64,000 nucleotides of DNA, taken from NCBI GenBank assembly GCA_002418775.1, contig DIEU01000049.1, positions 32,241 to 96,240 of the forward strand, written 5' to 3'. The position numbers and the translations under genes are program-made. Numbering within the stretch: the stretch's first letter is position 1; each line of letters starts with the position of its first letter. Under the pieces are notes generated by a model. It was not told where the DNA came from. It did no database searches and saw nothing but the letters and a program-made list of their open reading frames with translations. Below, piece by piece: positions 1 through 64,000 of the stretch. The DNA comes from Firmicutes bacterium UBA5766 (lineage in GTDB: Bacteria > Bacillota > Desulfotomaculia > Desulfotomaculales > Nap2-2B).

Positions 1-1
1 T

Positions 2-337
2 GATCTGATGGCAAGTGTGCCGCCGAACATAAAGTTCAAAAGCGGCCAGCCAAAGTATCTCTTCCGTAAAGCGATTAAAAATATAGTTCCTGAAGAAATA
101 CACAAGCGCAAAGATAAAATGGGCTTTCCGGTTCCCCTGCACCTATGGTTTAAGGGGAAGCTGAGGGATTATACCCGCGAGGCGCTTCTTGATAATGCAG
201 CGAGGCAAAGGGGCATATTCAACCCGGAAGCAATAGAAACCGCAATCGAGCAAGAGCAGGACTTCGGCCGGGTGATTTGGGGCGCCCTCTGTTTGGAACT
301 CTGGTTTAAAACATTTATTGACAAGTCAGGAGAATAA
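2..337 (+). CDS. asparagine synthase family amidotransferase, C-terminal fragment (5' end lies left of the window)
   Basis: The frame is open from the window edge. 'KDKMGFPVPLHLW...' matches the C-terminal synthetase-domain tail, also seen in the next gene as 'TDKMGFVTPEEIW'. Confidence 0.7.
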   Translation, partial: DLMASVPPNIKFKSGQPKYLFRKAIKNIVPEEIHKRKDKMGFPVPLHLWFKGKLRDYTREALLDNAARQRGIFNPEAIETAIEQEQDFGRVIWGALCLELWFKTFIDKSGE

Positions 338-340
338 AGA

Positions 341-2323
341 GTGTGTGGAATAGCCGGCATTGTTAGCTTTGGCGCTCCCATAAACGCTAATTTACTTTTA
401 AAAATGACGGAACTGGTCAGTTACAGGGGACCGGATGGAGAGGGCTTTCTATTATGTGAAAATGATAGGAGGCTTTCCAGTTTATATACCGATCGAGAAA
501 AAGAAGAATGGCGGAATAAGAAAATTCGCTTTGGTCTCGGGCACAGGCGGTTGGCCATACTTGATCTATCTCAGGCCGGCCGTCAGCCGATGGGTACACC
601 TGACGGCCGGCTCTGGATCGTCCATAACGGAGAAATATATAATTATATAGAAATAAGAAGTGAGCTGGAGAAGAAAGGATACCGTTTTTCTACTCATACT
701 GACACGGAAATAATTCTTTACGCCTACCGGGAATGGGGGACCGACTGCCTCAGCAGGTTTAACGGGATGTGGGCTTTCGCAATCCTGGATCTGGGGAAAG
801 GTATTTTATTCTGCTCACGGGACCGCGCCGGCATTAAACCGTTTTATTATTTTTTTAATAGAAAGGTTTTTGCATTTTCATCAGAAATAAAGCAGCTTCT
901 CCTGCTTCCCTGGATGAAGCCGGAAGTGAATCCGGGTGTTCTTTACGATTACCTTTTTTACGGATTACAGGAACATTCCGAACAGACTTTTTTTGAAAAT
1001 ATTAACTCACTGCCCGGAGGCCATTTTATCCAAATACCATTGGGGGAAACTCCTAGAGATGTGGATATGAAGATTTATTGGGACCCGGATTTGGAACAAC
1101 GGGAGATGGGGAGTGAAGAAGAATATGCCGGTAAATTACACGATTTGTTAAAAGACAGTATCCGCTTGCGCCTCCGCAGCGATGTGCAGGTCGGTTCCTG
1201 TTTGTCGGGGGGATTGGATTCTTCTGGAATAGTATGCCTTCTTAGCGAGGAGAGACGGGAAACGGGTTCTTCTAATAATCAGCTGACATTCTCATCCTGT
1301 TTCGAGGATCTCCGCTGGGACGAAAGAAAGTATATCTTTGACGTAATTAAAAAGACAGGCGTCGAGGCCAGGTACGTTTTCCCTTCTGCCGCAGAGTTGA
1401 CAGATATCCTGGATAGGCTCACTTATCACCAGGACGGTCCGTTCGGCTCGACCAGCATATTTGCCCAGTGGAAAGTATTTGAAAGCGCACGGGAGAACGG
1501 AGTTACAGTCATGCTGGACGGTCAGGGCGCCGATGAACTTCTCGCCGGCTATTATCCTTATTTGCCCTCATTTTGGTGGGGTTTGCTCAGAGAAGGGAAA
1601 TGGTTGAGTTTGTTAAATGAGCTTATCTGGATTACCCTCCGCAATCCTCTGAAGGTAAAAGAAACGCTCATTGAAGCGGCCAAAGCGTTTGTTTATCAGC
1701 GCATGAAGAAGAATTCCGCTGATAGTAACCAGATAAGTTGGGCCAAACCAGAATTTTTACAGACAGGCGCAGAGAAGTCGCCTTATAAAAAATATCTCGA
1801 TAGAAGAGGCACACTGAGAAAACAAAAGGGGGGCGGTGAGCTAAATTGGAAGCTTTACGAAAGTTTCCGGTTTACCAGTTTGCCGGCTCTCCTGCGCTAC
1901 GAGGACCGAAATTCAATGGCCTTTTCAGTTGAAGCGCGTCTGCCCTTCCTTGATTACCGGATAGTCGAATTCTTATTAGGTCTTCCTCCCGAACAGAAAA
2001 TACAGCGAGGTATGACCAAGGCAGTATACCGCCGGGCGATGAAAAGTGTTATTCCGGCTTCTGTGCTGGCCAGAACGGATAAAATGGGCTTTGTCACGCC
2101 TGAAGAGATCTGGATAAAGGATGCTTTGAGGGGCATAATGGATGAAGCTTTTAAATCTGTGCCCGATGATGATCAATATTTTTCCCGCAAAGGGCTGCAG
2201 GATTTGTATTATTCAGTTTTAAAAGGTGAAAAAGGGTTTAGTTTTTTACCCTGGCGGTTATTCAATTCAATTATCTGGCTGAGTAACCTGTCATCCAAGG
2301 GGATGTCTTTAAAACCGCTGTAA
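341..2323 (+). CDS. asparagine synthetase (glutamine-hydrolysing) family amidotransferase
   Basis: 660 aa. It starts 'MCGIAGIV' (Ntn Cys2 glutaminase) and carries the PP-loop 'SCLSGGLDSS'. GTG start 4 nt after the preceding stop. Confidence 0.9.
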   Translation: MCGIAGIVSFGAPINANLLLKMTELVSYRGPDGEGFLLCENDRRLSSLYTDREKEEWRNKKIRFGLGHRRLAILDLSQAGRQPMGTPDGRLWIVHNGEIYNYIEIRSELEKKGYRFSTHTDTEIILYAYREWGTDCLSRFNGMWAFAILDLGKGILFCSRDRAGIKPFYYFFNRKVFAFSSEIKQLLLLPWMKPEVNPGVLYDYLFYGLQEHSEQTFFENINSLPGGHFIQIPLGETPRDVDMKIYWDPDLEQREMGSEEEYAGKLHDLLKDSIRLRLRSDVQVGSCLSGGLDSSGIVCLLSEERRETGSSNNQLTFSSCFEDLRWDERKYIFDVIKKTGVEARYVFPSAAELTDILDRLTYHQDGPFGSTSIFAQWKVFESARENGVTVMLDGQGADELLAGYYPYLPSFWWGLLREGKWLSLLNELIWITLRNPLKVKETLIEAAKAFVYQRMKKNSADSNQISWAKPEFLQTGAEKSPYKKYLDRRGTLRKQKGGGELNWKLYESFRFTSLPALLRYEDRNSMAFSVEARLPFLDYRIVEFLLGLPPEQKIQRGMTKAVYRRAMKSVIPASVLARTDKMGFVTPEEIWIKDALRGIMDEAFKSVPDDDQYFSRKGLQDLYYSVLKGEKGFSFLPWRLFNSIIWLSNLSSKGMSLKPL

Positions 2324-2335
2324 GGTTGTGTTGAA

Positions 2336-3505
2336 TTGAAGCCTAAAAAGGTTTGTATTTTGGTGCGGAACTACGTAGATCGTGATCCGCGTGTAGCAAG
2401 ACAGATACGATGGCTGACGGAGAGCGGCGAATATCAGGTAACTGTCGTCGGATACGGGGAAAGCGGTCTAAATATAAAAGAGATTTATAAAGCTGTTACC
2501 TTTGAGTCCCGTGCGCGTTCAACTTTGGACAAGTTATTCAGCGCGCCGAAGCTGCTGTTGAACAATTTTACTCCCGCTCTGGCTGGGAGTATATACTGGA
2601 GCATGCCCTTAATCAAAGACATGTATGATGCTGCTCTAGCGGAAGATTACGATATTTTTCACGCTAATGATTGGGATACATTGCCTATAGCGGCAGCGGC
2701 GGCTGATAAACTAAAAACTTCCAAAGTAATCTACGACAGTCATGAATTTGCCACACTTGAGTTTGAAGAAAGCCCGAGATTCAACCTTTTTTACAAAAGA
2801 TTCAGGTCAACTCTGGAAAAAGAAAATATTCACAAGGCATCGGTTGTAATCGCAGTTTCCGGGATGATTTCCGAGGAGTTAAATAGAACCTACGGGGTGC
2901 GGCCGGAAGTAATTATGAATTGCCCGGAATGGGAAGAAACACGCTACCATGAGCCTGATCCCGGCGATATAAAATTGTGTCATCACGGGGTTTACCATAC
3001 AAGCAGGGGAATTGAAGAACTGATTAAATGCTTAAAACTTCTTGATAATAATTATTCTTTGCATTTCAGGCTGCTTTGTGATACAAGGACTATGGAAAAG
3101 CTCAAGGGAATAGCACAGAAAGCGGCGCCGGGACGTGTTTTTTTCCATCCTCCGGTTAAACCGGTGGAAATCGTGAGCGTTATTAACCAGTATGATCTGG
3201 GTGTTTATCTGCTCAAGCCTGTTAACTTCAACAGCAGGGCGGCGCTCCCCAATAAATTTTATGAATTTTTAATGGCTGGTTTGGGTGTTTGTATCGGGCC
3301 GCTTCCGGAAATGCAGCGAGTGGTGGAAAAGTGGGGCTGCGGCGTCGTTTGCGATGGTTTTGACCCCAAAAGCCTGGCAACTGCGATTTCTTCTCTTTCC
3401 CTGAAAGAGATGTCTGTTTATAAAACGCGTGCGCTGGAGGCTGCTAAAGAGCTAAACGCCGGAGTAGAAGGCAATAAATTTAAGAACATCTATAGAAACC
3501 TGTAG
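2336..3505 (+). CDS. glycosyltransferase (GT4/GT1-like)
   Basis: 389 aa. C-terminal 'ALPNKFYEFLMAGLGV' resembles the GT-B E-x7-E region. TTG start with a weak SD. Confidence 0.7.
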   Translation: MKPKKVCILVRNYVDRDPRVARQIRWLTESGEYQVTVVGYGESGLNIKEIYKAVTFESRARSTLDKLFSAPKLLLNNFTPALAGSIYWSMPLIKDMYDAALAEDYDIFHANDWDTLPIAAAAADKLKTSKVIYDSHEFATLEFEESPRFNLFYKRFRSTLEKENIHKASVVIAVSGMISEELNRTYGVRPEVIMNCPEWEETRYHEPDPGDIKLCHHGVYHTSRGIEELIKCLKLLDNNYSLHFRLLCDTRTMEKLKGIAQKAAPGRVFFHPPVKPVEIVSVINQYDLGVYLLKPVNFNSRAALPNKFYEFLMAGLGVCIGPLPEMQRVVEKWGCGVVCDGFDPKSLATAISSLSLKEMSVYKTRALEAAKELNAGVEGNKFKNIYRNL

Positions 3506-3577
3506 TTTTACGTTATTGTTCAAAAGGAAAACATATTAGATTATTTACATGTCTTACGAGGACATGCGTAGAAAATG
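3292..3577 (+). repeat. left copy of a split direct repeat that brackets the FN3 gene (blocks 3292-3348 and 3511-3577)
   Basis: Block 1 matches 4972-5028 and block 2 matches 5034-5100, each with about 10 mismatches by eye. Block 2 here is a dead copy of the next glycosyltransferase's 5' end (ATA in place of ATG, and a TAG). Confidence 0.8.
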
Positions 3578-4963
3578 GAGGTGGCGACTTTGAGAAGAAC
3601 TAATTCTATTTTACTGGCGCTGGCGTTAATGTGCTGTTTGCTCTTAATTACCGCCCAGGCTGTTTCGGGGGAAGTGTTAGAAGATGTTAATCCGCCCACA
3701 GCCCTGAAGGCAGAGGTGGTTTCTTCCTCGCAGATTAATTTGACCTGGACGGATAATGCATCAAATGAGTCTGGATTTATAATTGAACGCAAGGCGGGCA
3801 ATGATGCCTACAATCGAATCAATATCGTCCCGGAGAACTCCACGATGTTTGCGGATACCGGCCTTGCAGCCAACACAACCTATAAATACAGGGTCAAGGC
3901 TTATAACAACACAGTGGGATCTTACGTATATTCCGATTACTCCAATGAAGTTAACGCCACTACCAAAGATACTAAACCGGCGGCGCCTTCAAACCTTTCT
4001 GCCAGCGCGCAGTCGTCTACCAACATTAAACTAACCTGGAAAGACAACTCAAGCAATGAGAGCGGCTTTAAAATCGAACGCAAAATATCTGGCGGCAGCT
4101 ACAGTCAGCTAAAAACGGTAAGCGCCAATACAACCAGCTATACAGATACAGGGCTATCCGGCGGCGCCAAGTATTATTACAAAGTGCGGGCGTATAACGA
4201 TGCCGGAGACTCGGATTACTCCAATGAAGTTAACGTCACTACCAACGCCACCACTACTAACGATACTACATTGACGGCGCCTACAAAACTTTTAGCCAGC
4301 GTGCAATCGTCTACCAGTATTAAACTAACCTGGACCGACAACTCCAGCAACGAGACCGGCTTTAAAATCGAACGCAAACTTTCTGGAGGCAGCTACAGCC
4401 AGCTGAATAAGGTAAGCGCTAATACAACCAGCTATACCGACAAAGGACTATCCAGTGGGACCAAGTACTATTACCGTGTTTACGCTTACAATTCTAGCGT
4501 GAATTCAAAATACTCCAATGAAATTAACGCCACTACCAACGCTGCCACCACAGCTATTGCGAAGGCAACCGTGATTAAGCTAACTATTGATAAATCAACT
4601 TTTTATGTAAACGATCAGTTAAAAACAATGGATACAGCCCCTGTGGTCCGGGAAAATCGAACGCTTCTGCCTATGCGGTATGTTGCTGAAGCCATTGGGG
4701 CCTCGGTAACCTGGGGGACTAGCGATAAAAAAGCGACAGTATCTCTTAATAAAAAAGTGATTGAGCTCTGGATCGGAAAGAATTCAGCCTTGGTCAACGG
4801 CCAGAACATGCTCATTGACGCCGGAAATCCAAATGTAACACCCATTATCATCCAGCCAGGGAGAACCATGTTGCCATTGCGGTTCATTTCGGAATGCCTG
4901 GGCTCTAAAGTGGACTGGGATCATAACAAGAAAGAGATTACTGTGACATATCCGGCGCCTTAA
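3575..4963 (+). CDS. secreted protein: signal peptide, three fibronectin type III modules and a C-terminal copper-amine-oxidase-N-terminal-like (stalk) domain
   Basis: Hydrophobic N-terminus 'ILLALALMCCLLLITAQA'. Three repeats of 'LTW.DNSSNE.GF.IERK...Y.Y.V.AYN'. The C-terminus 'TLLPMRYVAEAIGASVTW' / 'TMLPLRFISECLGSKVDW' is typical of the Cu_amine_oxidN1 fold. Confidence 0.8.
   Translation: MEVATLRRTNSILLALALMCCLLLITAQAVSGEVLEDVNPPTALKAEVVSSSQINLTWTDNASNESGFIIERKAGNDAYNRINIVPENSTMFADTGLAANTTYKYRVKAYNNTVGSYVYSDYSNEVNATTKDTKPAAPSNLSASAQSSTNIKLTWKDNSSNESGFKIERKISGGSYSQLKTVSANTTSYTDTGLSGGAKYYYKVRAYNDAGDSDYSNEVNVTTNATTTNDTTLTAPTKLLASVQSSTSIKLTWTDNSSNETGFKIERKLSGGSYSQLNKVSANTTSYTDKGLSSGTKYYYRVYAYNSSVNSKYSNEINATTNAATTAIAKATVIKLTIDKSTFYVNDQLKTMDTAPVVRENRTLLPMRYVAEAIGASVTWGTSDKKATVSLNKKVIELWIGKNSALVNGQNMLIDAGNPNVTPIIIQPGRTMLPLRFISECLGSKVDWDHNKKEITVTYPAP
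3983..4545 (+). repeat. two diverged tandem 294-bp FN3-module repeats (a third, more diverged module lies at about 3690-3980)
   Basis: DNA-level similarity between 3983-4276 and 4277-4545 is visible by eye, for example 'attaaactaacctgga..gacaactc.agcaa.gag..cggctttaaaatcgaacgcaaa'. Confidence 0.7.
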
Positions 4964-4971
4964 TTAAAAGT

Positions 4972-5100
4972 TATTCGGCTGCTTCCAGAAATGCAACAAG
5001 TGGCGGAAAAGTGGGGATGCGGTGCCGGTCTTACTATCATTGTCCAAAAGGAAAACCTATGAGAATTATTTATATGTCTTGTGAGGACATGCGTAAAAAA
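4972..5100 (+). repeat. right copy of the split direct repeat (blocks 4972-5028 and 5034-5100)
   Basis: Block 1 still reads 'IRLLPEMQQVAEKWGCGAG', against 'IGPLPEMQRVVEKWGCGVV' in the intact glycosyltransferase at 3293. About 156 bp of the original is missing between the two blocks. Block 2 contains the live start of the next gene. Confidence 0.8.
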
Positions 5101-6228
5101 GGCGCCGGCAAAACACATTTCAAGGAGGTAGCCATTAACCTGGCGAATGCAGGCAATGAACTGCTTGTTCTTTTGCCGGGCTATCAGCCGCGCCAGAAAA
5201 TTGAAGACCTTCAAACAGTCCGTTACATACCGACACTTAAAAAGAATTTTCTGTCTTATATCCTCTACGAGATTTTGCACCCCTTTTTTCTATTTGCTTT
5301 TATAATAAAGTTCAAACCGCACATTATCTACTTCCGTCAGGATCTGTTGAATATTACTTCCCCGGTTCTTGCTGTTTTGTTTAGAATACCATATATAATT
5401 GAGAAAAATGGACTTGTCGGTGAGGATTACCGGTATCGCGGGTTTAGCGATTTCCTTATAAATATTCTAACATTAGCGGAATATATTAACGTTCACCTGG
5501 CTGCAGGAATTATTTGCGTTACGGAAGGTATAAAACGCGAGATTACCCGTAAGTATGCAGTTAACGAGGCGAAACTATCGGTGATTCCCAACGGAGCTAA
5601 TACCGGTCTCTTTTACGTTATGGAGAAAGCGGAGTGCCGGCGTTCCTTAAAAATAGACGAGAATTGTTTTTACGTGGGTTTTGTCGGAACTTTTGCTCCC
5701 TGGCAGGGATTGGATCTGTTGATTGACGCTGCTCATCAGGTAAAAGAAGCGGGTTTTGCGGATATTAAATACTTACTGGTAGGGGACGGAGAGTTGGAAG
5801 GAAAGATAAAAGAGAAAGCAGCCGATTTGGGTTTAAATGATGTTGTACATTTTACCGGTAGGGTAGATTACGAAAAAGTTCCGGAATGGATAAACACGTT
5901 TGATCTTGCTGTGGCCCCGTTTACAAGAGAAAGAAACAGTACCTGCGGGCTGTCGCCGATCAAAATATATGAATACCTGGCCTGCGGAAAGCCCGTACTC
6001 GCAGCTGACGTAGAAGGAGTCAGAGAAATAATTAAAGAGAATAAATGTGGTTTTCTCTTTAAGCCAGACGACAAATCCCAGTTGGCCGACAAGATTATTT
6101 GGTGTTATCAAAACCGGCAGGAGCTAAAAAATGCCGGTTCCCGCGGAGCCAGGATTGTGCGTGAGCGCTTTACCTGGCGGAATACGGCCGAAATGGTAGC
6201 CCGTGTGCTGGAAAGCGCATCCGGGTAA
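5059..6228 (+). CDS. GT4-family glycosyltransferase
   Basis: I moved the start to ATG 5059 ('MRIIYMSCEDMRKKGAGKTHF'), a typical GT4 N-terminus. The 16 codons upstream in the ORF track lie in the repeat remnant. C-terminal 'SPIKIYEYLACGKPVLA' is an E-x7-E-like motif. Confidence 0.8.
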   Translation: MRIIYMSCEDMRKKGAGKTHFKEVAINLANAGNELLVLLPGYQPRQKIEDLQTVRYIPTLKKNFLSYILYEILHPFFLFAFIIKFKPHIIYFRQDLLNITSPVLAVLFRIPYIIEKNGLVGEDYRYRGFSDFLINILTLAEYINVHLAAGIICVTEGIKREITRKYAVNEAKLSVIPNGANTGLFYVMEKAECRRSLKIDENCFYVGFVGTFAPWQGLDLLIDAAHQVKEAGFADIKYLLVGDGELEGKIKEKAADLGLNDVVHFTGRVDYEKVPEWINTFDLAVAPFTRERNSTCGLSPIKIYEYLACGKPVLAADVEGVREIIKENKCGFLFKPDDKSQLADKIIWCYQNRQELKNAGSRGARIVRERFTWRNTAEMVARVLESASG

Positions 6229-6436
6229 TGTCTCATATCTTGAATGATTGTTCCTGATCATCTTTTGGCGCGTGCATTGGAATCCGCCTGGAGCAGGGTA
6301 AATATCTTCTCGGCATACACAGCCTGCACGGGGTGCATATTATTGTTAATCTTAGTCAAATACTTGTCCCGCGTAGACATATACAGTAAAATAGCGTTTA
6401 GAAGGTATTCGCAGTCAGGATCGGGGGTGTAGTTTA

Positions 6437-7129
6437 ATGCGGCAGGAAGAGGAAACATCTTTCAATCCGGTTTTTCCGGTTGAACTGCTCTCTTTAGGGC
6501 ATGACACACGTTATGCCAAAAACACAGTGATCTGCATGCAAAATGAACCCGCTGAAAAAATCTTTTTCCTCAAGGAAGGTGAAGTATGCCTGTCCTATTA
6601 CGGGGAAAACGGTGAAAGAAAAATAGTTTTTTATGTTGATAAAGACAGCATCTTCGGGGGAGTAATTTCCCTGGTTTTGAACAGAAAGGTTTACGGAGTC
6701 TCCGCCATGACCCTTACCAGATCTCTGGTTACTGTTTTCAGCAGGGAAGTTTTTTTCTCCACTTTGATTAATAACATTGACTTTACACGATTCTGCCTTT
6801 GCGCGGTTGTCAAAGAACTCTGGGCAATGGGCAGCAGCCTTGAGTCGCTTTCCTTTCTGGAATGCAACAGGAGAGTTGCCAGCGCCCTGCCCTGGCTGAC
6901 CGACCATGCCGGGAAAGTCGAAAAAGAAGAAAGCGGGGAATTGGAGCATACCTTCAAGATAACACATCAGGAACTTGGGGAACTCGCCAGCGTAAACCGC
7001 GTTACTGTAACTAATGTGCTAAAGGAACTGGAAAAAGAAAAAATAATCCTCAAAGGCTCAAAAATAATTATGATCCCGGCGGGCGGGAAACAAAAGCTCA
7101 AACGCTATATTAAAAACATCTGGATTTGA
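6437..7129 (+). CDS. Crp/Fnr family transcriptional regulator
   Basis: N-terminal cNMP-binding-like beta-roll ('IFFLKEGEVCL'). C-terminal HTH 'THQELGELASVNRVTVTNVLKELEKEKII'. No FNR-type N-terminal Cys cluster. Confidence 0.85.
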   Translation: MRQEEETSFNPVFPVELLSLGHDTRYAKNTVICMQNEPAEKIFFLKEGEVCLSYYGENGERKIVFYVDKDSIFGGVISLVLNRKVYGVSAMTLTRSLVTVFSREVFFSTLINNIDFTRFCLCAVVKELWAMGSSLESLSFLECNRRVASALPWLTDHAGKVEKEESGELEHTFKITHQELGELASVNRVTVTNVLKELEKEKIILKGSKIIMIPAGGKQKLKRYIKNIWI

Positions 7130-7162
7130 TAGGCTGCTGAAAAAAGGGCTTTCCTTGTTGCT

Positions 7163-7858
7163 TCAGTTTTGGCGCACCATGCACTTTTCTACAAACTCTT
7201 CAAGCTGCTTCGCTATTTTAATAAGTTCTTTATCGTTGTATGTTTCTTCCTTGAGGAATTTCGGATCCAACAGTTTTGAAGGAACAAATTTTTGCAGGAT
7301 ATAAAGCTTTGCTCCTTTGATTGTCTTTGATATTTCCAAAATATCTTCCGGGGTGAGTAAGGATTTTACAATAGTTGTCCGGAATTCGTAATCCAATCCC
7401 GAATTGATGACCAAACTGACGCTCTGCAGAATTTTTTTCAGGTCGACCAGGGAATTTGTGACGCTGCAGTATTTATAAAAAGGCGCTTTAATGTCCATTG
7501 CCACATAATCCACCAGCCCGAGACTGATGATATTTTTTAAAACAGAAGGCAGGCTTCCGTTGGTGTTTAGTTTGACCGGATAGCCGGTTTTCTTTATCTT
7601 TTCCAGGAAGGGAATCAGATCTGCCTGAATTGTGGGCTCGCCGCCGGTAACGACAACCCCGTCAAGTTTTCCCCGCCGCATTTTGAGGAAATCCAATATT
7701 TCAAGTTCCAGTGCCGGGGTCTGACGGGGTTCGGATTTGACGAGTTCCGGATTGTGGCAGTAGGGGCATTTAAAGTTACAGCCCTTCGTGAAAATCACGG
7801 CGCAGATCCGGCCCGGATATTCATTCAGGGAAAACCTTCCAAAGCCTCCGATTAACAT
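7163..7858 (-). CDS. nrdG: anaerobic ribonucleoside-triphosphate reductase activating protein (radical SAM)
   Basis: 'CNFKCPYCHN' is the CxxxCxxC radical-SAM motif. The gene lies 3 nt downstream of nrdD. Confidence 0.9.
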   Translation of the reverse strand: MLIGGFGRFSLNEYPGRICAVIFTKGCNFKCPYCHNPELVKSEPRQTPALELEILDFLKMRRGKLDGVVVTGGEPTIQADLIPFLEKIKKTGYPVKLNTNGSLPSVLKNIISLGLVDYVAMDIKAPFYKYCSVTNSLVDLKKILQSVSLVINSGLDYEFRTTIVKSLLTPEDILEISKTIKGAKLYILQKFVPSKLLDPKFLKEETYNDKELIKIAKQLEEFVEKCMVRQN

Positions 7859-7861
7859 ATA

Positions 7862-10800
7862 TTACACCTTGAAAGTCTTTCGCAGGGCGAATTCCTCCTG
7901 CTTTCCCTTGTTCCACTGGTTTAAAGGCCGCAGGTAGCCGACGACGCGGGAGTAAATCTCACACTGGGCGCCGCATTCCGGGCACTTTTCCTGTTCCCCG
8001 GAAAGGTAACCGTGTGAGGGACAGACGCTGAAGACAGGTGTAAAGGTAAAATAGGGAATATGATAATTTTCACATATTTTACGGATTAATTTTTTAATAA
8101 CAACGGGGTCTTCGACACGTTCGCCGGCAAAGATGTGCAAAACGGTTCCTCCGGTATACTTCGACTGAATTTCATCCTGAAGATCAAGGGCTTCAAAGAC
8201 ATCGTCGGTATAATTGACCGGCAGCTGGGTCGAATTGGTGTAGAAAGGCTCGCCGCCGTTAATAAAGCTGTCCTCGTTTGCGCACATTAGCTGAGGGAAC
8301 TTATCCTTATCTTTTCTGGCCAGACGGTAACTGGTCCCCTCGGCGGGTGTCGCTTCCAGGTTATAGTTGTTTTGTGTCTCCTGCTGAAATTCAATAAGCT
8401 TGCTTCTCATAAAATCAAGCGCCAGGCAGGAGAATTTTTGCCCGGCAGGACTGGCGATGCTCTTCCCCAGCAGGTTAATGCAGGCTTCGTTCATGCCAAG
8501 CAGTCCTATAGTCGAGAAATGGTTTTTCCAGTATGATCCGAGGTGTTCTTTAATGTTTCTGAGGTAATACCTTGCATAGGGGTAGAGGTTGCCCTCGGTC
8601 AGCCTTTCCAGGACCTTTCTTTTTATCTCCAGCGCCTGCTTGGCCATGACCATAAGCGGTTCAAGCCTGACAAAAAAGTCATGCTCGTCATCGGACAGAT
8701 AAGCCAGCCTGGGCATGTTCAGTGTTACAACCCCGATGGAACCGGTAAGCGGGTTGGAACCAAAAAGCCCGCCGCCTTTTTTCTCCAGAGACCTGTTGTC
8801 TATGCGCAGGCGGCAGCACATGCTTCTTGCGTCTTCCGGGTTCATATCGGAATTTATAAAATTAGAAAAGTAGGGAACACCATACTTGGCTGTAACTTCC
8901 CAGAGAATGTTTAGGTCGGAGTTTTCCCAGTTAAAGTCCTTGCTGATATTATAGGTAGGGATCGGGAAAGTGAATACTCTTCCCCTGGCGTCTCCCTCCA
9001 GCATTACCTCCAGGAAGGCCTTGTTGAACATGTCCATTTCCTTTTGAAATTCTTTATAGGTGTCATTTTGCATTTTACCGCCGATGATCACCGGCTGGTT
9101 TAAGAAATACTCGGGCACGGTGAGATCAAGGGTTACATTGGTGAAAGGCGTATTTCCGGTTATAAAAACCTTACCGTTCCTTCTGGCAATCACGGTCTCA
9201 TTCACTGTGCTGGGGCACCAGATCACCCCGGAGTAATCAATCTTTTTTATAGTTTGGATATAGGTATCCTGATGGTCAATTAGCCTCAGGATATACAGCG
9301 TCCTCTTCCCGATGGTCGGATTCCGCGTTCCTACGGTGAAGCCGTACCCGGCATCGACGGTTAACTGCTGTAACCCATTCAGTATTTCTATATTAGTAGT
9401 AGTGATCTTTGAACCTTCATGGCCGTCTGCCTTCAGGTATGTATCCAGAAACAGCCTAGCCTGCCTGCGGCTCATGTTTTTAAGAATGTCCGGGATGAAC
9501 TTTACAGTTTGCCGTGTCTTAAAAAGGCTGTCCAGAAGTTTCTGGGAGGATTCGGCGTTTAGCCGGATCATTTGAGATGACGTCCCCAGGGCTGGAACGG
9601 ATTCTCTGTTGCTGTAGGTGAGTTCCATCCGATCAAGTATGCCTGTAATTTCATTATAATTTTGGGGGCTTTTGGTTCTTGACTGGTAGATCGTGATCCG
9701 ATGAGAATGCCGGTGCCTGGTATAGCTTTCCTTCGACCCCTCGGCTATTATCCAGGCAAGCAGGCGGATTTCATCGTCGGAAATGTCTTTATCCGGGTTG
9801 GTATTTTTGCCAGTAATCGGGATAATCACCGGGGATTTATAAGTGACAACCTTTTCAATTTCTTCAAGGACAAAAGCTTCGTTTGTGTTGAATTTCCTCC
9901 TGACTACCCGGTGTCCCGGCGAAATTAGTTGATCTTGAATCCTGTTCTTGAGGTTATACATCTTACCGGTATACGGTTTTGAAAACATATTTTTAACCGG
10001 CTGGTCTTCAATGGAGCCGGTTTGTATATTGAATGTCTTAATCAGTTGTCCGGCCTTGATGTCCTCGTATCCCGCCCATCCGTCAGGGGTAAGAATTTCG
10101 GTGTCCTCGGAAAGGCATTGAAATCCCACCCTGGTGGGCACGTTTATATTGAAGATAAATTCTTGCAGCGCCTGTTTGACCTCAGTATAGCTCAAGCCGT
10201 CATACCTGATGAAAGGGCTTAAAAGTGTGTCCAGGTTTGAGAACGCCTGCGCGCCGGCGGCTTCCCCCTGGAGGGTATAGAAAAAGTTGACAATTTGGCC
10301 AAGAGCGCTCCGGAAATGTTTGGCAGGTTTGCTCTCCACTTTGCCGGGAACTCCCTTGAAGCCTTCGACCAGCAGGTCGAAAAGATCCCAACCTACGCAG
10401 TAAACGCTGAGTATGTTTAAATCATGAATGTGAAAGTCTCCGCTTATGTGGGCGTCCCTTATTTCCGCGGGGTAAATTTTATTAAGCCAGTATATCTGGC
10501 TGATTTCTGACGAGATGTAGTTGTTTAAGCCCTGCAACGAAAAGGCCATGTTGGAGTTTTCATTTACCTGCCAGTCCAGTTTTTGAAGGTATTGGTCGAC
10601 CAGATCCACATTGGATTTGCCGACAATATCCCTTATCCTGGCATGCTGCTCGCGGTAGATTATATACGCTTTGGCCGTTTTCCGGTAAGGCGAGGAGAGC
10701 AGGACCTCTTCCACTATATCCTGAATCTCTTCAACGGTTGGCGTCTTTCTGGGGATAAGCTGTTCGGCGAGACTGAGAACCTTTAAAGTTATCATTCTGG

Positions 10801-10921
10801 CTATTTTTTCATCAAATTCTTCTGTCGCTTTACCGGCCTTGGCGATCGCGTTGGTGATTTTTTGGGCGTCAAATTTGACAATCCGGTTATCTCTTTTTCT
10901 TATTCTCTTAAACATCTGCAT
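7862..10921 (-). CDS. nrdD: anaerobic (class III) ribonucleoside-triphosphate reductase with N-terminal ATP-cone, interrupted by an in-frame intein
   Basis: ATP-cone 'IRKRDNRIVKFDAQKI'. C-terminal Zn/Cys site 'CPSHG...CPECG' and glycyl-radical motif 'SRVVGYLRP'. 1019 aa in total, 697 aa without the 322-aa insert. Confidence 0.95.
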   Translation of the reverse strand: MQMFKRIRKRDNRIVKFDAQKITNAIAKAGKATEEFDEKIARMITLKVLSLAEQLIPRKTPTVEEIQDIVEEVLLSSPYRKTAKAYIIYREQHARIRDIVGKSNVDLVDQYLQKLDWQVNENSNMAFSLQGLNNYISSEISQIYWLNKIYPAEIRDAHISGDFHIHDLNILSVYCVGWDLFDLLVEGFKGVPGKVESKPAKHFRSALGQIVNFFYTLQGEAAGAQAFSNLDTLLSPFIRYDGLSYTEVKQALQEFIFNINVPTRVGFQCLSEDTEILTPDGWAGYEDIKAGQLIKTFNIQTGSIEDQPVKNMFSKPYTGKMYNLKNRIQDQLISPGHRVVRRKFNTNEAFVLEEIEKVVTYKSPVIIPITGKNTNPDKDISDDEIRLLAWIIAEGSKESYTRHRHSHRITIYQSRTKSPQNYNEITGILDRMELTYSNRESVPALGTSSQMIRLNAESSQKLLDSLFKTRQTVKFIPDILKNMSRRQARLFLDTYLKADGHEGSKITTTNIEILNGLQQLTVDAGYGFTVGTRNPTIGKRTLYILRLIDHQDTYIQTIKKIDYSGVIWCPSTVNETVIARRNGKVFITGNTPFTNVTLDLTVPEYFLNQPVIIGGKMQNDTYKEFQKEMDMFNKAFLEVMLEGDARGRVFTFPIPTYNISKDFNWENSDLNILWEVTAKYGVPYFSNFINSDMNPEDARSMCCRLRIDNRSLEKKGGGLFGSNPLTGSIGVVTLNMPRLAYLSDDEHDFFVRLEPLMVMAKQALEIKRKVLERLTEGNLYPYARYYLRNIKEHLGSYWKNHFSTIGLLGMNEACINLLGKSIASPAGQKFSCLALDFMRSKLIEFQQETQNNYNLEATPAEGTSYRLARKDKDKFPQLMCANEDSFINGGEPFYTNSTQLPVNYTDDVFEALDLQDEIQSKYTGGTVLHIFAGERVEDPVVIKKLIRKICENYHIPYFTFTPVFSVCPSHGYLSGEQEKCPECGAQCEIYSRVVGYLRPLNQWNKGKQEEFALRKTFKV
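9152..10117 (-). mobile_element. intein with LAGLIDADG homing-endonuclease domain (aa 269-590 of NrdD)
   Basis: It starts 'CLSEDTEILT' (Cys1, codon 10117-10115) and has block B 'SPGH'. The dodecapeptide motifs are 'LLAWIIAEGS' and 'FLDTYLKADGH'. It ends 'VFITGN' (Asn codon 9154-9152), followed by Thr+1. The exteins join as 'RVGFQ|TPFTNVTLDL'. Confidence 0.85.
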
Positions 10922-10937
10922 CCGTCCTTTGTATTTG

Positions 10938-10984
10938 TCAAAACACAGGGGTCAAAACACAGGGGAAGAACCGTCCCCCTGTGT
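10938..10984 (-). promoter_or_regulatory. nrdD leader / intercistronic stem-loop with a tandem 14-nt repeat
   Basis: The minus-strand RNA reads ACACAGGGG-N10-CCCCUGUGU, followed by UUUGA and a second CCCCUGUGUUUUGA copy. The plus-strand tandem repeat 'tcaaaacacagggg' occurs twice, at 10938-10965. Confidence 0.4.
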
Positions 10985-11019
10985 CTACACGTTACTATTA
11001 TTTTAAAAACATAACTTCT

Positions 11020-11553
11020 TTAAAAGTTGATTTTTACCTCGTGCATGCCTTCTGCTAGATATTTTTTCGCCAGGTCAACATAGAGCTGTTTTCCCCATGT
11101 CCAGTGCTCAATATCCTTTTCCGCCAATTTCCGGGCTACCTTGGCTGGATTTCCGGCTACCACAACCTCGTCGGGGATTGCCTGCTCCATCTTGACTATC
11201 GCCCCCTCGGCAACGATAGTCCACCTGCCGATTTTAGACCTGATGCTTGTAATCGCGCCCATCCCAATTACGGCGTAGTCGTCCACCGACTGAGAATGGA
11301 TCACCGCGCCGTGGCCTAAAGTTACATGTTTACCGATCTTGCACGCCTGCTTCGGGGGAGCGTGGATAATTACTCCTTCCTCAACCGCCGTTCCAGAGCC
11401 TATTTCAATGCTTCCGTAATCTCCCCGGATAATTACCCCGTGGCCTATGTAGCAGTTATCCCCGATCTTCACATTGCCGATTACCAGGGCATGCTCGCTT
11501 ACATATGTATCCTTGCCTATTTCAGGCTGCCTGCCGTCAAAACTGTAGAACAT
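11020..11553 (-). CDS. gamma-class carbonic anhydrase-like / hexapeptide-repeat (LbH) protein
   Basis: 'FDGRQPEIGKDTYVSEHALVIGNVKIGDNCYIGHGVIIRGD' is typical of the YrdA/PaaY/CaiE family. I moved the start to ATG 11553, which follows 'AGGAGGGATTTG'. Confidence 0.85.
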   Translation of the reverse strand: MFYSFDGRQPEIGKDTYVSEHALVIGNVKIGDNCYIGHGVIIRGDYGSIEIGSGTAVEEGVIIHAPPKQACKIGKHVTLGHGAVIHSQSVDDYAVIGMGAITSIRSKIGRWTIVAEGAIVKMEQAIPDEVVVAGNPAKVARKLAEKDIEHWTWGKQLYVDLAKKYLAEGMHEVKINF

Positions 11554-11596
11554 CAAATCCCTCCTGATCAAGACTGTACCCAAACCATCCTTTTAA

Positions 11597-11625
11597 ACAA
11601 TAAAACAGGTTCTTTTTTATGTCAA
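11597..11625 (-). promoter_or_regulatory. candidate sigma-A promoter for the LbH gene
   Basis: On the minus strand: TTGACA (11625-11620), a 17-nt spacer, then TATTGT (11602-11597). Confidence 0.45.
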
Positions 11626-11896
11626 CAGGCAGTTGGGGACACAAGGGGACGTTTTTGTTGTGTCATTCATTCTCTCGGGGTAAGATGAACTGGGCAAGCG
11701 GGGACGGTTATTGTGTATTTAATCAATTTGAATTTCTGTGGTTGCTGTAGCACATCTGAATGTTACTTCTACCTGCACAGCCAACTATAAATATAATCAG
11801 GCTGGCGAATAACTTTTAAAGTATAAGTGTTTAATAGGGGGATATATAAGATTAAATAGCCAGAATTCTCTACGCAACGACAATACTTGTCAATAT

Positions 11897-11934
11897 TCGA
11901 TAAAGGAAAATGTGGCGTTTTATCGAATAAGAAC
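11897..11934 (+). promoter_or_regulatory. sigma-H-like promoter motif (TTCGATAAAGGAAAAT-N12-CGAATAAGAA) embedded in an 11-bp perfect inverted repeat
   Basis: AGGAAAA ... GAATAA fits the Bacillus sigma-H consensus RNAGGAWWW-N11-12-RNNGAATWW. The arms 'tattcgataaa' (11894-11904) and 'tttatcgaata' (11919-11929) are exact reverse complements. A twin motif sits at 31882-31919. Confidence 0.3.
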
Positions 11935-12024
11935 AAACAGCAGCGCTGGAACTCATAATTTGTTTATTTCGCCAGGTCGCATATTCCTGGCAAATAACGA
12001 TAGTTTTATTCTGTAGAAAGGACA

Positions 12025-12402
12025 GTGAAAGTGTTTTTGGATTTACCGGATAACAAGAAAAGAGAATCCACAAGAACAGCGGAAATTACTCTTAGATTAT
12101 CTGAATTCGAGTTTCCGCCCATGCAGGATGTGTTGCTAATCGGCAGGAAGGCTCCTATAGGGCCGGAGAGCGCCAGGAAAATGGCCGATGTATTATCACC
12201 TGACCAATATGAAATAATTTCTCTTGAACATCATTTTTTTGAAGCTGCCATAGTAAGGAAATCACTATTAACAATAATTCCCCAGGAAAAACTTCTGATG
12301 GTTGTTCTGGAGGAATGCGAAAAAATATCCCCTGAAAGCTTAGTATTGAAAATACATGTCAGTGTGGTTGTAAATGTAAAAAGAGTGGTGGAACTAGATT
12401 GA
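12025..12402 (+). CDS. hypothetical protein (125 aa), translationally coupled to the CBS-GGDEF gene
   Basis: GTG start. The stop overlaps the next start (TTGA, 12399-12402). I recognise no family motif. Confidence 0.4.
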   Translation: MKVFLDLPDNKKRESTRTAEITLRLSEFEFPPMQDVLLIGRKAPIGPESARKMADVLSPDQYEIISLEHHFFEAAIVRKSLLTIIPQEKLLMVVLEECEKISPESLVLKIHVSVVVNVKRVVELD

Positions 12403-13271
12403 ACAACATCAGTGAAATTATGGAGGATAGCCCTGTAACGATATCTCCTTATGTCAGCGTAAAATCGGCCAGCGAGGTTATGGAAAAGCACAGGTTCGGC
12501 GGATTACCTGTAATCAATGACGGTTTGATAGTCGGTATTTTGACCTCAAGGGACGTGAGAAGAAGCCATCCCAACAGGCTTGTTGCTGATGCAATGACAA
12601 AAAATGTTCTGACCATGCCACCGGAAACTTCGCTCTGGGAAGCCAGGGAATTTATCGAAAACAATTGTATTGAACATCTCATGGTAGCAAACGAATCAAA
12701 GCTTTTAGGCATAATAACAAAATCATTGCTTAATCTGGAATTTGGGAAACAAGTCGATACACTGACGGGGCTGTACCGTTCAGATTATTTGTACTACATG
12801 GCAGTTAAGCTGCTGCAAATAGGAACTGAAATAGCAGTTTTATTTATTGACCTGGATGATTTTGGGGCAATTGATAAAGAAATGGGTCATGTTACCGGGG
12901 ATGTAATCCTAAGACAGGTGGCGGAAGCATTTAAAAAAGTTGTCGATGACAGAAAAGATTATTTGTGCCGCTATGCAGGTGACGAGTTTGCTGTTGTAAC
13001 CTCACGTTGCTTGAAAGATGCACGAAAACTTGGAGTTATGCTGTTAGATTCGTTAGCCAAACAACAATGGCCGAACGGGATAAATCTAAATGCCTCAATA
13101 GGAATAGCAGGCGGGAGGAGAGGCCATCAGCGCCCAGCTAATGAACGGAATGCTGTGAGTAAGCTGATTAACCTGGCAAGCCTGGGTTCGGCTATGGCTA
13201 AGACAAATAACACAAGAATTTTTTTTGTAGGACAGATAGAAGTAGTAGAAGATGTGGGCTTAAGGAAGTAA
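12399..13271 (+). CDS. CBS-pair / GGDEF-domain protein (diguanylate cyclase-like, with variant AGDEF motif)
   Basis: Two CBS motifs ('GGLPVINDGLIVGILTSRDV', 'HLMVANESKLLGIITKSLL'). The GGDEF domain begins 'DTLTGLYRSDY' and its active-site region reads 'CRYAGDEFAVV'. Confidence 0.85.
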   Translation: MNNISEIMEDSPVTISPYVSVKSASEVMEKHRFGGLPVINDGLIVGILTSRDVRRSHPNRLVADAMTKNVLTMPPETSLWEAREFIENNCIEHLMVANESKLLGIITKSLLNLEFGKQVDTLTGLYRSDYLYYMAVKLLQIGTEIAVLFIDLDDFGAIDKEMGHVTGDVILRQVAEAFKKVVDDRKDYLCRYAGDEFAVVTSRCLKDARKLGVMLLDSLAKQQWPNGINLNASIGIAGGRRGHQRPANERNAVSKLINLASLGSAMAKTNNTRIFFVGQIEVVEDVGLRK

Positions 13272-13328
13272 GGGGACGAAAGCGTAGGGACATTCCTTTT
13301 GCTTTGTTATTTGGGCATTAAATTGAAA

Positions 13329-14027
13329 TTATTTTTTACCCGCCAATAAAATCCCGGCCAGAGCAAAGTCCAGCGGTGTGTCGATATCCACTGAACGTTC
13401 TCTGGGCATGATGCAGGCGTATGTCTGAGGACCGTAAAAAGAGTCGTTTTCAAGAAAGTAGTTCCATTGGATGAGATAGATAGCGCCGTTTAACTGGTAA
13501 AACACAGGAAGCTGCTGGCGGGATTGGTTGGCCTCGGGACGGATGAAATGTTCCAGGCAGTGGTCATCCGGGAGGGTGTTGACCAACCAGGGGTGATGGG
13601 GAGTCTCGCAGACGGAGACTACCGCTTTTGCCTGGCGTTCAATCATTAGCTTGCAGGAATTAACGATATCTTCAGGAGATCGAAGAGGGCTGGTTGGCTG
13701 AAGAATAGCCACCCAGTCAAATTTTTCACCCTGGTTTTCGCACCAGATCATTGCGTGCAACAGTACGTCGCTGCTTTTGGCGCTGTCTGTGGCCAGTTCG
13801 GCAGGTCTCAAAAAAGGCGCCACCGCCCCCGCTGAAAGAGAAACTGCCGCTATATCTTCGCCGTCGGTCGAAACTAGCAGTAAATCAAAAACGCCGCTGG
13901 CCAGAGCTGCTTCAATTGTATGGACGATCAGCGGTTTTCCGGCCAGGGGCTTGATGTTTTTTCCGGGGATCCCTTTTGATCCCGCGCGGGCGGGGATAAT
14001 TCCAAGGATCTTTTTGTTCTGATACAT
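13329..14027 (-). CDS. CMP-nonulosonic acid synthetase (acylneuraminate cytidylyltransferase family; NeuA/LegF-like)
   Basis: 'ILGIIPARAGSKGIPGKNIKPLAGKPLI' is the signature N-terminus. I moved the start to ATG 14027 (MYQNKK), because the longer ORF would overlap the upstream gene. Confidence 0.85.
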   Translation of the reverse strand: MYQNKKILGIIPARAGSKGIPGKNIKPLAGKPLIVHTIEAALASGVFDLLLVSTDGEDIAAVSLSAGAVAPFLRPAELATDSAKSSDVLLHAMIWCENQGEKFDWVAILQPTSPLRSPEDIVNSCKLMIERQAKAVVSVCETPHHPWLVNTLPDDHCLEHFIRPEANQSRQQLPVFYQLNGAIYLIQWNYFLENDSFYGPQTYACIMPRERSVDIDTPLDFALAGILLAGKK

Positions 14028-14034
14028 ATCTTGT

Positions 14035-15126
14035 TTACCCCGTAAGTTCAAAAGCCCGCAGAGTCTGGCGGTATTCTTCCCACTGTCCGATGTCGAACCA
14101 TTCACCGTGGTGGGGGAAAACTCCAACTTTCAGTCCCTTTTCCTTGGCCAAGTCAATCAAATCGGGCATCTGCAGCACTTTTCCTTTTGGAACGAGGCCC
14201 AGGACCTCCGGTTCCAGGACATAAACACCGCTGTTGACCAGGAAGTGGAAGTTCGGTTTCTCATTAATATTTTGAAGGCTGTCGTTGTCCACCTTTAAGA
14301 CGCCGTAAGGTATGGTGAATTTTCGCAATGCTCCGAGGATAGTCAGCGCATTTCCGTGCTCCCGGTGATATCTCAAGAGTTCGCCGTAATCTGTTTCTAC
14401 AATGATATCGCAGTTGGAGACAATAAAAGTCTCTTTAAAATCCCCGTTTAACAGCCCCAGGGCGCCTGCCGTACCCAGAGGCTCTTTTTCCTGGACAAAG
14501 CCTATCTTATATTTACGGCCGTTGTTTTCAGTGAAATAAAGCCGCACTATTTCCGCTTTATAGCCCAGGCTGATTGTGAAATCAGAGAAGCCCTGGCCGT
14601 GGAATTTTTCCATGATTACTTCAACGATAGGCTTATCACCGAGAGGGATCATCGGTTTGGGCAGTATTTTTGTAAACGGATCCAGCCTGGCGCCCATCCC
14701 GCCGGCCATGATGATTACCTTTTCTGTCCTTTTTTCCTTGCGGTTTCCAAAGACGTCCCTGCAGAGAAGAAGGTCGACTACCCGCTGCTGGTTGTCAAGA
14801 AGCGGAATATGCCGGATGTCATGATCGAGCATAAGTTTGCGGACAACGCCCAGGTCGGTCCCGGTTTTTACGGTTTTAGGATTTTTGCCCATGATTTCGC
14901 TCAGGCTGGCATCCATGTTGACTCCCCGTAAAAGCGCCCTGCGGATATCCCCGTCGGTAATTATTCCTACCAGGCGCTGTTCACGGTCGGTAACCAGGAG
15001 CACCTGCATACCTGCCTTATCCATACGCGGCAGGGCTTCAGAAAGTTTTTCCTCCGGCAGGGCGGTAATCTTTTTTAAATCCTTTTTATGCCAGGCCACA
15101 TTTTCATCCTCCCTCGAAATCTTCAA
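14035..15126 (-). CDS. CBS-pair + sugar-phosphate nucleotidyltransferase (PtmE-like)
   Basis: N-terminal CBS pair ('LLVTDREQRLVGIITDGDIRR'), then a nucleotidyltransferase fold 'VIIMAGGMGARLDPFTKILPKPMIPLG'. This architecture matches the Campylobacter legionaminic-acid enzyme PtmE, from memory. Confidence 0.7.
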   Translation of the reverse strand: MKISREDENVAWHKKDLKKITALPEEKLSEALPRMDKAGMQVLLVTDREQRLVGIITDGDIRRALLRGVNMDASLSEIMGKNPKTVKTGTDLGVVRKLMLDHDIRHIPLLDNQQRVVDLLLCRDVFGNRKEKRTEKVIIMAGGMGARLDPFTKILPKPMIPLGDKPIVEVIMEKFHGQGFSDFTISLGYKAEIVRLYFTENNGRKYKIGFVQEKEPLGTAGALGLLNGDFKETFIVSNCDIIVETDYGELLRYHREHGNALTILGALRKFTIPYGVLKVDNDSLQNINEKPNFHFLVNSGVYVLEPEVLGLVPKGKVLQMPDLIDLAKEKGLKVGVFPHHGEWFDIGQWEEYRQTLRAFELTG

Positions 15127-16141
15127 GCATTTCCCGGGTCAGCGCTGTTTCCGCCGGTATATCGACAACCGCTTTGCATCCGATTATAGAATCCCAGAGC
15201 ATTGGCGATATTCCTGTTCCCGGCCTCTTTACAGTCAGACAGTCTTCAGTAATTCTTGCGCCTGCCGGAATATTTCTGCTGGAAACGATACTGCGTCTGG
15301 CTGCTGCAGCGATTTTTATTTCATCGGGTACCGGGGCTTTGAAACCGTCTCCGAGGCTTTTTTCCGCCAGGCGGATAAATCCCACCATACTATTTAATTC
15401 GTCCGGTTCTAGGGAACATTTATGGTCAGGACCCTCCATTTTACGGTTTAATGTAAAATGTTTTTCAATTACTTCGGCTCCCATAGCCACCGCAGCGATG
15501 GGGACGGCGTATCCAATGGTGTGATCCGAATAACCTACGGGCGGGCCGAATGCTTGTTTGAGAGTGAGCATTGCTTTTAAATTTACTTCTTCGGGAGGCG
15601 TTGGGTAATTCGACGTGCAGTGAAGCAAAGTAATTTCCCCGGCGCCCGAACTTTCAAGTATTTGGATAGCTTTTTTAACTTCCTCCAAAGTTGACATTCC
15701 CGTAGACATGATTACTTTCTTTCTTTTTTCGCCTATCCGCCTCAGCAGGGGCAGATTGGTTATTTCTCCGGAGGGAATTTTGAAGCAGTCCAGGTTTAAC
15801 TCGTCCAGAAAATCAACGCTTTCCAGGTCAAAAGGGGAGGAAAGAAAAGTAATTCGGCGCCGGTCGCTGTACTCTTTCAGCTTTCTGAAATCATCAAAGC
15901 CGAGTTCGAGCTTTTTAAGCATTTCCAACTGGCTTTCAACTCTATGCGGCATGTTCTTTTGCTGGTATTGAGCCCTTTCGGCGAAAGAGGTGACTAATTT
16001 TTCTGCTTTAAAGGTTTGAAATTTAACCGCATCCGCTCCGCTTTTGCAGGCAAAATCAACCATCCGCATGGCCAGGTCCAGACTCCCGTTATGATTTACG
16101 CCTGCTTCGGCGATAATAAAAACACTGCTTCTTCCTGTCAT
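15104..16141 (-). CDS. nonulosonic acid synthase (NeuB/LegI family)
   Basis: 'VFIIAEAGVNHNGSLDLA...ADAVKFQTF' is the NeuB signature, with a C-terminal SAF-like tail. The start overlaps the upstream stop by 1 nt (TAATG). Confidence 0.9.
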   Translation of the reverse strand: MTGRSSVFIIAEAGVNHNGSLDLAMRMVDFACKSGADAVKFQTFKAEKLVTSFAERAQYQQKNMPHRVESQLEMLKKLELGFDDFRKLKEYSDRRRITFLSSPFDLESVDFLDELNLDCFKIPSGEITNLPLLRRIGEKRKKVIMSTGMSTLEEVKKAIQILESSGAGEITLLHCTSNYPTPPEEVNLKAMLTLKQAFGPPVGYSDHTIGYAVPIAAVAMGAEVIEKHFTLNRKMEGPDHKCSLEPDELNSMVGFIRLAEKSLGDGFKAPVPDEIKIAAAARRSIVSSRNIPAGARITEDCLTVKRPGTGISPMLWDSIIGCKAVVDIPAETALTREMLEDFEGG

Positions 16142-17322
16142 TATTGAATAATCACCTCACCGGGGCCCGGAAAATCAAGCCGCTTTTCTAAAATGGTTTT
16201 CCCAAGCGGAGTTTGTTCAAGTAGCCTGACAATTCTTTCACTCGCCTTTCCGTCCCGGAAGGGATCGTAAGGGTTGACTGTTTTGGGCAGACCGGCGCGA
16301 AATACCGGATCGGTCAAAGCTTTTTGCAGGCCTTGAACAATGTCTTCCCTGCGGCAGTTTACATCCAATACGCTTTCCGCCCTGATTCTGCCCTTTTGGC
16401 GGTTGCCTATGTTGACGGTTGGAATGTGGAAGCTGGGCGCTTCGATAATGCCGCTCGAGGAATTACCCACCACCGCTGAAGCAATCCGCATCAATCCGAG
16501 GTAACCCCGGGAACCCAGGCTTGGTTTAAGCAGCACATTGTTTTTATTCAAAGCATAATCCTGCCAGATTTGAATCACCGCCTGATAGCCTGTTTCCATG
16601 CCGGGATAGGTAATCACCTGCTGGTATTCCTGAAATTGCTCCAGGGCCAGCGCAACTTCTTTTGCCTGAGCTTCCGTATCATTTTCGCCGGTAATTGTTT
16701 CCGGGTGAAAAGTAATCAGCAGGGTGGGTGTTTCGGGATCTATGCCGAAGTTGTTTTTGATTTCTGATGGTGAAAGATAATCACAGGAGTAAATATTTTC
16801 GATTCCGGTTGAGCCGACAACGTGAATCCGCCATGCCTCTTCACCCATCCGCCTGATCCGGCGCCCATATTCCCAGGTTGAAACAAAATGAAGATGGGCC
16901 ATCTTTGTCAGCGCATGGCGCACCTGTTCGTCAAGCGCGCCCTCGGTTGATTCACCGCCGGCAATGTGGGCGATCGGCGCCCTATAGATTAAAGCGCAGG
17001 CAGCGGGGGCAAGGAGTTCGTATCGATCCCCCAAAAGAAGCAAAAAATCGGGCCTGTATTTCCCGATTATTGAAGCCATTTTAACGGTTGCCTCGCCGAG
17101 AGATCCGGCGATGGATTCATGATTATCGGAAGCGGGCGTGAAGGGGACTGTTTCGGCAACGGCAAATCCGTCCTTTTTAATGTCCGAAATTGTACCGCCC
17201 TTGTATGAGGCCAGATGATCGCCGGATGCGACCAGGATAAGCTCGAGGTCCGGGCTGTCCGAAATATTCTTCAGGACCGGTTTTAACAGGCCGTAATCAG
17301 CCCTTGTTGAAGAAAAGGCCAT
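16141..17322 (-). CDS. UDP/GDP-N-acetylglucosamine 2-epimerase (hydrolysing), NeuC/LegG family
   Basis: 'STRADYGLLKPVL...HIAGGE.TEGA.DE..RHA.TK..H.HF' is typical of NeuC. I set the start at ATG 17322 (MAFSSTRADYG), overlapping the upstream stop in TAATG. The Arg-rich 83-aa N-terminal extension in the ORF track is out-of-frame overlap with the acetyltransferase gene. Confidence 0.9.
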   Translation of the reverse strand: MAFSSTRADYGLLKPVLKNISDSPDLELILVASGDHLASYKGGTISDIKKDGFAVAETVPFTPASDNHESIAGSLGEATVKMASIIGKYRPDFLLLLGDRYELLAPAACALIYRAPIAHIAGGESTEGALDEQVRHALTKMAHLHFVSTWEYGRRIRRMGEEAWRIHVVGSTGIENIYSCDYLSPSEIKNNFGIDPETPTLLITFHPETITGENDTEAQAKEVALALEQFQEYQQVITYPGMETGYQAVIQIWQDYALNKNNVLLKPSLGSRGYLGLMRIASAVVGNSSSGIIEAPSFHIPTVNIGNRQKGRIRAESVLDVNCRREDIVQGLQKALTDPVFRAGLPKTVNPYDPFRDGKASERIVRLLEQTPLGKTILEKRLDFPGPGEVIIQ

Positions 17323-18047
17323 TATCCTGCGCAAGCTGCCATAACACCTCTGGAAGGATTCTTGACAATTACCGCCGGGTTTCCAAAGGCGGTCACACCT
17401 GCGGGTATGTCCCTTGTAACAACTGCCCCGGCGCCAATCAAGGCGCTTTCCCCGATAGTGATTCCCTGGATTATCCGTGCGCCTGCGCCGATAAACGCTT
17501 TTTCTTTTACCGCTACTTCTCCGCAAAGAACGGCGCCCGGACCGATCTGGGCCGAATGACCGATCAAACAATCATGTTCGACTATAGCTCCGGAATTGAT
17601 GATTACATTTTCTTCTATCACAGCGCGGGTGTTAATAATTGATCCGGCCATTACCACGGTAGCCGGGCCGAGCCGTGCAGTCCGTGAGACTATTGAACCC
17701 GGGTGCTTGAAAACGGGAAATTCAAAACCATTATATAGACAGTATTCGTAAAGGGTTTTTCTTTTCAGGTTGTTAAAACCCGCCATACCCATGGCGGCAT
17801 ATTTGAGCAGTTTATCAGGAAGGTTGGCAATAATACTGTCATTGCCGAGGTAGGGTAGCTCATCTCTTGTCAGAATGTTTTCTGGTTGAGGATCAACACA
17901 GCCGACCGGCTTGAACTTTTTTGTCATGAGGATTATTTCAACGACAACCCTTGCGTGGCAACCAGCCCCGATAATCACAATCGGTTTTTTATTCATAGGC
18001 ATATTCTGATACATCGTTTGCTTTCGATACAAGGGCAATTGAATCAC
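17322..18047 (-). CDS. sugar N-/O-acetyltransferase, NeuD/PglD/LegH family (LbH)
   Basis: N-terminal Rossmann-like 'PIVIIGAGCHARVVVEII' followed by hexapeptide repeats. GTG start preceded by GAGGAAAG. Confidence 0.8.
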   Translation of the reverse strand: MIQLPLYRKQTMYQNMPMNKKPIVIIGAGCHARVVVEIILMTKKFKPVGCVDPQPENILTRDELPYLGNDSIIANLPDKLLKYAAMGMAGFNNLKRKTLYEYCLYNGFEFPVFKHPGSIVSRTARLGPATVVMAGSIINTRAVIEENVIINSGAIVEHDCLIGHSAQIGPGAVLCGEVAVKEKAFIGAGARIIQGITIGESALIGAGAVVTRDIPAGVTAFGNPAVIVKNPSRGVMAACAG

Positions 18048-18200
18048 ATACTTTCCTCACAGATTCGTCAGTTACAAAGTAGCGCTGGAAATTTATACCC
18101 CTGTATTATAATTCGTCGGCAATACTGTTTTTCTGTAGGTCTACTATGAAAATTTACTATCCCCAGGGAGGGCAACTGCCTACGTGCTCATGTTCGTCTC

Positions 18201-19172
18201 TTACATTATATAAAGTCCTGATTTGTATATCGGGGTGTTCTGCGCAAACCATTCGATTGTTTCCCTAAGCCCTTCCTCCAGAGTGAACTGCGGTTGCCAG
18301 CCTGTCAGGGTAACCGCCTTTTTATTGTCGCAAAGCAGCCTTTCCACCTCGCTGGCTTCCGGTCTTATCCTCGGGGGGTCAATTTCAATTTCTGCTTTTA
18401 TACCTGAGATATTTTCTATCATCTTAACAAGGTCCCGGATTGAGATCTCACTGCCGCTGCCTAGATTGACTATTTCTCCCGTACATTTTTCCGAAAACCC
18501 CACACAGATCATTCCTTTTACCGTGTCCCGGACAAAGTTTAAATCTCTGGTTGGTATAAGGCTTCCCAGGCGGACTGTTTTATTTTCGCCAAGGATCTGG
18601 GTAATGATTGTCGGAACAACCGCCCGGGTAGACTGGCGCGGCCCGTAGGTATTGAAAGGCCTTGCCACAGCAACGGGAAGGCCGAATGAGCGGTAATAGC
18701 TTAAAGCCAGCTGGTCGGCGGCAATCTTTGTGGCGGCGTAGGGGGATTGGGCCTGCAGCGGGTGCGCTTCATCTATGGGTACATATCTGGCTGTTCCATA
18801 AACCTCGGAAGTTGAGGTGACAACTACTTTTTTTGTGCCCAGTTCCGCAGCAGCCTGACATATGTTGTATGTGCCTTCAAGGTTGGTTTTGATATATGCA
18901 AGCGGCGATATATAGGAGTAGGGGATACCTATTAAAGCAGCAAGGTGGAAAACAAGATCAACGTCTTGTAAACAACTTTTTACACTGTCATAATCCCTGA
19001 CATTGCCGGTGACAATCTCCATACCGCCAATTAAGGGGCTGTTTTCCAGCCATCCCCAGTTATTGCGGGAGTTGTAAAGAATTAAGGCTCTTACATTGTG
19101 CCCCCGCTTAACCAGTTCTTCGCACAAGTGAGAGCCTATAAAACCGCCTGCTCCTGTCACCAAGATTTTCAA
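18201..19172 (-). CDS. NAD-dependent nucleotide-sugar 4,6-dehydratase (LegB-like SDR)
   Basis: 'KILVTGAGGFIGSHL' is the NAD-binding motif and 'SPYAATK' gives the catalytic YxxxK. 'LYNSRNNWGWL' resembles the LegB-type subfamily as I remember it. TTG start. Confidence 0.75.
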   Translation of the reverse strand: MKILVTGAGGFIGSHLCEELVKRGHNVRALILYNSRNNWGWLENSPLIGGMEIVTGNVRDYDSVKSCLQDVDLVFHLAALIGIPYSYISPLAYIKTNLEGTYNICQAAAELGTKKVVVTSTSEVYGTARYVPIDEAHPLQAQSPYAATKIAADQLALSYYRSFGLPVAVARPFNTYGPRQSTRAVVPTIITQILGENKTVRLGSLIPTRDLNFVRDTVKGMICVGFSEKCTGEIVNLGSGSEISIRDLVKMIENISGIKAEIEIDPPRIRPEASEVERLLCDNKKAVTLTGWQPQFTLEEGLRETIEWFAQNTPIYKSGLYIM

Positions 19173-19200
19173 AGAAAAATGCCCCTTTCGACTTTCTTGC

Positions 19201-21030
19201 TTATTTTAAGGAATTTAAAGACGTACATATCCATTCTTCAATTTTTTCCGCCGCCTTGTTAAGATCTGTATAAAAAACGCAGGACTGTTCGATTATATTT
19301 CTTGACTTTTCAATTTGCTCAACAGTCTCCTGCTCTTCAACACGGGCAAATTTCTGGTAAGCAGGTGAAAAAATCGAATCAAGCCAGGGAAAAGCTTTTT
19401 GCTGTTCAAATATTTTTTGGTCCAAATGCTTTAGTTTTTCTTTGAACAGGTCTATCTTTTTAAGGGACGGCATTTCACCAGAGCTGTATAGCTGGTCCAA
19501 TTTCTGTGATATCTGCAGTCCTAAACGGGCATACTTTTTTACCCTTCTTAAGCATTGTTTTGTTTCTTTTAAATCAAAACATATTTTTTCGATCACATCA
19601 AGAGGAATATCTTTTTGTACAGCCAGTTTCTTTAATGTTTCGTCAATAGGATATTCTTTTGTCAGGTACCTGTCTATAGTTTCCCTGAAAGTCATTTCTT
19701 CAGTACCGGGAATTCTGGCTCCGCCTTCGGTAGCGTTGATTATTTTTACATGATCTTTGACCAGGGGGATCTCTTCTTCGTACCAGTGTAAAAAACAAGC
19801 CAGGGGAAGACTTGTTTCAACTTTTTTATTCCCTCCGTATCCCTCTACTTCAACCAGTTGTTCGCTGCCTGCGGTCCGCCCCTTGTAGATTGTCTTTTGT
19901 GAGTGTGTTTTGCGGCCGGTGTAGGCAAGGTCCTGACCGATAAAGATAATTGGATCAAGGCCTGCTTTTACGGCCAGGTCAAAGGAAACATTAGCCACAG
20001 AAGGGCCGCCCTTTAAAATGGTTCTTTTCTCATCAATGAAATTCTCCAGCCAGGACATAAAGTAAGGATCATATGCCCCTACAATTTTTGGCCCTTTAAA
20101 ATTGGCGGGGATGCTTTTATAGGTAACTGGAGAAAAGATCAATACAGAATCTTTAACTTCTGCATTTTCGAAATTTGCCGCGTTGGCTTCCGCTCCGTCA
20201 ACAGTGACGACCAGGTCCGGTTCCATTCCGATGCTTAATATTGCTTTAAAAGCGGTTCCGGCTGCAATAATAACCGCCTTGTTTTTAATTTCTTTGAGAA
20301 GGTGTATATTCTTATCCAGGGATGGACCCGCAGCAACAATTACCCCGGGTACGCCCTTAAATGGTCCGCAAAGAACGTCTACATCCGGGGCTTGAATTGT
20401 TGCCGGAAGATTATATAAAAAGTTTTCTGTCCAGTCGAACGAAAAATGCATCAAGGTATTCGAGCATAAGATATGATCAGCTACAACAGCGTTTACAGAA
20501 TCCTCGAGTTCCTTAAAACTATCACCCGCATTGCGCAGTACGGGCAAATACGCCAGGAGCTTAAGTTTTTCAGGCTGGTAGATGTTCAGTTGTCTTTCAA
20601 TCAGTTTGAGAATTTCTTTTTTTTCGGCGCCAAAGTATAAAGTAACGTTTTCCCTGTTAATCAGGGAAGTGAGGTCAACAGCATTTAAGGCGGTTTTAAA
20701 TGTTGACAGGTCAGGTTCCATGGCCACGATTTTTGCTTTTGGGTATAATAGACTCAATCTGTTAAGGTGGTAACCAAAGCCAATTCCACAGACAAGCAGC
20801 GTATCATCTTCCGCCGCGTAGATATTTTGAGCCCACCTGGCGGCCTCTCTCATCGGGTCGTAGGAGCTGTGCAAGTGGCAGACCTTTTTATTACGAGACA
20901 CTTTCAATGTGGGCAGTCCAGTCTTTGCCGGGACGACCTCGCCCAGAGGTGTCGTCTGTGGTAATCTGTCTGCCAGATCAGGATATCTGTTTTTTAGTGC
21001 GGAAAGATTTTTACTGGATAAGTTGCACAT
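19201..21030 (-). CDS. maf: motility accessory factor (Maf, DUF115/MptE-like) putative flagellin nonulosonic-acid glycosyltransferase
   Basis: 609 aa. The central segment 'VIVAAGPSLDKNIHLL...AVIIAAGTAFKAILSIGMEPDLVVTVDG' is typical of the Maf/DUF115 core. It sits between flagellar genes and the sugar genes. Confidence 0.8.
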   Translation of the reverse strand: MCNLSSKNLSALKNRYPDLADRLPQTTPLGEVVPAKTGLPTLKVSRNKKVCHLHSSYDPMREAARWAQNIYAAEDDTLLVCGIGFGYHLNRLSLLYPKAKIVAMEPDLSTFKTALNAVDLTSLINRENVTLYFGAEKKEILKLIERQLNIYQPEKLKLLAYLPVLRNAGDSFKELEDSVNAVVADHILCSNTLMHFSFDWTENFLYNLPATIQAPDVDVLCGPFKGVPGVIVAAGPSLDKNIHLLKEIKNKAVIIAAGTAFKAILSIGMEPDLVVTVDGAEANAANFENAEVKDSVLIFSPVTYKSIPANFKGPKIVGAYDPYFMSWLENFIDEKRTILKGGPSVANVSFDLAVKAGLDPIIFIGQDLAYTGRKTHSQKTIYKGRTAGSEQLVEVEGYGGNKKVETSLPLACFLHWYEEEIPLVKDHVKIINATEGGARIPGTEEMTFRETIDRYLTKEYPIDETLKKLAVQKDIPLDVIEKICFDLKETKQCLRRVKKYARLGLQISQKLDQLYSSGEMPSLKKIDLFKEKLKHLDQKIFEQQKAFPWLDSIFSPAYQKFARVEEQETVEQIEKSRNIIEQSCVFYTDLNKAAEKIEEWICTSLNSLK

Positions 21031-21060
21031 GGCGCTTCTCCTAAAGACCTGATTTTCAAG

Positions 21061-21414
21061 CTAAGCTAAAATGCATGTATTTACCTGTTCCACAAAAGGC
21101 ACAAGTTCGTATTCCAGCAAATCGCCAATCAAAACGTAATCGTCATTTTCCAATGCGTCAAGTAAACAGGTCAGATAATTGCCAAGTTCTTTTATCTCTT
21201 GACAGTCAAATGATTTTATGTTTCTTAAGAATCCCGCCAGCCAGCGCAACCCATCCGCGGCCTTGGTAAAAAAGAATGCCCCGTCTGCTTCATTGCCATT
21301 ACGCATCAATTCTGCGATAGCCATAAGACCCCCGGCTAACTTGGGCAAATAGTCTTCAGCGGTCTGATAGAGCTCATTGTCAGATAAATTGTTGTTTGTT
21401 TCTTCTGCAGCCAT
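21061..21414 (-). CDS. hypothetical protein (117 aa)
   Basis: Good SD for the downstream maf gene and tight operon spacing. I recognise no family motif. Confidence 0.45.
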   Translation of the reverse strand: MAAEETNNNLSDNELYQTAEDYLPKLAGGLMAIAELMRNGNEADGAFFFTKAADGLRWLAGFLRNIKSFDCQEIKELGNYLTCLLDALENDDYVLIGDLLEYELVPFVEQVNTCILA

Positions 21415-21426
21415 TTCTCCTGCCTC

Positions 21427-21840
21427 CTAAAAATCTTTTTGAATAAACCTTGGTGAAGGTACGATATTTCTCTTGTAGGCTTGAAAAGTATCCCTTGTTT
21501 TATTCAAGATCTTGTTTTCTTGCCTTTTTATTGAAATGCACTCGGTCATTAAATCCAGAAGTAAATCCATATTTATTTTGACTTCTTTTGTTTCGTGAAG
21601 AAGTTCTGAAAAAGCGCCTTTGACCATAGGAGATGTAAAGGGGGCAGAATGATTATTATACCTGCTTAAGTCTGTAATCCTTTCTCTTATTTCCGCTTCC
21701 GTCTTCCACAGCTGTGTTGCTTTTTCCAGGTTGCCCAGTTTTATTTCGTTCTCTGTTAATAGAATTAATTCCTTGAGGCTGGAATAGGCGTTTTTCTGTT
21801 TTTGTATAGCGGTCATTAATTCATCTGCCGTAAAGGTCAT
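21427..21840 (-). CDS. hypothetical helical protein in the position of FliT (137 aa)
   Basis: It lies immediately downstream of fliS (2-nt gap), as fliT does in Bacillus, and has helical, coiled-coil-like composition. The assignment is positional only. Confidence 0.45.
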   Translation of the reverse strand: MTFTADELMTAIQKQKNAYSSLKELILLTENEIKLGNLEKATQLWKTEAEIRERITDLSRYNNHSAPFTSPMVKGAFSELLHETKEVKINMDLLLDLMTECISIKRQENKILNKTRDTFQAYKRNIVPSPRFIQKDF

Positions 21841-21842
21841 CT

Positions 21843-22217
21843 TTACATCCCTATTTTACAGGCGCCCTTGGACCATGAGTCTTTTATTTCGGTAAGAAGT
21901 TCGGTTATCTCATCAAGGATTGTGACATCTCTCTTGATGTTTGCCTGGATAAGCCGAAAATGCATGTACTCATATAATCTTTCGAGATTAATGGCAAAAT
22001 CTCCGGCCTCAAAGTTCAAGCTTGCCCGCAGTTCATTGATTATCTTCTGGCTTCGGCTTAAAAGGTAATTTGTTTTGGCTATTTCACCCTGTTGGATCGT
22101 TTCCTTCGCCTGTTCAATGAAACTCAACGCTCCCTCATAGAGTATAAGGACGAGCTTTTCCGGCGGGGCTGTAATAACGTTATTCTGAGCGTATGCGGCT
22201 ACCTTTTCATCGATCAT
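21843..22217 (-). CDS. fliS: flagellar export chaperone FliS
   Basis: 'LILYEGALSFIEQAK...RSQKIINELRASLN...LERLYEYMHFRLIQANIKRD' matches the FliS family pattern. Confidence 0.9.
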   Translation of the reverse strand: MIDEKVAAYAQNNVITAPPEKLVLILYEGALSFIEQAKETIQQGEIAKTNYLLSRSQKIINELRASLNFEAGDFAINLERLYEYMHFRLIQANIKRDVTILDEITELLTEIKDSWSKGACKIGM

Positions 22218-22253
22218 TTGGTCGTCCCCCTTTGTCTGTTTCTTTAGTTTTTG

Positions 22254-23951
22254 TTAAGAACTGCTGTTCATCGCTGAAATTTGGTTTGTCAGCCATGTGC
22301 TGGTTGAATTGAACTGACTAATAAGTTCTTCCATCTGCGCGAACTGTCTCTCCAGTTGCTGCTGTCTGATTTCCAGCCGGTCGTTCATATCCTCAATTGA
22401 AGCGTTTAAAAACTTTATCTCTTTTTCGTAAGCTTTTTGGTGTGCAGATATAAGACCATTTCCATCATTAATCTGGCGGTCAATTTCTTCTATTAGGCGG
22501 ACTGAAATTCCATTTTCACTTTCTCCAAAAAGATTGGCCAGGGCTGTTGATTGGTCTTGGGCTGCTGAAGTTAATTTGCTCTCGTCTATAACTAATTTGC
22601 CGTCACGATCAATAGTAATTCCTGCCTGCGATAACCTGCTCAGGCTTGTTATTGTTCCTTCAACAGGAGCGATAGTCTTTCTCCAGATGGACTGAACCAG
22701 GGACTGCAAAGATATGTCTCCGTTTAATGTGCCTTCTTTATCCAGATCATCGTTGATTAAACTGACCACTTCATTGTACTGGTTGACGAAGTCACTGATC
22801 TTGCTTACAGTCGATTCATAATCAGGCTTAACTTCTATGCTTGCTTCTCCTGAAGTCAGCAGGGTAACGTTCAACCCGGGGATAATATCTGAAACTTCAT
22901 TCGAATCGCTGTAAAAAGTTGCCCCTCCGTTAATTTCCGATATTGAGAAAGCTGCGTTGGCCCCCAGATCCTGTTGAGCGTTTAATATGTCCAGGGTAGC
23001 CAGGAGATTCCCGCTTGTTTCTGATAAAGACATACCAATGCTGCCAGTTTTGCTTGATTTAAGAGCAATTTTGTCTGATACGGGATCATAGCTGGCATAA
23101 ACTTGAGCGTCAGAACTATTTATCCGGCTGATTATGTCGTTTAATGAATCAGCCGTAGTGTCGTAATCTATTGAAACACCATTGATTGTAAAACTGCCGC
23201 TGGTTGTGGAAAGAAGTCCGTTTTTCAAACGCGAATCATCCAAAATTGCATCTGTTTTGGTCATTCCCAGGTTCGCCTGGCTGGTTTTCGTATAAGGTCC
23301 GCTTCCCTGTGCAGGAGCGGCCAAAAGGCGTGTGGCGGTAAGAAAATTGCTTGTATCAGCGCCCTGGCCAAGGTTAAGGTTGTCAGGATTGTCGCTTGTT
23401 AAAACCAGGCGGTCGTTTAAGTAACTTGCTGTAACTCCGGTTGTTGACGACTGCGCATTGATCCGGTCGATTACATTTACCAGGCTGTCACTGGCTGCGT
23501 CCAGGGTAAAAGTATAATTGTTGATTGTAAATGTTCCGCTGGTGGGGGTAATGGCAAAACCGGCTTCGCTGCTGTTTAAAACGGCGCCGGTGTTAACCGG
23601 CTGGCCGATTGTCCCGGCGCTTTGCGTTTTGGTTCCGGTGGCTGTGCTGGTTATGTTAAAATGATATGTTTCCGGCAGGGCGCCGCTCTGTGCTGAAGCT
23701 TTAAGCACTGACTCATTGCTGACCGTGGTGGTTTTACCCGAAAAGGAAGTGGACAGGTTCAAATCTGACAGTGCGTTTTTCAGGGAAAGGAGTTTGGTGT
23801 TAATTGTGCCCCAGGCATTTTTTTTGGCGGTTAAATTTGTAACCTTTGTTTTCATATTGGTCACAGGTTGTTTTTCAAGCTGCATTAATGCCTCAATTAT
23901 GCTGTCTGTGTCAATGCCGGAGCTAATTCCCGTAAATTGAATGGTTGACAT
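22254..23951 (-). CDS. fliD: flagellar filament capping protein FliD
   Basis: N-terminus 'FTGISSGIDTDSIIEALMQLEKQP' and a C-terminal coiled coil '...LERQFAQMEELISQFNSTSTWL'. Confidence 0.9.
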   Translation of the reverse strand: MSTIQFTGISSGIDTDSIIEALMQLEKQPVTNMKTKVTNLTAKKNAWGTINTKLLSLKNALSDLNLSTSFSGKTTTVSNESVLKASAQSGALPETYHFNITSTATGTKTQSAGTIGQPVNTGAVLNSSEAGFAITPTSGTFTINNYTFTLDAASDSLVNVIDRINAQSSTTGVTASYLNDRLVLTSDNPDNLNLGQGADTSNFLTATRLLAAPAQGSGPYTKTSQANLGMTKTDAILDDSRLKNGLLSTTSGSFTINGVSIDYDTTADSLNDIISRINSSDAQVYASYDPVSDKIALKSSKTGSIGMSLSETSGNLLATLDILNAQQDLGANAAFSISEINGGATFYSDSNEVSDIIPGLNVTLLTSGEASIEVKPDYESTVSKISDFVNQYNEVVSLINDDLDKEGTLNGDISLQSLVQSIWRKTIAPVEGTITSLSRLSQAGITIDRDGKLVIDESKLTSAAQDQSTALANLFGESENGISVRLIEEIDRQINDGNGLISAHQKAYEKEIKFLNASIEDMNDRLEIRQQQLERQFAQMEELISQFNSTSTWLTNQISAMNSSS

Positions 23952-23968
23952 GGTTCCAACTCCCTTTT

Positions 23969-24337
23969 TTACACATAATCATCCATGAATGTCCCTACAG
24001 CATTTTTTATTTGGGCCAGTATATCCAGAAATTTTTCCTCAGGAATTTCTTTAATTACTTCTTCCGGATACCGGGTTGAATCAACGACTTGTACTATAAG
24101 CCGCTTCGTAGCTTTGTGGACCTTAAACCGCAGATCATAACCCACAAAAATTGCCAGCCTGTTTAAAGTCTCGGTGTCGGCTTTTAATACTTTGATATTT
24201 TCTTCCGCTGCCCCGGTTTTTCCCGCATTTGAATCGTCTTCATTTTGGGCCTGCTGTCTTTTTTGAACCGGTTTAAAGTCCTGCTGCAGGGTAGACTCTA
24301 TTATCGCCTGGATTGCGCTTTTTTCTTCGATTTTCAT
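23969..24337 (-). CDS. flaG: flagellar protein FlaG
   Basis: 'LRFKVHKATKRLIVQVVDSTRYPEEVIKEIPEEKFLDI' is the FlaG family core. The gene lies between the flagellin and fliD. Confidence 0.8.
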   Translation of the reverse strand: MKIEEKSAIQAIIESTLQQDFKPVQKRQQAQNEDDSNAGKTGAAEENIKVLKADTETLNRLAIFVGYDLRFKVHKATKRLIVQVVDSTRYPEEVIKEIPEEKFLDILAQIKNAVGTFMDDYV

Positions 24338-24397
24338 AGATCATCATCCTCTTCAAATTCCAAAGGGCCTTCTTAACAGGCATTTTGTTTCCCCTAA

Positions 24398-24439
24398 CAG
24401 GAGGGACGGCCGGATGCTGTAATACCCCGGCCGGTCCTG
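24398..24439 (-). terminator. GC-rich stem-loop after flagellin copy 1 (no clear U-tract; leaky terminator or RNA stabiliser)
   Basis: Plus-strand arms 'caggagggacggccgg' (24398-24413) and 'ccggccggtcctg' (24427-24439) pair with one bulge. Confidence 0.4.
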
Positions 24440-24456
24440 ATAAAGGGTTCCAAAAA

Positions 24457-25284
24457 TTATCTCATTAAAGAGAGTATCTGCGAGGGTATTTGGTTCGCCT
24501 GAGCTAACATAGCCATGCCGGTTTGCTGCAGGATCTGGTTTCTTGAGTACTCGGTCATTTCTTTGGCCATATCCAGATCGCGGATTCTCGACTCGGCTAC
24601 GGTGAGGTTTTGATTCATATTTCCCAGGTTGGTAATCGTATGCTCAAGGCGGTTTTGATAAGCGCCGAGCTGTGCCCTGCGGGTGGCAAGTTTCTCAATG
24701 GCATTCTGCACTTTCGTGATCGCGGCGTTTGCCCCGGTCACAGTAGTCAGTGACAGTGTTCCTCCTGTTACTATAGCTGAAAAAGCTGCTCTGTTAATGG
24801 CGATGGTCATCTTTTCGGCTGCCAGGGCGCCGACCTGGAAGACCTTGGTGTTGGCGGCGCCTGAGAAGCCGCCGCTTAACAGTTTGATGCTGTTAAAGTT
24901 GACATTGTCCGCCATCTGGTTGATCTGTGCTTTTAAAGCGCTGTATTCAGCATTAATCTTTGCCCGGTCGGTATTGTTCAGACTGTTGGTTGCAGCTTCG
25001 GTGGACAGGTCTTCCAGGCGGACGAGGATACCGTTTATGGTATCCAGCGCACCTTCAGCGGTCTGGATCAGCGAGATTGCGTCCTGGGCGTTCAATTCGG
25101 CTCTTTCCATCCCCTTGAGCTGAGCCCTCATTTTTTCCGAGATGGCCAGTCCGGCGGCATCATCGGCTGCACGGTTGATCCGCAATCCGGAAGACAGCTT
25201 TTCAAGGTTCTTGGTAATGCCAGCCTGGGTAATGCTAAGGTTTTTATTGGCATCCAGCGCCATGGTATTATTGTAAATGTACAC
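24457..25284 (-). CDS. fliC: flagellin (275 aa, short D0/D1-only type), copy 1
   Basis: N-terminus 'LSSGLRINRAADDAAGLAISEKMRAQ' and C-terminus 'QILQQTGMAMLAQANQIPSQILSLMR'. GTG start after AGGAGG. Confidence 0.95.
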   Translation of the reverse strand: MYIYNNTMALDANKNLSITQAGITKNLEKLSSGLRINRAADDAAGLAISEKMRAQLKGMERAELNAQDAISLIQTAEGALDTINGILVRLEDLSTEAATNSLNNTDRAKINAEYSALKAQINQMADNVNFNSIKLLSGGFSGAANTKVFQVGALAAEKMTIAINRAAFSAIVTGGTLSLTTVTGANAAITKVQNAIEKLATRRAQLGAYQNRLEHTITNLGNMNQNLTVAESRIRDLDMAKEMTEYSRNQILQQTGMAMLAQANQIPSQILSLMR

Positions 25285-25319
25285 TTCTTTTTTCCCTCCT
25301 TTTCTGAGTTTTGCGTTTC

Positions 25320-25349
25320 GTGCCTTTTTACGGCCGCTCAGAAAGGCAC
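25320..25349 (-). promoter_or_regulatory. conserved 5'-UTR hairpin of flagellin copy 1
   Basis: 8-bp stem GUGCCUUU / AAAGGCAC. The same stem occurs at 26581-26610. Confidence 0.4.
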
Positions 25350-25370
25350 AAAAACTTTTATTTGTGTATA

Positions 25371-25397
25371 GATTCGGTAAAAAAGTTGATTAACTTA
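25371..25397 (-). promoter_or_regulatory. candidate sigma-28 (SigD/FliA) promoter of flagellin copy 1
   Basis: The minus strand reads TAAGTTAA-N11-ACCGAATC, against the consensus TAAAGTTT-N11-GCCGATAA. It is identical to the site at 26632-26658. Confidence 0.45.
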
Positions 25398-25433
25398 AGG
25401 GTTTTGCAGGTCTGACTTACAAAATATAAATTA

Positions 25434-25478
25434 ATTTTCAAAAAAAAGACCTTCAGGGTTTTTACCTTGAAGGGTCTT
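25434..25478 (-). terminator. rho-independent terminator (duplicated copy of the flgL terminator)
   Basis: The minus strand reads AAGACCCUUCAAGG-UAAAAA-CCCUGAAGGUCUU followed by U8. Confidence 0.7.
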
Positions 25479-25486
25479 TGGAAAGT

Positions 25487-25716
25487 TAAGCTTATCTGCA
25501 AAACTTTTGCAGTACAGGACATGGAAGTTAAAGAATTCCCCATCTCAGTATGGGCAGTTTCCATTTGAGAAGTAAGATAGTTGAGACAAGTATTAAGTTA
25601 ACTTCAGTCTTTAGCTGTATTCTGACGGACTGAGGTTTCCTGGAGGCTGTTGCTCAATTCCTGCCAGGAGTTCCTAAAACTCTGTTAAGAGCTAGCTGAC
25701 TCCAGTGCCGGTCGTA
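25487..25716 (-). pseudogene. chimeric scar: a flgK internal fragment (aa ~107-171) fused to the last ~11 codons of flgL
   Basis: 25523-25716 aligns with flgK 28521-28712, with scattered mismatches. 25487-25520 aligns with flgL 26789-26822. The track ORF 25358..25564 ('METAHTEMGNSLTS...SCTAKVLQISL') is this remnant. Confidence 0.75.
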
Positions 25717-25729
25717 AGGATTCCAAAAC

Positions 25730-26548
25730 TTATCTCATTAAAGAGAGTATCTGCGAGGGTATTTGGTTTGCCTGAGCTAACATAGCCATACCGGTTTGCT
25801 GCAGGATCTGGTTTCTTGAGTACTCGGTCATTTCTTTGGCCATATCCAGATCGCGGATTCTCGACTCGGCTACGGTGAGGTTCTGGGTCATATTTCCCAG
25901 GTTGGTAACCGTATGCTCAAGGCGGTTTTGATAAGCGCCGAGCTGTGCCCTGCGGGTGGCAAGTGTTTCAATGGCATTCTGTACTTTCGTGATCGCGGCA
26001 TTTGCTCCGGACACAGTACTCAGCTTTAGTGTTCCGCTCGCTACTATTGCACTAAATTTTGCGGCGCCGATGGCGATGGTCATTTTTTCGGCTGCCAGGG
26101 CTCCAATCTGGAAGGCTTTGCCGGCTGAGAAACCGCCGCTTAACAGTTTGATACTGTTAAAGTTAACATTACTCGCCATCTGATTGATCTGTGCTTTTAA
26201 AGCGCTATATTCGGCAGATATCTTTAGCCGGTCGGTATTGTTCAAACTGTTGGTTGCAGCTTCGGTGGCCAGGTCTTCCAGGCGGACGAGGATACCGTTT
26301 ATGGTGTCCAGCGCACCCTCAGCGGTCTGGATCAGCGAGATTGCATCCTGTGCGTTCAACTCGGCTCTTTCCATACCCTTGAGCTGAGCCCTCATTTTTT
26401 CCGAGATGGCCAGTCCGGCGGCGTCATCGGCCGCACGGTTGATCCGCAATCCGGAAGACAGCTTTTCAAGGTTCTTGGTAATGCCAGCCTGGGTAATGCT
26501 AAGGTTTTTATTGGCATCCAGCGCCATAGTGTTATTGTAAATGTACAC
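25730..26548 (-). CDS. fliC: flagellin (272 aa), copy 2
   Basis: The N- and C-terminal ~90 aa are nearly identical to copy 1, and differences cluster in aa ~95-200. GTG start after AGGAGG. Confidence 0.95.
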   Translation of the reverse strand: MYIYNNTMALDANKNLSITQAGITKNLEKLSSGLRINRAADDAAGLAISEKMRAQLKGMERAELNAQDAISLIQTAEGALDTINGILVRLEDLATEAATNSLNNTDRLKISAEYSALKAQINQMASNVNFNSIKLLSGGFSAGKAFQIGALAAEKMTIAIGAAKFSAIVASGTLKLSTVSGANAAITKVQNAIETLATRRAQLGAYQNRLEHTVTNLGNMTQNLTVAESRIRDLDMAKEMTEYSRNQILQQTGMAMLAQANQIPSQILSLMR

Positions 26549-26580
26549 TTCTTTACCTCCTTTTCTGAGTTTTGAGTTTC

Positions 26581-26610
26581 GTGCCTTTTCACGGCCGCTC
26601 AGAAAGGCAC
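26581..26610 (-). promoter_or_regulatory. conserved 5'-UTR hairpin of flagellin copy 2
   Basis: Stem GUGCCUUU / AAAGGCAC with a 14-nt loop. Confidence 0.4.
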
Positions 26611-26631
26611 AAAAACTTTTATTTGTGTATA

Positions 26632-26658
26632 GATTCGGTAAAAAAGTTGATTAACTTA
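26632..26658 (-). promoter_or_regulatory. candidate sigma-28 promoter of flagellin copy 2
   Basis: The minus strand reads TAAGTTAA-N11-ACCGAATC. Confidence 0.45.
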
Positions 26659-26699
26659 AGGGTTTTGCAGGTCCGACTTACAAAATATAAATTAATTTT

Positions 26700-26742
26700 T
26701 TATATAATAAAAGACCTTCAGGGTTTCTGCCTTGAAGGTCTT
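26700..26742 (-). terminator. rho-independent terminator of flgL
   Basis: The minus strand reads AAGACCUUCAAGG-CAGAAA-CCCUGAAGGUCUU followed by UUUAUUAU. Confidence 0.7.
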
Positions 26743-26768
26743 GGGATGGTTTTTTAGATCTGTTTTTG

Positions 26769-27677
26769 TTAACTTATAAAATATAATAAGCTTGTCTGCA
26801 AAACTTTTGCAGTGCAGGAAAGGGTGGCTTGATAGGTGAGCATGCGTGAAGCCAGTTCGGTTGTTGCCGCTTCTATATCAGTATTCTGGAGACCGGCCAA
26901 AGATTTTTGCAGGTTTGTATTTTGATCTTCTAAAAACGTTCTGATCATCTCCAGGTGATTGGTTTTAACGCCTGCTTTAGAGCGTGCCTGGATAAAGAGG
27001 TTTTGATCATTGGTCAGGTTTTCTATTTGTGCGTTTACAGCCGAGGAGTCTCTTGCGTTCAAGGCATCCTTAAGGGCAAAAAGATGCGAAAAAACATTGC
27101 TGTTAATGAAAAGCTCCTTACCGTTGAAACCGACGGTTTCGCTAATCTGGTACATGACTTCCCTTGTCGACTCATTGAATATTTTTTCTGTGATGGAAGG
27201 GTTGACGACCACTTCTTCCCCCCCTTCCGCAACATCTTGCCTAATAAAGGGACGTTCTCCCTTGCTGTTGCTAAAAATATACCTGTCTGCAATTGAAGTG
27301 TTGGCAGTATTAATCAATTGGTCAATCAAGTTATCGACCTTTATGGCATAGTTGTCGAAATCCGAAGAATTACTGCCTGTGCTGCTGGCTGAAAGTGCGG
27401 TATCGAGCGCGTTTTGCATTACTTGGCTGGCGCTGTAAAAAGCGCTGTCAGCTTCATTTAGCCATAAAATCCCGTCTTCTATATTGCTGCTGTATTGATC
27501 CTGGCAGGCCAGATTTTGTTTTATGGAAATTACTTTCCAGAGACTGGAAGGATCGTCGCTGATTTGCTGCATTTTTTGCCCAGAAGAAATCTTATGCTGT
27601 AAACCGGCTATTTCCCGGATGTTTTGCTGTAAATTGCAGATTGTGTTTAAAGCGTTTATATTATTTGAAACACGCAT
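26769..27677 (-). CDS. flgL: flagellar hook-associated protein 3 FlgL
   Basis: 302 aa with a flagellin-like N-terminus 'MRVSNNINALNTI...ISSGQKMQQISDDP'. It follows flgK. Confidence 0.85.
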   Translation of the reverse strand: MRVSNNINALNTICNLQQNIREIAGLQHKISSGQKMQQISDDPSSLWKVISIKQNLACQDQYSSNIEDGILWLNEADSAFYSASQVMQNALDTALSASSTGSNSSDFDNYAIKVDNLIDQLINTANTSIADRYIFSNSKGERPFIRQDVAEGGEEVVVNPSITEKIFNESTREVMYQISETVGFNGKELFINSNVFSHLFALKDALNARDSSAVNAQIENLTNDQNLFIQARSKAGVKTNHLEMIRTFLEDQNTNLQKSLAGLQNTDIEAATTELASRMLTYQATLSCTAKVLQTSLLYFIS

Positions 27678-27698
27678 TTTTAAAAATACCCCTTCCCG

Positions 27699-29033
27699 CT
27701 AAGTCCGGTTAATCAGCGTATCCAGCATGTCATTAAAAATACTCATGGCCTTTGCCAACGCCTGGTAAGCAAACTGGTACTGCATCAACATGGTGAGCTC
27801 CTCGTCTATGGATACACCGGAGAGAGACTGGCGCTGGGCTTCAAATTGTAAGCCGATGGAATTAAAAGTTTCAGCATTATTACTGGCCTGACTTTGGTCT
27901 GAGCCAATCTTTGAAATCAGTTGGCTGTAATAACCCGTCAGGCTCTTATTGCCTAACTCCACATAATCGACTGTATTATTTATATAGGCTATGGCCATTG
28001 CGTTTCTGCCGTCGCTGGGGGAGGAACTTTCCTGGGCAGTTGCAATATTATTCGGGTCATTTAAAATATCCTCATTGACCGAGATTGTTTTGTTTCCAGC
28101 GGCATCATCCTCTAAAGTAAAAAAAGCCACTCCAGTCACATTGTCTAGGGTATATCCGTCTTCATGAATTTCGTTTACCTTGTCAGCCAGTGTCTGAATA
28201 AATAAATTCATTTTGTCCTGATAGTCTTCAAAAGATTGTTTGGTTGCCAGAAGGCCGCCCAATTCCCCTTTTCCCGATGACAGATCACCCTCGGAAAGGG
28301 GAGTAACATCCTGCCCTTCAACAATTGTTTTTCCACAGATAACTACAGTCGCCGTGTTATTGTCGTTAATAGTAATTGCAATGTCTGAAAGCCTGGACAT
28401 TTCATTGAGCAGGGAATCCCTTCGGTCCATTAAGGAGTTGTTTTCCCCGGTTACACATTTTTTTAAAGCCAGGTTGACGTCAGCCAATTGGTCCGCAAGC
28501 TGGTTTATCTCTGAGACCTTGGAAGTTAAAGAACTTTCTATTTCAGTGTGGGCAGTTTCCATTTGAGAAGTAAGATAGTTGAGATAAGTAGTTAAGTTAG
28601 CTGCTATCTGGGTTACGTTCTGACGGGTCGAGGCTTCCTGGGGGCTGTTGCTCAATTCTTGCCAGGAGTTCCAGAATTCTGTCAAAAGTGAGCTGACCCC
28701 GTCGCCGGACGTATCTGTGAAAAGACATGCTGCTTTGGCCAATTCAGTTTCCTGTTCTTCCCAGTATCCAATTTCGGAAAGATTGGCTCTAAGCTGGGGA
28801 TCGAGAAAATCATCCCGCATTCGCTGAATATTCTTTATCTCCACACCTGCATTTAGTTGTCCGTGATGCAGGGAAGGCGGCAAAGACGTTCCCGTGGCTG
28901 AAAGAACAGCCCGCTGGCGAGAATAACCTTCAGTATTTGCGTTTGCAATATTATTTTGGGTCGTTTCCAAAGACTGCTGGTAAGATAACAAGCTGCGACG
29001 GATTATTTCCAGACCCGAAAAAGTCCCGGACAT
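27699..29033 (-). CDS. flgK: flagellar hook-associated protein 1 FlgK
   Basis: I set the start at ATG 29033 ('MSGTFSGLEIIRRSLLSYQQSLETTQNNIANANTEGYSRQ') after AGGAGAG. The C-terminus 'LSGVSIDEELTMLMQYQFAYQALAKA' is typical. Confidence 0.9.
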   Translation of the reverse strand: MSGTFSGLEIIRRSLLSYQQSLETTQNNIANANTEGYSRQRAVLSATGTSLPPSLHHGQLNAGVEIKNIQRMRDDFLDPQLRANLSEIGYWEEQETELAKAACLFTDTSGDGVSSLLTEFWNSWQELSNSPQEASTRQNVTQIAANLTTYLNYLTSQMETAHTEIESSLTSKVSEINQLADQLADVNLALKKCVTGENNSLMDRRDSLLNEMSRLSDIAITINDNNTATVVICGKTIVEGQDVTPLSEGDLSSGKGELGGLLATKQSFEDYQDKMNLFIQTLADKVNEIHEDGYTLDNVTGVAFFTLEDDAAGNKTISVNEDILNDPNNIATAQESSSPSDGRNAMAIAYINNTVDYVELGNKSLTGYYSQLISKIGSDQSQASNNAETFNSIGLQFEAQRQSLSGVSIDEELTMLMQYQFAYQALAKAMSIFNDMLDTLINRT

Positions 29034-29062
29034 AGGACACTCTCCTAATAGTGTATTAAGTC

Positions 29063-29509
29063 CTAAAAAACCCTGTCGATCATTTGATTGACCTGAAGAG
29101 TTTCTTTTACTTTGCCTTTGGTATTGTACACTTTTTGCTGTTCCGGCGCGCACAGTACGGATAGGATTTGGTGGTGGAAATTAATACCGTTTTGGCTGAG
29201 TATAGCGTTCGTTTGACATTTTTCCTTTAACTGCTGCGCCAGGTTGACGATATTATTTTTTAACTGGGTTAATTCCGCTTTTTCTTCGTAAGGATTTTCT
29301 TTATTCTGGCTTAAATACTCAATTTTTTTTTGGTTTAATAAATTTAATTTGTCATTAATTTCTGATATATAATCATTAGCCTTACTCAGTTCCCCTAAAT
29401 TTTCTTCCTGAAGCGCATGCTGTTGTGTTTCAACTGCGTCAACAAGCTTCTTGGCCAGGGTCAGTTCAAGGTCTAAAATTTCCTCGAGAGTAAGCTGTTT
29501 ATTTGCCAT
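29063..29509 (-). CDS. flgN: FlgN-like flagellar export chaperone
   Basis: Helical 148-aa protein between flgM and flgK. The N-terminus 'LEEILDLELTLAKKLVDAVETQQHAL' is FlgN-like. Confidence 0.65.
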   Translation of the reverse strand: MANKQLTLEEILDLELTLAKKLVDAVETQQHALQEENLGELSKANDYISEINDKLNLLNQKKIEYLSQNKENPYEEKAELTQLKNNIVNLAQQLKEKCQTNAILSQNGINFHHQILSVLCAPEQQKVYNTKGKVKETLQVNQMIDRVF

Positions 29510-29522
29510 ATCGGTTCTTTCC

Positions 29523-29834
29523 TTAACGCTTTGTATCTTTCATGGAACCTATTTCCTCAGACAGTCCGTTAATGATTTCTTCCTCATCTACCTCAAAAGA
29601 TTCTTCTTCAATTCTTTGCTGAATACTTTCAATTAAATCCTGACGGACATCTGAAAGGTTATTTAATTTTTGATGGAAAAATTGTATTTCCCTTGCTTCC
29701 GGTGAGATTTCGAGCAAGTTGTTCCCCTCTTCAGTACCGGCGTCTTTTTTAACCCGAAGATTTTTATCCTGTTTTATCTCGCTGCGGTATATTTCTAAAA
29801 GTTTTTGAGCGTTGCCGCTTTCATTTATTTTCAT
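29523..29834 (-). CDS. flgM: anti-sigma-28 factor FlgM
   Basis: The C-terminal 'VRQDLIESIQQRIEEESFEVDEEEIINGL' is the FlgM sigma-28-binding region. ATG 29834 follows GGGGTGA. Confidence 0.8.
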   Translation of the reverse strand: MKINESGNAQKLLEIYRSEIKQDKNLRVKKDAGTEEGNNLLEISPEAREIQFFHQKLNNLSDVRQDLIESIQQRIEEESFEVDEEEIINGLSEEIGSMKDTKR

Positions 29835-29872
29835 TACAATCACCCCGATGGATTTTTTCTCCCTTTTTTATC

Positions 29873-29899
29873 TACTCGGCACAAATAAAATATACTTTA
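29873..29899 (-). promoter_or_regulatory. sigma-28 promoter P1 of flgM (proximal)
   Basis: The minus strand reads TAAAGTAT-N11-GCCGAGTA, a near-consensus match to TAAAGTTT-N11-GCCGATAA. Confidence 0.75.
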
Positions 29900-29931
29900 G
29901 GCCTTAATGAATATTTTTTCTCCTTTTTATC

Positions 29932-29959
29932 TATTCGGCACAAATAAAATATCCCTTTA
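29932..29959 (-). promoter_or_regulatory. sigma-28 promoter P2 of flgM (distal duplicate)
   Basis: The minus strand reads TAAAGGGA-N12-GCCGAATA. Confidence 0.6.
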
Positions 29960-29976
29960 GGCCTTTAAAAATATTT

Positions 29977-30756
29977 TTATTCTTCTTTGTTTTTTGTTTC
30001 CCTTTTTCTGTTTGTGGGTTTTAAGAATCCCGATAGCCGATCCCTGATCAGTGTGGGGTTATAACCGGCTTGAAGAGAGATAATTCCTTCCATCATCAGT
30101 TGCCTGATGAGGATTTCCTTTTTACTGAGGTTGCCCAGTTTTGTGGCGATTGGAAGCCAGATAACATTAGCGCTTCCCACTCCGTAAAGAGTAGCAATAA
30201 ATGCTACTGCAATAGCAGGGCCCAGTTTATCAGGCGTACTCATTTGGCCCAGTACATGAACCAGGCCCATCACTGTTCCGATAATTCCCATAGTAGGCGC
30301 ATAACCGCCGGCTGCTTCGAAAATATGTTTGCCGGTCTGATGGCGCTCTTCGGTGGCATAAATTTCTACCTCAAGCGTATTCTTGACAAGTTCAGGATCG
30401 TTGCCGTCTACAAGGAGTTGCAAGCCTTTTCGAAGGAAAGGATCACTTACTTCGGAAAGCCTGTTTTCCAACTGCAATAGACCTTCCCTTCGGGAAATTT
30501 CGGCCAGTTCAACAATTTTTTCGATAACTTCTCCTGGTTCGGGTACTTTTTGAGTCAGGACGATTTTAAACAAACCAGGAATCGTTTTTATTTCTTTCAT
30601 AGAGAAACTTGCGATAGTGGCTCCTATTGTGCCTCCGAAAACAATCATGGCGGCTGTCTTTTGCATGAGCGCGGATGCATGGCCCCCTTCCAACAGGAAA
30701 CCGCCGACTAAAAAAATAATTGCTCCGAATATGCCAATAAGAATACTAGGATCCAA
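29977..30756 (-). CDS. motA: flagellar stator protein MotA (MotA/TolQ/ExbB channel family)
   Basis: 259 aa with 4 TM segments. 'AAGGYAPTMGIIGTVMGLVHVL' and 'AFIATLYGVGSANVIWLPIA' are MotA core motifs. Confidence 0.9.
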   Translation of the reverse strand: MDPSILIGIFGAIIFLVGGFLLEGGHASALMQKTAAMIVFGGTIGATIASFSMKEIKTIPGLFKIVLTQKVPEPGEVIEKIVELAEISRREGLLQLENRLSEVSDPFLRKGLQLLVDGNDPELVKNTLEVEIYATEERHQTGKHIFEAAGGYAPTMGIIGTVMGLVHVLGQMSTPDKLGPAIAVAFIATLYGVGSANVIWLPIATKLGNLSKKEILIRQLMMEGIISLQAGYNPTLIRDRLSGFLKPTNRKRETKNKEE

Positions 30757-30770
30757 GATTAAATTCCCCT

Positions 30771-31529
30771 TTATTTATTAGTTGATGATCCAGGTTCCGC
30801 TACCTGGTATTCATTACGCAAAATTACTATATCAACCCGCCGGTTCATTTGGCGGTGCGCTTCCGTATCGTTGGGAACCATAGGCCTGTATTCGCCATAA
30901 GCCGAGGCGGAAAGCCTCTCAGGCGGAAAAGAGTGTTTGTTGATTAATTCTTTAACGACTGTAGTGGCACGGGCGGAAGACAGTTCCCAGTTGGACGGGT
31001 AGATTGGGCTATGAATGGGTAAGTTGCAGGTGTGTCCTTCTACCCTGACATAGTTGGGAACTTTACGCAGCATAGGAGCTATTTGCCCGATTATTTTACT
31101 TGCCTGTTGGGTCAGCTCGGAAGAACCGATTACAAATAGAACTTCCTCCTGGAAACTTATTACAACCCCTCTGTCCTCGCTGGTCACTGAAACCTTTGTT
31201 TGAAGGCTGCTCTTATCAATATAACTGGTCAGTTGCTCCTTGATATCCGATAATTTTATCGAATCAAGCTGATTTATATCGGTCATAGGTGATTTTGAAC
31301 CTGACTTTCCGATTGCCGCTGAAGGTCCGCCATTCATTAAAACCATCCCGCCTCCTCCCATAGCCTGGCTTAATGACTGCGACAAATATTTAAATTTCTC
31401 AAGGTCCAATTGGCCCAGGGAGTACATAACTATAAAGAAAATCAGTAGCAGGGTAATCAAATCAGCATAGGTGACCAGCCAGCGTTCAGAACCTCCATGG
31501 CTTTCCTGATTTCTTTTGGTTCTTAACAT
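30771..31529 (-). CDS. motB: flagellar stator protein MotB (OmpA-like C-terminal domain)
   Basis: 'ERWLVTYADLITLLLIFFIVM' is the TM segment with the conserved Asp. The C-terminus 'NWELSSARATTVVKEL...NRRVDIVI' is OmpA-like. Confidence 0.9.
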   Translation of the reverse strand: MLRTKRNQESHGGSERWLVTYADLITLLLIFFIVMYSLGQLDLEKFKYLSQSLSQAMGGGGMVLMNGGPSAAIGKSGSKSPMTDINQLDSIKLSDIKEQLTSYIDKSSLQTKVSVTSEDRGVVISFQEEVLFVIGSSELTQQASKIIGQIAPMLRKVPNYVRVEGHTCNLPIHSPIYPSNWELSSARATTVVKELINKHSFPPERLSASAYGEYRPMVPNDTEAHRQMNRRVDIVILRNEYQVAEPGSSTNK

Positions 31530-31881
31530 AAATCACGCCGCTTTCAAAAGAAAAATATCTTACTTTTTGAATCGGCTTTTTTCATTCAATGCTGTAGGAC
31601 CTTGCAGAAAAGGTTTAAATAAAGGAGAGCAATTTCTTGAATAATCCCAGAGCATAAATTTGTATTATATGACTTGACAGTATTATCAGATAATAAGAAA
31701 ATATTGTATAAATAAATTATGCGCTCCTTTGGCATATTTTCAAAAATTATGCATTGTTATTAGCCGCCAGGAAGCTTTTTCGACACGTATCAACAGACAA
31801 TAATGTTAAATATTGGTAATAGGTCAGGGCAGGACAAAAAAATAATTTAAATTCGACAATATGTTACAAAATACTACAAAT

Positions 31882-31919
31882 TTCGATAGAGGAAAATACT
31901 TCTTTGTGGCGAATAAAAA
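31882..31919 (+). promoter_or_regulatory. sigma-H-like promoter motif (TTCGATAGAGGAAAAT-N12-CGAATAAAAA) about 375 nt upstream of flgB
   Basis: 24 of 26 fixed positions, and the spacing, are identical to 11897-11934. It fits RNAGGAWWW-N11-RNNGAATWW. Confidence 0.3.
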
Positions 31920-32018
31920 ATATGTAAAAATATAAGATAATATGTTTTATCTGTAATAACAGCCATGGTAAATTAGGAAATATCTAATAAAAATAGAAGT
32001 ATTTCTCACTCCATAAGT

Positions 32019-32064
32019 CTTATTGCCTACTAATTGCCAGTAAGCAATAAGTCGCTATTTTTTT
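32019..32064 (+). terminator. terminator-like hairpin inside the flgB upstream region
   Basis: Arms 'cttattgcctact' (32019-32031) and 'agtaagcaataag' (32039-32051) form 13 bp with one mismatch and a 7-nt loop. T7 follows after a 6-nt spacer. Confidence 0.4.
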
Positions 32065-32218
32065 CTATCTCAAAAGGCTTCCGGTTAGTTAAAAATATAT
32101 ACTGTTTTTAGGGTTCAATAGAGGGAGTTGAAAAGTATTATTACAATATATGGCACACCGACAATGGTAAATATGGATTTAAATGATAGCCCCAACCAGA
32201 AAGTAACATATTGGTGTT

Positions 32219-32246
32219 TTGACAACTGATCGTTCTATCATATAAA
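32219..32246 (+). promoter_or_regulatory. candidate sigma-A promoter of the flgB (fla/che) operon
   Basis: TTGACA (32219-32224), a 16-nt spacer, then TATAAA (32241-32246). It lies about 47 nt upstream of the flgB ATG, which follows AAGGAG. Confidence 0.55.
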
Positions 32247-32292
32247 CACCTGTTCGGGATAGTGAATTATATTCGTAAAGGAGTGAGTTAAA

Positions 32293-32700
32293 ATGCCTTT
32301 GTTTGAAAGCGAGAATATTACTCTGCTGGCAAAGTACCTTGACGTAGAGACTTTGAGGCAAAAGTTGGTAGCCCAAAATATAGCCAACATAAGTACACCG
32401 GGCTATAAAAGACTTAATTTACGATTTGAGGATTGTTTGCAGGATGCCCTGAATCCGGACAAGATGAATATGGAAACTTCGCTGGAAAATCATATCAGCA
32501 ACATCCCGGACGTAAACAAATTAGAACCTTTTGTCGAAAAAGATAATACCTCTGAAACGCGTGCAGATCTAAATAACGTTAACTTGGAGCATGAAATGAC
32601 AATACTGTCTGCAAACACGATTCAATACAATCTGGTCATGCAGAGATTAACTGGTAGTCTTCAACAACTCAGCTACGTTATTACATCGGGGGGGCGTTAA
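32293..32700 (+). CDS. flgB: flagellar basal-body rod protein FlgB
   Basis: 'RQKLVAQNIANISTPGYKR' is the rod-protein N-terminal motif. It is the first gene of the operon. Confidence 0.9.
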   Translation: MPLFESENITLLAKYLDVETLRQKLVAQNIANISTPGYKRLNLRFEDCLQDALNPDKMNMETSLENHISNIPDVNKLEPFVEKDNTSETRADLNNVNLEHEMTILSANTIQYNLVMQRLTGSLQQLSYVITSGGR

Positions 32701-32703
32701 TAA

Positions 32704-33135
32704 ATGAGTTTAAACTTTATGAGCTTTAAGATAAGTGAATCCGGTTTGACGGCAGAAAAAATGCGTCTGAAGTTAATCGCCGCCAATTTGGCAAATATTA
32801 ACACTACAAGGACCAGCGCCGGGGGGCCGTATAAAAGAAAAGCTCTTGTTTTTGAGGAGAAATTGCAGCTGAAAAAAGAGGATGACGGGAATTACAGAAT
32901 TAATGATGCCGGGGTTAAAATAAATTCCATTTGGGAGGATCAAAGCCCACCGAGGCTTGTGTATGAACCAAACAACCCTGATGCTGATCAGCAGGGTTTT
33001 GCAGCTTATCCGAACATTAATGTGGCCAACGAAATGATCGATCTAATCACTGCGTCGAGGGCATATGAAGCAAATTTAATGACTCTGGAAGCGGCAAAAA
33101 CCCTGGATCAAAAAGCTCTGGAACTGAGCAGGTAG
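32704..33135 (+). CDS. flgC: flagellar basal-body rod protein FlgC
   Basis: 'SESGLTAEKMRLKLIAANLANINTTR' and the C-terminus 'ITASRAYEANLMTLEAAK'. Confidence 0.9.
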   Translation: MSLNFMSFKISESGLTAEKMRLKLIAANLANINTTRTSAGGPYKRKALVFEEKLQLKKEDDGNYRINDAGVKINSIWEDQSPPRLVYEPNNPDADQQGFAAYPNINVANEMIDLITASRAYEANLMTLEAAKTLDQKALELSR

Positions 33136-33153
33136 AAAAGGAGGTTTTCTTTT

Positions 33154-33441
33154 ATGCAGGTAAATAATATTTCTCACTCTTCTATTATACCTGTAGTTGA
33201 ACCGGCGCAAAAAAATAACGCGCAATCTTTCGGTCAATTTTTATCGGAACAGATTGAAAAGGTAAATGAATCTCAGTTAAAAACAGAAGAAGTGACTAAA
33301 CAATTCCTGACCGGAAATACTCAGGATATCCACCAGGTCCTGATCGCAGCTCAAGAATCTAAAATTACCCTGCAACTTGCGGTAGAAATACGTAATAAGG
33401 TAATTGAAGCTTATCAAGAAATATCAAGAATGTCCGTATAA
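33154..33441 (+). CDS. fliE: flagellar hook-basal body complex protein FliE
   Basis: 95 aa. The C-terminus 'DIHQVLIAAQESKITLQLAVEIRNKVIEAYQEI' is the FliE family core. Confidence 0.85.
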   Translation: MQVNNISHSSIIPVVEPAQKNNAQSFGQFLSEQIEKVNESQLKTEEVTKQFLTGNTQDIHQVLIAAQESKITLQLAVEIRNKVIEAYQEISRMSV

Positions 33442-33485
33442 TTGCTCTGTTTTACGCCTCTGCTGCAATAAGGAAGTGTTATTGA

Positions 33486-35018
33486 ATGAATTGGGCGAAT
33501 TTTCCTGCTGAAGCAAGTAAAAACTGGCAGACCATGCAGCCAAAACGCAGGATGTTAATTGCTGCTGTTGGCGCAGGGGTGATATTTTGTGTATTTTTTA
33601 TTTACGTTTTACTGAACCACATAACCTATGCGCCTTTATTTACCGGACTTGATCCCACTGAAGCCGGATCAATGGTTGAAAGGTTAAAAGAACAAAATGT
33701 GCCTTACCGTATAAGCGATCAGGGAAGAACAATCCTTGTGCCGGAAAAACAGGTTTATGAAGTAAGGATTGGGCTGGCCAGCAGTGGAGCTCTTGGACAA
33801 GGCGAGGGGTTCGAGTTATTTGATCAGACTAAGTTGGGTATAACGGACTTTGAGCAGCAGGTACAATACCAACGGGCCTTACAGGAGGAATTGAGAAGGA
33901 CGGTAACTCAGATGGACGAAGTTGAGCAGGCAAGAGTTCACCTGGTTCTTCCCCAAAAGTCAGTCTTTATTGAACAGGAGAGTCCGTCTTCCGCTTCTAT
34001 AGTATTAAAGTTAAAACCGATGGTGGTGTTAAAACCTAACCAGATCAAAGGGATTGTTGACCTGACGGTGGGGAGCGTGGAAGGTCTTAAACCTGAAAAT
34101 GTTCATGTTATTGATACGAATGGAAATGTTTTAGATGTGGAAGAAAAGAGTTCTATTGCCGGGGGTATGATGGAACAGTACCAGGTTAAAACCTCTTACG
34201 AAAACGCCCTGGAAAAACGTATCCAGGCAATGCTGGAGAAGATTTTCGGAACGGGCAAAACGGTTGTTATGGTTACGGCTGATCTGGATTTCGACAAACA
34301 GGAGATACAGGCGGATACATACCAGCAAGGTCCTATAGTCAGTGAACAGTTGATTAAAGAAAATACACCGTCTGCCGAAGCGGCAGGCGTTCCAGGGACT
34401 CAAACCAATACTCAAACCAATACTCAAACCAATTCTCAAACTGATTCTCAGGTTAACCAGCAAACACAAAGCAGCGGGACACCGCGGGTCGAAACGATAC
34501 GCAATTATCAGCCGATTAGCAGACAGGAGAAGATATACCCGGCAGTTGGAAATTTACAGCGACTGTCGATTGCCGTAGCGGTTGACTCACGTCTTTCTCA
34601 GGATATTGAGCAGCAGATTACCGATGTTGTAAGTTCTGCTGCAGGTTTAAACCAGAGCCGGGGTGATCAGTTGACAATCAGCACTCTTGCTTTTGACAAG
34701 TCCTCTCAACAGGAGACAGAGGCTGAGATGGCCCGGCAGGAAGCAGCCCAAAAGAAAGAGCAGCAGCAAAAAATTATTCTTACTGGTATTGCAGGTTTGA
34801 TCGGGATAATTGTCCTGTTCTTATTGATTAAAGCCATTTTAAGCAGAATATCCCAGGGCAGGGATATGGAAATTGAAGAGTTACGGCCTATTGAGGAAAT
34901 GCAGGTAAGAGAGATTCCTTTACAACCTACTGCGGAAGATAAGGTGCGCTACCTGGCAAAACAACAACCGGCCGAAGTGGCGGAAATAATAAAGGTGTGG
35001 CTGGCGGAAAATCAATAA
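33486..35018 (+). CDS. fliF: flagellar MS-ring protein FliF
   Basis: 510 aa with an N-terminal TM segment. 'YAPLFTGLDPTEAGSMVERLKEQNVPYRISDQGRTILVP' is the FliF signature, and there is a C-terminal TM segment. Confidence 0.9.
   Translation: MNWANFPAEASKNWQTMQPKRRMLIAAVGAGVIFCVFFIYVLLNHITYAPLFTGLDPTEAGSMVERLKEQNVPYRISDQGRTILVPEKQVYEVRIGLASSGALGQGEGFELFDQTKLGITDFEQQVQYQRALQEELRRTVTQMDEVEQARVHLVLPQKSVFIEQESPSSASIVLKLKPMVVLKPNQIKGIVDLTVGSVEGLKPENVHVIDTNGNVLDVEEKSSIAGGMMEQYQVKTSYENALEKRIQAMLEKIFGTGKTVVMVTADLDFDKQEIQADTYQQGPIVSEQLIKENTPSAEAAGVPGTQTNTQTNTQTNSQTDSQVNQQTQSSGTPRVETIRNYQPISRQEKIYPAVGNLQRLSIAVAVDSRLSQDIEQQITDVVSSAAGLNQSRGDQLTISTLAFDKSSQQETEAEMARQEAAQKKEQQQKIILTGIAGLIGIIVLFLLIKAILSRISQGRDMEIEELRPIEEMQVREIPLQPTAEDKVRYLAKQQPAEVAEIIKVWLAENQ
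34398..34457 (+). repeat. 12-bp in-frame tandem repeat (about 5 units) inside fliF
   Basis: 'actcaaaccaat' occurs three times, followed by two degenerate units. It encodes TQTNTQTNTQTNSQTDSQVN. Confidence 0.85.
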
Positions 35019-35041
35019 AAGAATTGCAGAGGTGAAGACTC

Positions 35042-36151
35042 ATGGAAAAAACAATGGGAAAATCACTTGAAAACACTGAACCCGGTCTGGTTTTAAGCGG
35101 GAAGGCGGCTCCAAGGAACTATGAAGAGATGGGGCAGGAAAAAAGCACAAGAAGGTTAACCTCTTTACAAAAAGCGGCAATTGTTCTTATTTCTATGGGT
35201 TCTGATCTCTCCAGTCAGGTTCTTAAACACGATTTTTATCAAGAGGATATTGAACGTATAACAGAAGCCATAACCAGATTGGGCAAAATACCTAAATCAG
35301 TCCGTGAGAATGTTCTTGAAGAATTTAAGGAATTAAGACAAGCTAAAAGTTTCATTATACAGGGGGGCACTAAATACGCACAGGAGTTGCTGGAAAAGAC
35401 GCTCGGACATCAGCGTGCGCAGGAAATAATTAAAAAGCTGACCTGGGAAGCAAAGACAATTCCTTTTGCCAGTTTAAGAAAAACGGATCCCCTCTATCTG
35501 TTTAATTTTATAAGAGATGAACATCCTCAAACTATAGCTATGATTTTGTCTTATTTAGAACCAGAAAAATCTGCTCAAATATTATCGTCCCTGCCAAAAG
35601 AAATGCAAAGCGATATTGCCCGCCGGATAGCAGTTATGGATCGTTCCAATCCCGAAGTCATCAAGGAAGTTGAAAAGGTATTGGAAACTCGTTTGGCGTC
35701 AGTCGTTAAACAGGGTCAGACGGTCATAGGAGGCATTCCTTCAATAGTGGAGATATTGAATATGAGTAATCGGAATACTGAAAAAACAATATTGGAAGAG
35801 CTGGAAAGCAAAGCGCCGGAACTGGCGGAAGCGATCAGGAAAAAGCTGTTTGTTTTTGAAGACATCGTAAAGTTGGATGACATTTCAATTCAGAGGATTC
35901 TAAGGGAGGTTGACGGCAAGGATTTAGCTCTGGCTTTACGAGGGTCCAGTGAAGATGTCCGTGGATGTATTTACAACAATCAATCCAAGAGAGCCAGCGA
36001 GATGTTGAAAGAGGAACTTGATTTTATGGGACCGGTACGCTTAAAACAGGTCGAAGAAGCACAGGCTAAAATTGTCAAGATTATCCGGACCCTGGAAGAA
36101 AGCGGGGAAATAATTATTTCAAGGGGTGGTGAGGATGCCATTATCATCTAA
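35042..36151 (+). CDS. fliG: flagellar motor switch protein FliG
   Basis: 'LTSLQKAAIVLISMGSDLSSQVLK' at the N-terminus. The C-terminus 'FVFEDIVKLDDISIQRILREVDGKDLALALRG' is the FliG torque-helix region. Confidence 0.9.
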   Translation: MEKTMGKSLENTEPGLVLSGKAAPRNYEEMGQEKSTRRLTSLQKAAIVLISMGSDLSSQVLKHDFYQEDIERITEAITRLGKIPKSVRENVLEEFKELRQAKSFIIQGGTKYAQELLEKTLGHQRAQEIIKKLTWEAKTIPFASLRKTDPLYLFNFIRDEHPQTIAMILSYLEPEKSAQILSSLPKEMQSDIARRIAVMDRSNPEVIKEVEKVLETRLASVVKQGQTVIGGIPSIVEILNMSNRNTEKTILEELESKAPELAEAIRKKLFVFEDIVKLDDISIQRILREVDGKDLALALRGSSEDVRGCIYNNQSKRASEMLKEELDFMGPVRLKQVEEAQAKIVKIIRTLEESGEIIISRGGEDAIII

Positions 36152-36854
36152 CAAGATAATTAGAAAACCACTGATATCTCAGGTTCGCAAGGTTAGTTTA
36201 ATCTGTGAAAACAGTACAGACGAACAAGAATATGCGGTGTCCCCAGGGAGTGCTGTGGGAGATATCACCAGCTATGATCCGGGCTCTATTTTGTATGCGA
36301 ACGGTGAAGCAGAAAAAATTCTTGAAAAAGCCCGTGTCGAAGCAGAGGAAATCTTTTTCCAGGCTAAAAAGGAAGGTTCCCAGGCGGGTTACCAGGAAAG
36401 CCTTGAAAAAGCTAATCAAGAAGCTGAGGAAATCCGTCAGAAAGCGCTTCAACTTTTAAGAGAAGCACACGAGGTAAAACGAAAAACGTTTGAAGGGATG
36501 GAAGAAGAAATAGTTCTTCTTTCCTGTGAAATTGCTGAAAGAATCGTCAACAAGCAACTAACCGTTGAACCGGAGACAATTTACGAAATTGCCAAAGAAG
36601 CAATTGAAGCAGTTTCTGATAAAGAGCGGGTAGACTTAATGGTCAACGTTCGGGATTTCGATATTTTTGATAAGAACCGGGAAGATATCTTAAAGAGGCT
36701 TCCGGGCGACGCCAAGTTGAATATATTAGCTGAGCCCTCAATAAAACAAGGCGGCTTAAAAATCAGGACATCGAGAGAAGAAGTTGACGCTACTTTAGAT
36801 AATCGATGGAAAGTTTTAAAAACTAATCTGGCTAAAGGGTACACAGATGTTTAA
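36126..36854 (+). CDS. fliH: flagellar assembly protein FliH
   Basis: Glu/Lys-rich coiled coil 'AEKILEKARVEAEEIFFQAKKEG' plus a FliH C-terminal domain. The gene lies between fliG and fliI. The start could instead be ATG 36135. Confidence 0.8.
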   Translation: MVRMPLSSNKIIRKPLISQVRKVSLICENSTDEQEYAVSPGSAVGDITSYDPGSILYANGEAEKILEKARVEAEEIFFQAKKEGSQAGYQESLEKANQEAEEIRQKALQLLREAHEVKRKTFEGMEEEIVLLSCEIAERIVNKQLTVEPETIYEIAKEAIEAVSDKERVDLMVNVRDFDIFDKNREDILKRLPGDAKLNILAEPSIKQGGLKIRTSREEVDATLDNRWKVLKTNLAKGYTDV

Positions 36855-38178
36855 AAATGTTCCGTCAGTAAATCTAAGATATTATCACGAGCGGATCAAA
36901 AAAGCTCAACTAATCAGAGCATGTGGTTTGGTTAAAAAGGTTACCGGACTGCTTATTGAAACTACGGGCTTAACTTCCTTCATAGGTGAGCTGTGTTATA
37001 TTAAAGTTCCTAATTTTGATCAGCCTGTCCTTGCCGAGGTAATCGGTTTCCGTGAAGGAAGTTCTTTAATAATGCCTCTGGGAGATCTGAAAGGTGTTTA
37101 CCCGGGATGCCCTGTGATTCCGACAGGCCATCCTTTGCTTATTAAGGTTGGGGATAATATCCGCGGCCGTATTCTTAACGGGCTTGGTCAGCCGCTTGAT
37201 GAAAAACCGCTTGACGAAGGCGGGATTTTTTGGCCGGTTGACAACCTTCCGCCAAACCCCCTTACACGCCGTCAGGTAAATGAAGTTTTGGCGACAGGGG
37301 TAAGAGCTATTGATTCATTATTGACTTGTGGTAAAGGGCAGCGGTTAGGCTTGTTTTCTGGAAGCGGTGTGGGTAAGAGTACTCTGTTAGGCATGATAGC
37401 CCGCTATTCCAAAGCACAAGTCAATGTAATTGCGCTGGTTGGTGAAAGAGGGCGAGAGGTCGGTGATTTCATCTGTCATGATTTAGGAGAGGAGGGATTA
37501 AGCAGGAGTATTGTTGTGGCGGCTACCTCGGATCAACCTGCTCTTGTCCGCCTGAAGGCTGCATTCGTGGCCATCGCTATTGCAGAGTACTTTCGGGAGC
37601 AAGGTATGGATGTGCTGCTGCTGCTGGATTCTGTTACACGTCTGGCAATGGCGCAAAGGGAAATTGGACTCACAGTGGGTGAACCCCCTGCAACAAAAGG
37701 GTACCCACCCTCTGTATTCGGGCTTTTACCGAGGTTGCTGGAACGGACTGGAACAGGAGAAAGAGGTTCTATCACTGCTTTTTATACAGTACTCGTAGAG
37801 GGTGATGATTTTAACGAGCCTATCGCGGATACTGTCCGCAGTATTTTAGACGGACATATAGTACTGACACGCGATTTGGCAAATCATAATCACTATCCTC
37901 CTATTGACGTCCTGCAAAGCGTAAGCCGTTTGATGCCCGATTTGGCAAGCTTAAGGCATCAGCAAATGGCCGGCCGTATGAGGGATTTGCTGGCAACATA
38001 TAAGCAATCAGAGGACTTAATTAATATTGGCGCTTATACGAACGGTTCGAATCAGAAAATTGACTCTTCAATCCGTCACTATGAAAAGATAGTCAATTAT
38101 CTTCGTCAGAGTCCCGAAGAATTTTGTGCTTTTGAAGATTCCATGGCTTTACTGGAAAATTTGCAGCTAGCGGAGTGA
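36847..38178 (+). CDS. fliI: flagellum-specific ATPase FliI
   Basis: Walker A 'GSGVGKST' and Walker B 'VLLLLDSVTR'. F1/T3SS ATPase family. Confidence 0.95.
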   Translation: MFKNVPSVNLRYYHERIKKAQLIRACGLVKKVTGLLIETTGLTSFIGELCYIKVPNFDQPVLAEVIGFREGSSLIMPLGDLKGVYPGCPVIPTGHPLLIKVGDNIRGRILNGLGQPLDEKPLDEGGIFWPVDNLPPNPLTRRQVNEVLATGVRAIDSLLTCGKGQRLGLFSGSGVGKSTLLGMIARYSKAQVNVIALVGERGREVGDFICHDLGEEGLSRSIVVAATSDQPALVRLKAAFVAIAIAEYFREQGMDVLLLLDSVTRLAMAQREIGLTVGEPPATKGYPPSVFGLLPRLLERTGTGERGSITAFYTVLVEGDDFNEPIADTVRSILDGHIVLTRDLANHNHYPPIDVLQSVSRLMPDLASLRHQQMAGRMRDLLATYKQSEDLINIGAYTNGSNQKIDSSIRHYEKIVNYLRQSPEEFCAFEDSMALLENLQLAE

Positions 38179-38182
38179 TCAA

Positions 38183-38629
38183 ATGTCTAATTTTGTTTTC
38201 TCGCTGGAAAAAGTTTTAAAGTATCGCTTGAGCGTGGAAGAGGCTGCCAGACAGACTGTGGCTGAAGCACAGGAAAGGTATGCTTTAAACAAAATAATAC
38301 TTGATGAGATGTACAGAAGCTATGAAAAGAGTTTTGTACAGGATGATAAAGATGTTGAAGATTCATGGGTGATCCGCCAAAATAACTACCGTCTTTATTT
38401 AACCAAATGCATAGAAAAGCAGCAAGACATTTTAACCGGAATCCAAAATGAGCTCCATGAAAGACGTGAAAAATTGATTCATGCGTGGCAGGAAAGGTCC
38501 GTTCTTGAAAAAGTAAGAGAAAAGTCATATCACAGATATCAGCTTGAGGAAAAGAACAAAGAAAAATTTCAAAATGACGAAACTGGACAGAGGACTTTTG
38601 TTTATCACAAAAGAGGTCAGTTATTATGA
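38183..38629 (+). CDS. fliJ: flagellar export protein FliJ
   Basis: 148-aa coiled-coil protein beginning 'FSLEKVLKYRLSVEEAARQTVAEAQ'. It follows fliI. Confidence 0.8.
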   Translation: MSNFVFSLEKVLKYRLSVEEAARQTVAEAQERYALNKIILDEMYRSYEKSFVQDDKDVEDSWVIRQNNYRLYLTKCIEKQQDILTGIQNELHERREKLIHAWQERSVLEKVREKSYHRYQLEEKNKEKFQNDETGQRTFVYHKRGQLL

Positions 38630-41112
38630 TTTTACCAACCGAAAAATCAGCCTGGGGCATCCCCTTTGCTGGTTCAAAACAAAAGGAAAAAAACGTATCT
38701 GCAGAAGGGATTGTTAAGGATCAAACCTGGGCTTTTCTGGATGCTGTTAATGCTGTTTATCTATCAGGCGATCTTTGTGCGCCAAAAGTAGAAACTGATT
38801 CCCCGCAGGCAGGCGTTATTCCGGCGGTGGATGCATCTAAAAGCAGCCTGGAGAAGCCTCAAAGTGAACTTTCAAATAAAAATATTAACAAAAATATTAA
38901 TGAAAATTCGTTTCAAAGTGCGATTGGAAAAGTTAACATTTTTGCCGGGTCCCCTGTTGTTTATCAAAGCAGGGATCTAATCAGCATTGATAAAAAGAAT
39001 GAGCTGCGGATGGACAGTCAGACTCAGGATGAAGAAAATGCTGCTGCACTGGCGGAAGCAATTCAAAAAGATAGTATTAATCAGACAACCGAAGGCTGGA
39101 CAGTGCTTACATCCAATTTAATACATGCTGCGAGTTCTGAACAAAATCCGGAAGAGCTTTTGGGAACAAAACCGGATCAGTTACCTGCCGGCGCACAGAC
39201 GCAGGGTAAAACGGACAACAAGCCGCAGGCTAAGGACATTCATGACGGTTCATTCCGGATAATTAAAGACAGTAAAACGGACGAACTGCAGGCTAAGGCC
39301 GAGAACACGGTAAACCTCAATCTAAAGAACGTCAGGTATGTAACAAACACAGGAGCGTCAAAGGAATCAGGGACAGTTCAGAGATCTGCCGCAGCCGTTG
39401 AGGACCTGAATCAAAGTACAGTCAAGTCAACCGGATTTCCAGGAGTTCCGGATATTGGATCTGATGCGGAAAAGCTTTTAGGAACAAAACCGGATCAGTT
39501 ACCTGCCGGCGCACAGACGCAGGGTAAAACGGACAACAAGCCGCAGGCTAAGGACATTCATGACGGTTCATTCCGGATAATCAAAGACAGTAAAACGGAC
39601 GAACCGCAGGCTAAGGCCGAGAACCCGGTAAACCTCAATCTAAAGAACGTCAGGTATGTAACAAACGCAGGAGCGTCAAAGGAATCAGGGACAGTTCAGA
39701 GATCTGCCGCAGCCGTTGAGGACCTGAATCAAAGTACAGTCAAGTCAACCGGATTTCCAGGAGTTCCGGATATTGGATCTGACACGGAAGAGCTTTTGGG
39801 CTCAACACCGGATCAGATACCAGCCGGCGCACAGACGCAGGGTAAAACGGACAAGCTGCAGGCCAAGGATATTTATGACGGTTCATCCCGGACAATCAAA
39901 GACGGTAAAGCGGACGAACCGCAGGCCAAGGATATTTATGACGGTTCATCCCGGATAATCAAAGACAGTAAAATGGACGAACCACAGGCTAAGGCCGAGA
40001 ACCCGGTCAACCTTAATCTAAAGAACGCCAGGTATGTAATAAACGCAGGAGCGTTAAAGGAATCAGGGACAGTTCAGAGTTCTGCCGCAACTGTTGAGGA
40101 GTTGAATCAAAGGACAGTCAAGTCAACCGGATTTCCAGGAATTCCGGATACTGATTCTGATCATAAAGAAATTTCGAAATCCACATCGGATCAATCGTTG
40201 ACTGGCATACAGCGGCAGGTTGAAACAGACAAGCTGCAAAGTATTGTTGGCGATTTCAATTCTTTGGAAGTTGCTCCTTTTGGTCTTAACCGGAGAGTAA
40301 TATCAAAATTTAAGACTGAGCAGTTTTCGCCAGGTTTAACTACACAGGGAAGTGGAACTGAAAATAATAGTAAAAACAACAATACCGGCCACATTGAATC
40401 AATCCGGACAGACACCTGGACGCCCGTCGTTTTAGAAACTGTTGAAAGTTCAACAAACTATACTCCTGACAAAGGCAGTGTCGTTCAATCGTTTGCGGCT
40501 TTAAAAAGTACCGGGAGAATATCTGCCGAAGAAAACGTAAGAGTTCCTGGCGGGGACGAGAAGATAGCCGGTCTGCAACAACAGTCTGACTTGCTGCAAA
40601 ACCTTGCCGGTTCTTTGTCTGAGGCTGCCGGTTTTCCCAGGAATACAGCTTTCAAGCAGGAATCAGCCGGGACTTATCAGCAGGTTTCCGTAGCTGAACT
40701 GCCTCAAATTGTGCTTTCAGCTTTGCGGTCTTCCGGTTTCGGGGAAAAGCTGGTTAGGATTAACCTGATTCCCGAAAATCTTGGTCCTTTAGCAGTTAAA
40801 GTTAAGGAAATCAAGGATAAAATTGTGATCCATTTCATCACTTCCAGCGTTGACGCAAAAGAAGTATTGGAGGTCTCAATGCCCCAACTGAAACAGTCAA
40901 TCTCACTGTTGTCTGGTTCCGCAAATGAAACCCTGGTCTTTTTGAGTCAGGGACAGGGTCAGGGAAATAATGATCATACTCAAGGGGGGTGGTGCTATTT
41001 TAATAATCCTTTTAACCAGTTGTTAAACGATTCTGTGAGTGATACCCGGCAGTTGTTTGAAAATGGTTTAACCAGTCAGGATGAGGCAAGAGCAGTTAAT
41101 TATTGGATTTAG
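38626..41112 (+). CDS. fliK: flagellar hook-length control protein FliK, unusually long (828 aa), with an internal tandem repeat array
   Basis: The C-terminal Flg_hook-type domain reads 'LVRINLIPENLGPLAVKVKEIKDKIVIHFITSSVDAKEVLEVSMPQLKQSI'. Its position between fliJ and flgD supports the call. The ATG overlaps the fliJ stop (ATGA). Confidence 0.8.
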   Translation: MILPTEKSAWGIPFAGSKQKEKNVSAEGIVKDQTWAFLDAVNAVYLSGDLCAPKVETDSPQAGVIPAVDASKSSLEKPQSELSNKNINKNINENSFQSAIGKVNIFAGSPVVYQSRDLISIDKKNELRMDSQTQDEENAAALAEAIQKDSINQTTEGWTVLTSNLIHAASSEQNPEELLGTKPDQLPAGAQTQGKTDNKPQAKDIHDGSFRIIKDSKTDELQAKAENTVNLNLKNVRYVTNTGASKESGTVQRSAAAVEDLNQSTVKSTGFPGVPDIGSDAEKLLGTKPDQLPAGAQTQGKTDNKPQAKDIHDGSFRIIKDSKTDEPQAKAENPVNLNLKNVRYVTNAGASKESGTVQRSAAAVEDLNQSTVKSTGFPGVPDIGSDTEELLGSTPDQIPAGAQTQGKTDKLQAKDIYDGSSRTIKDGKADEPQAKDIYDGSSRIIKDSKMDEPQAKAENPVNLNLKNARYVINAGALKESGTVQSSAATVEELNQRTVKSTGFPGIPDTDSDHKEISKSTSDQSLTGIQRQVETDKLQSIVGDFNSLEVAPFGLNRRVISKFKTEQFSPGLTTQGSGTENNSKNNNTGHIESIRTDTWTPVVLETVESSTNYTPDKGSVVQSFAALKSTGRISAEENVRVPGGDEKIAGLQQQSDLLQNLAGSLSEAAGFPRNTAFKQESAGTYQQVSVAELPQIVLSALRSSGFGEKLVRINLIPENLGPLAVKVKEIKDKIVIHFITSSVDAKEVLEVSMPQLKQSISLLSGSANETLVFLSQGQGQGNNDHTQGGWCYFNNPFNQLLNDSVSDTRQLFENGLTSQDEARAVNYWI
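39151..40161 (+). repeat. tandem repeat array in fliK: two 318-bp units (39151-39468 and 39469-39786) plus a diverged 375-bp third unit
   Basis: Units 1 and 2 differ at about 8 of 318 nt by my reading. Unit 3 carries an internal 63-bp duplication ('QAKDIYDGSSR.IKD.K.DEP' twice). A further degenerate partial unit follows, to about 40236. Confidence 0.9.
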
Positions 41113-41124
41113 GAGAAGATAAAT

Positions 41125-41529
41125 ATGTCAGTATCATCGGTTAGCGCTGAAAGCAGCACGCAGACACAGACGAGTTCATTCAGTACCAGTATTCTGGACA
41201 AAGATTCTTTTCTGAAACTGATGGTTGCTCAACTGGTCAATCAGGATCCTTTCAATACCCAGGATAGCGGGGAGTTTCTTGCCCAACTGGCCCAGGTAAC
41301 CCAGCTTGAACAGATGATCAACCTGAATGATAAGATAAATAATTTGGTGCAAAGCCAGGTTTACACACAAGCTGTATCTTTGGTAGGCCACCAGGTAAAA
41401 GTCCAGGATGCGAATGGAGAAGAAGTCGAAGGTTCAGTAAGTAAAGTTACTTTTCAAAATAGTGAAGTCGGTGTAGTCATTGATGGAACTTCTTACTTGT
41501 TATCCGATGTTGTTGAAGTAACTGATTAA
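41125..41529 (+). CDS. flgD: flagellar hook assembly (capping) protein FlgD
   Basis: 'LDKDSFLKLMVAQLVNQDPFNTQDSGEFLAQLAQVTQLEQM' is the FlgD N-terminal signature. Confidence 0.9.
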   Translation: MSVSSVSAESSTQTQTSSFSTSILDKDSFLKLMVAQLVNQDPFNTQDSGEFLAQLAQVTQLEQMINLNDKINNLVQSQVYTQAVSLVGHQVKVQDANGEEVEGSVSKVTFQNSEVGVVIDGTSYLLSDVVEVTD

Positions 41530-41614
41530 AGGAGGCGCCAAAATTGGGGTAAATAAAGTTGATCGACCAGCTTATTTACCTGAAGAAAAATCTGGGTCAC
41601 AGGTTTCGGGGCGG

Positions 41615-41920
41615 TTGCAGTCTGTTTCATTCCAGTCTGTTTTATACGATAAAATCCAGCAAGGCAGAGTAAAAATTTCCGCACATGCTCAAAAGCGTAT
41701 GGACGAAAGAAATATTTCTCTTAAAGAATCAGACTGGTCTAAAATAGACAATGCTGTGAACCAGGCTCAGGCAAAGGGGGTACGCGATTCACTGCTGTTA
41801 TATAATGATCTGGCCCTTGTGACCAGTATAACAAACCGTACAATTGTTACTGCTTTGGATAAGGAAGCAATGATCGATCATGTTTTTACCAATATCGACG
41901 GAGCGGTTATTATTAAATAG
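41615..41920 (+). CDS. small 'flagellar operon protein' (TIGR02530-like), N-terminus uncertain
   Basis: 'KISAHAQKRMDERNISL...ALVTSITNRTIVTAL' resembles the conserved small protein found between flgD and flgE in Firmicutes. The frame is open back to 41543. Confidence 0.6.
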   Translation: MQSVSFQSVLYDKIQQGRVKISAHAQKRMDERNISLKESDWSKIDNAVNQAQAKGVRDSLLLYNDLALVTSITNRTIVTALDKEAMIDHVFTNIDGAVIIK

Positions 41921-42012
41921 GTTAGCGGCCGGACCTTTTTAGGGGGCCGTGAGGTTGTTGAATGAAAGAGACAACCAAATAATATAAGGTCATTATAAGG
42001 AGGTCAAATAAT

Positions 42013-42834
42013 TTGATTAGGTCACTTTACTCAGGTGTTTCAGGTATGCGCAATCAACAGATCTGTATGGATGTAATCGGCAACAATATAAGCAATGCAA
42101 GTACATACGGCTTCAAGGCGGGAAGGGCATGCTTCAAGGACCTTTTCAGCCAGCAGTTAAAGTATCCTTCCGGAACCGATACCCCGCCTTACGTATATTC
42201 TTCACAGGTTGGAACAGGTGTAACGATAGGAAGTGTTCAGAATTTATTTGATCAGGGCGGGTTGCAGGTAACAGACAGGGCATTGGATCTGGCAATCCAG
42301 GGAAATGGTTTTTTCATGCTTAAAGACTCCACATCGAACAAAATTTATTATACACGTGACGGCAATTTTACTCTTGATAAGGAAGGTTATCTGACGAGTG
42401 TGGACGGTTTAAGGGTTCTTGACTCCAGTGGCGCGGAAATACCGGCTTTAACATCTGGCCAGCAGATTACAGGTATCGGAGTTAATGGCGAGATAAGTGT
42501 TTTAAACTTCGATGGGACTACGGGTACGCTGGGGATAATCGGAATCGCCAACATCATTAATCCTGACAGCCTAGAAAAATGTGGTAACAATAACTACATT
42601 CCCACCATAACTACCGGTAGTTTTTCTAACTTTTCAACACCTATAAATCCGGGCGCTCCTGGCGGTACAGGAGGTCAGGGTATAATTCAGTCAGGTTATT
42701 TGGAGATGTCAAATGTTGATTTAACCAACGAGTTTGCCAGGCTAATTACCACTCAGAGGAGTTATCAGGCAAATGCCAGGGTGATCACTACTTCTGATGA
42801 AATGCTGCAGAACGTTATTGATCTAAAACGGTAA
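42013..42834 (+). CDS. flgE: flagellar hook protein FlgE (short Bacillus type)
   Basis: 'MIRSLYSGVSGMRNQQICMDVIGNNISNASTYGFK' at the N-terminus. The C-terminus reads 'LEMSNVDLTNEFARLITTQRSYQANARVITTSDEML'. Confidence 0.85.
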   Translation: MIRSLYSGVSGMRNQQICMDVIGNNISNASTYGFKAGRACFKDLFSQQLKYPSGTDTPPYVYSSQVGTGVTIGSVQNLFDQGGLQVTDRALDLAIQGNGFFMLKDSTSNKIYYTRDGNFTLDKEGYLTSVDGLRVLDSSGAEIPALTSGQQITGIGVNGEISVLNFDGTTGTLGIIGIANIINPDSLEKCGNNNYIPTITTGSFSNFSTPINPGAPGGTGGQGIIQSGYLEMSNVDLTNEFARLITTQRSYQANARVITTSDEMLQNVIDLKR

Positions 42835-42840
42835 AGAAAT

Positions 42841-43383
42841 ATGTTGAAGAGTAAAGTAATGGCCCGCCTCAAAAAAAATAAGCCTAAGAAGGAGATAAGT
42901 GAGGAAGGGAAAAAACCGAAATCTCCAAAATTAGTCAAGCTACTTATTGCCGCGGGCCTAATCCTTTTTTTATTGGCAGGCAGCGCAGCTTACGTCTATT
43001 TTAACAAGGATATGAAAAACAAGATCGCAGGCCTTGCGCATTTTCATAAACAGAATGATAAAAAAGTAGAAAAGGATGCTGAAGAAATAATCACACTCCC
43101 ATCATTGGTCGTCAATTTATCCGGTGATGGCGGGCATTTTTTACGGGTATCCTGCGTGCTTGTCTATTCTAAAAATAATAAAAAGCTGGCGCTGGAACTT
43201 GAGGAGAAGAATTATATCTTAAGCGATACATTGATAGATACGCTTCGGGGAAAAAGTGCGGAAGAAATTCAGATGGATCCGGCGTCCAAAGACTTGAAGG
43301 AAAACCTGCGGCAGGCAATTAATGCCAGGTTGACCGCAGGGCAAATTAACGGTGTCTATTTTACAGAACTGCTGGTTCAATAA
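42841..43383 (+). CDS. fliL: flagellar basal body-associated protein FliL
   Basis: One N-terminal TM segment, then 'ITLPSLVVNLSGDGGHFLRVSCVLVYS'. Confidence 0.8.
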   Translation: MLKSKVMARLKKNKPKKEISEEGKKPKSPKLVKLLIAAGLILFLLAGSAAYVYFNKDMKNKIAGLAHFHKQNDKKVEKDAEEIITLPSLVVNLSGDGGHFLRVSCVLVYSKNNKKLALELEEKNYILSDTLIDTLRGKSAEEIQMDPASKDLKENLRQAINARLTAGQINGVYFTELLVQ

Positions 43384-43402
43384 ATAAGGGTGTTTCGAAG
43401 TT

Positions 43403-43774
43403 ATGAATGAAGAAGAAATTAGAGATTTTCTAAAAGGTTTAAAAGAAGATAGTATCACTGTTAAGAAAATTAAATTCCCCGAACTCAAACACTCTACCAA
43501 CGCATCCAGGATCAAGGTTAGTTTGAAGCACTTGTTTGATGTCAGGGTAACGATTACTGCTCAACTTGGTCAGGCAATCTTAAAAGGGTCAGAGATTCTG
43601 TCTTTTAAGAAAGGCAAGTTGATTGTTTTAAACAAGATTGTTGGAGAACAAATGGATCTTTATATTAACAACCAGAAGTTTGCCAAGGGGGAAGTCCTGG
43701 TTATCGGGGAAGTTTTTGCAATAAGAGTCAGTTCAATTTACCCGGATCCAAACAATGATTCCGAGGAGTTGTAA
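43403..43774 (+). CDS. fliN: FliN-like switch protein (SpoA domain only)
   Basis: 'DVRVTITAQLGQAILKGSEILSFKKGKLIVLNKIVGEQMDLYINNQKFAKGEVLVIGEVFAIRV' is a SpoA/FliN C-terminal domain. A separate fliY lies at 56229. Confidence 0.75.
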   Translation: MNEEEIRDFLKGLKEDSITVKKIKFPELKHSTNASRIKVSLKHLFDVRVTITAQLGQAILKGSEILSFKKGKLIVLNKIVGEQMDLYINNQKFAKGEVLVIGEVFAIRVSSIYPDPNNDSEEL

Positions 43775-43779
43775 ATTCT

Positions 43780-44154
43780 TTGAATGAGGGAGAATTCTTC
43801 CTGGTTGTTTTAAAATTAATCGTTACCCTGGTTGTTATTTTGTGCCTGGCTTATCTGTCTATCCGGTTTGGCTTGTCAAAAATATATACCCCGTCTGGAC
43901 GGACCAATTATATGAAAATCATTGAACAACTTTATCTTGGGCCGAAAATATTGTTGATTCTAGTCCAGGTCGGCGAAGAATACTTTTTACTTGCTTCCTC
44001 CAACGGGCAAATCAGCGGGATGAAGAATCTGGCGGGCAAACCGGAAACCCTGGAGCTTAACGCCAGCGCCGATGAAAAAGAAAATCAGCCTTATATTTAT
44101 CCAAGGCTTTTAGGAAATGCATTATTAAAACGTTTTTTTACTAAGAAAGAATAA
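43780..44154 (+). CDS. fliO: flagellar biosynthesis protein FliO/FliZ
   Basis: 124 aa with a single TM segment 'FFLVVLKLIVTLVVILCLAYL'. It lies immediately upstream of fliP. TTG start. Confidence 0.7.
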   Translation: MNEGEFFLVVLKLIVTLVVILCLAYLSIRFGLSKIYTPSGRTNYMKIIEQLYLGPKILLILVQVGEEYFLLASSNGQISGMKNLAGKPETLELNASADEKENQPYIYPRLLGNALLKRFFTKKE

Positions 44155-44175
44155 GCGCCGAAGGGAAAAATCAGT

Positions 44176-44949
44176 TTGGACAGCCGAAACAAAATGTTTT
44201 TAGATCTGCTTTTCTGTGGTTTGGCAGCTTGCTTTTTTTGCTTCCTGCCGGATTATGCTTTAGCCCAGCCTGTTCCCGTTCCCAATCTTAATATTCAGGT
44301 TGGACAGTCTTTAACACCGCAGCAAACAATGGATACTGTAAAATTGCTTGTTTTACTGACCATGCTTTCCCTTTTACCGGCTTTTTTGGTTATGTTAACC
44401 TCTTTTACGCGGATTGTTGTTGTCTTATCGATTCTGCGCAGCGCACTGGGCACGATGCAGATTCCCTCGAACCAGATTATAATAGGGCTGGCGCTGTTTC
44501 TGACAGTATTCGTTATGTCTCCCGTTTATAACGAAATCGATCGTCAGGCAATAAGACCTTATTTAGCCAACACGATCAGTCAGGAACAGGCTGTAAATGT
44601 CGCCCAGGCGCCTTTACGTACTTTTATGCTCAAACAAACAAGGGAAAAGGACCTTGCCCTTTTTGTAAGCCTTTCGAAAATTGAGAGACTCAACAATCCG
44701 CAAACGGCGCCAATGCAGGTAGTTATTCCGTCTTTTATTATAAGTGAACTAAAAACCGCTTTTCAAATAGGGTTTTTAATTTATCTTCCTTTCCTGATTA
44801 TCGATCTGGTGGTAGCCAGCATCCTTATGTCAATGGGAATGTTTATGCTTCCGCCAATTATGATTTCTCTGCCTTTTAAACTGCTGCTGTTCGTATTAGT
44901 TGATGGTTGGTACCTGGTTGTCAAATCTCTGATGGAAACCTTTCATTAA
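44176..44949 (+). CDS. fliP: flagellar type III export apparatus protein FliP
   Basis: 'LLTMLSLLPAFLVMLTSFTRIVVVLSILRSALG' and 'AFQIGFLIYLPFLIIDLVVASILMSMGM' are FliP signatures. Confidence 0.9.
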   Translation: MDSRNKMFLDLLFCGLAACFFCFLPDYALAQPVPVPNLNIQVGQSLTPQQTMDTVKLLVLLTMLSLLPAFLVMLTSFTRIVVVLSILRSALGTMQIPSNQIIIGLALFLTVFVMSPVYNEIDRQAIRPYLANTISQEQAVNVAQAPLRTFMLKQTREKDLALFVSLSKIERLNNPQTAPMQVVIPSFIISELKTAFQIGFLIYLPFLIIDLVVASILMSMGMFMLPPIMISLPFKLLLFVLVDGWYLVVKSLMETFH

Positions 44950-44970
44950 TTAAAAAAGCTGGGGGTTTGC

Positions 44971-45240
44971 ATGACTGACGCATATGTTTTAGGAGTCTGT
45001 CGCCACGCTATCTGGATAATATTAATAATTACTTTACCTATCCTGGGAGTGGGTTTGGCAGTCGGTTTGGCGGTAAGTATTTTCCAGGCGGCAACACAGA
45101 TCCAGGAGCAAACACTAACATTCGTACCAAAACTTGTTGTTACGTTTTTGGCAATAGTTGCTTTACTGCCCTGGATTATGCACATGCTGACCGCTTATAC
45201 AACAGAACTATACAGCCAGTGGCCGTTGCTGATGCATTAG
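44971..45240 (+). CDS. fliQ: flagellar export apparatus protein FliQ
   Basis: 89 aa with 2 TM segments. 'AVSIFQAATQIQEQTLTFVPKL' is the FliQ core. Confidence 0.9.
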   Translation: MTDAYVLGVCRHAIWIILIITLPILGVGLAVGLAVSIFQAATQIQEQTLTFVPKLVVTFLAIVALLPWIMHMLTAYTTELYSQWPLLMH

Positions 45241-45251
45241 GGAGAATTGTT

Positions 45252-46016
45252 ATGGATTTTACAAGTATGACAATTTTTTTACTTGTTTTTGCCAGAACGT
45301 TTTCATTCCTGGCTGCCTCACCTTTCTTTGCCATGCCGAATATCCCGGCTCTGACAAAGATAGGTTTTGGCTTTTGTCTGTCGATCATTGTTTGCCTCGC
45401 TTTTCCCAATATGCATCAGGATGTGCCCGGAGGTCTTCCAGGTTTTGTTCTTGCGCTGATTAGGGAAGCAGGATTGGGTCTGCTGCTGGGAATCATGGTA
45501 AACATGATTTTTAGCAGTATCCGGAATGCGGGACAGTATATGGATTTCCAGATGGGTTTCAGTATGGCTAGTGCAGTTGACCCCCTGACGGGGGTCCAGG
45601 TAACAATTATGGGACAGTTTATGAATCTTTTGGGACTGGTTTTTTTCTTAAGCATTGATGGGCACCACCGCTTGATTAATGCTCTTGTACAAAGCTACAG
45701 GCTTTTCCCCATAATGGACGGGAGTCTTAGCTTTGCCGGCAGGGTAGGACTTGTTGCAGCCAAAGCGGCTGGAGTAATGTGCCTGCTTGCTGTACAGATC
45801 AGCGCCCCCCTTCTGGCTGTATTGGTCATAATTGATTTGTCTCTCGGTCTGGTAGCCAAGGCTGCTCCCCAGGTCAATGTTTTTTTGCTTGGCTTTCCCA
45901 TTAAAATACTCGCAGGTCTTTTTGTCCTGATCATTCTGCTGCCTCTTTTGGCATCTCCTTTAGCCAATGTTTTTTTGTTAATGGAAAAAAATATGAACCA
46001 TTTGTTGGGCGGATGA
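45252..46016 (+). CDS. fliR: flagellar export apparatus protein FliR
   Basis: Polytopic membrane protein. I moved the start to ATG 45252 (MDFTSMTIFLLVFAR) after GGGAG. Confidence 0.85.
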   Translation: MDFTSMTIFLLVFARTFSFLAASPFFAMPNIPALTKIGFGFCLSIIVCLAFPNMHQDVPGGLPGFVLALIREAGLGLLLGIMVNMIFSSIRNAGQYMDFQMGFSMASAVDPLTGVQVTIMGQFMNLLGLVFFLSIDGHHRLINALVQSYRLFPIMDGSLSFAGRVGLVAAKAAGVMCLLAVQISAPLLAVLVIIDLSLGLVAKAAPQVNVFLLGFPIKILAGLFVLIILLPLLASPLANVFLLMEKNMNHLLGG

Positions 46017-46047
46017 TTTTTCTTTTTATTCTTAGGAGTCAATAAAT

Positions 46048-47109
46048 ATGTCTGACGCACATGATAAAACTGAAAAAGCGACACCTCGTAAACTGCAGGA
46101 AGCGAGGCAGTCAGGTCAGGTAGCTAAAAGCGCCGATTTGAACGCTGCTTTAATTCTTCTTTTTATGGCTTCTTTTATTTGGTTAACGAGGGGTTTGTTT
46201 TTAAATAATATGTCAGGCTTTTTAGCCGGGTTTTTTGAGCACGTACTCAGTACGCAGGGTGACGGGACTGATTATATACAGTTTTTCATGCGCACATCCC
46301 TGCAGGCTTTTTATGTTTTACTGCCTTATCTGCTTGTTCCTTTGATAATTGCTGTTGGAGCCAACTTGTTACAGGTAGGTTTTCTCTTTGCGCCTGGTGT
46401 TTTGTTGCCTAAAGCCGATCGGCTAAATCCCTTAAACGGGCTTAAGAAGGTATTCTCTTTCAGGGGGTTTTTTGAATTAGCCAAAACATTGCTAAAAATA
46501 GCCATAATAGGTTTTATAACCTACCGGTTGGTAAGAAATCAACTGCCTGATTTGATTGGATTATTCCGTTGCGGAACCCGTGAGACTGTGATGACTATAG
46601 CAAGTTTTGCGACATTAATTTTGTTGTATGGAGGATTGATTTATTTTATCCTTGCAATCATTGATTATGTTTTCCAGCGATTCCAGTACGATAAAAATAT
46701 GCGCATGTCCAAGCGTGAGATTAAAGAAGAAATGCGCCAAACAGAAGGAGATCCTTTGATAAAGTCTCAAATCAGGCGCAGGCAGAGGCAAATTGCTTTT
46801 AATCGCATCAAGCAGGAAGTACCGAGAGCCACAGTTGTAATTACTAATCCGACACATTTTGCGATTGCCCTGCTTTATAAAGACAAGGAGATGGATGCTC
46901 CGGAAGTTACTGCTAAAGGCGCCGGTGAAATTGCCCAGCAGATTAAAAAAATAGCCAGGGAGAATAATGTTCCCCTGGTTGAGAATAAAGAATTGGCGAA
47001 GTTTCTTTACTATAAGGTGGAAATTGGAGAAAAAATCCCTGTAGCTTTGTATCAGGTAATAGCTGAGATAATAGCTCACGTCTACCGTTTAAAGGGTAGG
47101 ACCGCTTAG
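46048..47109 (+). CDS. flhB: flagellar export switch protein FlhB
   Basis: N-terminus 'KTEKATPRKLQEARQSGQVAKS' and the autocleavage site 'NPTH' in 'VVITNPTHFAIAL'. Confidence 0.95.
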   Translation: MSDAHDKTEKATPRKLQEARQSGQVAKSADLNAALILLFMASFIWLTRGLFLNNMSGFLAGFFEHVLSTQGDGTDYIQFFMRTSLQAFYVLLPYLLVPLIIAVGANLLQVGFLFAPGVLLPKADRLNPLNGLKKVFSFRGFFELAKTLLKIAIIGFITYRLVRNQLPDLIGLFRCGTRETVMTIASFATLILLYGGLIYFILAIIDYVFQRFQYDKNMRMSKREIKEEMRQTEGDPLIKSQIRRRQRQIAFNRIKQEVPRATVVITNPTHFAIALLYKDKEMDAPEVTAKGAGEIAQQIKKIARENNVPLVENKELAKFLYYKVEIGEKIPVALYQVIAEIIAHVYRLKGRTA

Positions 47110-47135
47110 CAGGGCAGCTAAGGGAGGGTATTGAA

Positions 47136-49223
47136 ATGCCGCAGGACTTTTCGACAACTGTTAGAAATAACTTGAGCATAAGAAAAAATGGAGATCTAAT
47201 CGTTGCAGCAGCGGTAATCTTTATTATGCTTTTGATTATTATCCCTTTATCGCCATTTTTTCTTGATCTTTTGCTTTCGTTTAGTCTGACCCTGGCAATG
47301 GTCATTGTTCTGATAACTATGTTTACACTGGAACCCCTGCAGTTTTCTATTTTTCCAACCCTTCTTTTGGTTACTACGCTTTACCGGCTTGCTTTAAACA
47401 TATCTTCAACAAGACTAATCTTGACCCGTGCTGAAGCTGGAAGTATTATAGATACTTTCGGACACTTTGTAATCGGAGGTAATTATGTAGTCGGTATTAT
47501 TGTATTCATAATTATAACGATAATTCAATTTGTAGTGATAACAAACGGGACTACAAGGGTTGCCGAAGTAGCGGCGCGTTTTACATTGGATGCGATGCCG
47601 GGTAAACAGATGGGGATTGATGCAGAATTCAACGCCGGATTAATCAGTGAAGAAGAAGCCAGGAAGCGCAGAAAACATACCCAGCAGGAAGCAGATTTTT
47701 ATGGGTCTATGGACGGCGCAAGTAAATTTGTCAGGGGAGATGCAATAGCCGGTATAATTATTATCCTTGTCAATTTAATAGGAGGTCTGATTATCGGAGT
47801 GCTCCAAATGGGTCTCCCGATCGGTGAGGCAGTAAAAAAATTTACTTTACTTTCAGTTGGGGACGGGTTGGTGGCACAAATACCTGCGCTTTTAATCTCA
47901 ACTGCCGCCGGTATCCTTGTTACCCGTACGAGTCAAGAATCGACTCTCGGGCATGAAGCTTCCAGACAATTTTTAAATTTCCCGCGGGCTTTATATCTGG
48001 CTGCCGCAATTTTATTTATTTTAGCTTTGATTCCTACAATGCCTCATTTATTATTCTTGCTTTTAAGCAGCGGTTTTGCTTTTCTTTCCTACAACTTAAC
48101 CAGCCAGGAAAAAAGCAGAACAGCAAAAGAGGAGCGGGAAAAGATTTTAAAAACAAAAGAAGATCAAAAACAACCTGAAAATGTTGCCGGTTATTTTATG
48201 GTCGATCCACTGGAGATTGAAATTGGTTACAATTTGATTCCTTTAACCGATGAATCCAGGGGTGGGGATTTATTAGCCAGGCTCGCTGCTGTCAGGCGCC
48301 AGTGCGCCACCGAACTGGGCATTTATGTGCGGCCAATTCGGATCAGGGACAATTTACAGCTTGGTCCGGATACTTACACGTTTATTTTAAAAGGAGCGCT
48401 TGCCGGAAAGGGTGAACTTAAACCAGGATACCAACTTGCTTTGGTGTCTGCTGAGGATAATAGTACAATTAACGGTTTGCCTACCCAGGAACCAACTTTT
48501 GGATTGCCGGCCTATTGGATAGACACAACAGAAAAGTCACGTCTTGTTGCCCAGGGTGTTACGGTAGTCGATTGCGCTGCTGTACTGGTTACTCATTTGA
48601 CCGAGTTCATCAAAAGACATGCGCATGAACTGCTCAGCAGACAGGATGTAAAAGATTTATGTGACGCTGTCAAGGTTAAGAATCCTGCAGTGATAGAAGA
48701 ACTAATACCCAATGTTTTAAGCTTGGGGGAGATTCAAAAAATATTGCAGAACCTTCTTAAAGAAAACATACCCATTCGTACCCTGACTTCAATCCTGGAA
48801 GCAATAGCCGATGGAGCAAGATCCTCAAGAAACGTGGACTATTTAACGGATTATGTAAGATCTACAATGGGGTTAACGATCTGTAAACTTTATATGAAGG
48901 AAGATGATAAGCTAACGGTTATCACACTTCATCCGGTGTTAGAGCAAAAAATAATTAATTCTCTTCAGGAAAGCCAGATGGAAGTTTACCCCGTACTTGA
49001 GCCAAAAACAATTCAAAAGCTTCTGGAAAATGTAAAGAAGTCTATTGAAAAGGCTAATCTTATGGGCATAAAGCCTGTAATATTATGCTCCGGGAGAGTG
49101 CGCCTGCCGTTTAGAAGATTGATTGAGCGTTACTGGCCAAATCTTGCTGTGATTTCCTTGAATGAGATTACGGCGGAAATAAAAGTCGAATCTATTGGAA
49201 CGGTGAATTTAAATGAAAGTTAA
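47136..49223 (+). CDS. flhA: flagellar export gate protein FlhA
   Basis: 695 aa, FHIPEP family: 'RVAEVAARFTLDAMPGKQMGIDAE' and 'FYGSMDGASKFVRGDAIAGI'. Confidence 0.95.
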   Translation: MPQDFSTTVRNNLSIRKNGDLIVAAAVIFIMLLIIIPLSPFFLDLLLSFSLTLAMVIVLITMFTLEPLQFSIFPTLLLVTTLYRLALNISSTRLILTRAEAGSIIDTFGHFVIGGNYVVGIIVFIIITIIQFVVITNGTTRVAEVAARFTLDAMPGKQMGIDAEFNAGLISEEEARKRRKHTQQEADFYGSMDGASKFVRGDAIAGIIIILVNLIGGLIIGVLQMGLPIGEAVKKFTLLSVGDGLVAQIPALLISTAAGILVTRTSQESTLGHEASRQFLNFPRALYLAAAILFILALIPTMPHLLFLLLSSGFAFLSYNLTSQEKSRTAKEEREKILKTKEDQKQPENVAGYFMVDPLEIEIGYNLIPLTDESRGGDLLARLAAVRRQCATELGIYVRPIRIRDNLQLGPDTYTFILKGALAGKGELKPGYQLALVSAEDNSTINGLPTQEPTFGLPAYWIDTTEKSRLVAQGVTVVDCAAVLVTHLTEFIKRHAHELLSRQDVKDLCDAVKVKNPAVIEELIPNVLSLGEIQKILQNLLKENIPIRTLTSILEAIADGARSSRNVDYLTDYVRSTMGLTICKLYMKEDDKLTVITLHPVLEQKIINSLQESQMEVYPVLEPKTIQKLLENVKKSIEKANLMGIKPVILCSGRVRLPFRRLIERYWPNLAVISLNEITAEIKVESIGTVNLNES

Positions 49224-50436
49224 AAAGTATTTTGCAAATGATATGCAGAAGGCAATTTCAGAAATAAGAAGGGACATGGGTTCAGAGGCGATCATCATCA
49301 GCCAGCGCAGAGTGAGGGGCAAAGGTGTTTTTGGATTCTTTGTCCAACGGCTGGAGGTAACCGCTGCTCTTGAAGAAGAAAACAAAACAAGTTTTAGCTA
49401 TGAATTAGAACAGGAACTGCAGCAAGATTGGCCTGAATCAAAACAGGAGTTTCTGAACCGGTTGGGGTTTGAAAAAAATGAACCTGTGGATGCAAAAGAA
49501 GAAAGTATTGTTCCTGAATCCGAATATAATTATAATCCGGCTTTCGCAGATCTATCTTTGTATGAAAAGGCGGACCCAAGCTTGCCGATACAAGAAGAAT
49601 TGAAGGAAATGAGGAGTTTGATTGAGCAAATGGTATCTGCTCATGAGAACGGTAAAAGTGTCCATAATGAGCATTATGAATTATGGCGGCACAGGCTGCA
49701 AGCACACGGCATTGGAGAAACTTCCATTGACATGCTCCTGCAGATTATTCCTGAGGGGTCCTGGGAAGAAGATAAAAAAATCGTAAGTCTTTTTATAGAT
49801 CACTTAGCTGATCTGCTGAGACCTTTATATAAAGAAGTCCGACCTGGTCAGGTCTTGAGTTTCATAGGTCCCACGGGAGTAGGCAAAACAACTACCCTAG
49901 CCAAGTTGGCTGCGCAACTGGCTTTAAATCAAAGAAAAAAGGTGGCTATTCTAACTATTGATACATATCGAATTGGGGCGGTTGAACAACTTCAAACATA
50001 TGCCGAAATAATTGGTGTTCCCCTTCAGGTGGTTTTGTCTCCTGGTGAGTTAAAAGATGCGTTACTGAAAAACGAGGACAGGGACTATATTCTTATTGAT
50101 TCTGCGGGCCAACCTTTTTCAAAGGATGATCAGGTTCAGGAGTTGCGGGCATTCTTACGGGAAGTAAACAAGCCCCATGATGTTTTTTTAGTTCTGAGCA
50201 GCAATACAAAGAGCGCAGATCTACTGCAGGCCGCAGAATATTTTATGCCCTGCGGCTATAACAAACTGATTTTTACTAAATCTGATGAGACGATTTCGCA
50301 AGGTTCGATACTGGATGTAATTAATAAAGTTAAACTGCCGGTTATTTATATAACTAACGGCCAAAACGTACCTGATGATATTATACAAATTGAGTACCAT
50401 AGTTTAGCTTCTTTTATACTGAACGGGGTTGATTAA
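49213..50436 (+). CDS. flhF: flagellar SRP-type GTPase FlhF
   Basis: 'FIGPTGVGKTTTLAKLAA' (G1), 'DTYRIGA' and 'LIDSAGQ'. Confidence 0.9.
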   Translation: MKVKKYFANDMQKAISEIRRDMGSEAIIISQRRVRGKGVFGFFVQRLEVTAALEEENKTSFSYELEQELQQDWPESKQEFLNRLGFEKNEPVDAKEESIVPESEYNYNPAFADLSLYEKADPSLPIQEELKEMRSLIEQMVSAHENGKSVHNEHYELWRHRLQAHGIGETSIDMLLQIIPEGSWEEDKKIVSLFIDHLADLLRPLYKEVRPGQVLSFIGPTGVGKTTTLAKLAAQLALNQRKKVAILTIDTYRIGAVEQLQTYAEIIGVPLQVVLSPGELKDALLKNEDRDYILIDSAGQPFSKDDQVQELRAFLREVNKPHDVFLVLSSNTKSADLLQAAEYFMPCGYNKLIFTKSDETISQGSILDVINKVKLPVIYITNGQNVPDDIIQIEYHSLASFILNGVD

Positions 50437-50438
50437 AA

Positions 50439-51353
50439 GTGCCGGATGATCAGGCCGCCTTACTGAGAATATTAGCTGAAGAAAAAAATCTTGGCAAACA
50501 GAAATTGGGCTTTCCGGATTCTGGCGGTGGCCCCGTTGTTATTGCTGTCACAAGCGGCAAGGGTGGAGTCGGTAAAACGAGTGTGGTGGTTAACCTGGGG
50601 CTTCTTTTGGCAAAGCAGGGGGTCCGGACGGTGCTTTTAGATGCAGACCTGGGCCTGGCTAATGTTGAAGTGCTGGTTGGAGTTGTCCCGCCTTATTCTA
50701 TTTATGATGTATTGTATGGCGATAAGACTTTTCAGGACATCTTGGTTAATGGACCTTTTGACCTAAAAATTGTCTCCGGTGGTTCAGGTTTGCAGGAACT
50801 TGCCAATATAGAGCAGTCGCAGCGGGAAAGATTAATCAGCAGTTTAGCTTTTTTTCAGGATAAAACAGAAGTTCTGTTAATTGATACAGGAGCAGGTATT
50901 TCACGTAACGTATTGGGATTTGTTGCAGCAGCCGGAGAAGTAATCGTGGTAGTCACACCGGAACCGACATCATTAACTGACGCTTACAGTCTGATTAAGG
51001 TTCTGGCAAAATTCAAGGTGCACGAAAAGGTATCTTTTATTGTAAATCAGGCTTCAAATGAACAGGAAGCTATTTTAACCGCGGAAAGGATTACCCTGGT
51101 TACAAACAAATTTTTGAATAATATAAAGTTGGAGTATTTGGGTTTCATTTTAAAAGAGGATATTGTTGTTGAGGCTGTAAAGAACCAAACCCCCTTTGTC
51201 ATATCGCATCCAAACTGCCAGGCAACAAAAAGTCTTGCTCAGATAGCAATTAGACTAAATAATTTGATTGGGAGAAAGGATTACGGTACAGACTCAAAAA
51301 ATCCTATAGGCATGAAAACGTTTATACAAAAGCTGCTCAAACTCTATAAATGA
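50439..51353 (+). CDS. flhG: MinD/ParA-type ATPase FlhG (YlxH)
   Basis: Deviant Walker A 'TSGKGGVGKTS'. It follows flhF. GTG start. Confidence 0.9.
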   Translation: MPDDQAALLRILAEEKNLGKQKLGFPDSGGGPVVIAVTSGKGGVGKTSVVVNLGLLLAKQGVRTVLLDADLGLANVEVLVGVVPPYSIYDVLYGDKTFQDILVNGPFDLKIVSGGSGLQELANIEQSQRERLISSLAFFQDKTEVLLIDTGAGISRNVLGFVAAAGEVIVVVTPEPTSLTDAYSLIKVLAKFKVHEKVSFIVNQASNEQEAILTAERITLVTNKFLNNIKLEYLGFILKEDIVVEAVKNQTPFVISHPNCQATKSLAQIAIRLNNLIGRKDYGTDSKNPIGMKTFIQKLLKLYK

Positions 51354-51365
51354 CCACATTAAGTT

Positions 51366-52064
51366 ATGAAAAGGGAGTTAAAGTTGTCAAAAGAAATACC
51401 TAACGAACAAGGTCAATTGAAAATCAATCTTTCGGTAAAGATCGCCAGAAGCAATGAGAAAATATTTTATTCTTCTACAGTCCAGGATATTGGAGATGAT
51501 TTTGTCACAATTATGGCCCCTCTACAGGAGGGTTATCCCTTGATTCTTAAGCCGGGGGAAGCAGTGCTGGGGCGCTTCATTCAGGACAGGAAAAGCTACT
51601 TTTTCTATACTTTTGTTTTAGGTAAACATAAAGAAAACGAAGTAATTTTTTTAGAGCTTTCGATGCCGGAAGAAATAAAAGAAGACCAACAAAGAGCGAC
51701 CATTCGCTTCCCAATTCTTATGGACGTAGAAAAATCAACTTTATTATCCTCCCTAAAGAAAGGAGAGGAACCAGTTTATGAAAAGACAAAAGCTCTTGAC
51801 ATAAGCGCAGGGGGAATGAAAATAGCTAGCAGCATTGAGTATCCTATAGGGACCGTTTTTTCTATTCGATTTTCTCTTGATTTTAACGAAAACGGTAATA
51901 ATCAATCTGTACACTTTGTAACAAGAGCCCTATTAGTATACTGCAAGGAAATGGAAAAACAGAAGATTTACCATATTGGGATCGAGTTTATCGATTTGAA
52001 GGAGCCCCAAAGGGATAAAATATTTAAGTTTATTTTTAACAGGATGTCTAAAAGAATGGTTTAA
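51366..52064 (+). CDS. PilZ-domain protein (YcgR/MotI-like flagellar brake candidate)
   Basis: c-di-GMP binding motifs RxxxR ('RATIR') and DxSxxG ('DISAGG'). The gene is embedded between flhG and sigD. The start could instead be TTG 51384. Confidence 0.8.
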   Translation: MKRELKLSKEIPNEQGQLKINLSVKIARSNEKIFYSSTVQDIGDDFVTIMAPLQEGYPLILKPGEAVLGRFIQDRKSYFFYTFVLGKHKENEVIFLELSMPEEIKEDQQRATIRFPILMDVEKSTLLSSLKKGEEPVYEKTKALDISAGGMKIASSIEYPIGTVFSIRFSLDFNENGNNQSVHFVTRALLVYCKEMEKQKIYHIGIEFIDLKEPQRDKIFKFIFNRMSKRMV

Positions 52065-52078
52065 TCAGGAGAGATAAC

Positions 52079-52816
52079 ATGGAAGCGGAAGAAAAGGAGC
52101 TATGGGAGCAGTATCAAAGGAATCCCGATTTTCAGACAAAAGAAAAACTGGTCACGATTTACCTGCCGCTGGTTAAATATTTAGCCGGCAGGATGGCTAT
52201 TCATTTACCGGCAGGTATTGGGAAGGAAGACCTGGAGAGCTGCGGGGTTATGGGCTTGCTGGAGGCAATAAAAAAATTTGTTCCTGAGAGGGGAACAAAT
52301 TTTACGAGTTTTGCCCAGCAACGGATTAAAGGGGCAATGATTGATGAGATACGCAGGCTTTCCTGGGTTCCCCGGCGCTTATGGCAGCAAATTAATATGG
52401 TTGAGCAAGCGAAAAAAGAAATTGCATTGGCCGGCAAAGAGGTTAATGAAAGTAATTTGGTAGAAAAAACCGGTCTTTCACAAGAAAACCTGAAAAAAAT
52501 AAACGGATACTCCAAGCAGATGCAAGTTACCTCACTGGATCAGGATAATTTTTTAGAAGGTAAAAACCTGCTTGACTTTACCAATTCCGAACCGCTTGAT
52601 GTTGTTCTGCAGAATGAAAAACATGAAGTTCTTACAAAGGCTATTTCTTCTTTAGAAAGCAGAGACAAGCTTATTTTGGCTTTGTACTATCAGGAAAGGC
52701 TCACATTAAAAGAAATAAGTTTGGTATTAAGTGTTACCGAATCGAGGGTTTGTCAGCTGCATTCCCGGGCCATTTCTCGTTTGCGCGACAAACTGGGGGA
52801 GATGTCATATGTCTGA
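52079..52816 (+). CDS. fliA: flagellar sigma factor sigma-28 (FliA/SigD)
   Basis: Region 2 'NFTSFAQQRIKGAMIDEIRR' and region 4 HTH 'LTLKEISLVLSVTESRVCQLHSRAI'. Confidence 0.95.
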   Translation: MEAEEKELWEQYQRNPDFQTKEKLVTIYLPLVKYLAGRMAIHLPAGIGKEDLESCGVMGLLEAIKKFVPERGTNFTSFAQQRIKGAMIDEIRRLSWVPRRLWQQINMVEQAKKEIALAGKEVNESNLVEKTGLSQENLKKINGYSKQMQVTSLDQDNFLEGKNLLDFTNSEPLDVVLQNEKHEVLTKAISSLESRDKLILALYYQERLTLKEISLVLSVTESRVCQLHSRAISRLRDKLGEMSYV

Positions 52817-53300
52817 TTTTATGGATATTATTAATTCACTTGTCAACTTTTTTCAGGTCCAGAAGCTTTATATTTTCCTTTGTCTCGGTCTGATTGTTTT
52901 AATAATTGGAATTGTTTTAACGATTATTCAAAGGAATATTGCAAAGGCCGAAAAAGATCAAAAAGAAACAAATAACCAGGCCAAGCTAAAAAACCTGCAG
53001 AACCTGCATCGTCTCGGAGATGAAAAGGATGAGATACCGCAGGAACTTTTAACGAAGGTCAATAAATTGATTGAACTTGTAGAACAACTTACAAACACAT
53101 TAGCAAGAATCGAAAACAATCAGACTAAAATCTTGGAAAACTATTCTAAGGAAAGCCTTCTTACCCTGGATGAACGTATTTATCAAGCTTATAAGAAGGG
53201 ACAGGGCATTTCTGAACTGGCTGTTGAATTTGGGCGTCCCAAAGGAGAAGTAGAATTAATTTTAAATTTGTATAAAAGTAAATTAAGGAAGGAGGATTAA
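52809..53300 (+). CDS. single-pass membrane protein in the position of Bacillus SwrB (163 aa)
   Basis: I set the start at ATG 52809, 8 nt before the sigD stop and after GGGGGAG. It has an N-terminal TM segment 'LYIFLCLGLIVLIIGIVLTII', a coiled coil and a C-terminal HTH-like 'GQGISELAVEFGRPKGEVELILNL'. Confidence 0.55.
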   Translation: MSDFMDIINSLVNFFQVQKLYIFLCLGLIVLIIGIVLTIIQRNIAKAEKDQKETNNQAKLKNLQNLHRLGDEKDEIPQELLTKVNKLIELVEQLTNTLARIENNQTKILENYSKESLLTLDERIYQAYKKGQGISELAVEFGRPKGEVELILNLYKSKLRKED

Positions 53301-53301
53301 A

Positions 53302-54066
53302 ATGCTTGAAGGTATATTCATCAGTTCAGCTGCGCTTAATGTTCAGCAGGAAAGACTTGATCTTTTATCTCAAGATCTGGAAAATATTAATACCTACGGT
53401 TATAAAAAGCGGTCCTTAATTGTTGAAAACAGCTTTAAGGATTTAGTTAGTAATAATGAAAGTATGTGGAATAAAAATACTGAAGACATGCCTGAAGTTA
53501 ACTATAGCGGCCTGACTCCGTATATTGCACAGGTTTATACTGACTTTTCCCCTGCAGTTGTGAAGGAAACAAATGTACCGACCGACTTCATATTGAATTC
53601 GGAAGGTTTTTTTGTTATCCAGACTCCGGACAAAGAACAATACACCAGAAACGGTTTCTTTTCAATTGATACCGATGGTTATCTTGTAACCATGTCCGGA
53701 AACAGGGTTTTGGGGAAGGACGGACCGCTTAAGGTGGGTAGTCGGGATTTTCTTCTGGCAAAAGACGGCGGTGTTACTGTTGATGGACAGTCGGCAGGGA
53801 AATTAAAAGTTGTCGCATTTGAAGAACCACAATTGCTTCTTGATGAGGGTAACGGCTGCTTTAGTCAACCGTCCCAAGGAGCTGGTCTGAAGGATGCAGA
53901 GAATCCCCAAATAAGTCGGGGGTTCCTGGAACAAGCAAATGTTGATTTCGTTGATGATATGGTTAACATGATTGAAATCTCCAGGGCATATGAAACTAAT
54001 CAACGTGTGCTCCGCACTCAAGATGAATTATTGGGCAAAGCAATACAGATAGGTAACGCGAAATAG
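53302..54066 (+). CDS. flgG: flagellar basal-body rod protein (FlgF/FlgG family)
   Basis: N-terminus 'LNVQQERLDLLSQDLENINTYGYKK' and C-terminus 'LEQANVDFVDDMVNMIEISRAYETNQRVLRTQDELL'. Confidence 0.8.
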   Translation: MLEGIFISSAALNVQQERLDLLSQDLENINTYGYKKRSLIVENSFKDLVSNNESMWNKNTEDMPEVNYSGLTPYIAQVYTDFSPAVVKETNVPTDFILNSEGFFVIQTPDKEQYTRNGFFSIDTDGYLVTMSGNRVLGKDGPLKVGSRDFLLAKDGGVTVDGQSAGKLKVVAFEEPQLLLDEGNGCFSQPSQGAGLKDAENPQISRGFLEQANVDFVDDMVNMIEISRAYETNQRVLRTQDELLGKAIQIGNAK

Positions 54067-54248
54067 AGAAAGCCCAAAAACAACAAGCGGTGACAACACC
54101 ATGACTATAGGACTCATTATATGAAAAACTAATTTTCAGGATAGTTCCTTAAAAACAGAGATATATACACACGAGACAGTTTTTATAAATTGGACAAATA
54201 AGGCAACTTCTGGAAGATTTAACTTGTCCCGTAGAGGGGGAGTAACAG

Positions 54249-54842
54249 TTGGATGGTATTCAATTAGACGCTTTAAGAGAAACATGCAACATCGGTCTGG
54301 GCCATGCCAGTACGGCTCTGGCTGTAATGACCGGAAGGAAAATAGATATTGACGTTCCAAGAGCTTCATTTATGCCTCTGGACGAAGCAGTACACATTGG
54401 GGGTGAACCGGAAAAAGAAGTATCCTGTATTAACATGCCGATAACAGGTGATATTCCGGGATTGGTTATTTTTATGTTTGACGCTCACAGTACTTTTCTG
54501 CTTGTCGATGTGCTTTCCGGCTTGCCTGAGGGGACGACCGCAGAACTCGATGAGATGTCAAAGTCCATAATCAGGGAAACGGGTAACATACTGGCGGGTT
54601 CCTTTATTAGCGCAATAGGCGACCTGACCGGTTTAAAAATGTATACTGAGGTACCTGAGCTTGCTTTTGACATGCTGGGAGCAACCTTGTGCAGCGCGCT
54701 GATAAATCACAACTATACCGATGACCAGCTTCTGCTGATTGAAACTGTTATAGGTGAATTGGACAAGCAAATAAAGGGCTTTTTTTTCTTTATGACTTCC
54801 CCGGAAAACTTGGAAAAGCTCTTCAAAGCATTATTATTTTAA
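54249..54842 (+). CDS. cheC: CheY-P phosphatase CheC
   Basis: 'LDALRETCNIGLGHASTALA' and a second 'IIRETGNILAGSFISAIG' repeat, the CheC/CheX/FliY motif D/S-x3-E-x2-N. TTG start after GGGGGAG. Confidence 0.85.
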   Translation: MDGIQLDALRETCNIGLGHASTALAVMTGRKIDIDVPRASFMPLDEAVHIGGEPEKEVSCINMPITGDIPGLVIFMFDAHSTFLLVDVLSGLPEGTTAELDEMSKSIIRETGNILAGSFISAIGDLTGLKMYTEVPELAFDMLGATLCSALINHNYTDDQLLLIETVIGELDKQIKGFFFFMTSPENLEKLFKALLF

Positions 54843-54858
54843 AGGAGAGTACGAAAAT

Positions 54859-55224
54859 ATGAGGCGCATTTTGATTGTTGACGATGCTGCTTTTATGCGG
54901 ATGATGATTAAAAACATTGTTGTGAAAAATAGTTACGAAGTTGTTGGTGAAGCGGAAAACGGCGCTGTTGCGTTTGAACTGTATAAGGAGTTAAAACCTG
55001 ATGTAGTGACCATGGACATAACAATGCCGGAAGTGAACGGGATCGAAGGAATAAAAAAGATACGCGAGTTTGATCCCAAAGCAAAAATAATCGTTTGCAG
55101 CGCAATGGGGCAGGAAGCAATGGTAATGGAAGCTATCCAGGCGGGCGCAAAAGATTTTATTGTCAAGCCTTTTCAACAGGAACGCATTCTGCAGGCTCTG
55201 GAAAGAGCTCAGGCCCGCGCATAG
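54859..55224 (+). CDS. cheY: chemotaxis response regulator CheY
   Basis: 121 aa. 'ILIVDDAAFMR', the phospho-acceptor in 'VVTMDITMPEVNG', and 'FIVKPF'. Confidence 0.95.
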   Translation: MRRILIVDDAAFMRMMIKNIVVKNSYEVVGEAENGAVAFELYKELKPDVVTMDITMPEVNGIEGIKKIREFDPKAKIIVCSAMGQEAMVMEAIQAGAKDFIVKPFQQERILQALERAQARA

Positions 55225-55238
55225 GTGGGGATGATTAA

Positions 55239-56213
55239 GTGAAAGAAAAAGAGATTCTTTCCCAGGCTGAAATTGATGCTCTGCTTACTGATATTTCAAC
55301 TGGAAAAGCAGAGGTCGTTCCCGATTTTAAAGAAGAAGAAAAGAAACTTCATTATAAGTTTTATGATTTTCGGAGCCCGGATAAATTTTCAAAAGATCAA
55401 CTTCGTACTTTGAGTACTCTGCACGATAATTTTGCACGTTTGCTGTCGAGCTTTCTATCGGCTTACCTTCGTTATACGTGCAATGTACGGGTGGCTTCAG
55501 TCGAGCAGTTTACCTTTGATGATTTTATTCGTTCCGTACCAACACCGACAATTTTGAATGTTTTTTCTGCAAAACCTTGCAAGGGACTTGCCATAATGGA
55601 AACGAACCCTCAATTTTTATTTCCCGTCATAGACTTGATGTTTGGTGGTTCCGGCGAAATGCCGCCACAAGTCCGCGATCTTACTGAAATAGAGATGTCT
55701 GTTGTGCGTCAGTTGAATACACAGATTTTAAGCTACCTCAAGCTGGCCTGGACGGATGCTTTCGATATTACACCGCAGCTTGAGGCAGTAGAGGCCAATC
55801 CGCGGCTTTATCAAGTTATTTCCCCGGCAGAAATAGTTGCCGTTGTCACTCTTACTACTGTTTTAGGTCCTACGCGGGGTCTGATTAATTTTTGCTTTCC
55901 GTACCTTTTACTTGAGCCCGTATTGTCCAACATGTCCAAGTTTTATAGTATTAGCCAGTCTATTGAGGTTAGTGAAGAAGTAAACAACATACGTCACTGG
56001 CTTGAAAAGGCCGAGGTTGATTTAAGTGTCATTCTGGGTGACGCCGTTATAATGGTCAGAGATTTTCTTACTCTATCGGAAGGGGACGTGTTATCCCTGG
56101 ATAAACAAATCAATCAGGAGTTGGACATGTACGTTGGAGACCAGCTGAAATTTAAAGTGCAGGCAGGTTATTTGAAGAGAAACCTGGCAATTCAGGTAAA
56201 TGCCCTTAGTTAG
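55239..56213 (+). CDS. fliM: flagellar motor switch protein FliM
   Basis: N-terminal CheY-P binding peptide 'LSQAEIDALL' and a FliM middle domain. Confidence 0.9.
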   Translation: MKEKEILSQAEIDALLTDISTGKAEVVPDFKEEEKKLHYKFYDFRSPDKFSKDQLRTLSTLHDNFARLLSSFLSAYLRYTCNVRVASVEQFTFDDFIRSVPTPTILNVFSAKPCKGLAIMETNPQFLFPVIDLMFGGSGEMPPQVRDLTEIEMSVVRQLNTQILSYLKLAWTDAFDITPQLEAVEANPRLYQVISPAEIVAVVTLTTVLGPTRGLINFCFPYLLLEPVLSNMSKFYSISQSIEVSEEVNNIRHWLEKAEVDLSVILGDAVIMVRDFLTLSEGDVLSLDKQINQELDMYVGDQLKFKVQAGYLKRNLAIQVNALS

Positions 56214-56228
56214 GAAGGTGGATAATAA

Positions 56229-57338
56229 TTGGCGAATAATATCCTCAATCAGGACGAAATAGACGCTCTTTTAGGCGATCAGAACAGCCGGCAAAGTAAA
56301 GATCCTTTGACGAAAGAGTTAACAGAGCAGGAGAAAGACGCACTGGGTGAGATAGGTAATATCTCTCTTGGGGCAGCTGCGACAACACTTTCGCAATTGT
56401 TTAACCAGAAAGTCAACATAACCAGCCCAAGGATCACCGTCTGTCATACCGAAGAATTAAGGAATTTTTTCGCTACACCCTGCCTTGCCGTTAATATTGA
56501 ATTTATCAAAGGATTATTCGGTTTTAATGTTCTGGTTCTCAAACAGTCTGATGCTGCTGTTATGACTGACCTGATGATGGGCGGAGAGGGTAAAAGAACC
56601 CTGTCAGAAGGTGAGCAGATGTCTGAGATGGAAGTAAGCGCCGTTGCCGAAGCTATGAACCAAATGATTGGGACGGCTGCCACCTCAATGGCGGATCTAT
56701 TCGGTTTTGCCGTCAATATTTCACCACCCCGGACAGAATTTCTTAAGGAAGATTCTTTTTCTGAGGCGCTTAGCCGTTACCAGGGGAAAATAGTGGCTAC
56801 TTTTTTCCGTTTGACAATTGGGGATATCCTGGATACTGAATTTGTACAGATAATGGAAATAGATACGGCAAAAGAACAGGCCACAATGTTATATAAGAAA
56901 TATAGCCAGGAAGATATCCAAGAAGACGACCAGCTTAGTATAAAAGAAAACAGCAATAAAGAAGAATTATTTGAACAAAGAGAAGGGGATTTGCAGGAAG
57001 AACAGCAAGAAGAACTTTTTATTTTAACAGAAGAAATGAAGAAGTCAGTTCCTGGTTCGACACAAACGGGAATTAAACAAAAAATAGACCTTATCCTGGA
57101 TATCCCTTTAAAGGTTACGGTTGTTTTAGGAATTGCCAAACGTCCCATTAAGGAGGTTCTTTCCATAACTCCCGGTTCAATTGTTGAGCTGACATCCCTG
57201 GTTGACGAACCTGTTGAAATACTCGTTAATGAAACTCTTGTCGCAAAAGGGGAAGTGGTCGTTGTTGACGAGAATTTCGGCGTTCGTATTACAAATATAA
57301 TCAGTCCGGAAGAACGAATAAAGTACTTGGCACGATAA
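56229..57338 (+). CDS. fliY: flagellar motor switch phosphatase FliY (CheC-like domain + SpoA domain)
   Basis: N-terminus 'LNQDEIDALLG'. CheC-like 'KDALGEIGNISLGAAATTLS' and 'VSAVAEAMNQMIGTAATS'. The C-terminal SpoA domain reads 'PLKVTVVLGIAKRPIKEVLSITPGSIVEL'. TTG start. Confidence 0.9.
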   Translation: MANNILNQDEIDALLGDQNSRQSKDPLTKELTEQEKDALGEIGNISLGAAATTLSQLFNQKVNITSPRITVCHTEELRNFFATPCLAVNIEFIKGLFGFNVLVLKQSDAAVMTDLMMGGEGKRTLSEGEQMSEMEVSAVAEAMNQMIGTAATSMADLFGFAVNISPPRTEFLKEDSFSEALSRYQGKIVATFFRLTIGDILDTEFVQIMEIDTAKEQATMLYKKYSQEDIQEDDQLSIKENSNKEELFEQREGDLQEEQQEELFILTEEMKKSVPGSTQTGIKQKIDLILDIPLKVTVVLGIAKRPIKEVLSITPGSIVELTSLVDEPVEILVNETLVAKGEVVVVDENFGVRITNIISPEERIKYLAR

Positions 57339-57371
57339 ATTCCCACATTAAGCGGAGGTTGTAAATGTTTA

Positions 57372-57854
57372 ATGGCTGCTTTAGAAATTCCTATAGGTAT
57401 TGCCGAATATAAAGTAACCAGAGAGCCAAACCGTTTAATAACGCTAGGACTCGGTTCCTGTGTCGGGGTCAGTATATACGACCCTTTTACCCGTGTGGGA
57501 GGATTAATTCACATTATGCTTCCCGATAGCACATTATTTGAAAACCAAACCTCAAAGACGGGAAAGTTTGCTGACACCGGAATTCCTTTTATGATCCGCG
57601 ATATGCTCAGCTACGGTGTCAAAATAAACAATCTGGAAGCTAAAATGGTTGGCGGCGCACAGATGTTCGACGGTGTTGATCATTTCAAAATAGGGCAGCG
57701 AAATATTGAAAAAAGCGATCAAATTTTAAGCCGGATTGGAATTAAGGTTATAGTCAGGGAAACCGGCGGTAACAAGGGAAGAACAATGATTCTGGACACG
57801 GTTACAGGACAGGTAACCATCCGCCTTTTAGGGAATCAGATAAAAATTATCTGA
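57372..57854 (+). CDS. cheD: chemoreceptor glutamine deamidase CheD
   Basis: 'LITLGLGSCVGVSIYDPFTRVGGLIHIMLPDS' is the CheD signature with the catalytic Cys. Confidence 0.9.
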   Translation: MAALEIPIGIAEYKVTREPNRLITLGLGSCVGVSIYDPFTRVGGLIHIMLPDSTLFENQTSKTGKFADTGIPFMIRDMLSYGVKINNLEAKMVGGAQMFDGVDHFKIGQRNIEKSDQILSRIGIKVIVRETGGNKGRTMILDTVTGQVTIRLLGNQIKII

Positions 57855-58314
57855 CAGGGGTTATAGCTGTAAATTCATTAAAGATTAACTCCAGTTGACG
57901 GACAAAAGTTTGACATCTCGTGCGCATTATAATACAAGGGGGCTGAAACTAACAATTTATTTTAAGGCAAAAGCAGCCGGTATAATTTCTAAGAAAAAAA
58001 GAAAAGGAATTAGGAGTTGCAGTAAATATGATGGTCAATACATTTAGAAGATGGTTCTGGCTGTTTATGGTATTGCTGGCATGAAATCTCATTTTAGGAA
58101 GATTTACAGTTTAGGTCTATGAATAAACGAAAGATAATCCTTTTGGCTGATGAATCGATACACACGCACTTATAATAATACATACTCCCATAGTAAAAGT
58201 AATAATTCAGGTCTTTTATATAGCGCAGGTATGATAAAAACCCCCTGGTACTGTTATGAAATGTTTATTTAACATGAGTTAAAACTTTGGTCATAATATT
58301 TCTGGTAGAAAATT

Positions 58315-58346
58315 AAGGCCCCGCCGGGTTAAACCAGCAGGGCCTT
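58315..58346 (-). terminator. stem-loop downstream of the MFS gene (possibly bidirectional)
   Basis: 'aaggccc' (58315-58321) pairs with 'gggcctt' (58340-58346), with further imperfect inner pairs. The flanks on both strands are T-rich. Confidence 0.45.
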
Positions 58347-58377
58347 TGATTTTAAAGGTTAGGGTTTAATATCTGTA

Positions 58378-59616
58378 CTACGCCTTACGGGGAGGACGCA
58401 TCAGCAATAAAGCAATGACAAAACCAATGACTGCCAGGACCGTAACATACGGGAAAAATACAGATACGTAGCTGCCCGTGAGGTCTCGCAGCTTGCCGGC
58501 CAGCAGATTGCCGACGATAGCGCCGATGCCGTAAGCTGTGAAAACTATTCCATAGTTTGGCCCGTAATACTTGATACCGAAATAAGCGCCGGTGGCAGCC
58601 GGACCGATGGCCAGCCAGCCCCCGAGGCAGAGCCAGAGCAAGGAGAAACAAATTCCATATAAAGATGTGGAGCCAGACCCGGAGAACTTGCCGAGCAGGA
58701 TAGCGGCGATAAAGATAATTACGAAGCTCAAAGCAGCCGTGTTGCGGGCGCTTATTTTATCCACCAGGGCTCCAAATATGGGCCGGCCGATGCCGTTGAA
58801 GACGGCGAATATAGATACGAACATAGCTGCTGATGTAGCATCCAGGGCAAAGAGTTCCTGACCGACAGGGGCTGCGACGCCAATCGCCATTAATCCTGCC
58901 AGAGTGCCGATGATGTAGCAGAGCCATACGCCATAAAAACTTCCCGTAGACAGCATCTGACTGGCAGTAAAGTCTGCTTTTCCGCCGGCTGCCGCGGGCG
59001 GGTTCCAACCTGCGGGTTTCCAGCCGGCCGGCGGGAACTTCAAGGGAAGACCGAGGATTACGATGATAATTAGAAAGGCAATTCCAAATTGGAACATTGT
59101 TGCTAACGGACCCACTGACGCAATCATTGAGCGGGCTAAGGGAGCGGTGATTAACGCTGAGAGACCGAATCCTAAAACAGTCAGTCCTACAGCCAGACCC
59201 CGCTTGTCAGGGAACCACCTTCCCGCCACACCGATGGGACAGTTATAAGCAATTCCTACTCCAATTCCGCCAATAATTCCGTAATAGATAGCCAGCTGGG
59301 TCATGCCGGTAGACTTGCCGCCCAGAATCCAGCCTATTCCTACAATGATACCGCCTAGAATTGTGAACAGTTTTGGACCGAATTTGTCCAGGAATGGGCC
59401 AGTGATAGGCATAAGAATAGCAAAGAAAGCAAGGAAAAGAATAAACGGCCACGAGCTTTCGGTAGCGCTTGCGCTGAAAAGCTCCTCCAAAGGCTTCTTG
59501 AATACGCTCCAGGAGTAAACAGCGCCCAGGCAAATATTAATAATTAGACCTAGAATTACATAAATCCAACGACCAGCTTCTGCTTTCATACCAAAAACTT
59601 TTACGTCGTCAGCCAA
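58378..59616 (-). CDS. MFS transporter, oxalate/formate antiporter (OFA)-like family
   Basis: 'RWIYVILGLIINICLGAVYSWSVF' is a typical OFA N-terminus, with about 12 TM segments. I chose the TTG start at 59616, 8 nt after AGGAGG. ATG 59589 is the alternative. The ORF-track N-terminus overlaps the upstream gene. Confidence 0.8.
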   Translation of the reverse strand: MADDVKVFGMKAEAGRWIYVILGLIINICLGAVYSWSVFKKPLEELFSASATESSWPFILFLAFFAILMPITGPFLDKFGPKLFTILGGIIVGIGWILGGKSTGMTQLAIYYGIIGGIGVGIAYNCPIGVAGRWFPDKRGLAVGLTVLGFGLSALITAPLARSMIASVGPLATMFQFGIAFLIIIVILGLPLKFPPAGWKPAGWNPPAAAGGKADFTASQMLSTGSFYGVWLCYIIGTLAGLMAIGVAAPVGQELFALDATSAAMFVSIFAVFNGIGRPIFGALVDKISARNTAALSFVIIFIAAILLGKFSGSGSTSLYGICFSLLWLCLGGWLAIGPAATGAYFGIKYYGPNYGIVFTAYGIGAIVGNLLAGKLRDLTGSYVSVFFPYVTVLAVIGFVIALLLMRPPRKA

Positions 59617-59686
59617 TACTTGCGCCTCCTTGTTAATTTGTTTTCTTTTCTTATAAGTAATTAAATAATAGGAGTCCGTTAAAGCT

Positions 59687-60064
59687 TTATTTAATAGGCT
59701 CCACCTCCCAGTTTTCATTTACCCACAAGCCGATTAATTGAACAGGATAATTCCACCCGGAAATGGTTTTTAGAGCCTGTTTAAATTGCTCGTATTGGGT
59801 TTCTTTTGGAACCGGGTTTCCGGCGCAGTCATAGTGCGTAACTATCGCAACCAGCTTGGAGCCGTGAGCCTGAATGGATACATTTACTCTTTGTTTTATA
59901 GATTCTACTCCGGCCGTGTTTTCTGCAAGCATTTTCACCGGACCTGGTTCCGTAACCGTATCGATAAAGTCAAGGCCATATTCTTTTCTTAAGTAATCGT
60001 TTACAGGCAGCTGTGTGCGGCCGTCCATACAGTTTATCGCAGTGCCGAAATTTCCCTTAGCCAT
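59687..60064 (-). CDS. small beta-carbonic-anhydrase-like protein (125 aa)
   Basis: It contains 'CMDGR' (CxDxR) and 'HYDCAG' (HxxC), the beta-CA zinc-ligand signature. I set the start at ATG 60064 after GGAGGTTGAA. Confidence 0.45.
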   Translation of the reverse strand: MAKGNFGTAINCMDGRTQLPVNDYLRKEYGLDFIDTVTEPGPVKMLAENTAGVESIKQRVNVSIQAHGSKLVAIVTHYDCAGNPVPKETQYEQFKQALKTISGWNYPVQLIGLWVNENWEVEPIK

Positions 60065-60168
60065 TTCAACCTCCGTAATAATCTTATTCCTTGATGACAA
60101 CTTTTATTAAAAGCGCTGGTTATTTTTCCTTGGAATGCAAAAAATTCAATATTTTTATCTTTATTAAA

Positions 60169-60197
60169 ATTCTATTTAGGAGGTCTGTACATGTCAA
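60169..60197 (-). promoter_or_regulatory. candidate sigma-A promoter for the beta-CA-like / MFS pair
   Basis: On the minus strand: TTGACA (60197-60192), a 17-nt spacer, then TAGAAT (60174-60169). Confidence 0.5.
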
Positions 60198-60208
60198 GAA
60201 ATTTTTTG

Positions 60209-60258
60209 TAAAAAAAGAGGCCTCATTATCAACTGAAATGAGGCCTCTTTTTTATTTT
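60209..60258 (-). terminator. rho-independent terminator of acs (symmetrical, could act in both directions)
   Basis: 11-bp perfect stem 'agaggcctcat' (60216-60226) / 'atgaggcctct' (60238-60248), flanked by A7 and T-rich runs. Confidence 0.8.
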
Positions 60259-60262
60259 AGTC

Positions 60263-62233
60263 TTAGACTCTATCCTTGACGAGACCTTCAACAACAGTCG
60301 GATCTGCAAGTGTTGAGGTGTCGCCCAGGCTGCTTACGTCGCCGGCGGCGATCTTCACAAGGATACGGCGCATGATTTTGCCGCTTCTTGTCTTGGGCAG
60401 GAAGTCGGCCCACTGGATCTTATCGGGTGTGGCAATCGGACCGATTTCCTTACGGACGTGAGCGGTGAGTTCTTTCTTAAGCGCATCTGTCTTTTCTACG
60501 CCGACTTTTAAGGTTACGAAGGCGTAAATGCCCTGTCCTTTGAGGTCGTGGGGCATTCCAACGACGGCTGCCTCGGCTACTTTTTCGTGAGCCACAAGTG
60601 CGCTTTCCACTTCAGCAGTGCCGATCCGGTGACCGGAAACGTTGATGACATCGTCAATACGTCCCATCAGCCAGTAATACCCGTCTTCGTCACGGCGTGC
60701 GCCGTCACCGGTTGTGTACATGCCGGGGAACTGAATGAAGTAAGTGTTCTTGAATCTTTCGGGATCTCCGAAAACGGTGCGCATCAGGCCGGGCCAGGGT
60801 CTTCTAATGCAGAGCCAGCCGCCCTCGTTTACGCCCACTTCTGATCCGTCTTCCCTTACGATTACCGGGTCGACTCCGAAGAAAGGCAGCGAGGCGGCGC
60901 CGGGCTTAAGCGGAGTGGCGCCCGGGAACGGCTGGATCAGGAAGCCGCCTGTTTCTGTCTGCCACCATGTATCTATAATGGGGCATTTTTCTTTTCCGAT
61001 GATAGTGTAGTACCACATCCAGGCTTCGGGGTTGATGGGCTCGCCCACTGTACCTAGGATTTTGATTGAAGAAAGATCTCTCTTTAAAGCCCATTCGTCG
61101 CCTTCACGCATCAGAGCACGAAGGGCGGTAGGAGCGGTATAGAATTGACTGACCTTAAATTTCTCGCATATCTTCCAGAACCGGTCGGGGTTCGGGAAAG
61201 TAGGAACACCTTCGTACATTATGCTGGCAGTTCCGAGGGCCAGAGGACCGTAGACAATATAGCTGTGTCCTGTGACCCAGCCGATATCAGCGGTGCACCA
61301 CCAGGTGTCCTCTTCTTTTATATCAAAAACCCACTTAAGTGTCTGGTAAGTGTACAGGAGGTAACCGGCGCCGGTGTGCAGAACACCCTTGGGTTTGCCC
61401 GTGCTTCCGCTTGTATAAAGGATGAACAGGGGATCTTCCGCATCCATTACTTCGGGTTCGCAAACAGAGGACAGATTATCGTCAGCCATCAGGTCGTTAA
61501 ACCATACATCACGGCCTTCTTTCATGGCTACATCAAGACCGATTCTCTTGACTACAATTGATTTCTCTACAGTTGGGCACTGTGCAAGAGCGTCATCGGC
61601 AGTGTTCTTGCTGTTGACGACTTTGCCGCTGCGGTAGTAACCGTCTACACAAATGAGTATTTTTGAACCGCAGTCCTGCACACGGTTCGTTAAAGCATCG
61701 GCGCTGAAACCGCCGAAAACCACCGAATGGATTGCCCCGATACGGGCGCAGGCAAGCATGGCAATGGGAAGTTCGGGAATCATGGGCAGATAAATAGAAA
61801 CCCGGTCACCTTTATTGACGCCCAGGTTCTTTAAAACATTGGCAAATTTGCATACTTCGTAATGAAGCTGCTGATATGTATAAACTTTGCTTTCCCCTTC
61901 GGGCTCCCCTTCCCAAATAATCGCCGCCTTGTTTTTACGCCAGGTTGTCAGGTGGCGGTCCAGGCAGTTGTAAGATACGTTTATTTTGCCTCCGACAAAC
62001 CACTCGTGCTTCGCATTGGCGAAGTCTTCCACCATAACCTTATCCCATTTTTTAAACCAGTCAAGCTGTTCTGCCAGTTCACCCCAGAATGCATCCGGAT
62101 CCTCGATAGACTTTTTATGCATGGCCTTATATTCTTCCATACTCTTAATATAGGCCTTTTCTGTAACTTCTTTAGCAGGAGGAAAAACTCTTGTCTCTGC
62201 CATCATGGAGGTAATTGCTTTCGCTTCGGCCAT
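60263..62233 (-). CDS. acs: acetyl-CoA synthetase (AMP-forming)
   Basis: 656 aa. '[19 protein letters not shown]', the AMP-binding motif '[12 protein letters not shown]', and the C-terminus '[12 protein letters not shown]'. Confidence 0.95.
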
Positions 62234-62362
62234 TATCCTGGACTCCCTTCTCGAAATTTGTTTAAAGTTCTTAAAAGAATACCTTCTATCTTATAAAAAC
62301 CGCCTTTTCAAATCACCCCCAAAAAATAATCAGCTAGATAATTTAAAATTTTACCTTATGAA

Positions 62363-62391
62363 ATTTTATTAAAGCAATGGAAGGATGTCAA
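62363..62391 (-). promoter_or_regulatory. candidate sigma-A promoter of acs
   Basis: On the minus strand: TTGACA (62391-62386), a 17-nt spacer, then TAAAAT (62368-62363). Confidence 0.45.
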
Positions 62392-62432
62392 GGTTTTTCT
62401 TGACGTAAATCTTCCTTAAAGATAAATTGGGC

Positions 62433-62461
62433 TTGACATCAAAACGCATGGGAAGTATTAT
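62433..62461 (+). promoter_or_regulatory. candidate sigma-A promoter facing the decayed thioesterase gene
   Basis: TTGACA (62433-62438), a 17-nt spacer, then TATTAT (62456-62461). Confidence 0.5.
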
Positions 62462-62507
62462 TTAACATGAATTAATGTAGGTTTTAGCCGTCGGGACTGA
62501 TATTTTA

Positions 62508-62931
62508 AGGAAGAGCTGCTTTTTTTGCAAGGTTAATGGGCATAGTGCAAGTATTTGCCTGATCATGGTTTTAGAAAAGAAAGACATTGCCCCTGTTTAT
62601 GTCAGTGGAAGCATTGAGGTGTTTGCGACGCCGGTCATTATTACTCTTGTGGAAAATGCAGCGTTTTCTTCCGTAGAGCCTTTTTTAGGAGGTGATCTGA
62701 CGACTGTCGGGATCTATGTAAATGTTCGGCATCTTTCGGTGACGTTTGTTGTTGTATAGGTTGAGGCTCAGGCTGAACCAACCGGAGTAAACGGCAGAAA
62801 CCGGTTTTTAGGTAACTGCCTGTAATGAGAGTAAAAAGATTGGTTCAGAAACTCATGAACATTACGTGGTTTCCATAGCAAAAATTTTTAAAAAGCTAAC
62901 TGATTGTTATTCTGAGTGGTTTAATTTTTAA
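62508..62931 (+). pseudogene. hotdog-fold thioesterase (FlK-like family) pseudogene
   Basis: Conceptual translation gives '..KVNGHSASICLIMVLEKKDIAPVYVSGSIEVFATPVIITLVENAA...TTVGIYVNVRHLSVTFVVV*VEAQAEPTGVNGRNRFL', then a +1 shift, then 'VTACNESKKIGSETHEHYVVSIAKIFKK'. There is an in-frame TAG at 62757-62759, a frameshift near 62811, and no start codon at the expected N-terminus. Confidence 0.6.
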
Positions 62932-62992
62932 TTTATAGATAGGAGCGGCGCAAAATAATTTTAAATTTTACAGAAAAAAGGAGGTTTCTGTT

Positions 62993-64000
62993 TTGCAGCA
63001 GCCAGAAGCGATTGTAGTTTTTTTTCTACTTGCTGTAGTTTCGGTGGTAGCCTTTCTTTATGCCGCCAGCTGGCGTGTGGGAGTAGTAACTTTAGGCGAA
63101 AAGGAAAACAGGCTGGACAACCCCGGTCAGCGGTTCGGAAATTTCATAATGAACGTTTTTGCACAACGAAAGCTATTAGCCAAAAAAATCGGAATTGTGC
63201 ATTTCTTTATTTTCTGGGGTTTTATTTTTATCTGCCTTGGGGAGATACCGCTGTTCTTTGAGGGACTGTTCGGTATAAAAGTGCCTTTCTTCAGCACAAG
63301 TCCTATCTTTATTACGTTTCAGAATGTAATATCGTTGATTGTAGTGATTGTCCTGATTGTAGCGGTATACAGAAGGTGGGTGCTAAAACCTGATTATCTT
63401 TACCGTACTTCGGAAGCAGCCATAATTGTAATCTTAATCTTTGGCGTAGTAATTACTGAATGGTTTTCAACCTCAGCCAGGCTGGCTCTGGAGCCGAATC
63501 CGGCAGCAGCTTTTGCCCCGGCGTACAGCGTTATTGCTTCATGGCTGGCGGGCTACAGCAAAGAAGTGTTAGAAAAGGTCAGTGTTTTCTTCTGGTGGGC
63601 CCATATGCTGATCCTGTTAGGCTTTCTTGTTTACATTCCCAATTCTAAGCATATGCATTTATTGTTTGCTCCGTTTAACGCCTTTTTTGCCTCTTTGGAG
63701 CCTCGCGGAGCCCAAATCAGGGGAATGAATCTTGAAGATGAAGAAGTAACCGAGTTTGGGGTGGGAAGAATTGAACAGTTTACCTGGAAACAGCTTTTAG
63801 ACAGCCTTTCCTGCGGTGAGTGCGGGCGTTGTATGGATAACTGTCCTGCTAATCTTTCCAAAAAACCTCTGAATCCAAAGCAACTGCTCAGCCGGCAGTT
63901 AAAAGAACACATGCTTGAAAAAGGCACTTTAATGTTAAAGAAGGGGTTATTCAACACGGGTGAGGAGGCGGCGGATCAGGTTGAAAAAGTTATCGCTGCG
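62993..64000 (+). CDS. membrane-anchored Fe-S oxidoreductase (polytopic N-terminal domain fused to an HdrD/GlpC-like ferredoxin domain), partial; continues past the window
   Basis: It is not in the supplied ORF track because there is no stop in the window. I read 336 codons without a stop from TTG 62993, 8 nt after AAGGAGG. There are several TM segments ('IVHFFIFWGFIFICLG', 'FFWWAHMLILLGFLVYIP'), then 'CGECGRCMDNCP' (a CxxCxxCxxxCP 4Fe-4S motif). Confidence 0.75.
   Translation, partial: MQQPEAIVVFFLLAVVSVVAFLYAASWRVGVVTLGEKENRLDNPGQRFGNFIMNVFAQRKLLAKKIGIVHFFIFWGFIFICLGEIPLFFEGLFGIKVPFFSTSPIFITFQNVISLIVVIVLIVAVYRRWVLKPDYLYRTSEAAIIVILIFGVVITEWFSTSARLALEPNPAAAFAPAYSVIASWLAGYSKEVLEKVSVFFWWAHMLILLGFLVYIPNSKHMHLLFAPFNAFFASLEPRGAQIRGMNLEDEEVTEFGVGRIEQFTWKQLLDSLSCGECGRCMDNCPANLSKKPLNPKQLLSRQLKEHMLEKGTLMLKKGLFNTGEEAADQVEKVIAA

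Follow-up and report, generated by a model that had tools for sequence, protein, structure and literature searches.

The nrdD gene for a class III (anaerobic) ribonucleotide reductase, located in a 64,000-nucleotide stretch of DNA (hereafter referred to as the window), very probably carries an in-frame class 1 intein with an embedded LAGLIDADG homing endonuclease of the monomeric, two-motif type; the intein would splice out of the NrdD precursor and home into intein-free copies of the gene. The element is a member of a very large and already sampled intein family and constitutes a sound but ordinary example, which leaves the current understanding of inteins unchanged.

The nrdD locus and the extent of the insert

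The host is described as a Desulfotomaculum-like bacterium. Its gene is identified as class III NrdD by scores above the curated cut-offs (NCBIfam PRK08270, 1051 bits against a cut-off of 548, in two stretches; TIGR02487, 572 bits against 326) and by the adjacent nrdG. Pfam NRDD likewise matches in two stretches (E 6.5e-192, 639 bits), along with an ATP-cone match, and the NrdD stretches in both Pfam and NCBIfam abut the edges of the insert; the product thus comprises an ATP-cone and an NrdD barrel split by the intein. The C-extein, corresponding to the profile stretch 590-1017 in the 1019-aa numbering, holds the CCRL thiyl-radical loop region and the C-terminal Zn/glycyl-radical domain. The nrdG product belongs to the Fer4_12 and Radical_SAM families, as read on contigs identical to this locus, and the nrdD-nrdG order is unchanged in intein-free relatives. 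GenBank copies of the nrdD product are labelled plainly as ribonucleoside triphosphate reductase. The features are as follows, with the supporting evidence in brackets.

7163-7858, minus strand: nrdG, radical-SAM activase, directly downstream of nrdD in the same operon (ORF list)
7862-10921, minus strand: nrdD precursor gene, class III (anaerobic) ribonucleoside-triphosphate reductase (ORF list, Pfam, NCBIfam)
10118-10921, minus strand: N-extein coding part, ending in NVPTRVGFQ (junction mapping, alignment to 4coi)
7862-9151, minus strand: C-extein coding part, from TPFTNVTLDL to the stop codon at 7864-7862 (NrdD profile, alignment to 4coi and 8p23)
9152-10117, minus strand: intein, 322 aa, Cys1 to Thr320-Gly321-Asn322, then Thr+1 (open frame, intein-free alleles, model, profile)
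9803-10117, minus strand: predicted HINT domain, N-terminal half, about residues 1-105 (model beta-strands, allele conservation, profile alignment with the AceL NrdHF intein)
10076-10117, minus strand: block A, CLSEDTEILTPDGW, within the N-terminal HINT half
9902-9928, minus strand: block B, LISPGHRVV, residues 64-72; Ser66 is B:7, His69 B:10, Arg70 B:11 and Val71 B:12
9263-9802, minus strand: predicted LAGLIDADG homing-endonuclease domain, about residues 106-285 (model helices, Foldseek and profile matches to I-DmoI)
9734-9769, minus strand: LAGLIDADG motif 1, IRLLAWIIAEGS, residues 117-128, acidic residue Glu126
9419-9460, minus strand: LAGLIDADG motif 2, ARLFLDTYLKADGH, residues 220-233, acidic residue Asp231
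9152-9262, minus strand: predicted HINT domain, C-terminal half, residues 286-322 (allele conservation)
9185-9235, minus strand: block F, YSGVIWCPSTVNETVIA; Cys301 is taken as F:4
9152-9184, minus strand: block G, RRNGKVFITGN; Thr320 is G:5, Gly321 G:6 and Asn322 G:7

The initial annotation had placed an intein with an intact frame at 9152-10117. These coordinates proved exact, the feature lying on the minus strand, where 322 codons run from CLSEDTEILT to VFITGN without a stop; the plus-strand reading was rejected, its translation being full of stops. The landmarks it had listed (Cys1, SPGH, two dodecapeptides, VFITGN followed by Thr+1) are all present. The features of an intein found here are thus a clean in-frame insertion, Cys1, a block B with Ser66 and His69, and Asn322 followed by Thr+1, while the penultimate histidine (G:6) is absent and replaced by Gly321.

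Counted from the first ATG in the program-made ORF list, the frame encodes 1019 aa, of which the insert forms residues 269-590 and the exteins the remaining 697 (268 + 429). The sizes of 1019 and 697 aa given earlier are therefore arithmetically correct for that start; however, the protein is more likely of 1017 aa with a 695-aa extein, because an AAGGA Shine-Dalgarno sequence lies 3 nt upstream of the first ATG and 9 nt upstream of the second, and it is at the second Met that most database copies begin. The true start is thus likely to be the second ATG, at 10915. One database protein is identical to the nrdD product from residue 3 on.

Predicted fold and profile similarity

The AlphaFold model of the intein (pLDDT 93.2, pTM 0.90) matched solved endonuclease-containing inteins in Foldseek searches with E-values of 1e-15 to 1e-11 and a probability of 1.00, including TliVMA (7qsu/7qss), PhoVMA (7qst), PI-PkoII (2cw7), PI-SceI (1vde) and PI-PfuI (1dq3), as well as the homing endonuclease I-DmoI (E ~1e-6, target TM-score ~0.6). 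The LAGLIDADG helices of the model span residues 114-126 and 217-231 and end in IIAE126-G and LKAD231-G, respectively. A family profile, built in the present analysis and not curated, covers positions 1-322 of the intein with 412 bits; against solved structures it matches inteins and mini-inteins (6zgq, 7qsu, 7cfv, 2lcj), PI-PkoII (2.9e-9) and I-DmoI (5.7e-6). We are therefore confident that the insert has a predicted HINT fold and a LAGLIDADG domain.

The curated libraries respond less clearly. Pfam LAGLIDADG_3 scores 15.9 bits (E 0.015) against a cut-off of 22.5 and NCBIfam intein_Nterm 19.4 bits against 24.5, with no match to a C-terminal splicing-region model among the curated Pfam and NCBIfam profiles. 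The intein sequence gave no meaningful match to PDB chains, and its 43-aa C-terminal block, used as a PDB query, gave chance matches only. The expectation of the initial annotation that profile searches would recover Hint and LAGLIDADG domains was thus borne out by the structure model and the family profile but not by the curated profiles, and since the latter stay below threshold, the intein assignment rests on the predicted structure and on our own family profile.

Intein-free alleles and the insertion site

Eight NrdD proteins of 695 aa, 94-96% identical to the extein, lack the insert exactly, and the rejoined extein is collinear with them without a gap. Removal of the insert restores the NrdD motif PTRVGFQ/TPFTN, and the rejoined protein aligns straight across the junction with the solved Thermotoga maritima NrdD (4coi). 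Three intein-free loci were fetched (L005 to L007; as L005 and L006 are identical in sequence, two are distinct). They have the same gene neighbours in the same order and about 90.5% nucleotide identity, and the junction DNA in L005 and L007 lies around CCCACCAGGGTAGGATTTCAG and, directly following it, ACGCCTTTCACCAACGTAACC. The intein is therefore polymorphic for presence and absence among alleles that are about 95% identical. The reading of an intein within NrdD at these junctions is supported by the gapless rejoining and the HINT/LAGLIDADG fold.

According to the initial annotation, the finding would fall if close NrdD homologues carried the segment as a fixed domain. A lineage-specific NrdD domain that is never excised, or an artefact of assembly or frame, would agree with the sub-threshold curated profiles and with the plain GenBank label; this reading is effectively refuted. 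The segment is missing at a precise junction from the eight near-identical homologues, the fold and every splice-site residue agree with inteins, and host proteins unrelated to NrdD contain the same module, always running from Cys1 to an Asn followed by Ser, Thr or Cys. An artefact is further contradicted by a gene that is 100% identical on the four contigs read, from four independent samples (eight contigs with the protein were counted).

The position of the insert argues likewise for an excised element. In the alignment to 4coi, Gln-1 of the N-extein corresponds to Gln224 of T. maritima NrdD, in specificity loop 2 (residues 217-228), where the substrate base is contacted by both Arg221 and Gln224 (PMC4493059). 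The insert splits loop 2 directly after this Gln. Because of this location, the unspliced precursor should be catalytically dead, and splicing would be a compulsory maturation step of an essential anaerobic enzyme on which the host depends.

Distribution, conservation and selection

At least 80 species genomes, bacterial and archaeal, carry the same allele at the same nrdD site, and Desulfobacterota, Chloroflexota, Patescibacteria and DPANN archaea all have members with this site occupied. Detailed counts refer to the best 80 of 239 confirmed genome loci, obtained in a genome scan with a six-sequence alignment. Among these, all 80 inteins lie in NrdD at the same site with Cys1 and Gly-Asn conserved (80/80 each), position +1 holds Thr in 65 loci and Cys in the other 15, and the frame is intact in 79. 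Across 81 NrdD alleles, C1, S66, H69, R313, T320, G321 and N322 are each invariant (81/81); R70 is found in 75 (Lys, Gln or Asn in the other six) and C301 in 74 (Ser in seven).

The wider family comprises about 32,000 representative proteins (E <= 0.001) with the signature Cys1, TxxH-R, block-F Cys and Gly-Asn. In 234 of its domains, Cys1 is invariant (234/234), Gly-Asn is kept in 226 and Gly at G:6 in 231, F:4 is Cys in 215 and Ser or Asp in 19, and only 78% of the family have Arg or Lys at B:11. Methylases, phosphoesterases, ThyA and PolA are among the other hosts, and the family is present in 275 phage records. The clade defined by Cys1, TxxH-Arg, a block-F Cys and Thr/Ser-Gly-Asn is formally unnamed.

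Comparison of intein and extein identities indicates, at the level of sequence, a horizontal spread of the nrdD intein, since in a Desulfobacterota relative an intein 81% identical to the present one sits inside an NrdD extein only 65% identical. The corresponding values are 75% and 59% for a Chloroflexota relative and 97.5% and 95.8% for a sister Desulfotomaculum lineage. GC content (46.3% in the intein, 47.5% in the exteins) is uninformative as a signal of foreign origin. Estimates of dN/dS, obtainable for the two closest pairs only, are about 0.06-0.11 across the splicing and endonuclease parts of the intein (values for the endonuclease as well as the N-terminal splicing part came from one pair only) and 0.08-0.11 for the endonuclease domain against the two closest relatives, dS being saturated. 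The endonuclease domain thus appears to be under purifying selection, by which its cutting ability is not proven.

In the proposed homing cycle, the endonuclease would cut intein-free nrdD at the loop-2 coding sequence and repair would copy the intein in. Such homing would account for the identical site across many phyla and for the patchy presence among near-identical alleles. Alternatively, the intein may be domesticated, splicing but no longer homing, with vertical descent and occasional precise loss. By extein distance, the two Desulfotomaculum lineages that carry the intein cluster together weakly, as a single ancestral gain would allow; no co-conversion tract is detectable beside the junction, the differences from the intein-free alleles keeping a uniform density of about 10 per 100 nt; and synonymous divergence from the nearest foreign relative has reached saturation (dS ~1.5), so that no recent transfer is visible and no recent donor is identified. 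A domesticated element is nevertheless unlikely, as both LAGLIDADG acidic positions are acidic in 81/81 NrdD alleles, the endonuclease dN/dS is low, intein identity exceeds extein identity across phyla, one site is occupied in four distant groups and the family is found in phages. In addition, the endonuclease of a family member, the Bethlehem gp51 intein, had to be inactivated for cloning (PMC5050341). An intein that both splices and homes is accordingly the preferred reading.

Proposed splicing mechanism

We infer that the nrdD intein splices, with indirect support from the intact frames in 79 of the 80 loci, the invariant catalytic residues and the purifying selection. The pathway is deduced from the conserved residues and from tested relatives, and a class 1 route is assumed because Cys1 is invariant. 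Cys1 would undergo an N-S acyl shift aided by Ser66 and His69 of the TxxH-type block B, Thr+1 would attack to give the branched intermediate, Asn322 would cyclise and release the intein without a penultimate or block-F histidine, and an O-N shift would restore the peptide bond. Arg70 (B:11) would serve the oxyanion and the scissile carbonyl, with Gly321 leaving space for it; Thr320 (G:5) probably fixes His69 and Cys301 (F:4) would replace the usual coordinating Asp. The assignment of Cys301 to F:4 follows from motif spacing and from analogy with Cys124 and Thr144-Gly145-Asn146 of the AceL NrdHF intein (numbering of PMC7891396).

The active site of AceL NrdHF consists of S65, H68, R69, C124, T144, G145 and N146; its natural Ser at B:7 works equally well as in the S65T variant, and R69, at 2.5 A from the C-scissile carbonyl, assists Asn cyclisation, its replacement by Ala slowing splicing (PMC7891396). 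The G145H change abolishes activity, with a modelled clash with R69 (PMC7891396). The Bethlehem gp51 intein splices completely and is slowed by G316H (PMC5050341). As the family is near-invariant at this position and the Gly-to-His change harms two functional relatives, the Gly-Asn ending of the nrdD intein is not degenerate; judged from these comparisons it is co-adapted, with no sign of decay. Its description in the initial annotation as a minority configuration holds for inteins overall, about 5% of functional inteins having alternate penultimate residues (PMC4031507), but within its own family Gly-Asn is the rule (80/80 and 226/234). The compensation for the missing His by Arg70 may not be universal, because the residue is replaced in 6/81 alleles and the wider family keeps Arg or Lys there in just 78% of cases.

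A class 3-like or dual route, in which Cys301 attacks the N-scissile bond to form an internal branched thioester and Cys1 is redundant or has another role, was also considered. The F:4 Cys is prevalent (74/81 NrdD alleles, 215/234 family domains), Thr G:5 and Gly G:6 are as in AceL NrdHF, the best solved match of the family profile, and the modelled F:4 thiol of the latter is 3.0 A from the N-scissile carbonyl (PMC7891396). This route is nonetheless very improbable. Class 3 is defined by the absence of Cys at position 1 (PMC7891396), which is invariant here (81/81 and 234/234), and the thiol at F:4 is dispensable, as shown by the Ser or Asp substitutions. Across inteins as a whole, Cys ranks second in frequency at F:4 (PMC4031507), and the Bethlehem gp51 intein was treated as class 1 by its authors (PMC5050341). 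With respect to the WCT triplet, B:12 is Val71 and not Trp, while Cys301 (F:4 by motif spacing) and Thr320 are present; AceL NrdHF is class 3 despite having an MCT variant of the triplet (PMC7891396). Membership of the nrdD intein in class 3 was rejected, Cys1 being invariant.

With the class 1 route retained, a further, speculative reading would join the two systems. The clade may include the class 1 ancestors of AceL NrdHF, which would then have lost Cys1, and in the present host Cys1 and Cys301, as active-site thiols presumably a few angstroms apart, may form a disulfide that acts as a redox gate; this combination is distinctly doubtful. Active-site Cys disulfides render splicing redox-sensitive (PMC4031507), and a block-F Cys gives redox-sensitive splicing in Mycobacterium smegmatis DnaBi1 (PMC6195587). 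If the descent were true, the class 3 mechanism would have evolved more than once, from inteins with a correctly placed F:4 Cys; if the disulfide were true, the oxygen-sensitive NrdD would be kept as an unspliced precursor under oxidising conditions.

The rest of the window and wider implications

The initial annotation regarded the intein as the only clearly selfish element in the window. The family-profile search revealed no second intein of this family in the 97 ORFs of the window that are 90 aa or longer, and no transposase or integrase appeared among the listed Pfam matches (E <= 1e-6) of 30 large ORFs, which comprise flagellar, glycosylation and metabolic families only, one ORF having no match; the claim holds for the ORFs covered by these scans. 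An Rfam scan of the whole window returned nothing, and thus gave no indication of an intron or a ribozyme instead.

As the curated profile libraries miss the nrdD intein, the clade is probably largely unannotated, and because it is also large, it is likely to distort the phylogenies, recorded lengths and domain assignments of its host proteins, NrdD and DNA methylases among them. An intein whose similarity between phyla exceeds that of the gene it occupies is useful for the study of the homing cycle within anaerobic hydrocarbon-degrading consortia. The combination of Gly-Asn, Arg at B:11 and Cys at F:4 would offer a naturally optimised alternative to His-Asn, with thousands of variants available for engineering.

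Comparison with known systems

No description of the loop-2 nrdD intein allele was found in the literature; that self-splicing mobile elements target nrdD as such is known. The element in the nrdD of phage T4 is a group I intron (RNA) and no intein. Putative inteins have been reported in nrdD of the Clostridium phages c-st and D-1873 (Dwivedi et al. 2013, PMC3653736), whose likeness to the present intein, by description only, is the host gene.

The solved archaeal and yeast LAGLIDADG inteins share a HINT domain split by a LAGLIDADG domain (E 1e-15 to 4e-12, query TM-score 0.6-0.7) but have only 10-13% sequence identity with the nrdD intein, which at 322 aa, against 361-537 aa for the solved chains, is probably more compact, as judged from the model. 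The usual ending of these inteins is His-Asn, with Asp as the F:4 residue.

The naturally split AceL NrdHF-1-1 intein (6zgq; Hoffmann et al. 2020, PMC7891396) is the best solved profile match (E 9.8e-10), the alignment covering its N-terminal half only. It shares the layout of Ser B:7, His B:10, Arg B:11, Cys F:4 and Thr-Gly-Asn at G:5-7, the absence of both the F:13 and the G:6 histidines, and a ribonucleotide reductase host gene. It differs in having Ala at position 1 and a proven class 3 route via Cys124, in lacking a LAGLIDADG domain, with a GIY-YIG gene between its halves, and in its host, the class Ib beta-subunit fusion NrdHF and not NrdD.

The Bethlehem gp51 intein (Kelley et al. 2016, PMC5050341), a class 1 LAGLIDADG intein with a penultimate Gly in an RDF/metallophosphoesterase, belongs to the same family, the profile aligning through to its C-terminus (E 9e-45). 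It differs in host protein and site, in occurring in a phage and not a cellular genome, in its +1 residue (Ser, compared with Thr), in block A (CSWTNARAVT, compared with CLSEDTEILT) and in an overall identity of about 22% (BLASTP). Shared by both are Cys1, block B (xNHRVV in gp51), the WC motif of block F (VWC in gp51), the TGN ending (LTGN followed by Ser in gp51) and a two-motif LAGLIDADG endonuclease, within inteins of 317 and 322 aa, respectively.

The nrdD gene and its intein

The initial annotation placed an intein at positions 9152-10117 of the window, and the reverse complement of this interval was found to give 322 stop-free codons running from CLSEDTEILT to VFITGN, with all the intein motifs quoted earlier located and mapped to coordinates. 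Translation thus assigns the intein to the minus strand; a plus-strand reading of the same interval was ruled out by its many stops. The features of the locus are as follows.

7862-10921, minus strand: nrdD, open reading frame of 1019 aa
9152-10117, minus strand: intein, residues 269-590 of the nrdD product
about 10925-10990, minus strand: inverted repeat ACACAGGGGG...CCCCTGTGT, then tandem CCCCTGTGTTTTGAC (two copies), upstream of nrdD

Removal of the intein leaves a host protein of 268 + 429 = 697 aa, as claimed earlier. The frame is opened by two in-frame ATGs (MQMFKR..., window 10921 and 10915, minus strand), with an AAGGA ribosome-binding sequence 3 nt from the first and 9 nt from the second. 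The second Met is the start in most database gene calls, including P0080, a database protein matching the window NrdD, and the members of its GenBank cluster. Based on the Shine-Dalgarno spacing and these database starts, the true precursor is probably of 1017 aa and the mature NrdD of 695 aa. The upstream repeats end about 15 nt before the first start codon; they do not resemble a typical NrdR box and may represent either an operator or a terminator belonging to the hexapeptide-repeat gene upstream.

The host protein matches Pfam NRDD (E 6.5e-192) and NCBIfam PRK08270 (1051 bits, cut-off 548), each in two stretches interrupted at the intein, and the profiles place an ATP-cone domain at its N-terminus. 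The proposed junctions agree with the solved Thermotoga maritima NrdD, against which the alignment of the spliced sequence runs through (ninvPtRvgfQTPFTNVT / lnqPiRt-tQsPyTNfT). A search with the spliced sequence retrieved one database protein, P0080, identical to the window NrdD with the intein included, and eight NrdDs of 695 aa, 94-96% identical, which lack the segment and carry the host motif contiguously (...PTRVGFQTPFTNVT...). Three of these intein-free loci were compared at the DNA level (L005-L007, of which L005 and L006 have the same nrdD sequence). As far as the contigs extend, they share with the window the order hexapeptide-repeat gene, nrdD, nrdG and crp-family regulator, at about 90.5% nucleotide identity, the sole gap being the 966-bp insert; the uninterrupted junction in L005 and L007 reads ...CCCACCAGGGTAGGATTTCAG/ACGCCTTTCACCAACGTAACC..., and extein dS between the window and the intein-free alleles is about 0.49. 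Upstream of this block, the gene order varies by lineage, with CBS-GGDEF and CTP-transferase genes in the intein-containing lineage and Pro_CA_2 and MFS transporter genes in the intein-free L005.

A database look-up placed the intein-containing protein on 8 contigs; 4 of these, which come from alkane-degrading/oil-sands metagenomes and one public run, were read and show 100% identity across nrdD. Sequences of the same 90% cluster in GenBank carry the name Desulfotomaculum sp. (46_80 and two TPA MAGs), and the GenBank copies KUK65907.1, HBY04674.1 and HAG11519.1 are named ribonucleoside triphosphate reductase only, with no intein label.

Splicing and endonuclease domains

The presence of the intein in NrdD is confirmed, and its interpretation as an intein with a LAGLIDADG homing endonuclease is supported, by a predicted structure and by a family profile though not at curated profile thresholds. 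Pfam LAGLIDADG_3 (E 0.015, sub-threshold), PT-HINT (E 0.09) and NCBIfam intein_Nterm (19.4 bits, cut-off 24.5) gave weak hits in the curated profile scan, in which models of the C-terminal splicing region had no match, and searching the sequence against the full set of PDB chains gave nothing meaningful. However, an AlphaFold2 model built from an 18-sequence alignment of the intein family (mean pLDDT 93.2, pTM 0.90) retrieved with Foldseek the solved endonuclease-containing inteins TliVMA, PhoVMA, PI-PkoII, PI-SceI and PI-PfuI (E 1.7e-15 to 4e-12, query TM-score 0.6-0.7), its middle part resembling I-DmoI. The family-alignment profile similarly matched the AceL NrdHF intein (9.8e-10), TliVMA (2e-09), PI-PkoII (2.9e-09) and I-DmoI (5.7e-06). 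The LAGLIDADG helices of the model span residues 114-126 and 217-231, ending in Glu126-Gly and Asp231-Gly.

Mobility

The closest intein, from a Desulfatibacillum-like genome, shows 81% amino-acid identity to that of the window, whereas its NrdD exteins show just 65%; in the Chloroflexota copies the corresponding values are 71-75% and 57-62%. NrdDs 95% identical to the window NrdD have no intein. A second Desulfotomaculum lineage (46_80) carries an intein 97.5% and exteins 95.8% identical to those of the window, and by extein distances the two intein-bearing lineages cluster weakly amid a star-like radiation of intein-free ones, a pattern compatible with a single gain in their common ancestor. 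The dN/dS values are 0.06 for the N-terminal splicing part and 0.08-0.11 for the endonuclease domain, at a saturated dS of about 1.2-1.6. Taken together, these identity contrasts, intein-free close alleles, lineage grouping and dN/dS values argue for horizontal spread through homing and for an endonuclease that is functional or was so recently. No recent donor was identified among the relatives compared, and no co-conversion tract is visible around the junction relative to the intein-free alleles.

Distribution in NrdD and the wider family

A genome scan using one genome per species yielded 239 confirmed relatives of the intein. All the best 80 of these lie in NrdD at the exact window site and possess both Cys1 and the Gly-Asn terminus; at +1, 65 have Thr and 15 have Cys, and the frame is intact in 79. 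The bacterial hosts include Desulfatibacillum and other Desulfobacterota (among them a complete genome, Desulfonema magnum), Chloroflexota and Patescibacteria, and Nanoarchaeota, Woesearchaeota, Aenigmatarchaeota and Methanosarcinales are also among the hosts. In related genomes, family inteins also occupy four other NrdD sites, observed in L021 (Desulfobacterales HSG2), L011 (Desulfonema magnum), loci L028, L031, L038, L054, L063, L073 and L083, and proteins P0204 and P0207. L021 has three family inteins in one nrdD, while the window nrdD has only one.

Additional NrdD intein sites (slash marks the insertion point)
TLQGE/SAGAQA
LGAY/CVGWDL, just ahead of the conserved Cys in CVGWDL
NPLTG/SIGVVT
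NVP/TRVGFQ, six residues upstream of the window site

This intein family has a hot-spot in NrdD. In the first homology search, the module also turned up in DNA methylases, metallophosphoesterases, an integrase, ThyA, GTP cyclohydrolase I and PolA, with near-invariant termini (CLSEDTEILT... and ...ARRNGKVFITGN followed by Ser, Thr or Cys). An exhaustive family-profile search over 1.84 billion representatives recovered 31,914 proteins with E-values up to 0.001, of which 9,658 reach 1e-30 or below, and many of the proteins hold 2-9 intein copies. Members of the family are further present in 275 phage records, including 138 from mycobacteriophages. Under-annotation like that of the window intein probably extends to this clade of about 32,000 representative proteins.

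Residue conservation in 234 full-length domains from the best 147 proteins
Position 1: Cys, 234/234
B:7: Thr or Ser, 233/234
B:10: His, 234/234
B:11: Arg or Lys, 183/234
F:4: Cys, 215/234
G:6: Gly, 231/234
C-terminal dipeptide: Gly-Asn, 226/234

The Gly-Asn ending had been described as a non-canonical, minority configuration. Penultimate His is indeed absent from about 5% of functional inteins (PMC4031507), but the 80 NrdD loci and the 226 family domains make Gly-Asn the hallmark of a very large clade rather than a quirk of the window copy, and the terminus is accounted for by family-wide co-adaptation.

Some family members depart from this pattern. P0057 and P0060 have Gly or Val at position 1 and FTGA or FTGP in place of TGN (one bears the source name 'Helix-turn-helix domain'), and look like non-splicing, possibly free-standing derivatives. 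In six copies hosted by DNA methylases (P0046, P0051, P0055, P0059, P0064 and P0067) the splicing blocks are intact, while the expected LAGLIDADG region is unalignable and seemingly of biased composition, which suggests endonuclease decay.

Insertion site and probable splicing mechanism

Residues 217-228 of T. maritima NrdD form the flexible loop 2 connecting the specificity effector with the substrate, in which the substrate base makes hydrogen bonds with Arg221 and Gln224 and a stacking contact with Tyr227 (PMC4493059). Counted from the alignment, the intein lies between Gln224 and Ser225, and thus directly after the counterpart of the substrate-reading Gln224. Given this position, the unspliced precursor would be inactive and the host would need splicing, which agrees with how strictly the splice residues are conserved: C1, S66, H69, R313, T320, G321 and N322 are invariant among 81 NrdD alleles. 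Position 70 is Arg in 75 of them. Both LAGLIDADG acidic positions are acidic in all 81.

Two studied relatives are informative. The mycobacteriophage Bethlehem gp51 intein (residues 95-411, ending ...VWC...HLTGN/S) matches the family profile at E 9e-45; it splices completely, G316H leads to precursor accumulation, and its cloning required the endonuclease-inactivating R157W owing to endonuclease-related toxicity (PMC5050341). The AceL NrdHF intein shares the layout of the window intein (S65, H68, R69, C124, T144, G145 and N146); there the distance between Arg69 and the C-scissile carbonyl is 2.5 A, splicing is slower in the R69A mutant, Thr144 forms a hydrogen bond with His68, and G145H destroys activity through a modelled clash with Arg69 (PMC7891396).

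From the residue conservation, these relatives and the review figures, ordinary class 1 chemistry is proposed, in which an N-S acyl shift at Cys1 would be followed by attack of Thr+1, cyclisation of Asn322 and an O-N shift, with Arg70 substituting for the absent His and Gly321 giving it space. Position 301 (F:4) is Cys in 74 of the 81 alleles and Ser in 7, Cys ranking second in frequency at F:4 among inteins (PMC4031507), and a class 3 route through Cys301, as in AceL NrdHF, is a minor alternative, against which stand the invariance of Cys1 and the possibility of Ser or Asp at F:4.

Other features of the window

The greater part of the window is taken up by a flagellar regulon together with nonulosonic-acid and glycosylation genes. 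No transposase or integrase families were listed in the Pfam scan of 30 window ORFs.

14035-57854: flagellar genes (FliD, FlgK, MotAB, FliF/G/H/I, FliK, FlhA, FlhF, FliM)
24457-25284 and 25730-26548: two tandem flagellin genes
14035-57854: nonulosonic-acid/glycosylation genes (NeuB, UDP-GlcNAc 2-epimerase, Maf-like)

Comparison with known inteins

In the part of the literature covered, no publication was found that describes the loop-2 allele of NrdD or gives the Gly-Asn clade a name. Inteins in ribonucleotide reductase genes, including putative phage nrdD ones, are already on record (PMC3653736), penultimate Gly has been described before in characterised class 1 LAGLIDADG inteins (PMC5050341), and a protein identical to the window NrdD precursor is already in GenBank without an intein label. 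The intein matters mostly for annotation and as a neat illustration of the homing cycle. It is rather improbable that the Gly-Asn clade is the class 1 stock that gave rise to the atypical class 3 AceL NrdHF intein and that a Cys1-Cys301 redox gate acts on maturation of the oxygen-sensitive NrdD host protein; Cys-based redox control of splicing has precedents (PMC4031507; PMC6195587).

Follow-up and report, generated by a model that had tools for sequence, protein, structure and literature searches.

Gene content of the island

The stretch of DNA analyzed here (the window, 64 kb in length) carries, at positions 13329–21030 of its minus strand, seven genes encoding Maf, LegB, NeuD/LegH, NeuC/LegG, NeuB/LegI, a CBS-nucleotidyltransferase (PtmE/LegX), and a CMP-transferase. 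Pfam and NCBIfam profile matches confirmed this gene list, which an initial annotation had proposed, and its reading of the genes as a legionaminic acid (Leg) set of the Campylobacter/Moorella type plus Maf was right. The genes are spaced by no more than 30 nt or overlap, with the sole exception of a 153-nt gap at 18048–18200, and at 13329 the operon abuts a CBS-GGDEF gene on the opposite strand. The genome carrying the operon has kept a complete flagellar regulon. The operon had been described as running straight on from flaG-fliD-fliS; the same-strand order holds, but two small ORFs between fliS and maf (21427–21840 and 21061–21414, together spanning 21061–21840 of the minus strand) had gone unmentioned. 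One is of 117 aa (DUF8042) and the other of 137 aa; both are found in the same place in the related contigs L001, L004, L005, and L084, with dN/dS of about 0.2. They may assist Maf, as accessory or chaperone-like proteins, for which GlfM is a literature lead only.

The maf gene (19201–21030, minus strand) encodes a 609-aa Maf-type flagellin nonulosonate glycosyltransferase with PF01973 MptE-like (~1e-47 to 2e-47) and PF20157 Maf_flag10_N matches. The NCBIfam PseD domain model also matches it (2e-43), at 148.9 bits, far under its cutoff of 670, and the nearest solved structure is 5mu5, which we take to be the Magnetospirillum Maf. The gene lies between fliS and legB, adjoining the sugar biosynthesis genes and downstream of two tandem flagellin genes (24457–26548, minus strand; 275 and 272 aa by ORF translation), whose counterparts in L001 contain Flagellin_N and Flagellin_C. 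These flagellins are the presumed acceptors.

The remaining genes, all on the minus strand, encode sugar-nucleotide enzymes. legB (18201–19172) specifies a 323-aa NAD-dependent sugar-nucleotide 4,6-dehydratase (TIGR04180 LegB, 475.6 bits against a cutoff of 475). It is followed across the gap by legH (17322–18047), a predicted NeuD/PglD-family acetyltransferase (TIGR03570, 207.8 bits against 160.8; PglD_N and Hexapep) that starts at either GTG 18047 or ATG 17996; the family match would fit nitrogen or oxygen as the acetyl acceptor, a choice that cannot be read from sequence. The legG/neuC gene (16141–17322) encodes a hydrolyzing nucleotide-sugar 2-epimerase (TIGR03568, 408.9 bits; PF02350) of 393 aa, in agreement with the gene call in L001, and the 476-aa ORF of the window over-extends it. 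The 345-aa nonulosonate synthase encoded by legI/neuB (15104–16141) matches TIGR03569 (473.6 bits) and contains NeuB and SAF domains. Next come the 354-aa ptmE/legX-like product (14035–15099), with tandem CBS domains and an NTP_transferase domain, and a predicted 240-aa CMP-nonulosonate synthetase, legF/neuA (13329–14051; PF02348 CTP_transf_3, 1.6e-21, 77.6 bits against 22.6), which scores 168.7 bits with the nearest equivalog model, PseF, under its cutoff of 205.7.

The TIGR03568 and TIGR03569 scores of LegG and LegI are above cutoff, though both models are blind to the difference between Leg and Neu. The Leg-type identity of the epimerase and synthase is instead suggested by their orthology (86–91% identity) with the complete Leg clusters of sister species. 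Two CBS domains plus a nucleotidyltransferase (PtmE/LegX) form an architecture published as the marker that tells Leg clusters from Pse clusters, and the Moorella humiferrea LegX was functional in experiment (bioRxiv 10.1101/2022.03.25.485807). PtmE in the window is 62–64% identical to Moorella-group orthologues, and the NeuB-family synthase is 64% identical to that of LegC-containing Moorella-group clusters. As components of a Leg/Maf cluster, legB, legH, ptmE/legX, a CMP-synthetase, and maf are present; LegC is the component that was not found in the DNA searched.

The gap between legB and legH contains a legC relic

The absence of an aminotransferase noted previously is real across the 64-kb window and a further 10 kb to its left. 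No DegT-type protein is present among window ORFs of at least 150 aa, and the additional 10 kb contains no DegT/LegC aminotransferase. Had the operon carried a legC a little beyond the window, the anomaly would have disappeared, but this cannot apply, as the operon ends at 13329 and the window reaches 13 kb and 43 kb past its two ends. The gap at 18048–18200, correctly judged too short for an aminotransferase gene, is not empty. When the 64 kb were searched by tblastn with two LegC queries (E ≤ 10), the single significant match was a relic at 18144–17995 (minus strand) that represents the 3′-terminal ~51 codons of a LegC-family aminotransferase gene and overlaps the legH start region. It aligns with residues 330–380 of the 381-residue LegC of L005 with 59% identity (E 1e-12) and is interrupted by one in-frame stop and a gap; its DNA is 84–90% identical to the intact legC 3′ ends of L005, L084, and L087, with deletions of 2 nt and 1 nt.

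The rest of the gap is a 61-nt filler (18140–18200, minus strand) at the deletion junction, directly after the legB stop codon. A shuffle test and blastn-short revealed no significant similarity between this filler and legC, the L005/L084 legB-legC spacer, or the L004 junction. The same gap sequence, letter for letter, is present in four contigs assembled independently of one another (the window, L001, L002, and L003), and a scan of 18048–18200 for terminator-like or strong promoter-like sites found none.

legC has been deleted in two lineages

Sister species contain an intact gene at this spot. In L005, a 381-aa ORF lies between legB and legH and matches TIGR04181 LegC with 429 bits (cutoff 420), and L084–L086 and L087 have the same legB-legC-legH arrangement; L005, L084, and L087, each with an intact 381-aa LegC, are ~87% identical to the window in DNA. 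Because the gap contains a relic and sister species have intact legC at the same position, legC was once present and then deleted, and the cluster is a canonical Leg cluster minus one recently lost gene rather than one designed without amination.

A fourth lineage, L004, has also lost legC, with another end-point. The window deletion, of ~1 kb, begins right past the legB stop codon and leaves the last ~154 nt of legC together with the legH translation-start region, whereas L004 retains 250 nt. In the flanks plus relic, 35 informative sites group the window with L084 and L004 with L005, compared with 9 that join the window with L004 and 15 that join it with L005 (chi-square P = 8e-5). The favored grouping thus pairs each legC-less genome with a legC-containing one and, together with the differing end-points, indicates that the two deletions arose independently. 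Both left the legC tail overlapping the legH start, and in both genomes the Shine-Dalgarno AGGAG ahead of the legH ATG is mutated.

The L004 deletion is old, because the upstream 104 nt of its relic have acquired several indels and retain only 68% identity, where functional copies show 84–92%; legB and legH are nevertheless intact. In the window, by comparison, the 154 nt left of legC seem to have been under constraint, as their 10 private changes do not exceed the number expected for a functional gene. The window deletion is beyond dating from this relic, and branch-wide purifying selection is therefore no proof of function after the loss in that lineage.

The rest of the operon is intact and evolves under purifying selection

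No frameshifts or stops were found in legB, legH, legG, legI, ptmE, legF, or maf of either legC-less genome. By simple Nei-Gojobori estimates, in a genome set that is recombining and mosaic, dN/dS between the window and L004 is 0.11 for legB, 0.13 for legH, 0.18 for legG, 0.14 for legI, 0.055 for ptmE, 0.13 for legF, and 0.14 for maf (the Maf protein is 87–90% identical to its L004 and L005 orthologues), at dS of 0.24–0.55. These values match those obtained against legC-containing relatives. The remaining genes also retain the columns conserved at ≥95% in up to 82 homologues. LegH keeps all of these, and LegB has the consensus residue in 100 of 102 broadly conserved columns, its two deviations being shared with legC-containing relatives (D57N in L005 and L084, I186V in L005 only). 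With the genes intact, their conserved residues kept, and purifying selection acting on them, the pathway is probably still in use in both legC-less genomes. Since legC is itself under purifying selection where present in the genus (dN/dS 0.12–0.14), it does not appear obviously redundant where it is kept.

Probable amination from elsewhere and the alternatives

Collectively, these data suggest that a Desulfotomaculum-like bacterium carries an ordinary operon for glycosylating flagellin by the legionaminic acid-type (GDP-GlcNAc) route. The system is of a known kind, with one minor evolutionary peculiarity. In the reading that we consider probable, a Maf plus Leg-type operon lost legC by the ~1-kb deletion and an unlinked aminotransferase carries out the C4 amination. 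PtmE/LegX would supply the GDP-sugar and LegB would convert it to a 4-keto-6-deoxy intermediate; an enzyme encoded elsewhere in the genome would aminate C4, LegH would then acetylate the amine, LegG, LegI, and LegF would yield a CMP-activated Leg-type sugar, and Maf would transfer it onto the two short flagellins. The 64-kb window and the 10 kb to its left contain no candidate for the unlinked enzyme. An aminotransferase encoded elsewhere is the most likely of the three explanations offered by the initial annotation, because legB and legH are under purifying selection and an unlinked LegC has been published: the Brevundimonas subvibrioides LegC (Bresu_0765) is encoded away from both legB/X/G/F and legH/I (bioRxiv 10.1101/2022.03.25.485807). 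Among 49 LegB loci with a nearby NeuB homologue, the DegT gene was non-adjacent in 6 and absent in 11, within flanks reaching at most 10 kb to either side and with several of the DegT-less contigs ending early. A dehydratase serving another branch, a further option of the three, has no specific support.

The third option, a different sugar, is possible and less likely. It would have a nonulosonate that lacks C4 amination made after the loss of legC and moved by a donor-promiscuous Maf, which we regard as unlikely. Such a product could be a 9-deoxy sugar, 7-hydroxy or 7-keto, that derives from what LegB makes and is O-acetylated by the NeuD-family enzyme, or a Neu5Ac-like sugar from the leftover neuD/C/B/A-type set. 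Indeed, the four genes downstream of the gap are formally a neuD-neuC-neuB-neuA set, and the NCBIfam models do not part Neu from Leg. The double loss of legC, its unrelaxed state in species that retain it, and the recurrence in other phyla of LegB-plus-NeuB clusters with no DegT gene in the flanks covered (for example L009, beside maf and flagellin) also favor this option, and the Clostridium botulinum Maf is reported to take Neu5Ac and Kdo without the native Leg derivative (PMC11339370). However, the enzymes show no accelerated protein evolution and share 86–95% identity with their counterparts in sister species that have complete Leg sets, so a change in LegG, LegI, or LegF specificity is not indicated. 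With a Neu5Ac-like bypass, legB and ptmE would have no use, yet the two are strongly conserved, with dN/dS of 0.11 and 0.055. The island lacks the reductase on which a non-aminated 4-keto route would depend, and such a route would leave the N-acetyltransferase without an amine; we know of no natural sugar of this kind. More generally, the loss of legC at least twice in one genus, with legB, legH, and the other genes still under selection, could point to a LegC-independent route, either through non-DegT amination or through an undescribed non-aminated 9-deoxy nonulosonate on flagellin. Loss of legC would then switch the sugar that sister species expose as an antigen or phage receptor, a reading that we think doubtful.

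The pathway might instead be broken by a recent deletion whose consequences the genes have yet to show, leaving the flagellin unglycosylated or carrying any available CMP-sugar. The window deletion cannot be dated, the AGGAG ahead of the legH ATG is mutated, and legC is selected where present, and in B. subvibrioides glycosylation is lost on mutation of legB, legH, or legX (bioRxiv 10.1101/2022.03.25.485807), showing that a Leg pathway fails without one step. Nevertheless, we judge a broken pathway rather improbable: the L004 deletion is old, yet the seven genes are undisrupted with dN/dS of about 0.05–0.18, and indels at the density of the L004 relic would riddle ~1.6 kb of neutral legB and legH with frameshifts. 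All seven window genes are full length with conserved residues kept, and the legH start region survived each of the two independent deletions. When glycosylation is lost in the Maf systems known so far, filaments usually fail to assemble and motility disappears, an outcome that selection would strongly oppose where a complete flagellar regulon is kept. It is hardly credible that legC is missing through a mere artefact of assembly or binning, such as a chimeric or collapsed contig. The source is indeed metagenome assemblies, but the window shares the junction and the 61-nt filler, without a difference, with three contigs that stem from different runs and assemblers (ENA ERZ922797, Logan SRR5325344, and Logan SRR636569), the relic has its own substitutions, indels, and stop codon, and the independent MAG L004 contains a similar but distinct deletion.

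Relation to known legionaminic acid systems

The apparent oddity of a Leg pathway that lacks its aminotransferase has a concrete cause in a deletion, whose scar is present and whose intact gene survives in sister species, and new chemistry need not be invoked. Loss of the same gene twice, with the rest of the operon under selection, provides natural legC-plus/legC-minus pairs within one genus, which could be used to probe how far Leg synthesis depends on having an aminotransferase of its own, and also whether sister species differ in their flagellar glycans. It also counsels caution in predicting pathways from gene clusters, as about one-fifth of the surveyed LegB-plus-NeuB loci lack an aminotransferase in their flanks (at most 10 kb per side, with several contigs ending early).

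Among the closest systems are the Leg clusters of Moorella/Neomoorella and the sister Desulfotomaculum-like MAGs (L005, L084–L087), which have orthologous genes in the same order at flagellar loci. L005 and L084 are syntenic with the window from flgK to legF at ~87% DNA identity, and the Moorella-group proteins are 55–67% identical. These clusters contain an intact LegC (TIGR04181, 429–447 bits) between legB and legH, whereas the window and L004 do not. The Campylobacter jejuni NCTC 11168 Leg pathway (PtmE, LegB, LegC, LegH, LegG, LegI, and LegF) with Maf shares the same families, the same GDP-sugar logic, and the location of Maf beside flagellin genes. In the window, however, legC is a 51-codon relic, ptmA, ptmF, ptmG, and ptmH are lacking, and the genes form one compact operon, while C. 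jejuni legH is set apart from legB and legC in the reference protein list.

For amination from elsewhere, the precedent is the B. subvibrioides Leg system, a working pathway with an unlinked aminotransferase (bioRxiv 10.1101/2022.03.25.485807). It differs in belonging to an alphaproteobacterium, in using the FlmG transferase rather than Maf, and in having its genes in three places instead of one operon with a deletion scar. The C. botulinum island offers a Gram-positive Maf whose native donor is reported to be a legionaminic acid derivative (PMC11339370). Donor promiscuity is described there for the C. botulinum Maf and not for that of the window, and the two enzymes are likened here by description rather than by sequence.

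A seven-gene operon with a legC relic

The glycosylation operon runs along the minus strand at 13329-21030 and contains seven genes that overlap or lie at most 30 nt apart, except at one 153-nt gap (18048-18200) between legB and legH. Its genes, all on the minus strand, are maf (19201-21030; MptE-like/Maf domains), legB (18201-19172; TIGR04180, 475.6 bits against a cutoff of 475), legH, encoding a NeuD/PglD-family acetyltransferase (17322-18047; TIGR03570), the hydrolysing 2-epimerase gene legG (16141-17322; TIGR03568), the NeuB-family synthase gene legI (15104-16141; TIGR03569), the tandem-CBS nucleotidyltransferase gene ptmE/legX (14035-15099) and the cytidylyltransferase gene legF (13329-14051). 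ORFs and domain and family profile matches bear out the gene list of the initial annotation, which had described a Leg-like flagellin glycosylation set without the expected aminotransferase. Upstream of maf lie two flagellin genes, flaG, fliD and fliS, followed by two small conserved ORFs, and no terminator-like site was found to interrupt the run from the flagellin genes through the operon. The sequence derives from a hydrocarbon-associated metagenome, and the same gene arrangement recurs in other independently assembled contigs.

For comparison, we collected 80 loci encoding the nearest relatives of LegB, taking a single genome from each species. Two of these, L004 (MAG JBAZGB01) and L005 (from Desulfotomaculum sp. 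UBA7919), share ~87% DNA identity with the window and are syntenic with it from flgK to legF. In L005, a 381-aa ORF that reaches 429 bits with TIGR04181, the LegC profile (cutoff 420), sits between legB and legH; L004, like the window, lacks this ORF. Side-by-side reading and DNA alignment identify the 3' part of the window gap as the final ~154 nt of legC, and by tblastn this relic aligns with LegC residues 330-380 at 59% identity (E 1e-12); the match is interrupted by one in-frame stop and by a gap that breaks the frame. Where legC is present, its stop codon overlaps the start of legH (ATGGATAA), and thus the legC tail carries the legH translation signals. The 61 nt directly after the legB stop match neither legC, the legB-legC spacer nor L004, and no source for this filler was found elsewhere in the window or among the loci compared. 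Filler and junction are identical across four independent assemblies, which in practice excludes an assembly artefact as the cause of the missing legC. The gap contains no terminator or promoter pattern, its RNA fold is no better than that of shuffled sequence (z = 0.68), and Rfam returned no regulatory RNA match anywhere in the window.

Six nt ahead of the legH ATG, the three legC-containing genomes all have an intact AGGAG motif; at this site the legC-less genomes read AGAAT (window, ~18000-18010) and AGAAG (L004, ~11210-11220). All five genomes retain a GTG farther upstream, with a GAGGAAAG-type Shine-Dalgarno sequence. After legC loss, judging from these motifs, the legH start may have shifted or legH expression may have dropped.

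The two small ORFs between fliS and maf (21061-21414 and 21427-21840, minus strand) encode a 117-aa protein recorded as DUF8042 and a 137-aa protein without a family, and both are conserved in L004, L005 and the related locus L084, with dN/dS of ~0.2. By their position adjoining maf they recall GlfM, a small four-helix Maf specificity factor (bioRxiv 10.1101/2023.12.03.569772). The tandem flagellin genes (24457-25284 and 25730-26548; 275 and 272 aa) look like a lineage-specific duplication in the window, with one flagellin gene each at this position in L004, L005 and L084. In L084, the block from fliC to maf (L084:2873-9005; window counterpart 19201-26548) lies at a dS of ~0.7-1.7 from the other three genomes, whereas flgK, flgL and the leg genes of L084 show a dS of only 0.3-0.5; exchange between species seems to move the flagellin, cap and Maf block as a cassette. 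At the other end of the operon, a CBS-GGDEF diguanylate cyclase gene (12399-13271, plus strand) converges on legF; L005 also has one, and L084 has none between legF and a hexapeptide-repeat gene.

Search for a linked aminotransferase

The absence of the aminotransferase is real. No DegT-type protein occurs among the larger ORFs of the 64-kb window, a scan of every ORF of at least 150 aa that could fit revealed no hidden aminotransferase, and tblastn of the whole window with two LegC proteins (E<=10) returned the relic as the single significant match. The remainder of the window encodes flagellar genes, an envelope-glycan cluster, nrdD/nrdG, a transporter and acetyl-CoA synthetase. Contigs reaching 10 kb past the left edge likewise contain no DegT gene; those 10 kb encode glycosyltransferases, two AsnB-like amidotransferases, a C5-epimerase and a transglutaminase-like protein. 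The initial annotation had allowed for a legC just outside the window in the same operon, but the operon ends against the opposite-strand CBS-GGDEF gene, so this operon cannot continue into a legC beyond the window. A translocated legC of the same lineage was likewise rejected: the closest LegC proteins in a large protein database (100%, 90% and 87% identity) are all encoded at the canonical legB-legC-legH position, in other lineages.

The envelope-glycan cluster (window 341-6228 and L088:1-10000) encodes two adjacent AsnB-like glutamine amidotransferases, several GT4 glycosyltransferases, a C5-epimerase-like protein, a transglutaminase-core protein and a wall protein with three fn3 domains and copper-amine-oxidase N-terminal repeats.

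Evidence for two deletions

A search with the L005 LegC identified two further close homologues (87% and 90% identity), both at the legB-legC-legH position, in L084-L086 and in L087, genomes of the same genus-level group. legC is kept in three lineages and absent from two, those of the window and L004. L004 retains 250 nt of the legC 3' end, with short A-rich microhomology at the junction; the window retains 154 nt plus the filler. Recombination has made a mosaic of the four long loci, but immediately around the deletion (3' half of legB, relic and legH) the informative sites give a clear signal: 35 group the window with L084 and L004 with L005, 15 group the window with L005 and 9 group it with L004 (chi-square p 8e-5). 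The window relic shares 90% identity with L084 but 83% with L004, and so the relics of the window and L004 are not mutual closest relatives. We conclude from these comparisons that legC was lost twice, independently. A single ancestral deletion shared by the two lineages has only one character in its favor, a G-to-A change in the AGGAG motif common to both, and is countered by the different 3' end-points, by the window's first 61 nt, unalignable to L004 or legC, and by the 35 informative sites against 9.

Selection on the remaining pathway genes

Between the two legC-less genomes (dS 0.24-0.55), Nei-Gojobori dN/dS is 0.11 for legB, 0.13 for legH, 0.18 for legG, 0.14 for legI, 0.055 for ptmE, 0.13 for legF and 0.14 for maf, values indistinguishable from those in comparisons with legC-containing genomes and from those of flagellar genes. 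The remaining pathway genes contain no frameshifts or stop codons. At columns at least 95% conserved among up to 82 homologues, the remaining enzymes of the window and L004 show no inactivating substitutions and match the consensus throughout, apart from two LegB positions common to legC-containing relatives (D57N, with L005 and L084; I186V, with L005).

Upstream of the legH signals, the L004 relic has decayed: it holds several indels and only 68% identity over a stretch where functional legC copies are 84-92% identical. The L004 deletion is therefore old, and legB and legH have stayed intact since. No date can be put on the window deletion, of which all that survives is the apparently constrained 154 nt, and this is the main weakness of the live-pathway argument for the window lineage. 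In those members of the genus that have legC, the gene shows normal purifying selection (dN/dS 0.12-0.14) and is thus not simply redundant in the lineages that keep it; legC-less lineages would need a substitute that other lineages may lack.

Proposed amination in trans and alternative routes

The upkeep of both LegB, which acts before the missing step, and LegH, which acts after it, is most simply explained by continued C4 amination, and an enzyme encoded elsewhere in the genome would most likely carry it out. Brevundimonas subvibrioides provides a direct precedent: the LegC of its functional Leg pathway, Bresu_0765, is encoded at a site unlinked to both legB/legX/legG/legF (Bresu_3264-3267) and legH/legI (Bresu_0506-0507) (bioRxiv 10.1101/2022.03.25.485807). 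In Campylobacter jejuni, legH is likewise remote from legB and legC.

It is also possible that the pathway broke recently in the window lineage, a reading contradicted by L004, with its old deletion and intact legB and legH. Alternatively, the operon without legC could now yield a different nonulosonate. The four genes past the gap formally constitute a neuD/C/B/A set, and donor promiscuity is known for a Maf of Clostridium botulinum (PMC11339370). However, a conserved legB and ptmE speak against a Neu5Ac-like bypass, a conserved legH, together with the lack of a reductase, speaks against a non-aminated route, and the enzymes show no sign of re-specialisation. That the recurrent loss of legC reflects genuinely LegC-independent chemistry is improbable.

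Comparison with other Leg loci

Across the 80 LegB loci, 49 of which have a NeuB homologue nearby, DegT genes were sought in up to 10 kb of sequence on each side. DegT lies immediately downstream of legB in 47 loci (32 of the 49 with a NeuB homologue) and elsewhere within 10 kb in nine (6 of 49); the flanking sequence examined contains none in 24 (11 of 49), some of these contigs being partial. This last class includes L009, a flagellar island of a Bacillota MAG with maf, LegB, NeuC/B/D/A, PtmE and acyl-remodelling genes and no DegT aminotransferase found within 10 kb. The island (L009:8039-20527) encodes Maf, a LegB homologue (62% identity), an ATP-grasp protein, a HAD hydrolase, a pyruvyl-transferase-like protein, NeuC, a PIG-L deacetylase, NeuB, NeuD, PtmE, NeuA and a flagellin. 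Its product is probably an acyl-remodelled Leg-type sugar, and it provides a second, unrelated example of a Leg-like locus that lacks a linked aminotransferase.

The CBS-nucleotidyltransferase LegX/PtmE is an established marker of the Leg pathway, and its Moorella humiferrea orthologue is functional (bioRxiv 10.1101/2022.03.25.485807). LegC, a defining feature of Leg clusters, is missing in cis from the window, and the deletion scar marks this as loss rather than design. The locus is orthologous to the Moorella-type Firmicutes Maf and Leg islands and to the C. jejuni Leg pathway, and it would work as they do. It belongs to a known Maf and Leg kind, with a minor evolutionary twist in the recurrent loss of one gene.

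Follow-up and report, generated by a model that had tools for sequence, protein, structure and literature searches.

The locus described here lies in a window of 64,000 nucleotides from the Firmicutes bacterium UBA5766 (GCA_002418775.1 DIEU01000049.1:32241-96240), the window being the whole stretch of DNA that was analysed. Its late flagellar genes, recognized by Pfam, are encoded on the minus strand and follow one another in the order flgM (29523-29843), flgN (29063-29509), flgK (27699-29033), flgL (26769-27677), two flagellin genes, flaG (23969-24337), fliD (22254-23951) and fliS (21843-22217). The coordinates of flgK refer to a product of 444 aa that starts at an ATG common to all relatives; the entry in the ORF list is longer, with a GTG start at 29153. 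The upstream flagellin, fliC-A (25730-26548, 272 aa), and the downstream flagellin, fliC-B (24457-25284, 275 aa), are both intact ORFs on the minus strand that contain Flagellin_N and Flagellin_C at E values of 1e-28 to 1e-36 (1.3e-35 and 2.6e-28 in fliC-A, 1.2e-36 and 1.8e-28 in fliC-B). They are separated by a spacer of 445 bases (25285-25729), which is read here in the same minus-strand context and is composed of four parts: a copy of the terminator of flgL together with the promoter and 5'-UTR that follow it, a piece of flgL (flgL'), a piece of flgK (flgK') and a short stub of sequence that belongs behind fliC.

We used the spacer as a blastn query against the whole window. Three segments were retrieved, in which 25287-25482 matched 26548-26746 (92.0% identity, 200 columns, E 6.6e-79), 25522-25716 matched 28520-28713 (81.1%, 196 columns, E 2.5e-46) and 25487-25519 matched 26787-26819 (93.9%, 33 nt, E 7e-9); all further matches of the spacer within the window had E >= 0.28. 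The templates of the spacer on the minus strand are thus the 3' end of the resident flgL with its terminator, promoter and 5'-UTR (26549-26819, by blastn and alignment) and a segment of the resident flgK (28520-28713, by blastn), of which position 28713 would be the left end of the original duplicated unit. Local alignment gave scores of 96, 28 and 155, whereas shuffled sequence averaged 7.5-9.6 (sd about 1) and reached 14 at most; the difference amounts to 10-100 standard deviations. The matches to 26549-26760, flgL and flgK that had been claimed in a preliminary description of this DNA are therefore real, and they stand far above what shuffled sequence can produce. The flgK' and flgL' pieces keep the order and orientation of the resident genes. 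The full repeated unit extends beyond the spacer, with 26746-25716 aligning to 25482-24443 in the same orientation at 90.7% identity over 1044 columns.

Reading downstream from fliC-A, the first element of the spacer is the stub, 14-16 nt of native post-fliC sequence (25714-25729, minus strand) that was delimited by alignment with the relatives and by the boundaries of the blastn segments (25716 / 24443). Its sequence, TAAGTTTTGGAATCCTT, corresponds to TAATTTTTGGAACCCTT after fliC-B and to TAAATTTTGGAACCCTT in two of the related lineages, L001 and L002; accordingly, 25714/25716-25729 and 24441/24443-24456 form one homologous post-stop stretch. The preliminary description had regarded about 30 nt after both stop codons as alike, which is true of the first 14-16 nt but not of the remainder, where copy A is derived from flgK. 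Beyond this point, the likeness is due to GACCGGC, a short motif shared by coincidence or micro-homology. The stub ends at the first junction, J1, at about 25716/25717, where post-fliC sequence is fused to flgK at codon ~107. J1 reads GAGATAA GTTTTGGAATCCTT on its left and ACGACCGGCACTGG on its right, with a microhomology of 0-3 nt; the left side resembles the conserved post-fliC sequence (TAAATTTTGGAACCCTTTATCAGGACCGGCCGG in L001) and the right side resembles flgK (TACGACCGGCACTGGGG in the consensus of the relatives). A hairpin is conserved after fliC, and because J1 cuts the 5' arm of this hairpin, fliC-A is left without it.

The flgK' piece that follows (25522-25716, minus strand) is a pseudogene of 195 nt that retains codons ~107-171 of 444. 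It is 81% identical to 28520-28713 and 82-87% identical to the flgK genes of the relatives. It is disrupted by three frameshifting 1-nt indels (two insertions and one deletion), no frame is free of stops, and changes are found at all codon positions, including 15 substitutions that are unique among the compared sequences. At the second junction, J2 (25521/25522), TTTAACTTCCA is joined to TGTCCTGTACTGC with a microhomology of 0-2 nt. The reading passes there from flgK codon 171 to flgL codon ~286/287, and the equivalent of 28519-26820 (1.7 kb) has been removed. The flgL' piece (25480-25521, minus strand), which was identified by its 94% match to 26787-26819 and by comparison with the flgL ends of four relatives, covers codons ~287-300 of 302 with a 4-nt gap and is devoid of the last two codons and the stop. 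Its origin from flgL had been recognized correctly, but it is not the last ~34 nt of the gene, since it consists of codons ~287-297 plus a 6-nt AACTTT, and the equivalent of 26747-26786 is missing. This loss defines the third junction, J3, at about 25482-25487, where a deletion of ~31-36 nt between two CTTT motifs and an additional 4-nt deletion took away the final flgL codons, the stop and the spacer preceding the terminator (about 22 nt after the stop). Both flgK' and flgL' are truncated, frame-disrupted pseudogene relics.

The part of the spacer next to fliC-B is of a different kind. The copy of the intrinsic terminator of flgL, an extended hairpin followed by U8 (25440-25479, minus strand), folds at -15.3 kcal/mol (z -2.97), and the resident terminator (26700-26742, minus strand) folds at -16.3 kcal/mol (z -5.29). 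The extension of the hairpin is present in both copies and absent from the relatives. A scan for sigma-70 promoter and terminator consensus sequences found nothing above shuffle expectation and missed both of these real terminator hairpins, probably due to an internal mismatch in the stem. Candidate sigma-28-type promoters of the form TTAAG-N16-CCGAATCT precede fliC-B (25372-25398) and fliC-A (26633-26659) on the minus strand. The two are identical, and the position of the element is conserved in all four relatives. The candidate resembles an element upstream of flgM, CTAAAG-N16-GCCGAATAG, and it matches the sigma-28 consensus (TAAA-N15-GCCGATAA type) in part; sigma-28 motifs were not significantly enriched in the window (6 found, 3.4 expected). 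The 5'-UTR of fliC-B (25285-25371, minus strand), with a hairpin at 25320-25349 and a Shine-Dalgarno sequence at about 25294-25302, is about 97-98% identical to 26549-26632. It folds at -20.8 kcal/mol (z -3.1), and its hairpin is kept in the relatives. No Rfam family matched the region 23900-27000 at E <= 1. Judged from its sequence, the duplicated control region, comprising terminator, promoter and 5'-UTR, appears to be intact. Both flagellins are probably transcribed from equivalent promoters of the late class, the candidate sigma-28-type elements. Transcripts of fliC-A would cross about 250-290 nt of scar before they reach the duplicated flgL terminator, which probably now ends them.

The ORF list contains an entry of 68 codons at 25358-25564 on the minus strand. 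Its frames and translation show that it is composed of Met158-Ser171 of flgK' fused in frame to Ser287-Leu297 of flgL', followed by read-through of the terminator and the promoter, and no Pfam family matched it. The earlier view that this entry is a relic is upheld, and the annotation should be corrected accordingly, as the ORF is not a gene. It might still be asked whether the spacer is functional itself, either through the 68-aa product or as a regulatory RNA or 3'-UTR element. The ORF is open with an ATG start, J2 joins the frames of flgK and flgL in phase, and three relic-specific substitutions created a small hairpin at 25539-25554 with a weak U-tract. However, the product had no match in Pfam and the region none in Rfam, the ORF spans a terminator hairpin and a promoter, the number of terminator-like matches was under the shuffle expectation, and the relic decays neutrally with indels and substitutions at all codon positions. 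Folding of the relic RNA was not more stable than that of shuffles (z +0.67 and -0.95), and for this reason we dropped a functional 3'-UTR element or sRNA in the relic as a candidate. A function of the spacer in its own right is in our opinion very improbable. Instead, we consider with good confidence that the spacer combines a non-functional rearrangement scar with a functional duplicated control region.

The artificial joining of two strain variants of a single flagellin locus during assembly also has to be considered, because the organism is known solely from short-read metagenome assemblies of hydrocarbon-degrading cultures, as are all the sequence data used here, and one contig (L007) terminates inside the repeat. 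The same arrangement was nevertheless recovered at 99.98-100% identity in three independent assemblies (JGI 3300000032, ENA ERZ922797 and JGI 3300000568), which derive from different samples and pipelines and have identical junctions; JGI 3300000568 covers all three of them. In addition, fliC-B was found in the same context on seven contigs of 50-200 kb. Between the two copies there is a 9% difference, and the flanks of each are unique. An allelic join at a shared repeat cannot yield a frameshifted, 18%-diverged piece of flgK fused to a piece of flgL. An artefact of this kind is hardly credible.

The ancestral state of the locus was examined in four related lineages (L001; L002, which equals L010; L012; and L013-L016), whose proteins are 81-86% identical in FlgK and 75-77% identical in FlgL. 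All four have the order flgK-flgL-fliC-flaG-fliD-fliS with one flagellin gene. None of them carries the scar, and the spacer between fliC and flaG is free of flgK-like DNA in L001, L002/L010, L012 and L013-L016. Single-flagellin relatives with the same spacer, which would speak against a duplication, were thus looked for in four lineages and none was found. The window is colinear with these genomes in three blocks. From 32000 to 25716 it follows the relatives from motAB through fliC plus 14 nt, from 25716 to 25522 it aligns inside their flgK (79-86% identity), and from 25524 to 20001 it aligns with the 3' end of their flgL, the intergenic region, fliC, flaG, fliD and beyond. Such colinearity with restarts is the mark that a tandem duplication leaves at its junction when an internal deletion follows. 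It supports the history put forward in the preliminary description, a tandem duplication of a flgK'-flgL-fliC unit with a subsequent deletion. That history had only two steps, and this number is too small, as at least three junctions including J3 have to be accounted for.

The alignments show directly that the window is colinear with the relatives, where the junctions lie, that the relic is a pseudogene and that the relatives have no scar, and from these observations we infer the order and number of the duplication and deletion steps. The ancestor would have had a single-copy flgK-flgL-fliC-flaG arrangement, as is still the case in all sampled relatives. An illegitimate join with 0-3 nt of microhomology would then have connected a point 14-16 nt past the stop of fliC to codon ~107 of flgK, so that the ~3.0 kb from 28713 to 25717, with flgK', flgL, the terminator, the promoter and fliC, became a direct repeat. 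A deletion of 1.7 kb (equivalent to 28519-26820) would have stripped the redundant and truncated flgK'-flgL', and the ~31-36-nt deletion at the CTTT microhomology, together with the 4-nt deletion, would have stripped the stop region of flgL'. The remainder would be the 195 nt of flgK' and about 40 nt of flgL' seen today, in front of an intact terminator, promoter and 5'-UTR before fliC-B. We consider it likely that a tandem duplication of ~3.0 kb starting inside flgK, which was trimmed later, explains the second flagellin.

An untrimmed intermediate of the duplication, or a further relative with two flagellins, was found neither among genome contigs and metagenome contigs nor by protein searches with FlgK and FliC-A. 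The genome contigs provided two close loci, both single-copy, the metagenome contigs gave no new locus beyond a contig already included, and the protein searches returned just five close lineages. The sole relative sampled that is close enough to hold an intermediate is L019, which is 95% identical, covers 2.2 kb and does not differ from the resident flgK in the region of the relic, and is therefore uninformative. The absence of the intermediate from every collection searched would also be expected if a full-length flgK'-flgL' copy had never existed. In serial template switching of the FoSTeS/MMBIR type, the arrangement would arise in one step, as synthesis moved from fliC plus 14-16 nt to flgK codon ~107 (195 nt), then to the 3' end of flgL (about 40 nt) and then to the terminator and onward. 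The three junctions agree with such a process, as microhomology is lacking or minimal at J1 (0-3 nt), J2 (0-2 nt) and J3 (CTTT). However, template switching and duplication with deletion predict an identical final sequence, between which the window cannot discriminate, and bacteria more commonly duplicate a segment first and then delete the redundant repeat material. We consider one-step template switching rather improbable.

The parentage of the relic is a difficulty for a simple duplication within the lineage, which predicts that the relic should be nearest to the resident flgK. This was not what we found. In neighbor-joining analysis of 193 alignable sites, the relic grouped with flgK of L001 in 898 of 1000 bootstrap replicates (90%) and with the resident flgK in 5 of 1000 (0.5%). 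Of the exclusively shared sites, the relic has five in common with L001 and one with the resident gene, which for its part shares three with L001. The grouping with L001 lowers our confidence in a plain duplication of the present resident allele, but the structural reading of the locus is unaffected. Three readings of the discordance are possible: the allele of the resident flgK was replaced, one unit came from another strain, or the duplication preceded the split from the relatives and collapsed in them. Among the window, L001 and L002, the flagellar cluster as a whole has a mosaic phylogeny, and the discordant placement may be the result of later allele exchange at this mosaic locus. The simplest account, though not the only one, is that the resident copy was duplicated.

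In the inter-strain reading, homology-facilitated illegitimate recombination would have brought in one unit from a related strain, anchoring one end through homology within the flagellar cluster and joining the other illegitimately at J1, after which the redundant flgK'-flgL' was deleted. In a variant of it, the duplication predates the split from L001/L002 and was collapsed in those lineages by unequal crossing-over. The placement of the relic and the recombination mosaic of the cluster agree with this. Moreover, the flgL' relic has AACTTT, ATA and CTTTCCAAAG in common with L001 and not with the end of the resident flgL, and the centre of fliC-B is nearer to L001/L002 (dS 0.30-0.35) than to fliC-A (0.42), making fliC-A the outlier. 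On the other hand, the informative sites are distributed similarly in unit A (10:4:16) and unit B (11:5:16), so that neither looks foreign, and affinity does not change sharply at the left end of the unit. The derived terminator and promoter states shared by A and B and absent from the relatives would require later gene conversion in addition. If L001 were the product of a collapse, a crossover within the relic would be predicted, and no signal of it was seen, the two halves giving 7:3 and 8:3. The placement itself is derived from only 193 sites, on which a sign test of L001 against the resident flgK gave 15:6 (P 0.08). An origin of one unit from another strain, or its variant, is unlikely in our assessment, and we retain the trimmed tandem duplication as the preferred explanation.

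The degree of divergence differs strongly along the duplicated unit. Copies A and B are 96-98% identical in the promoter, the UTR, the first ~400 nt and the last ~200 nt of fliC, and 79-87% identical in the central ~300 nt, where 33 sites are specific to A and 13 to B. Between A and B, dS rises from 0.18 in the N-terminal part to 0.42 in the centre and falls to 0.10 in the C-terminal part, and dS to the orthologues of L001/L002 is 0.30-0.48 in the N-terminal and central parts. The ends of fliC, 96-98% identical between A and B, are 85-90% identical to those of L001/L002, and the promoter region differs by about 2% between A and B and by 10-13% between species. The two copies have derived states in common that are absent from all relatives, namely a lengthened terminator stem, the loss of 3 nt and CCGAATCT in place of CCGATTCT. 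In a Sawyer-type runs test, the longest concordant tracts comprised 32 and 28 polymorphic sites (P 0.008 and 0.0002). The centre of fliC-B resembles the single flagellin of L001/L002 except for a 9-nt insertion, and no closer relative of the centre of fliC-A was found among 5.8 billion proteins.

The relic gives a different measure, as it differs from the resident flgK at 17.6% of the sites; at many of these, the relic holds the state of the relatives and the resident gene has changed. The dS in the centre of fliC is, for its part, close to the values for the orthologues. The duplication is thus probably old, with an age of about that of the split from the nearest sampled relatives. Compared with a relic of this age, the 96-98% identity of the ends suggests gene conversion and not a recent copy. 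It appears that the promoter, the 5'-UTR and the gene ends were kept similar by conversion and that the exposed centre of fliC-A meanwhile diverged. We infer homogenization because the near-identity of a non-coding promoter region is hard to explain otherwise. Unequal selective constraint could partly add to the clustering of A-B differences in the centre. The relic of flgK would in this way serve as an internal clock for the second flagellin, and the scar explains how a second flagellin with its own promoter was gained. More tentatively, and with more doubt than conviction, we suggest that the relic is a datable fossil: the flagellin pair would be as old as or older than the split of the sister lineages and would have undergone gene conversion since, with the single-flagellin relatives perhaps being secondary collapses, or one unit would have been captured from another strain. 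If this is true, the locus offers a rare separation of an old duplication with long-lasting gene conversion from a recent duplication for flagellins.

Tandem flagellin paralogues that evolve in concert occur in Campylobacter as flaA and flaB. For the tandem fla pairs of Alteromonadales, long-lasting gene conversion and repeated independent tandem duplication could not be separated (PMC6053082). The window resembles both systems in having adjacent and co-oriented flagellins with similar termini and divergent surface-exposed centres, and its copies, like other tandem flagellin paralogues, are nearer to each other at the ends than to their orthologues. It differs from the Campylobacter and Alteromonadales pairs in that a non-coding flgK'/flgL' relic survives between the copies and in that the same promoter lies in front of both. 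For this lineage, the flgK' relic bears on the question left unsettled for tandem flagellins (PMC6053082).

The rearrangement is of a textbook type and involves no new mechanism, and the case is unusually legible, with relics of both neighbouring genes and the ancestral sequence available from four relatives. Segmental tandem duplication by illegitimate or microhomology recombination, with deletional trimming afterwards, is part of the standard dynamics of bacterial genomes. All the usual elements are present here, including a direct repeat, a novel end-to-start join, microhomologies of 0-4 nt, the loss of truncated genes and the retention of the gene that bears a promoter. Nothing essential differs from this general scheme, and the four single-copy relatives provide the pre-duplication sequence at every junction.

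In Bacillus subtilis, the late flagellar block is organized as flgM-flgN-flgK-flgL-fliW-csrA-hag-...-fliD-fliS. The order in the window, flgM-flgN-flgK-flgL-flagellin-flaG-fliD-fliS, is similar, and so are the terminator after flgL and a flagellin with a structured 5'-UTR and its own candidate promoter of a sigma-28/sigma-D-like type. In contrast to B. subtilis, this clade has no fliW-csrA between flgL and the flagellin, and the window has a second flagellin where B. subtilis has one. Among named relatives, Desulfotomaculum-like MAGs are the nearest, and the organism of the window is itself a Desulfotomaculum-like, uncultivated bacterium from hydrocarbon-degrading cultures.

The hairpin following the flagellin gene, GGACCGGCCGG...CCGGCCGTCC, is conserved and is also found in the single-flagellin relatives L001 and L002. 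The 77-nt stretch that contains it (24380-24456) folds at -31.6 kcal/mol. Within the window (24395-24440 compared with 25700-25729), the hairpin is kept only after fliC-B, the second of the tandem flagellin genes, because the copy behind fliC-A is cut by the duplication junction (at about 25716/25717), at which the sequence following the flagellin is joined to flgK. fliC-A has thus lost its native 3' structure.

Both copies of the candidate fliC promoter (25372-25379 and 26633-26640) read CCGAATCT, while all four single-flagellin relatives have CCGATTCT. CCGAATCT is a derived change common to the two fliC copies and lies in the presumed -10 element. Either the copies were homogenised or the change is older than the duplication; its presence in both would fit each of these histories. 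In the coding sequence, the central region of fliC-B (24855-24870) carries an in-frame insertion of 9 nt, giving GAANTK versus AGK, which is missing from fliC-A and from each of the four relatives. The 5'-UTR hairpin is conserved in the window and its relatives. In Bacillus subtilis, the fliW-csrA pair is located between flgL and the flagellin gene; in contrast, this pair is absent from the flgL-flagellin interval both in the window (26769-26548) and in the relatives.

A terminator scan picked up a small hairpin on the minus strand at 25539-25554, inside the decayed flgK fragment of the spacer. It consists of a 5-bp stem, CCCAU...AUGGG, followed by GAAUUCUUUA, and arises from three A/T-to-G substitutions specific to the relic. 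Since its fold is no better than those of shuffled sequences (z = -0.95), the resemblance to a terminator is probably due to chance.

Compared with L001 and L002, the late flagellar cluster (20000-32000) is a phylogenetic mosaic. The window is sister to L001 in flgN and the 5' end of flgK, in parts of fliD and at 20400-20700, and in the alternating stretches L001 and L002 are sisters. This pattern suggests frequent homologous exchange among the three lineages. The closest other lineage seen is a metagenome contig (ENA ERZ27315029) that is 95.2% identical to the flgN-flgK-flgL region of the window and, at 2229 nt, is too short to show its duplication state.

Another lineage-specific tandem duplication was observed in the same flagellar cluster, in the interval between motA and flgM (29852-29978, minus strand). 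Its unit of 59-62 nt, repeated with 88% identity, contains the flgM upstream element CTAAAG-N16-GCCGA(A/G)TAG and the Shine-Dalgarno sequence AAAGGAG, and is present in 2.1 copies in the window versus one in all four relatives.
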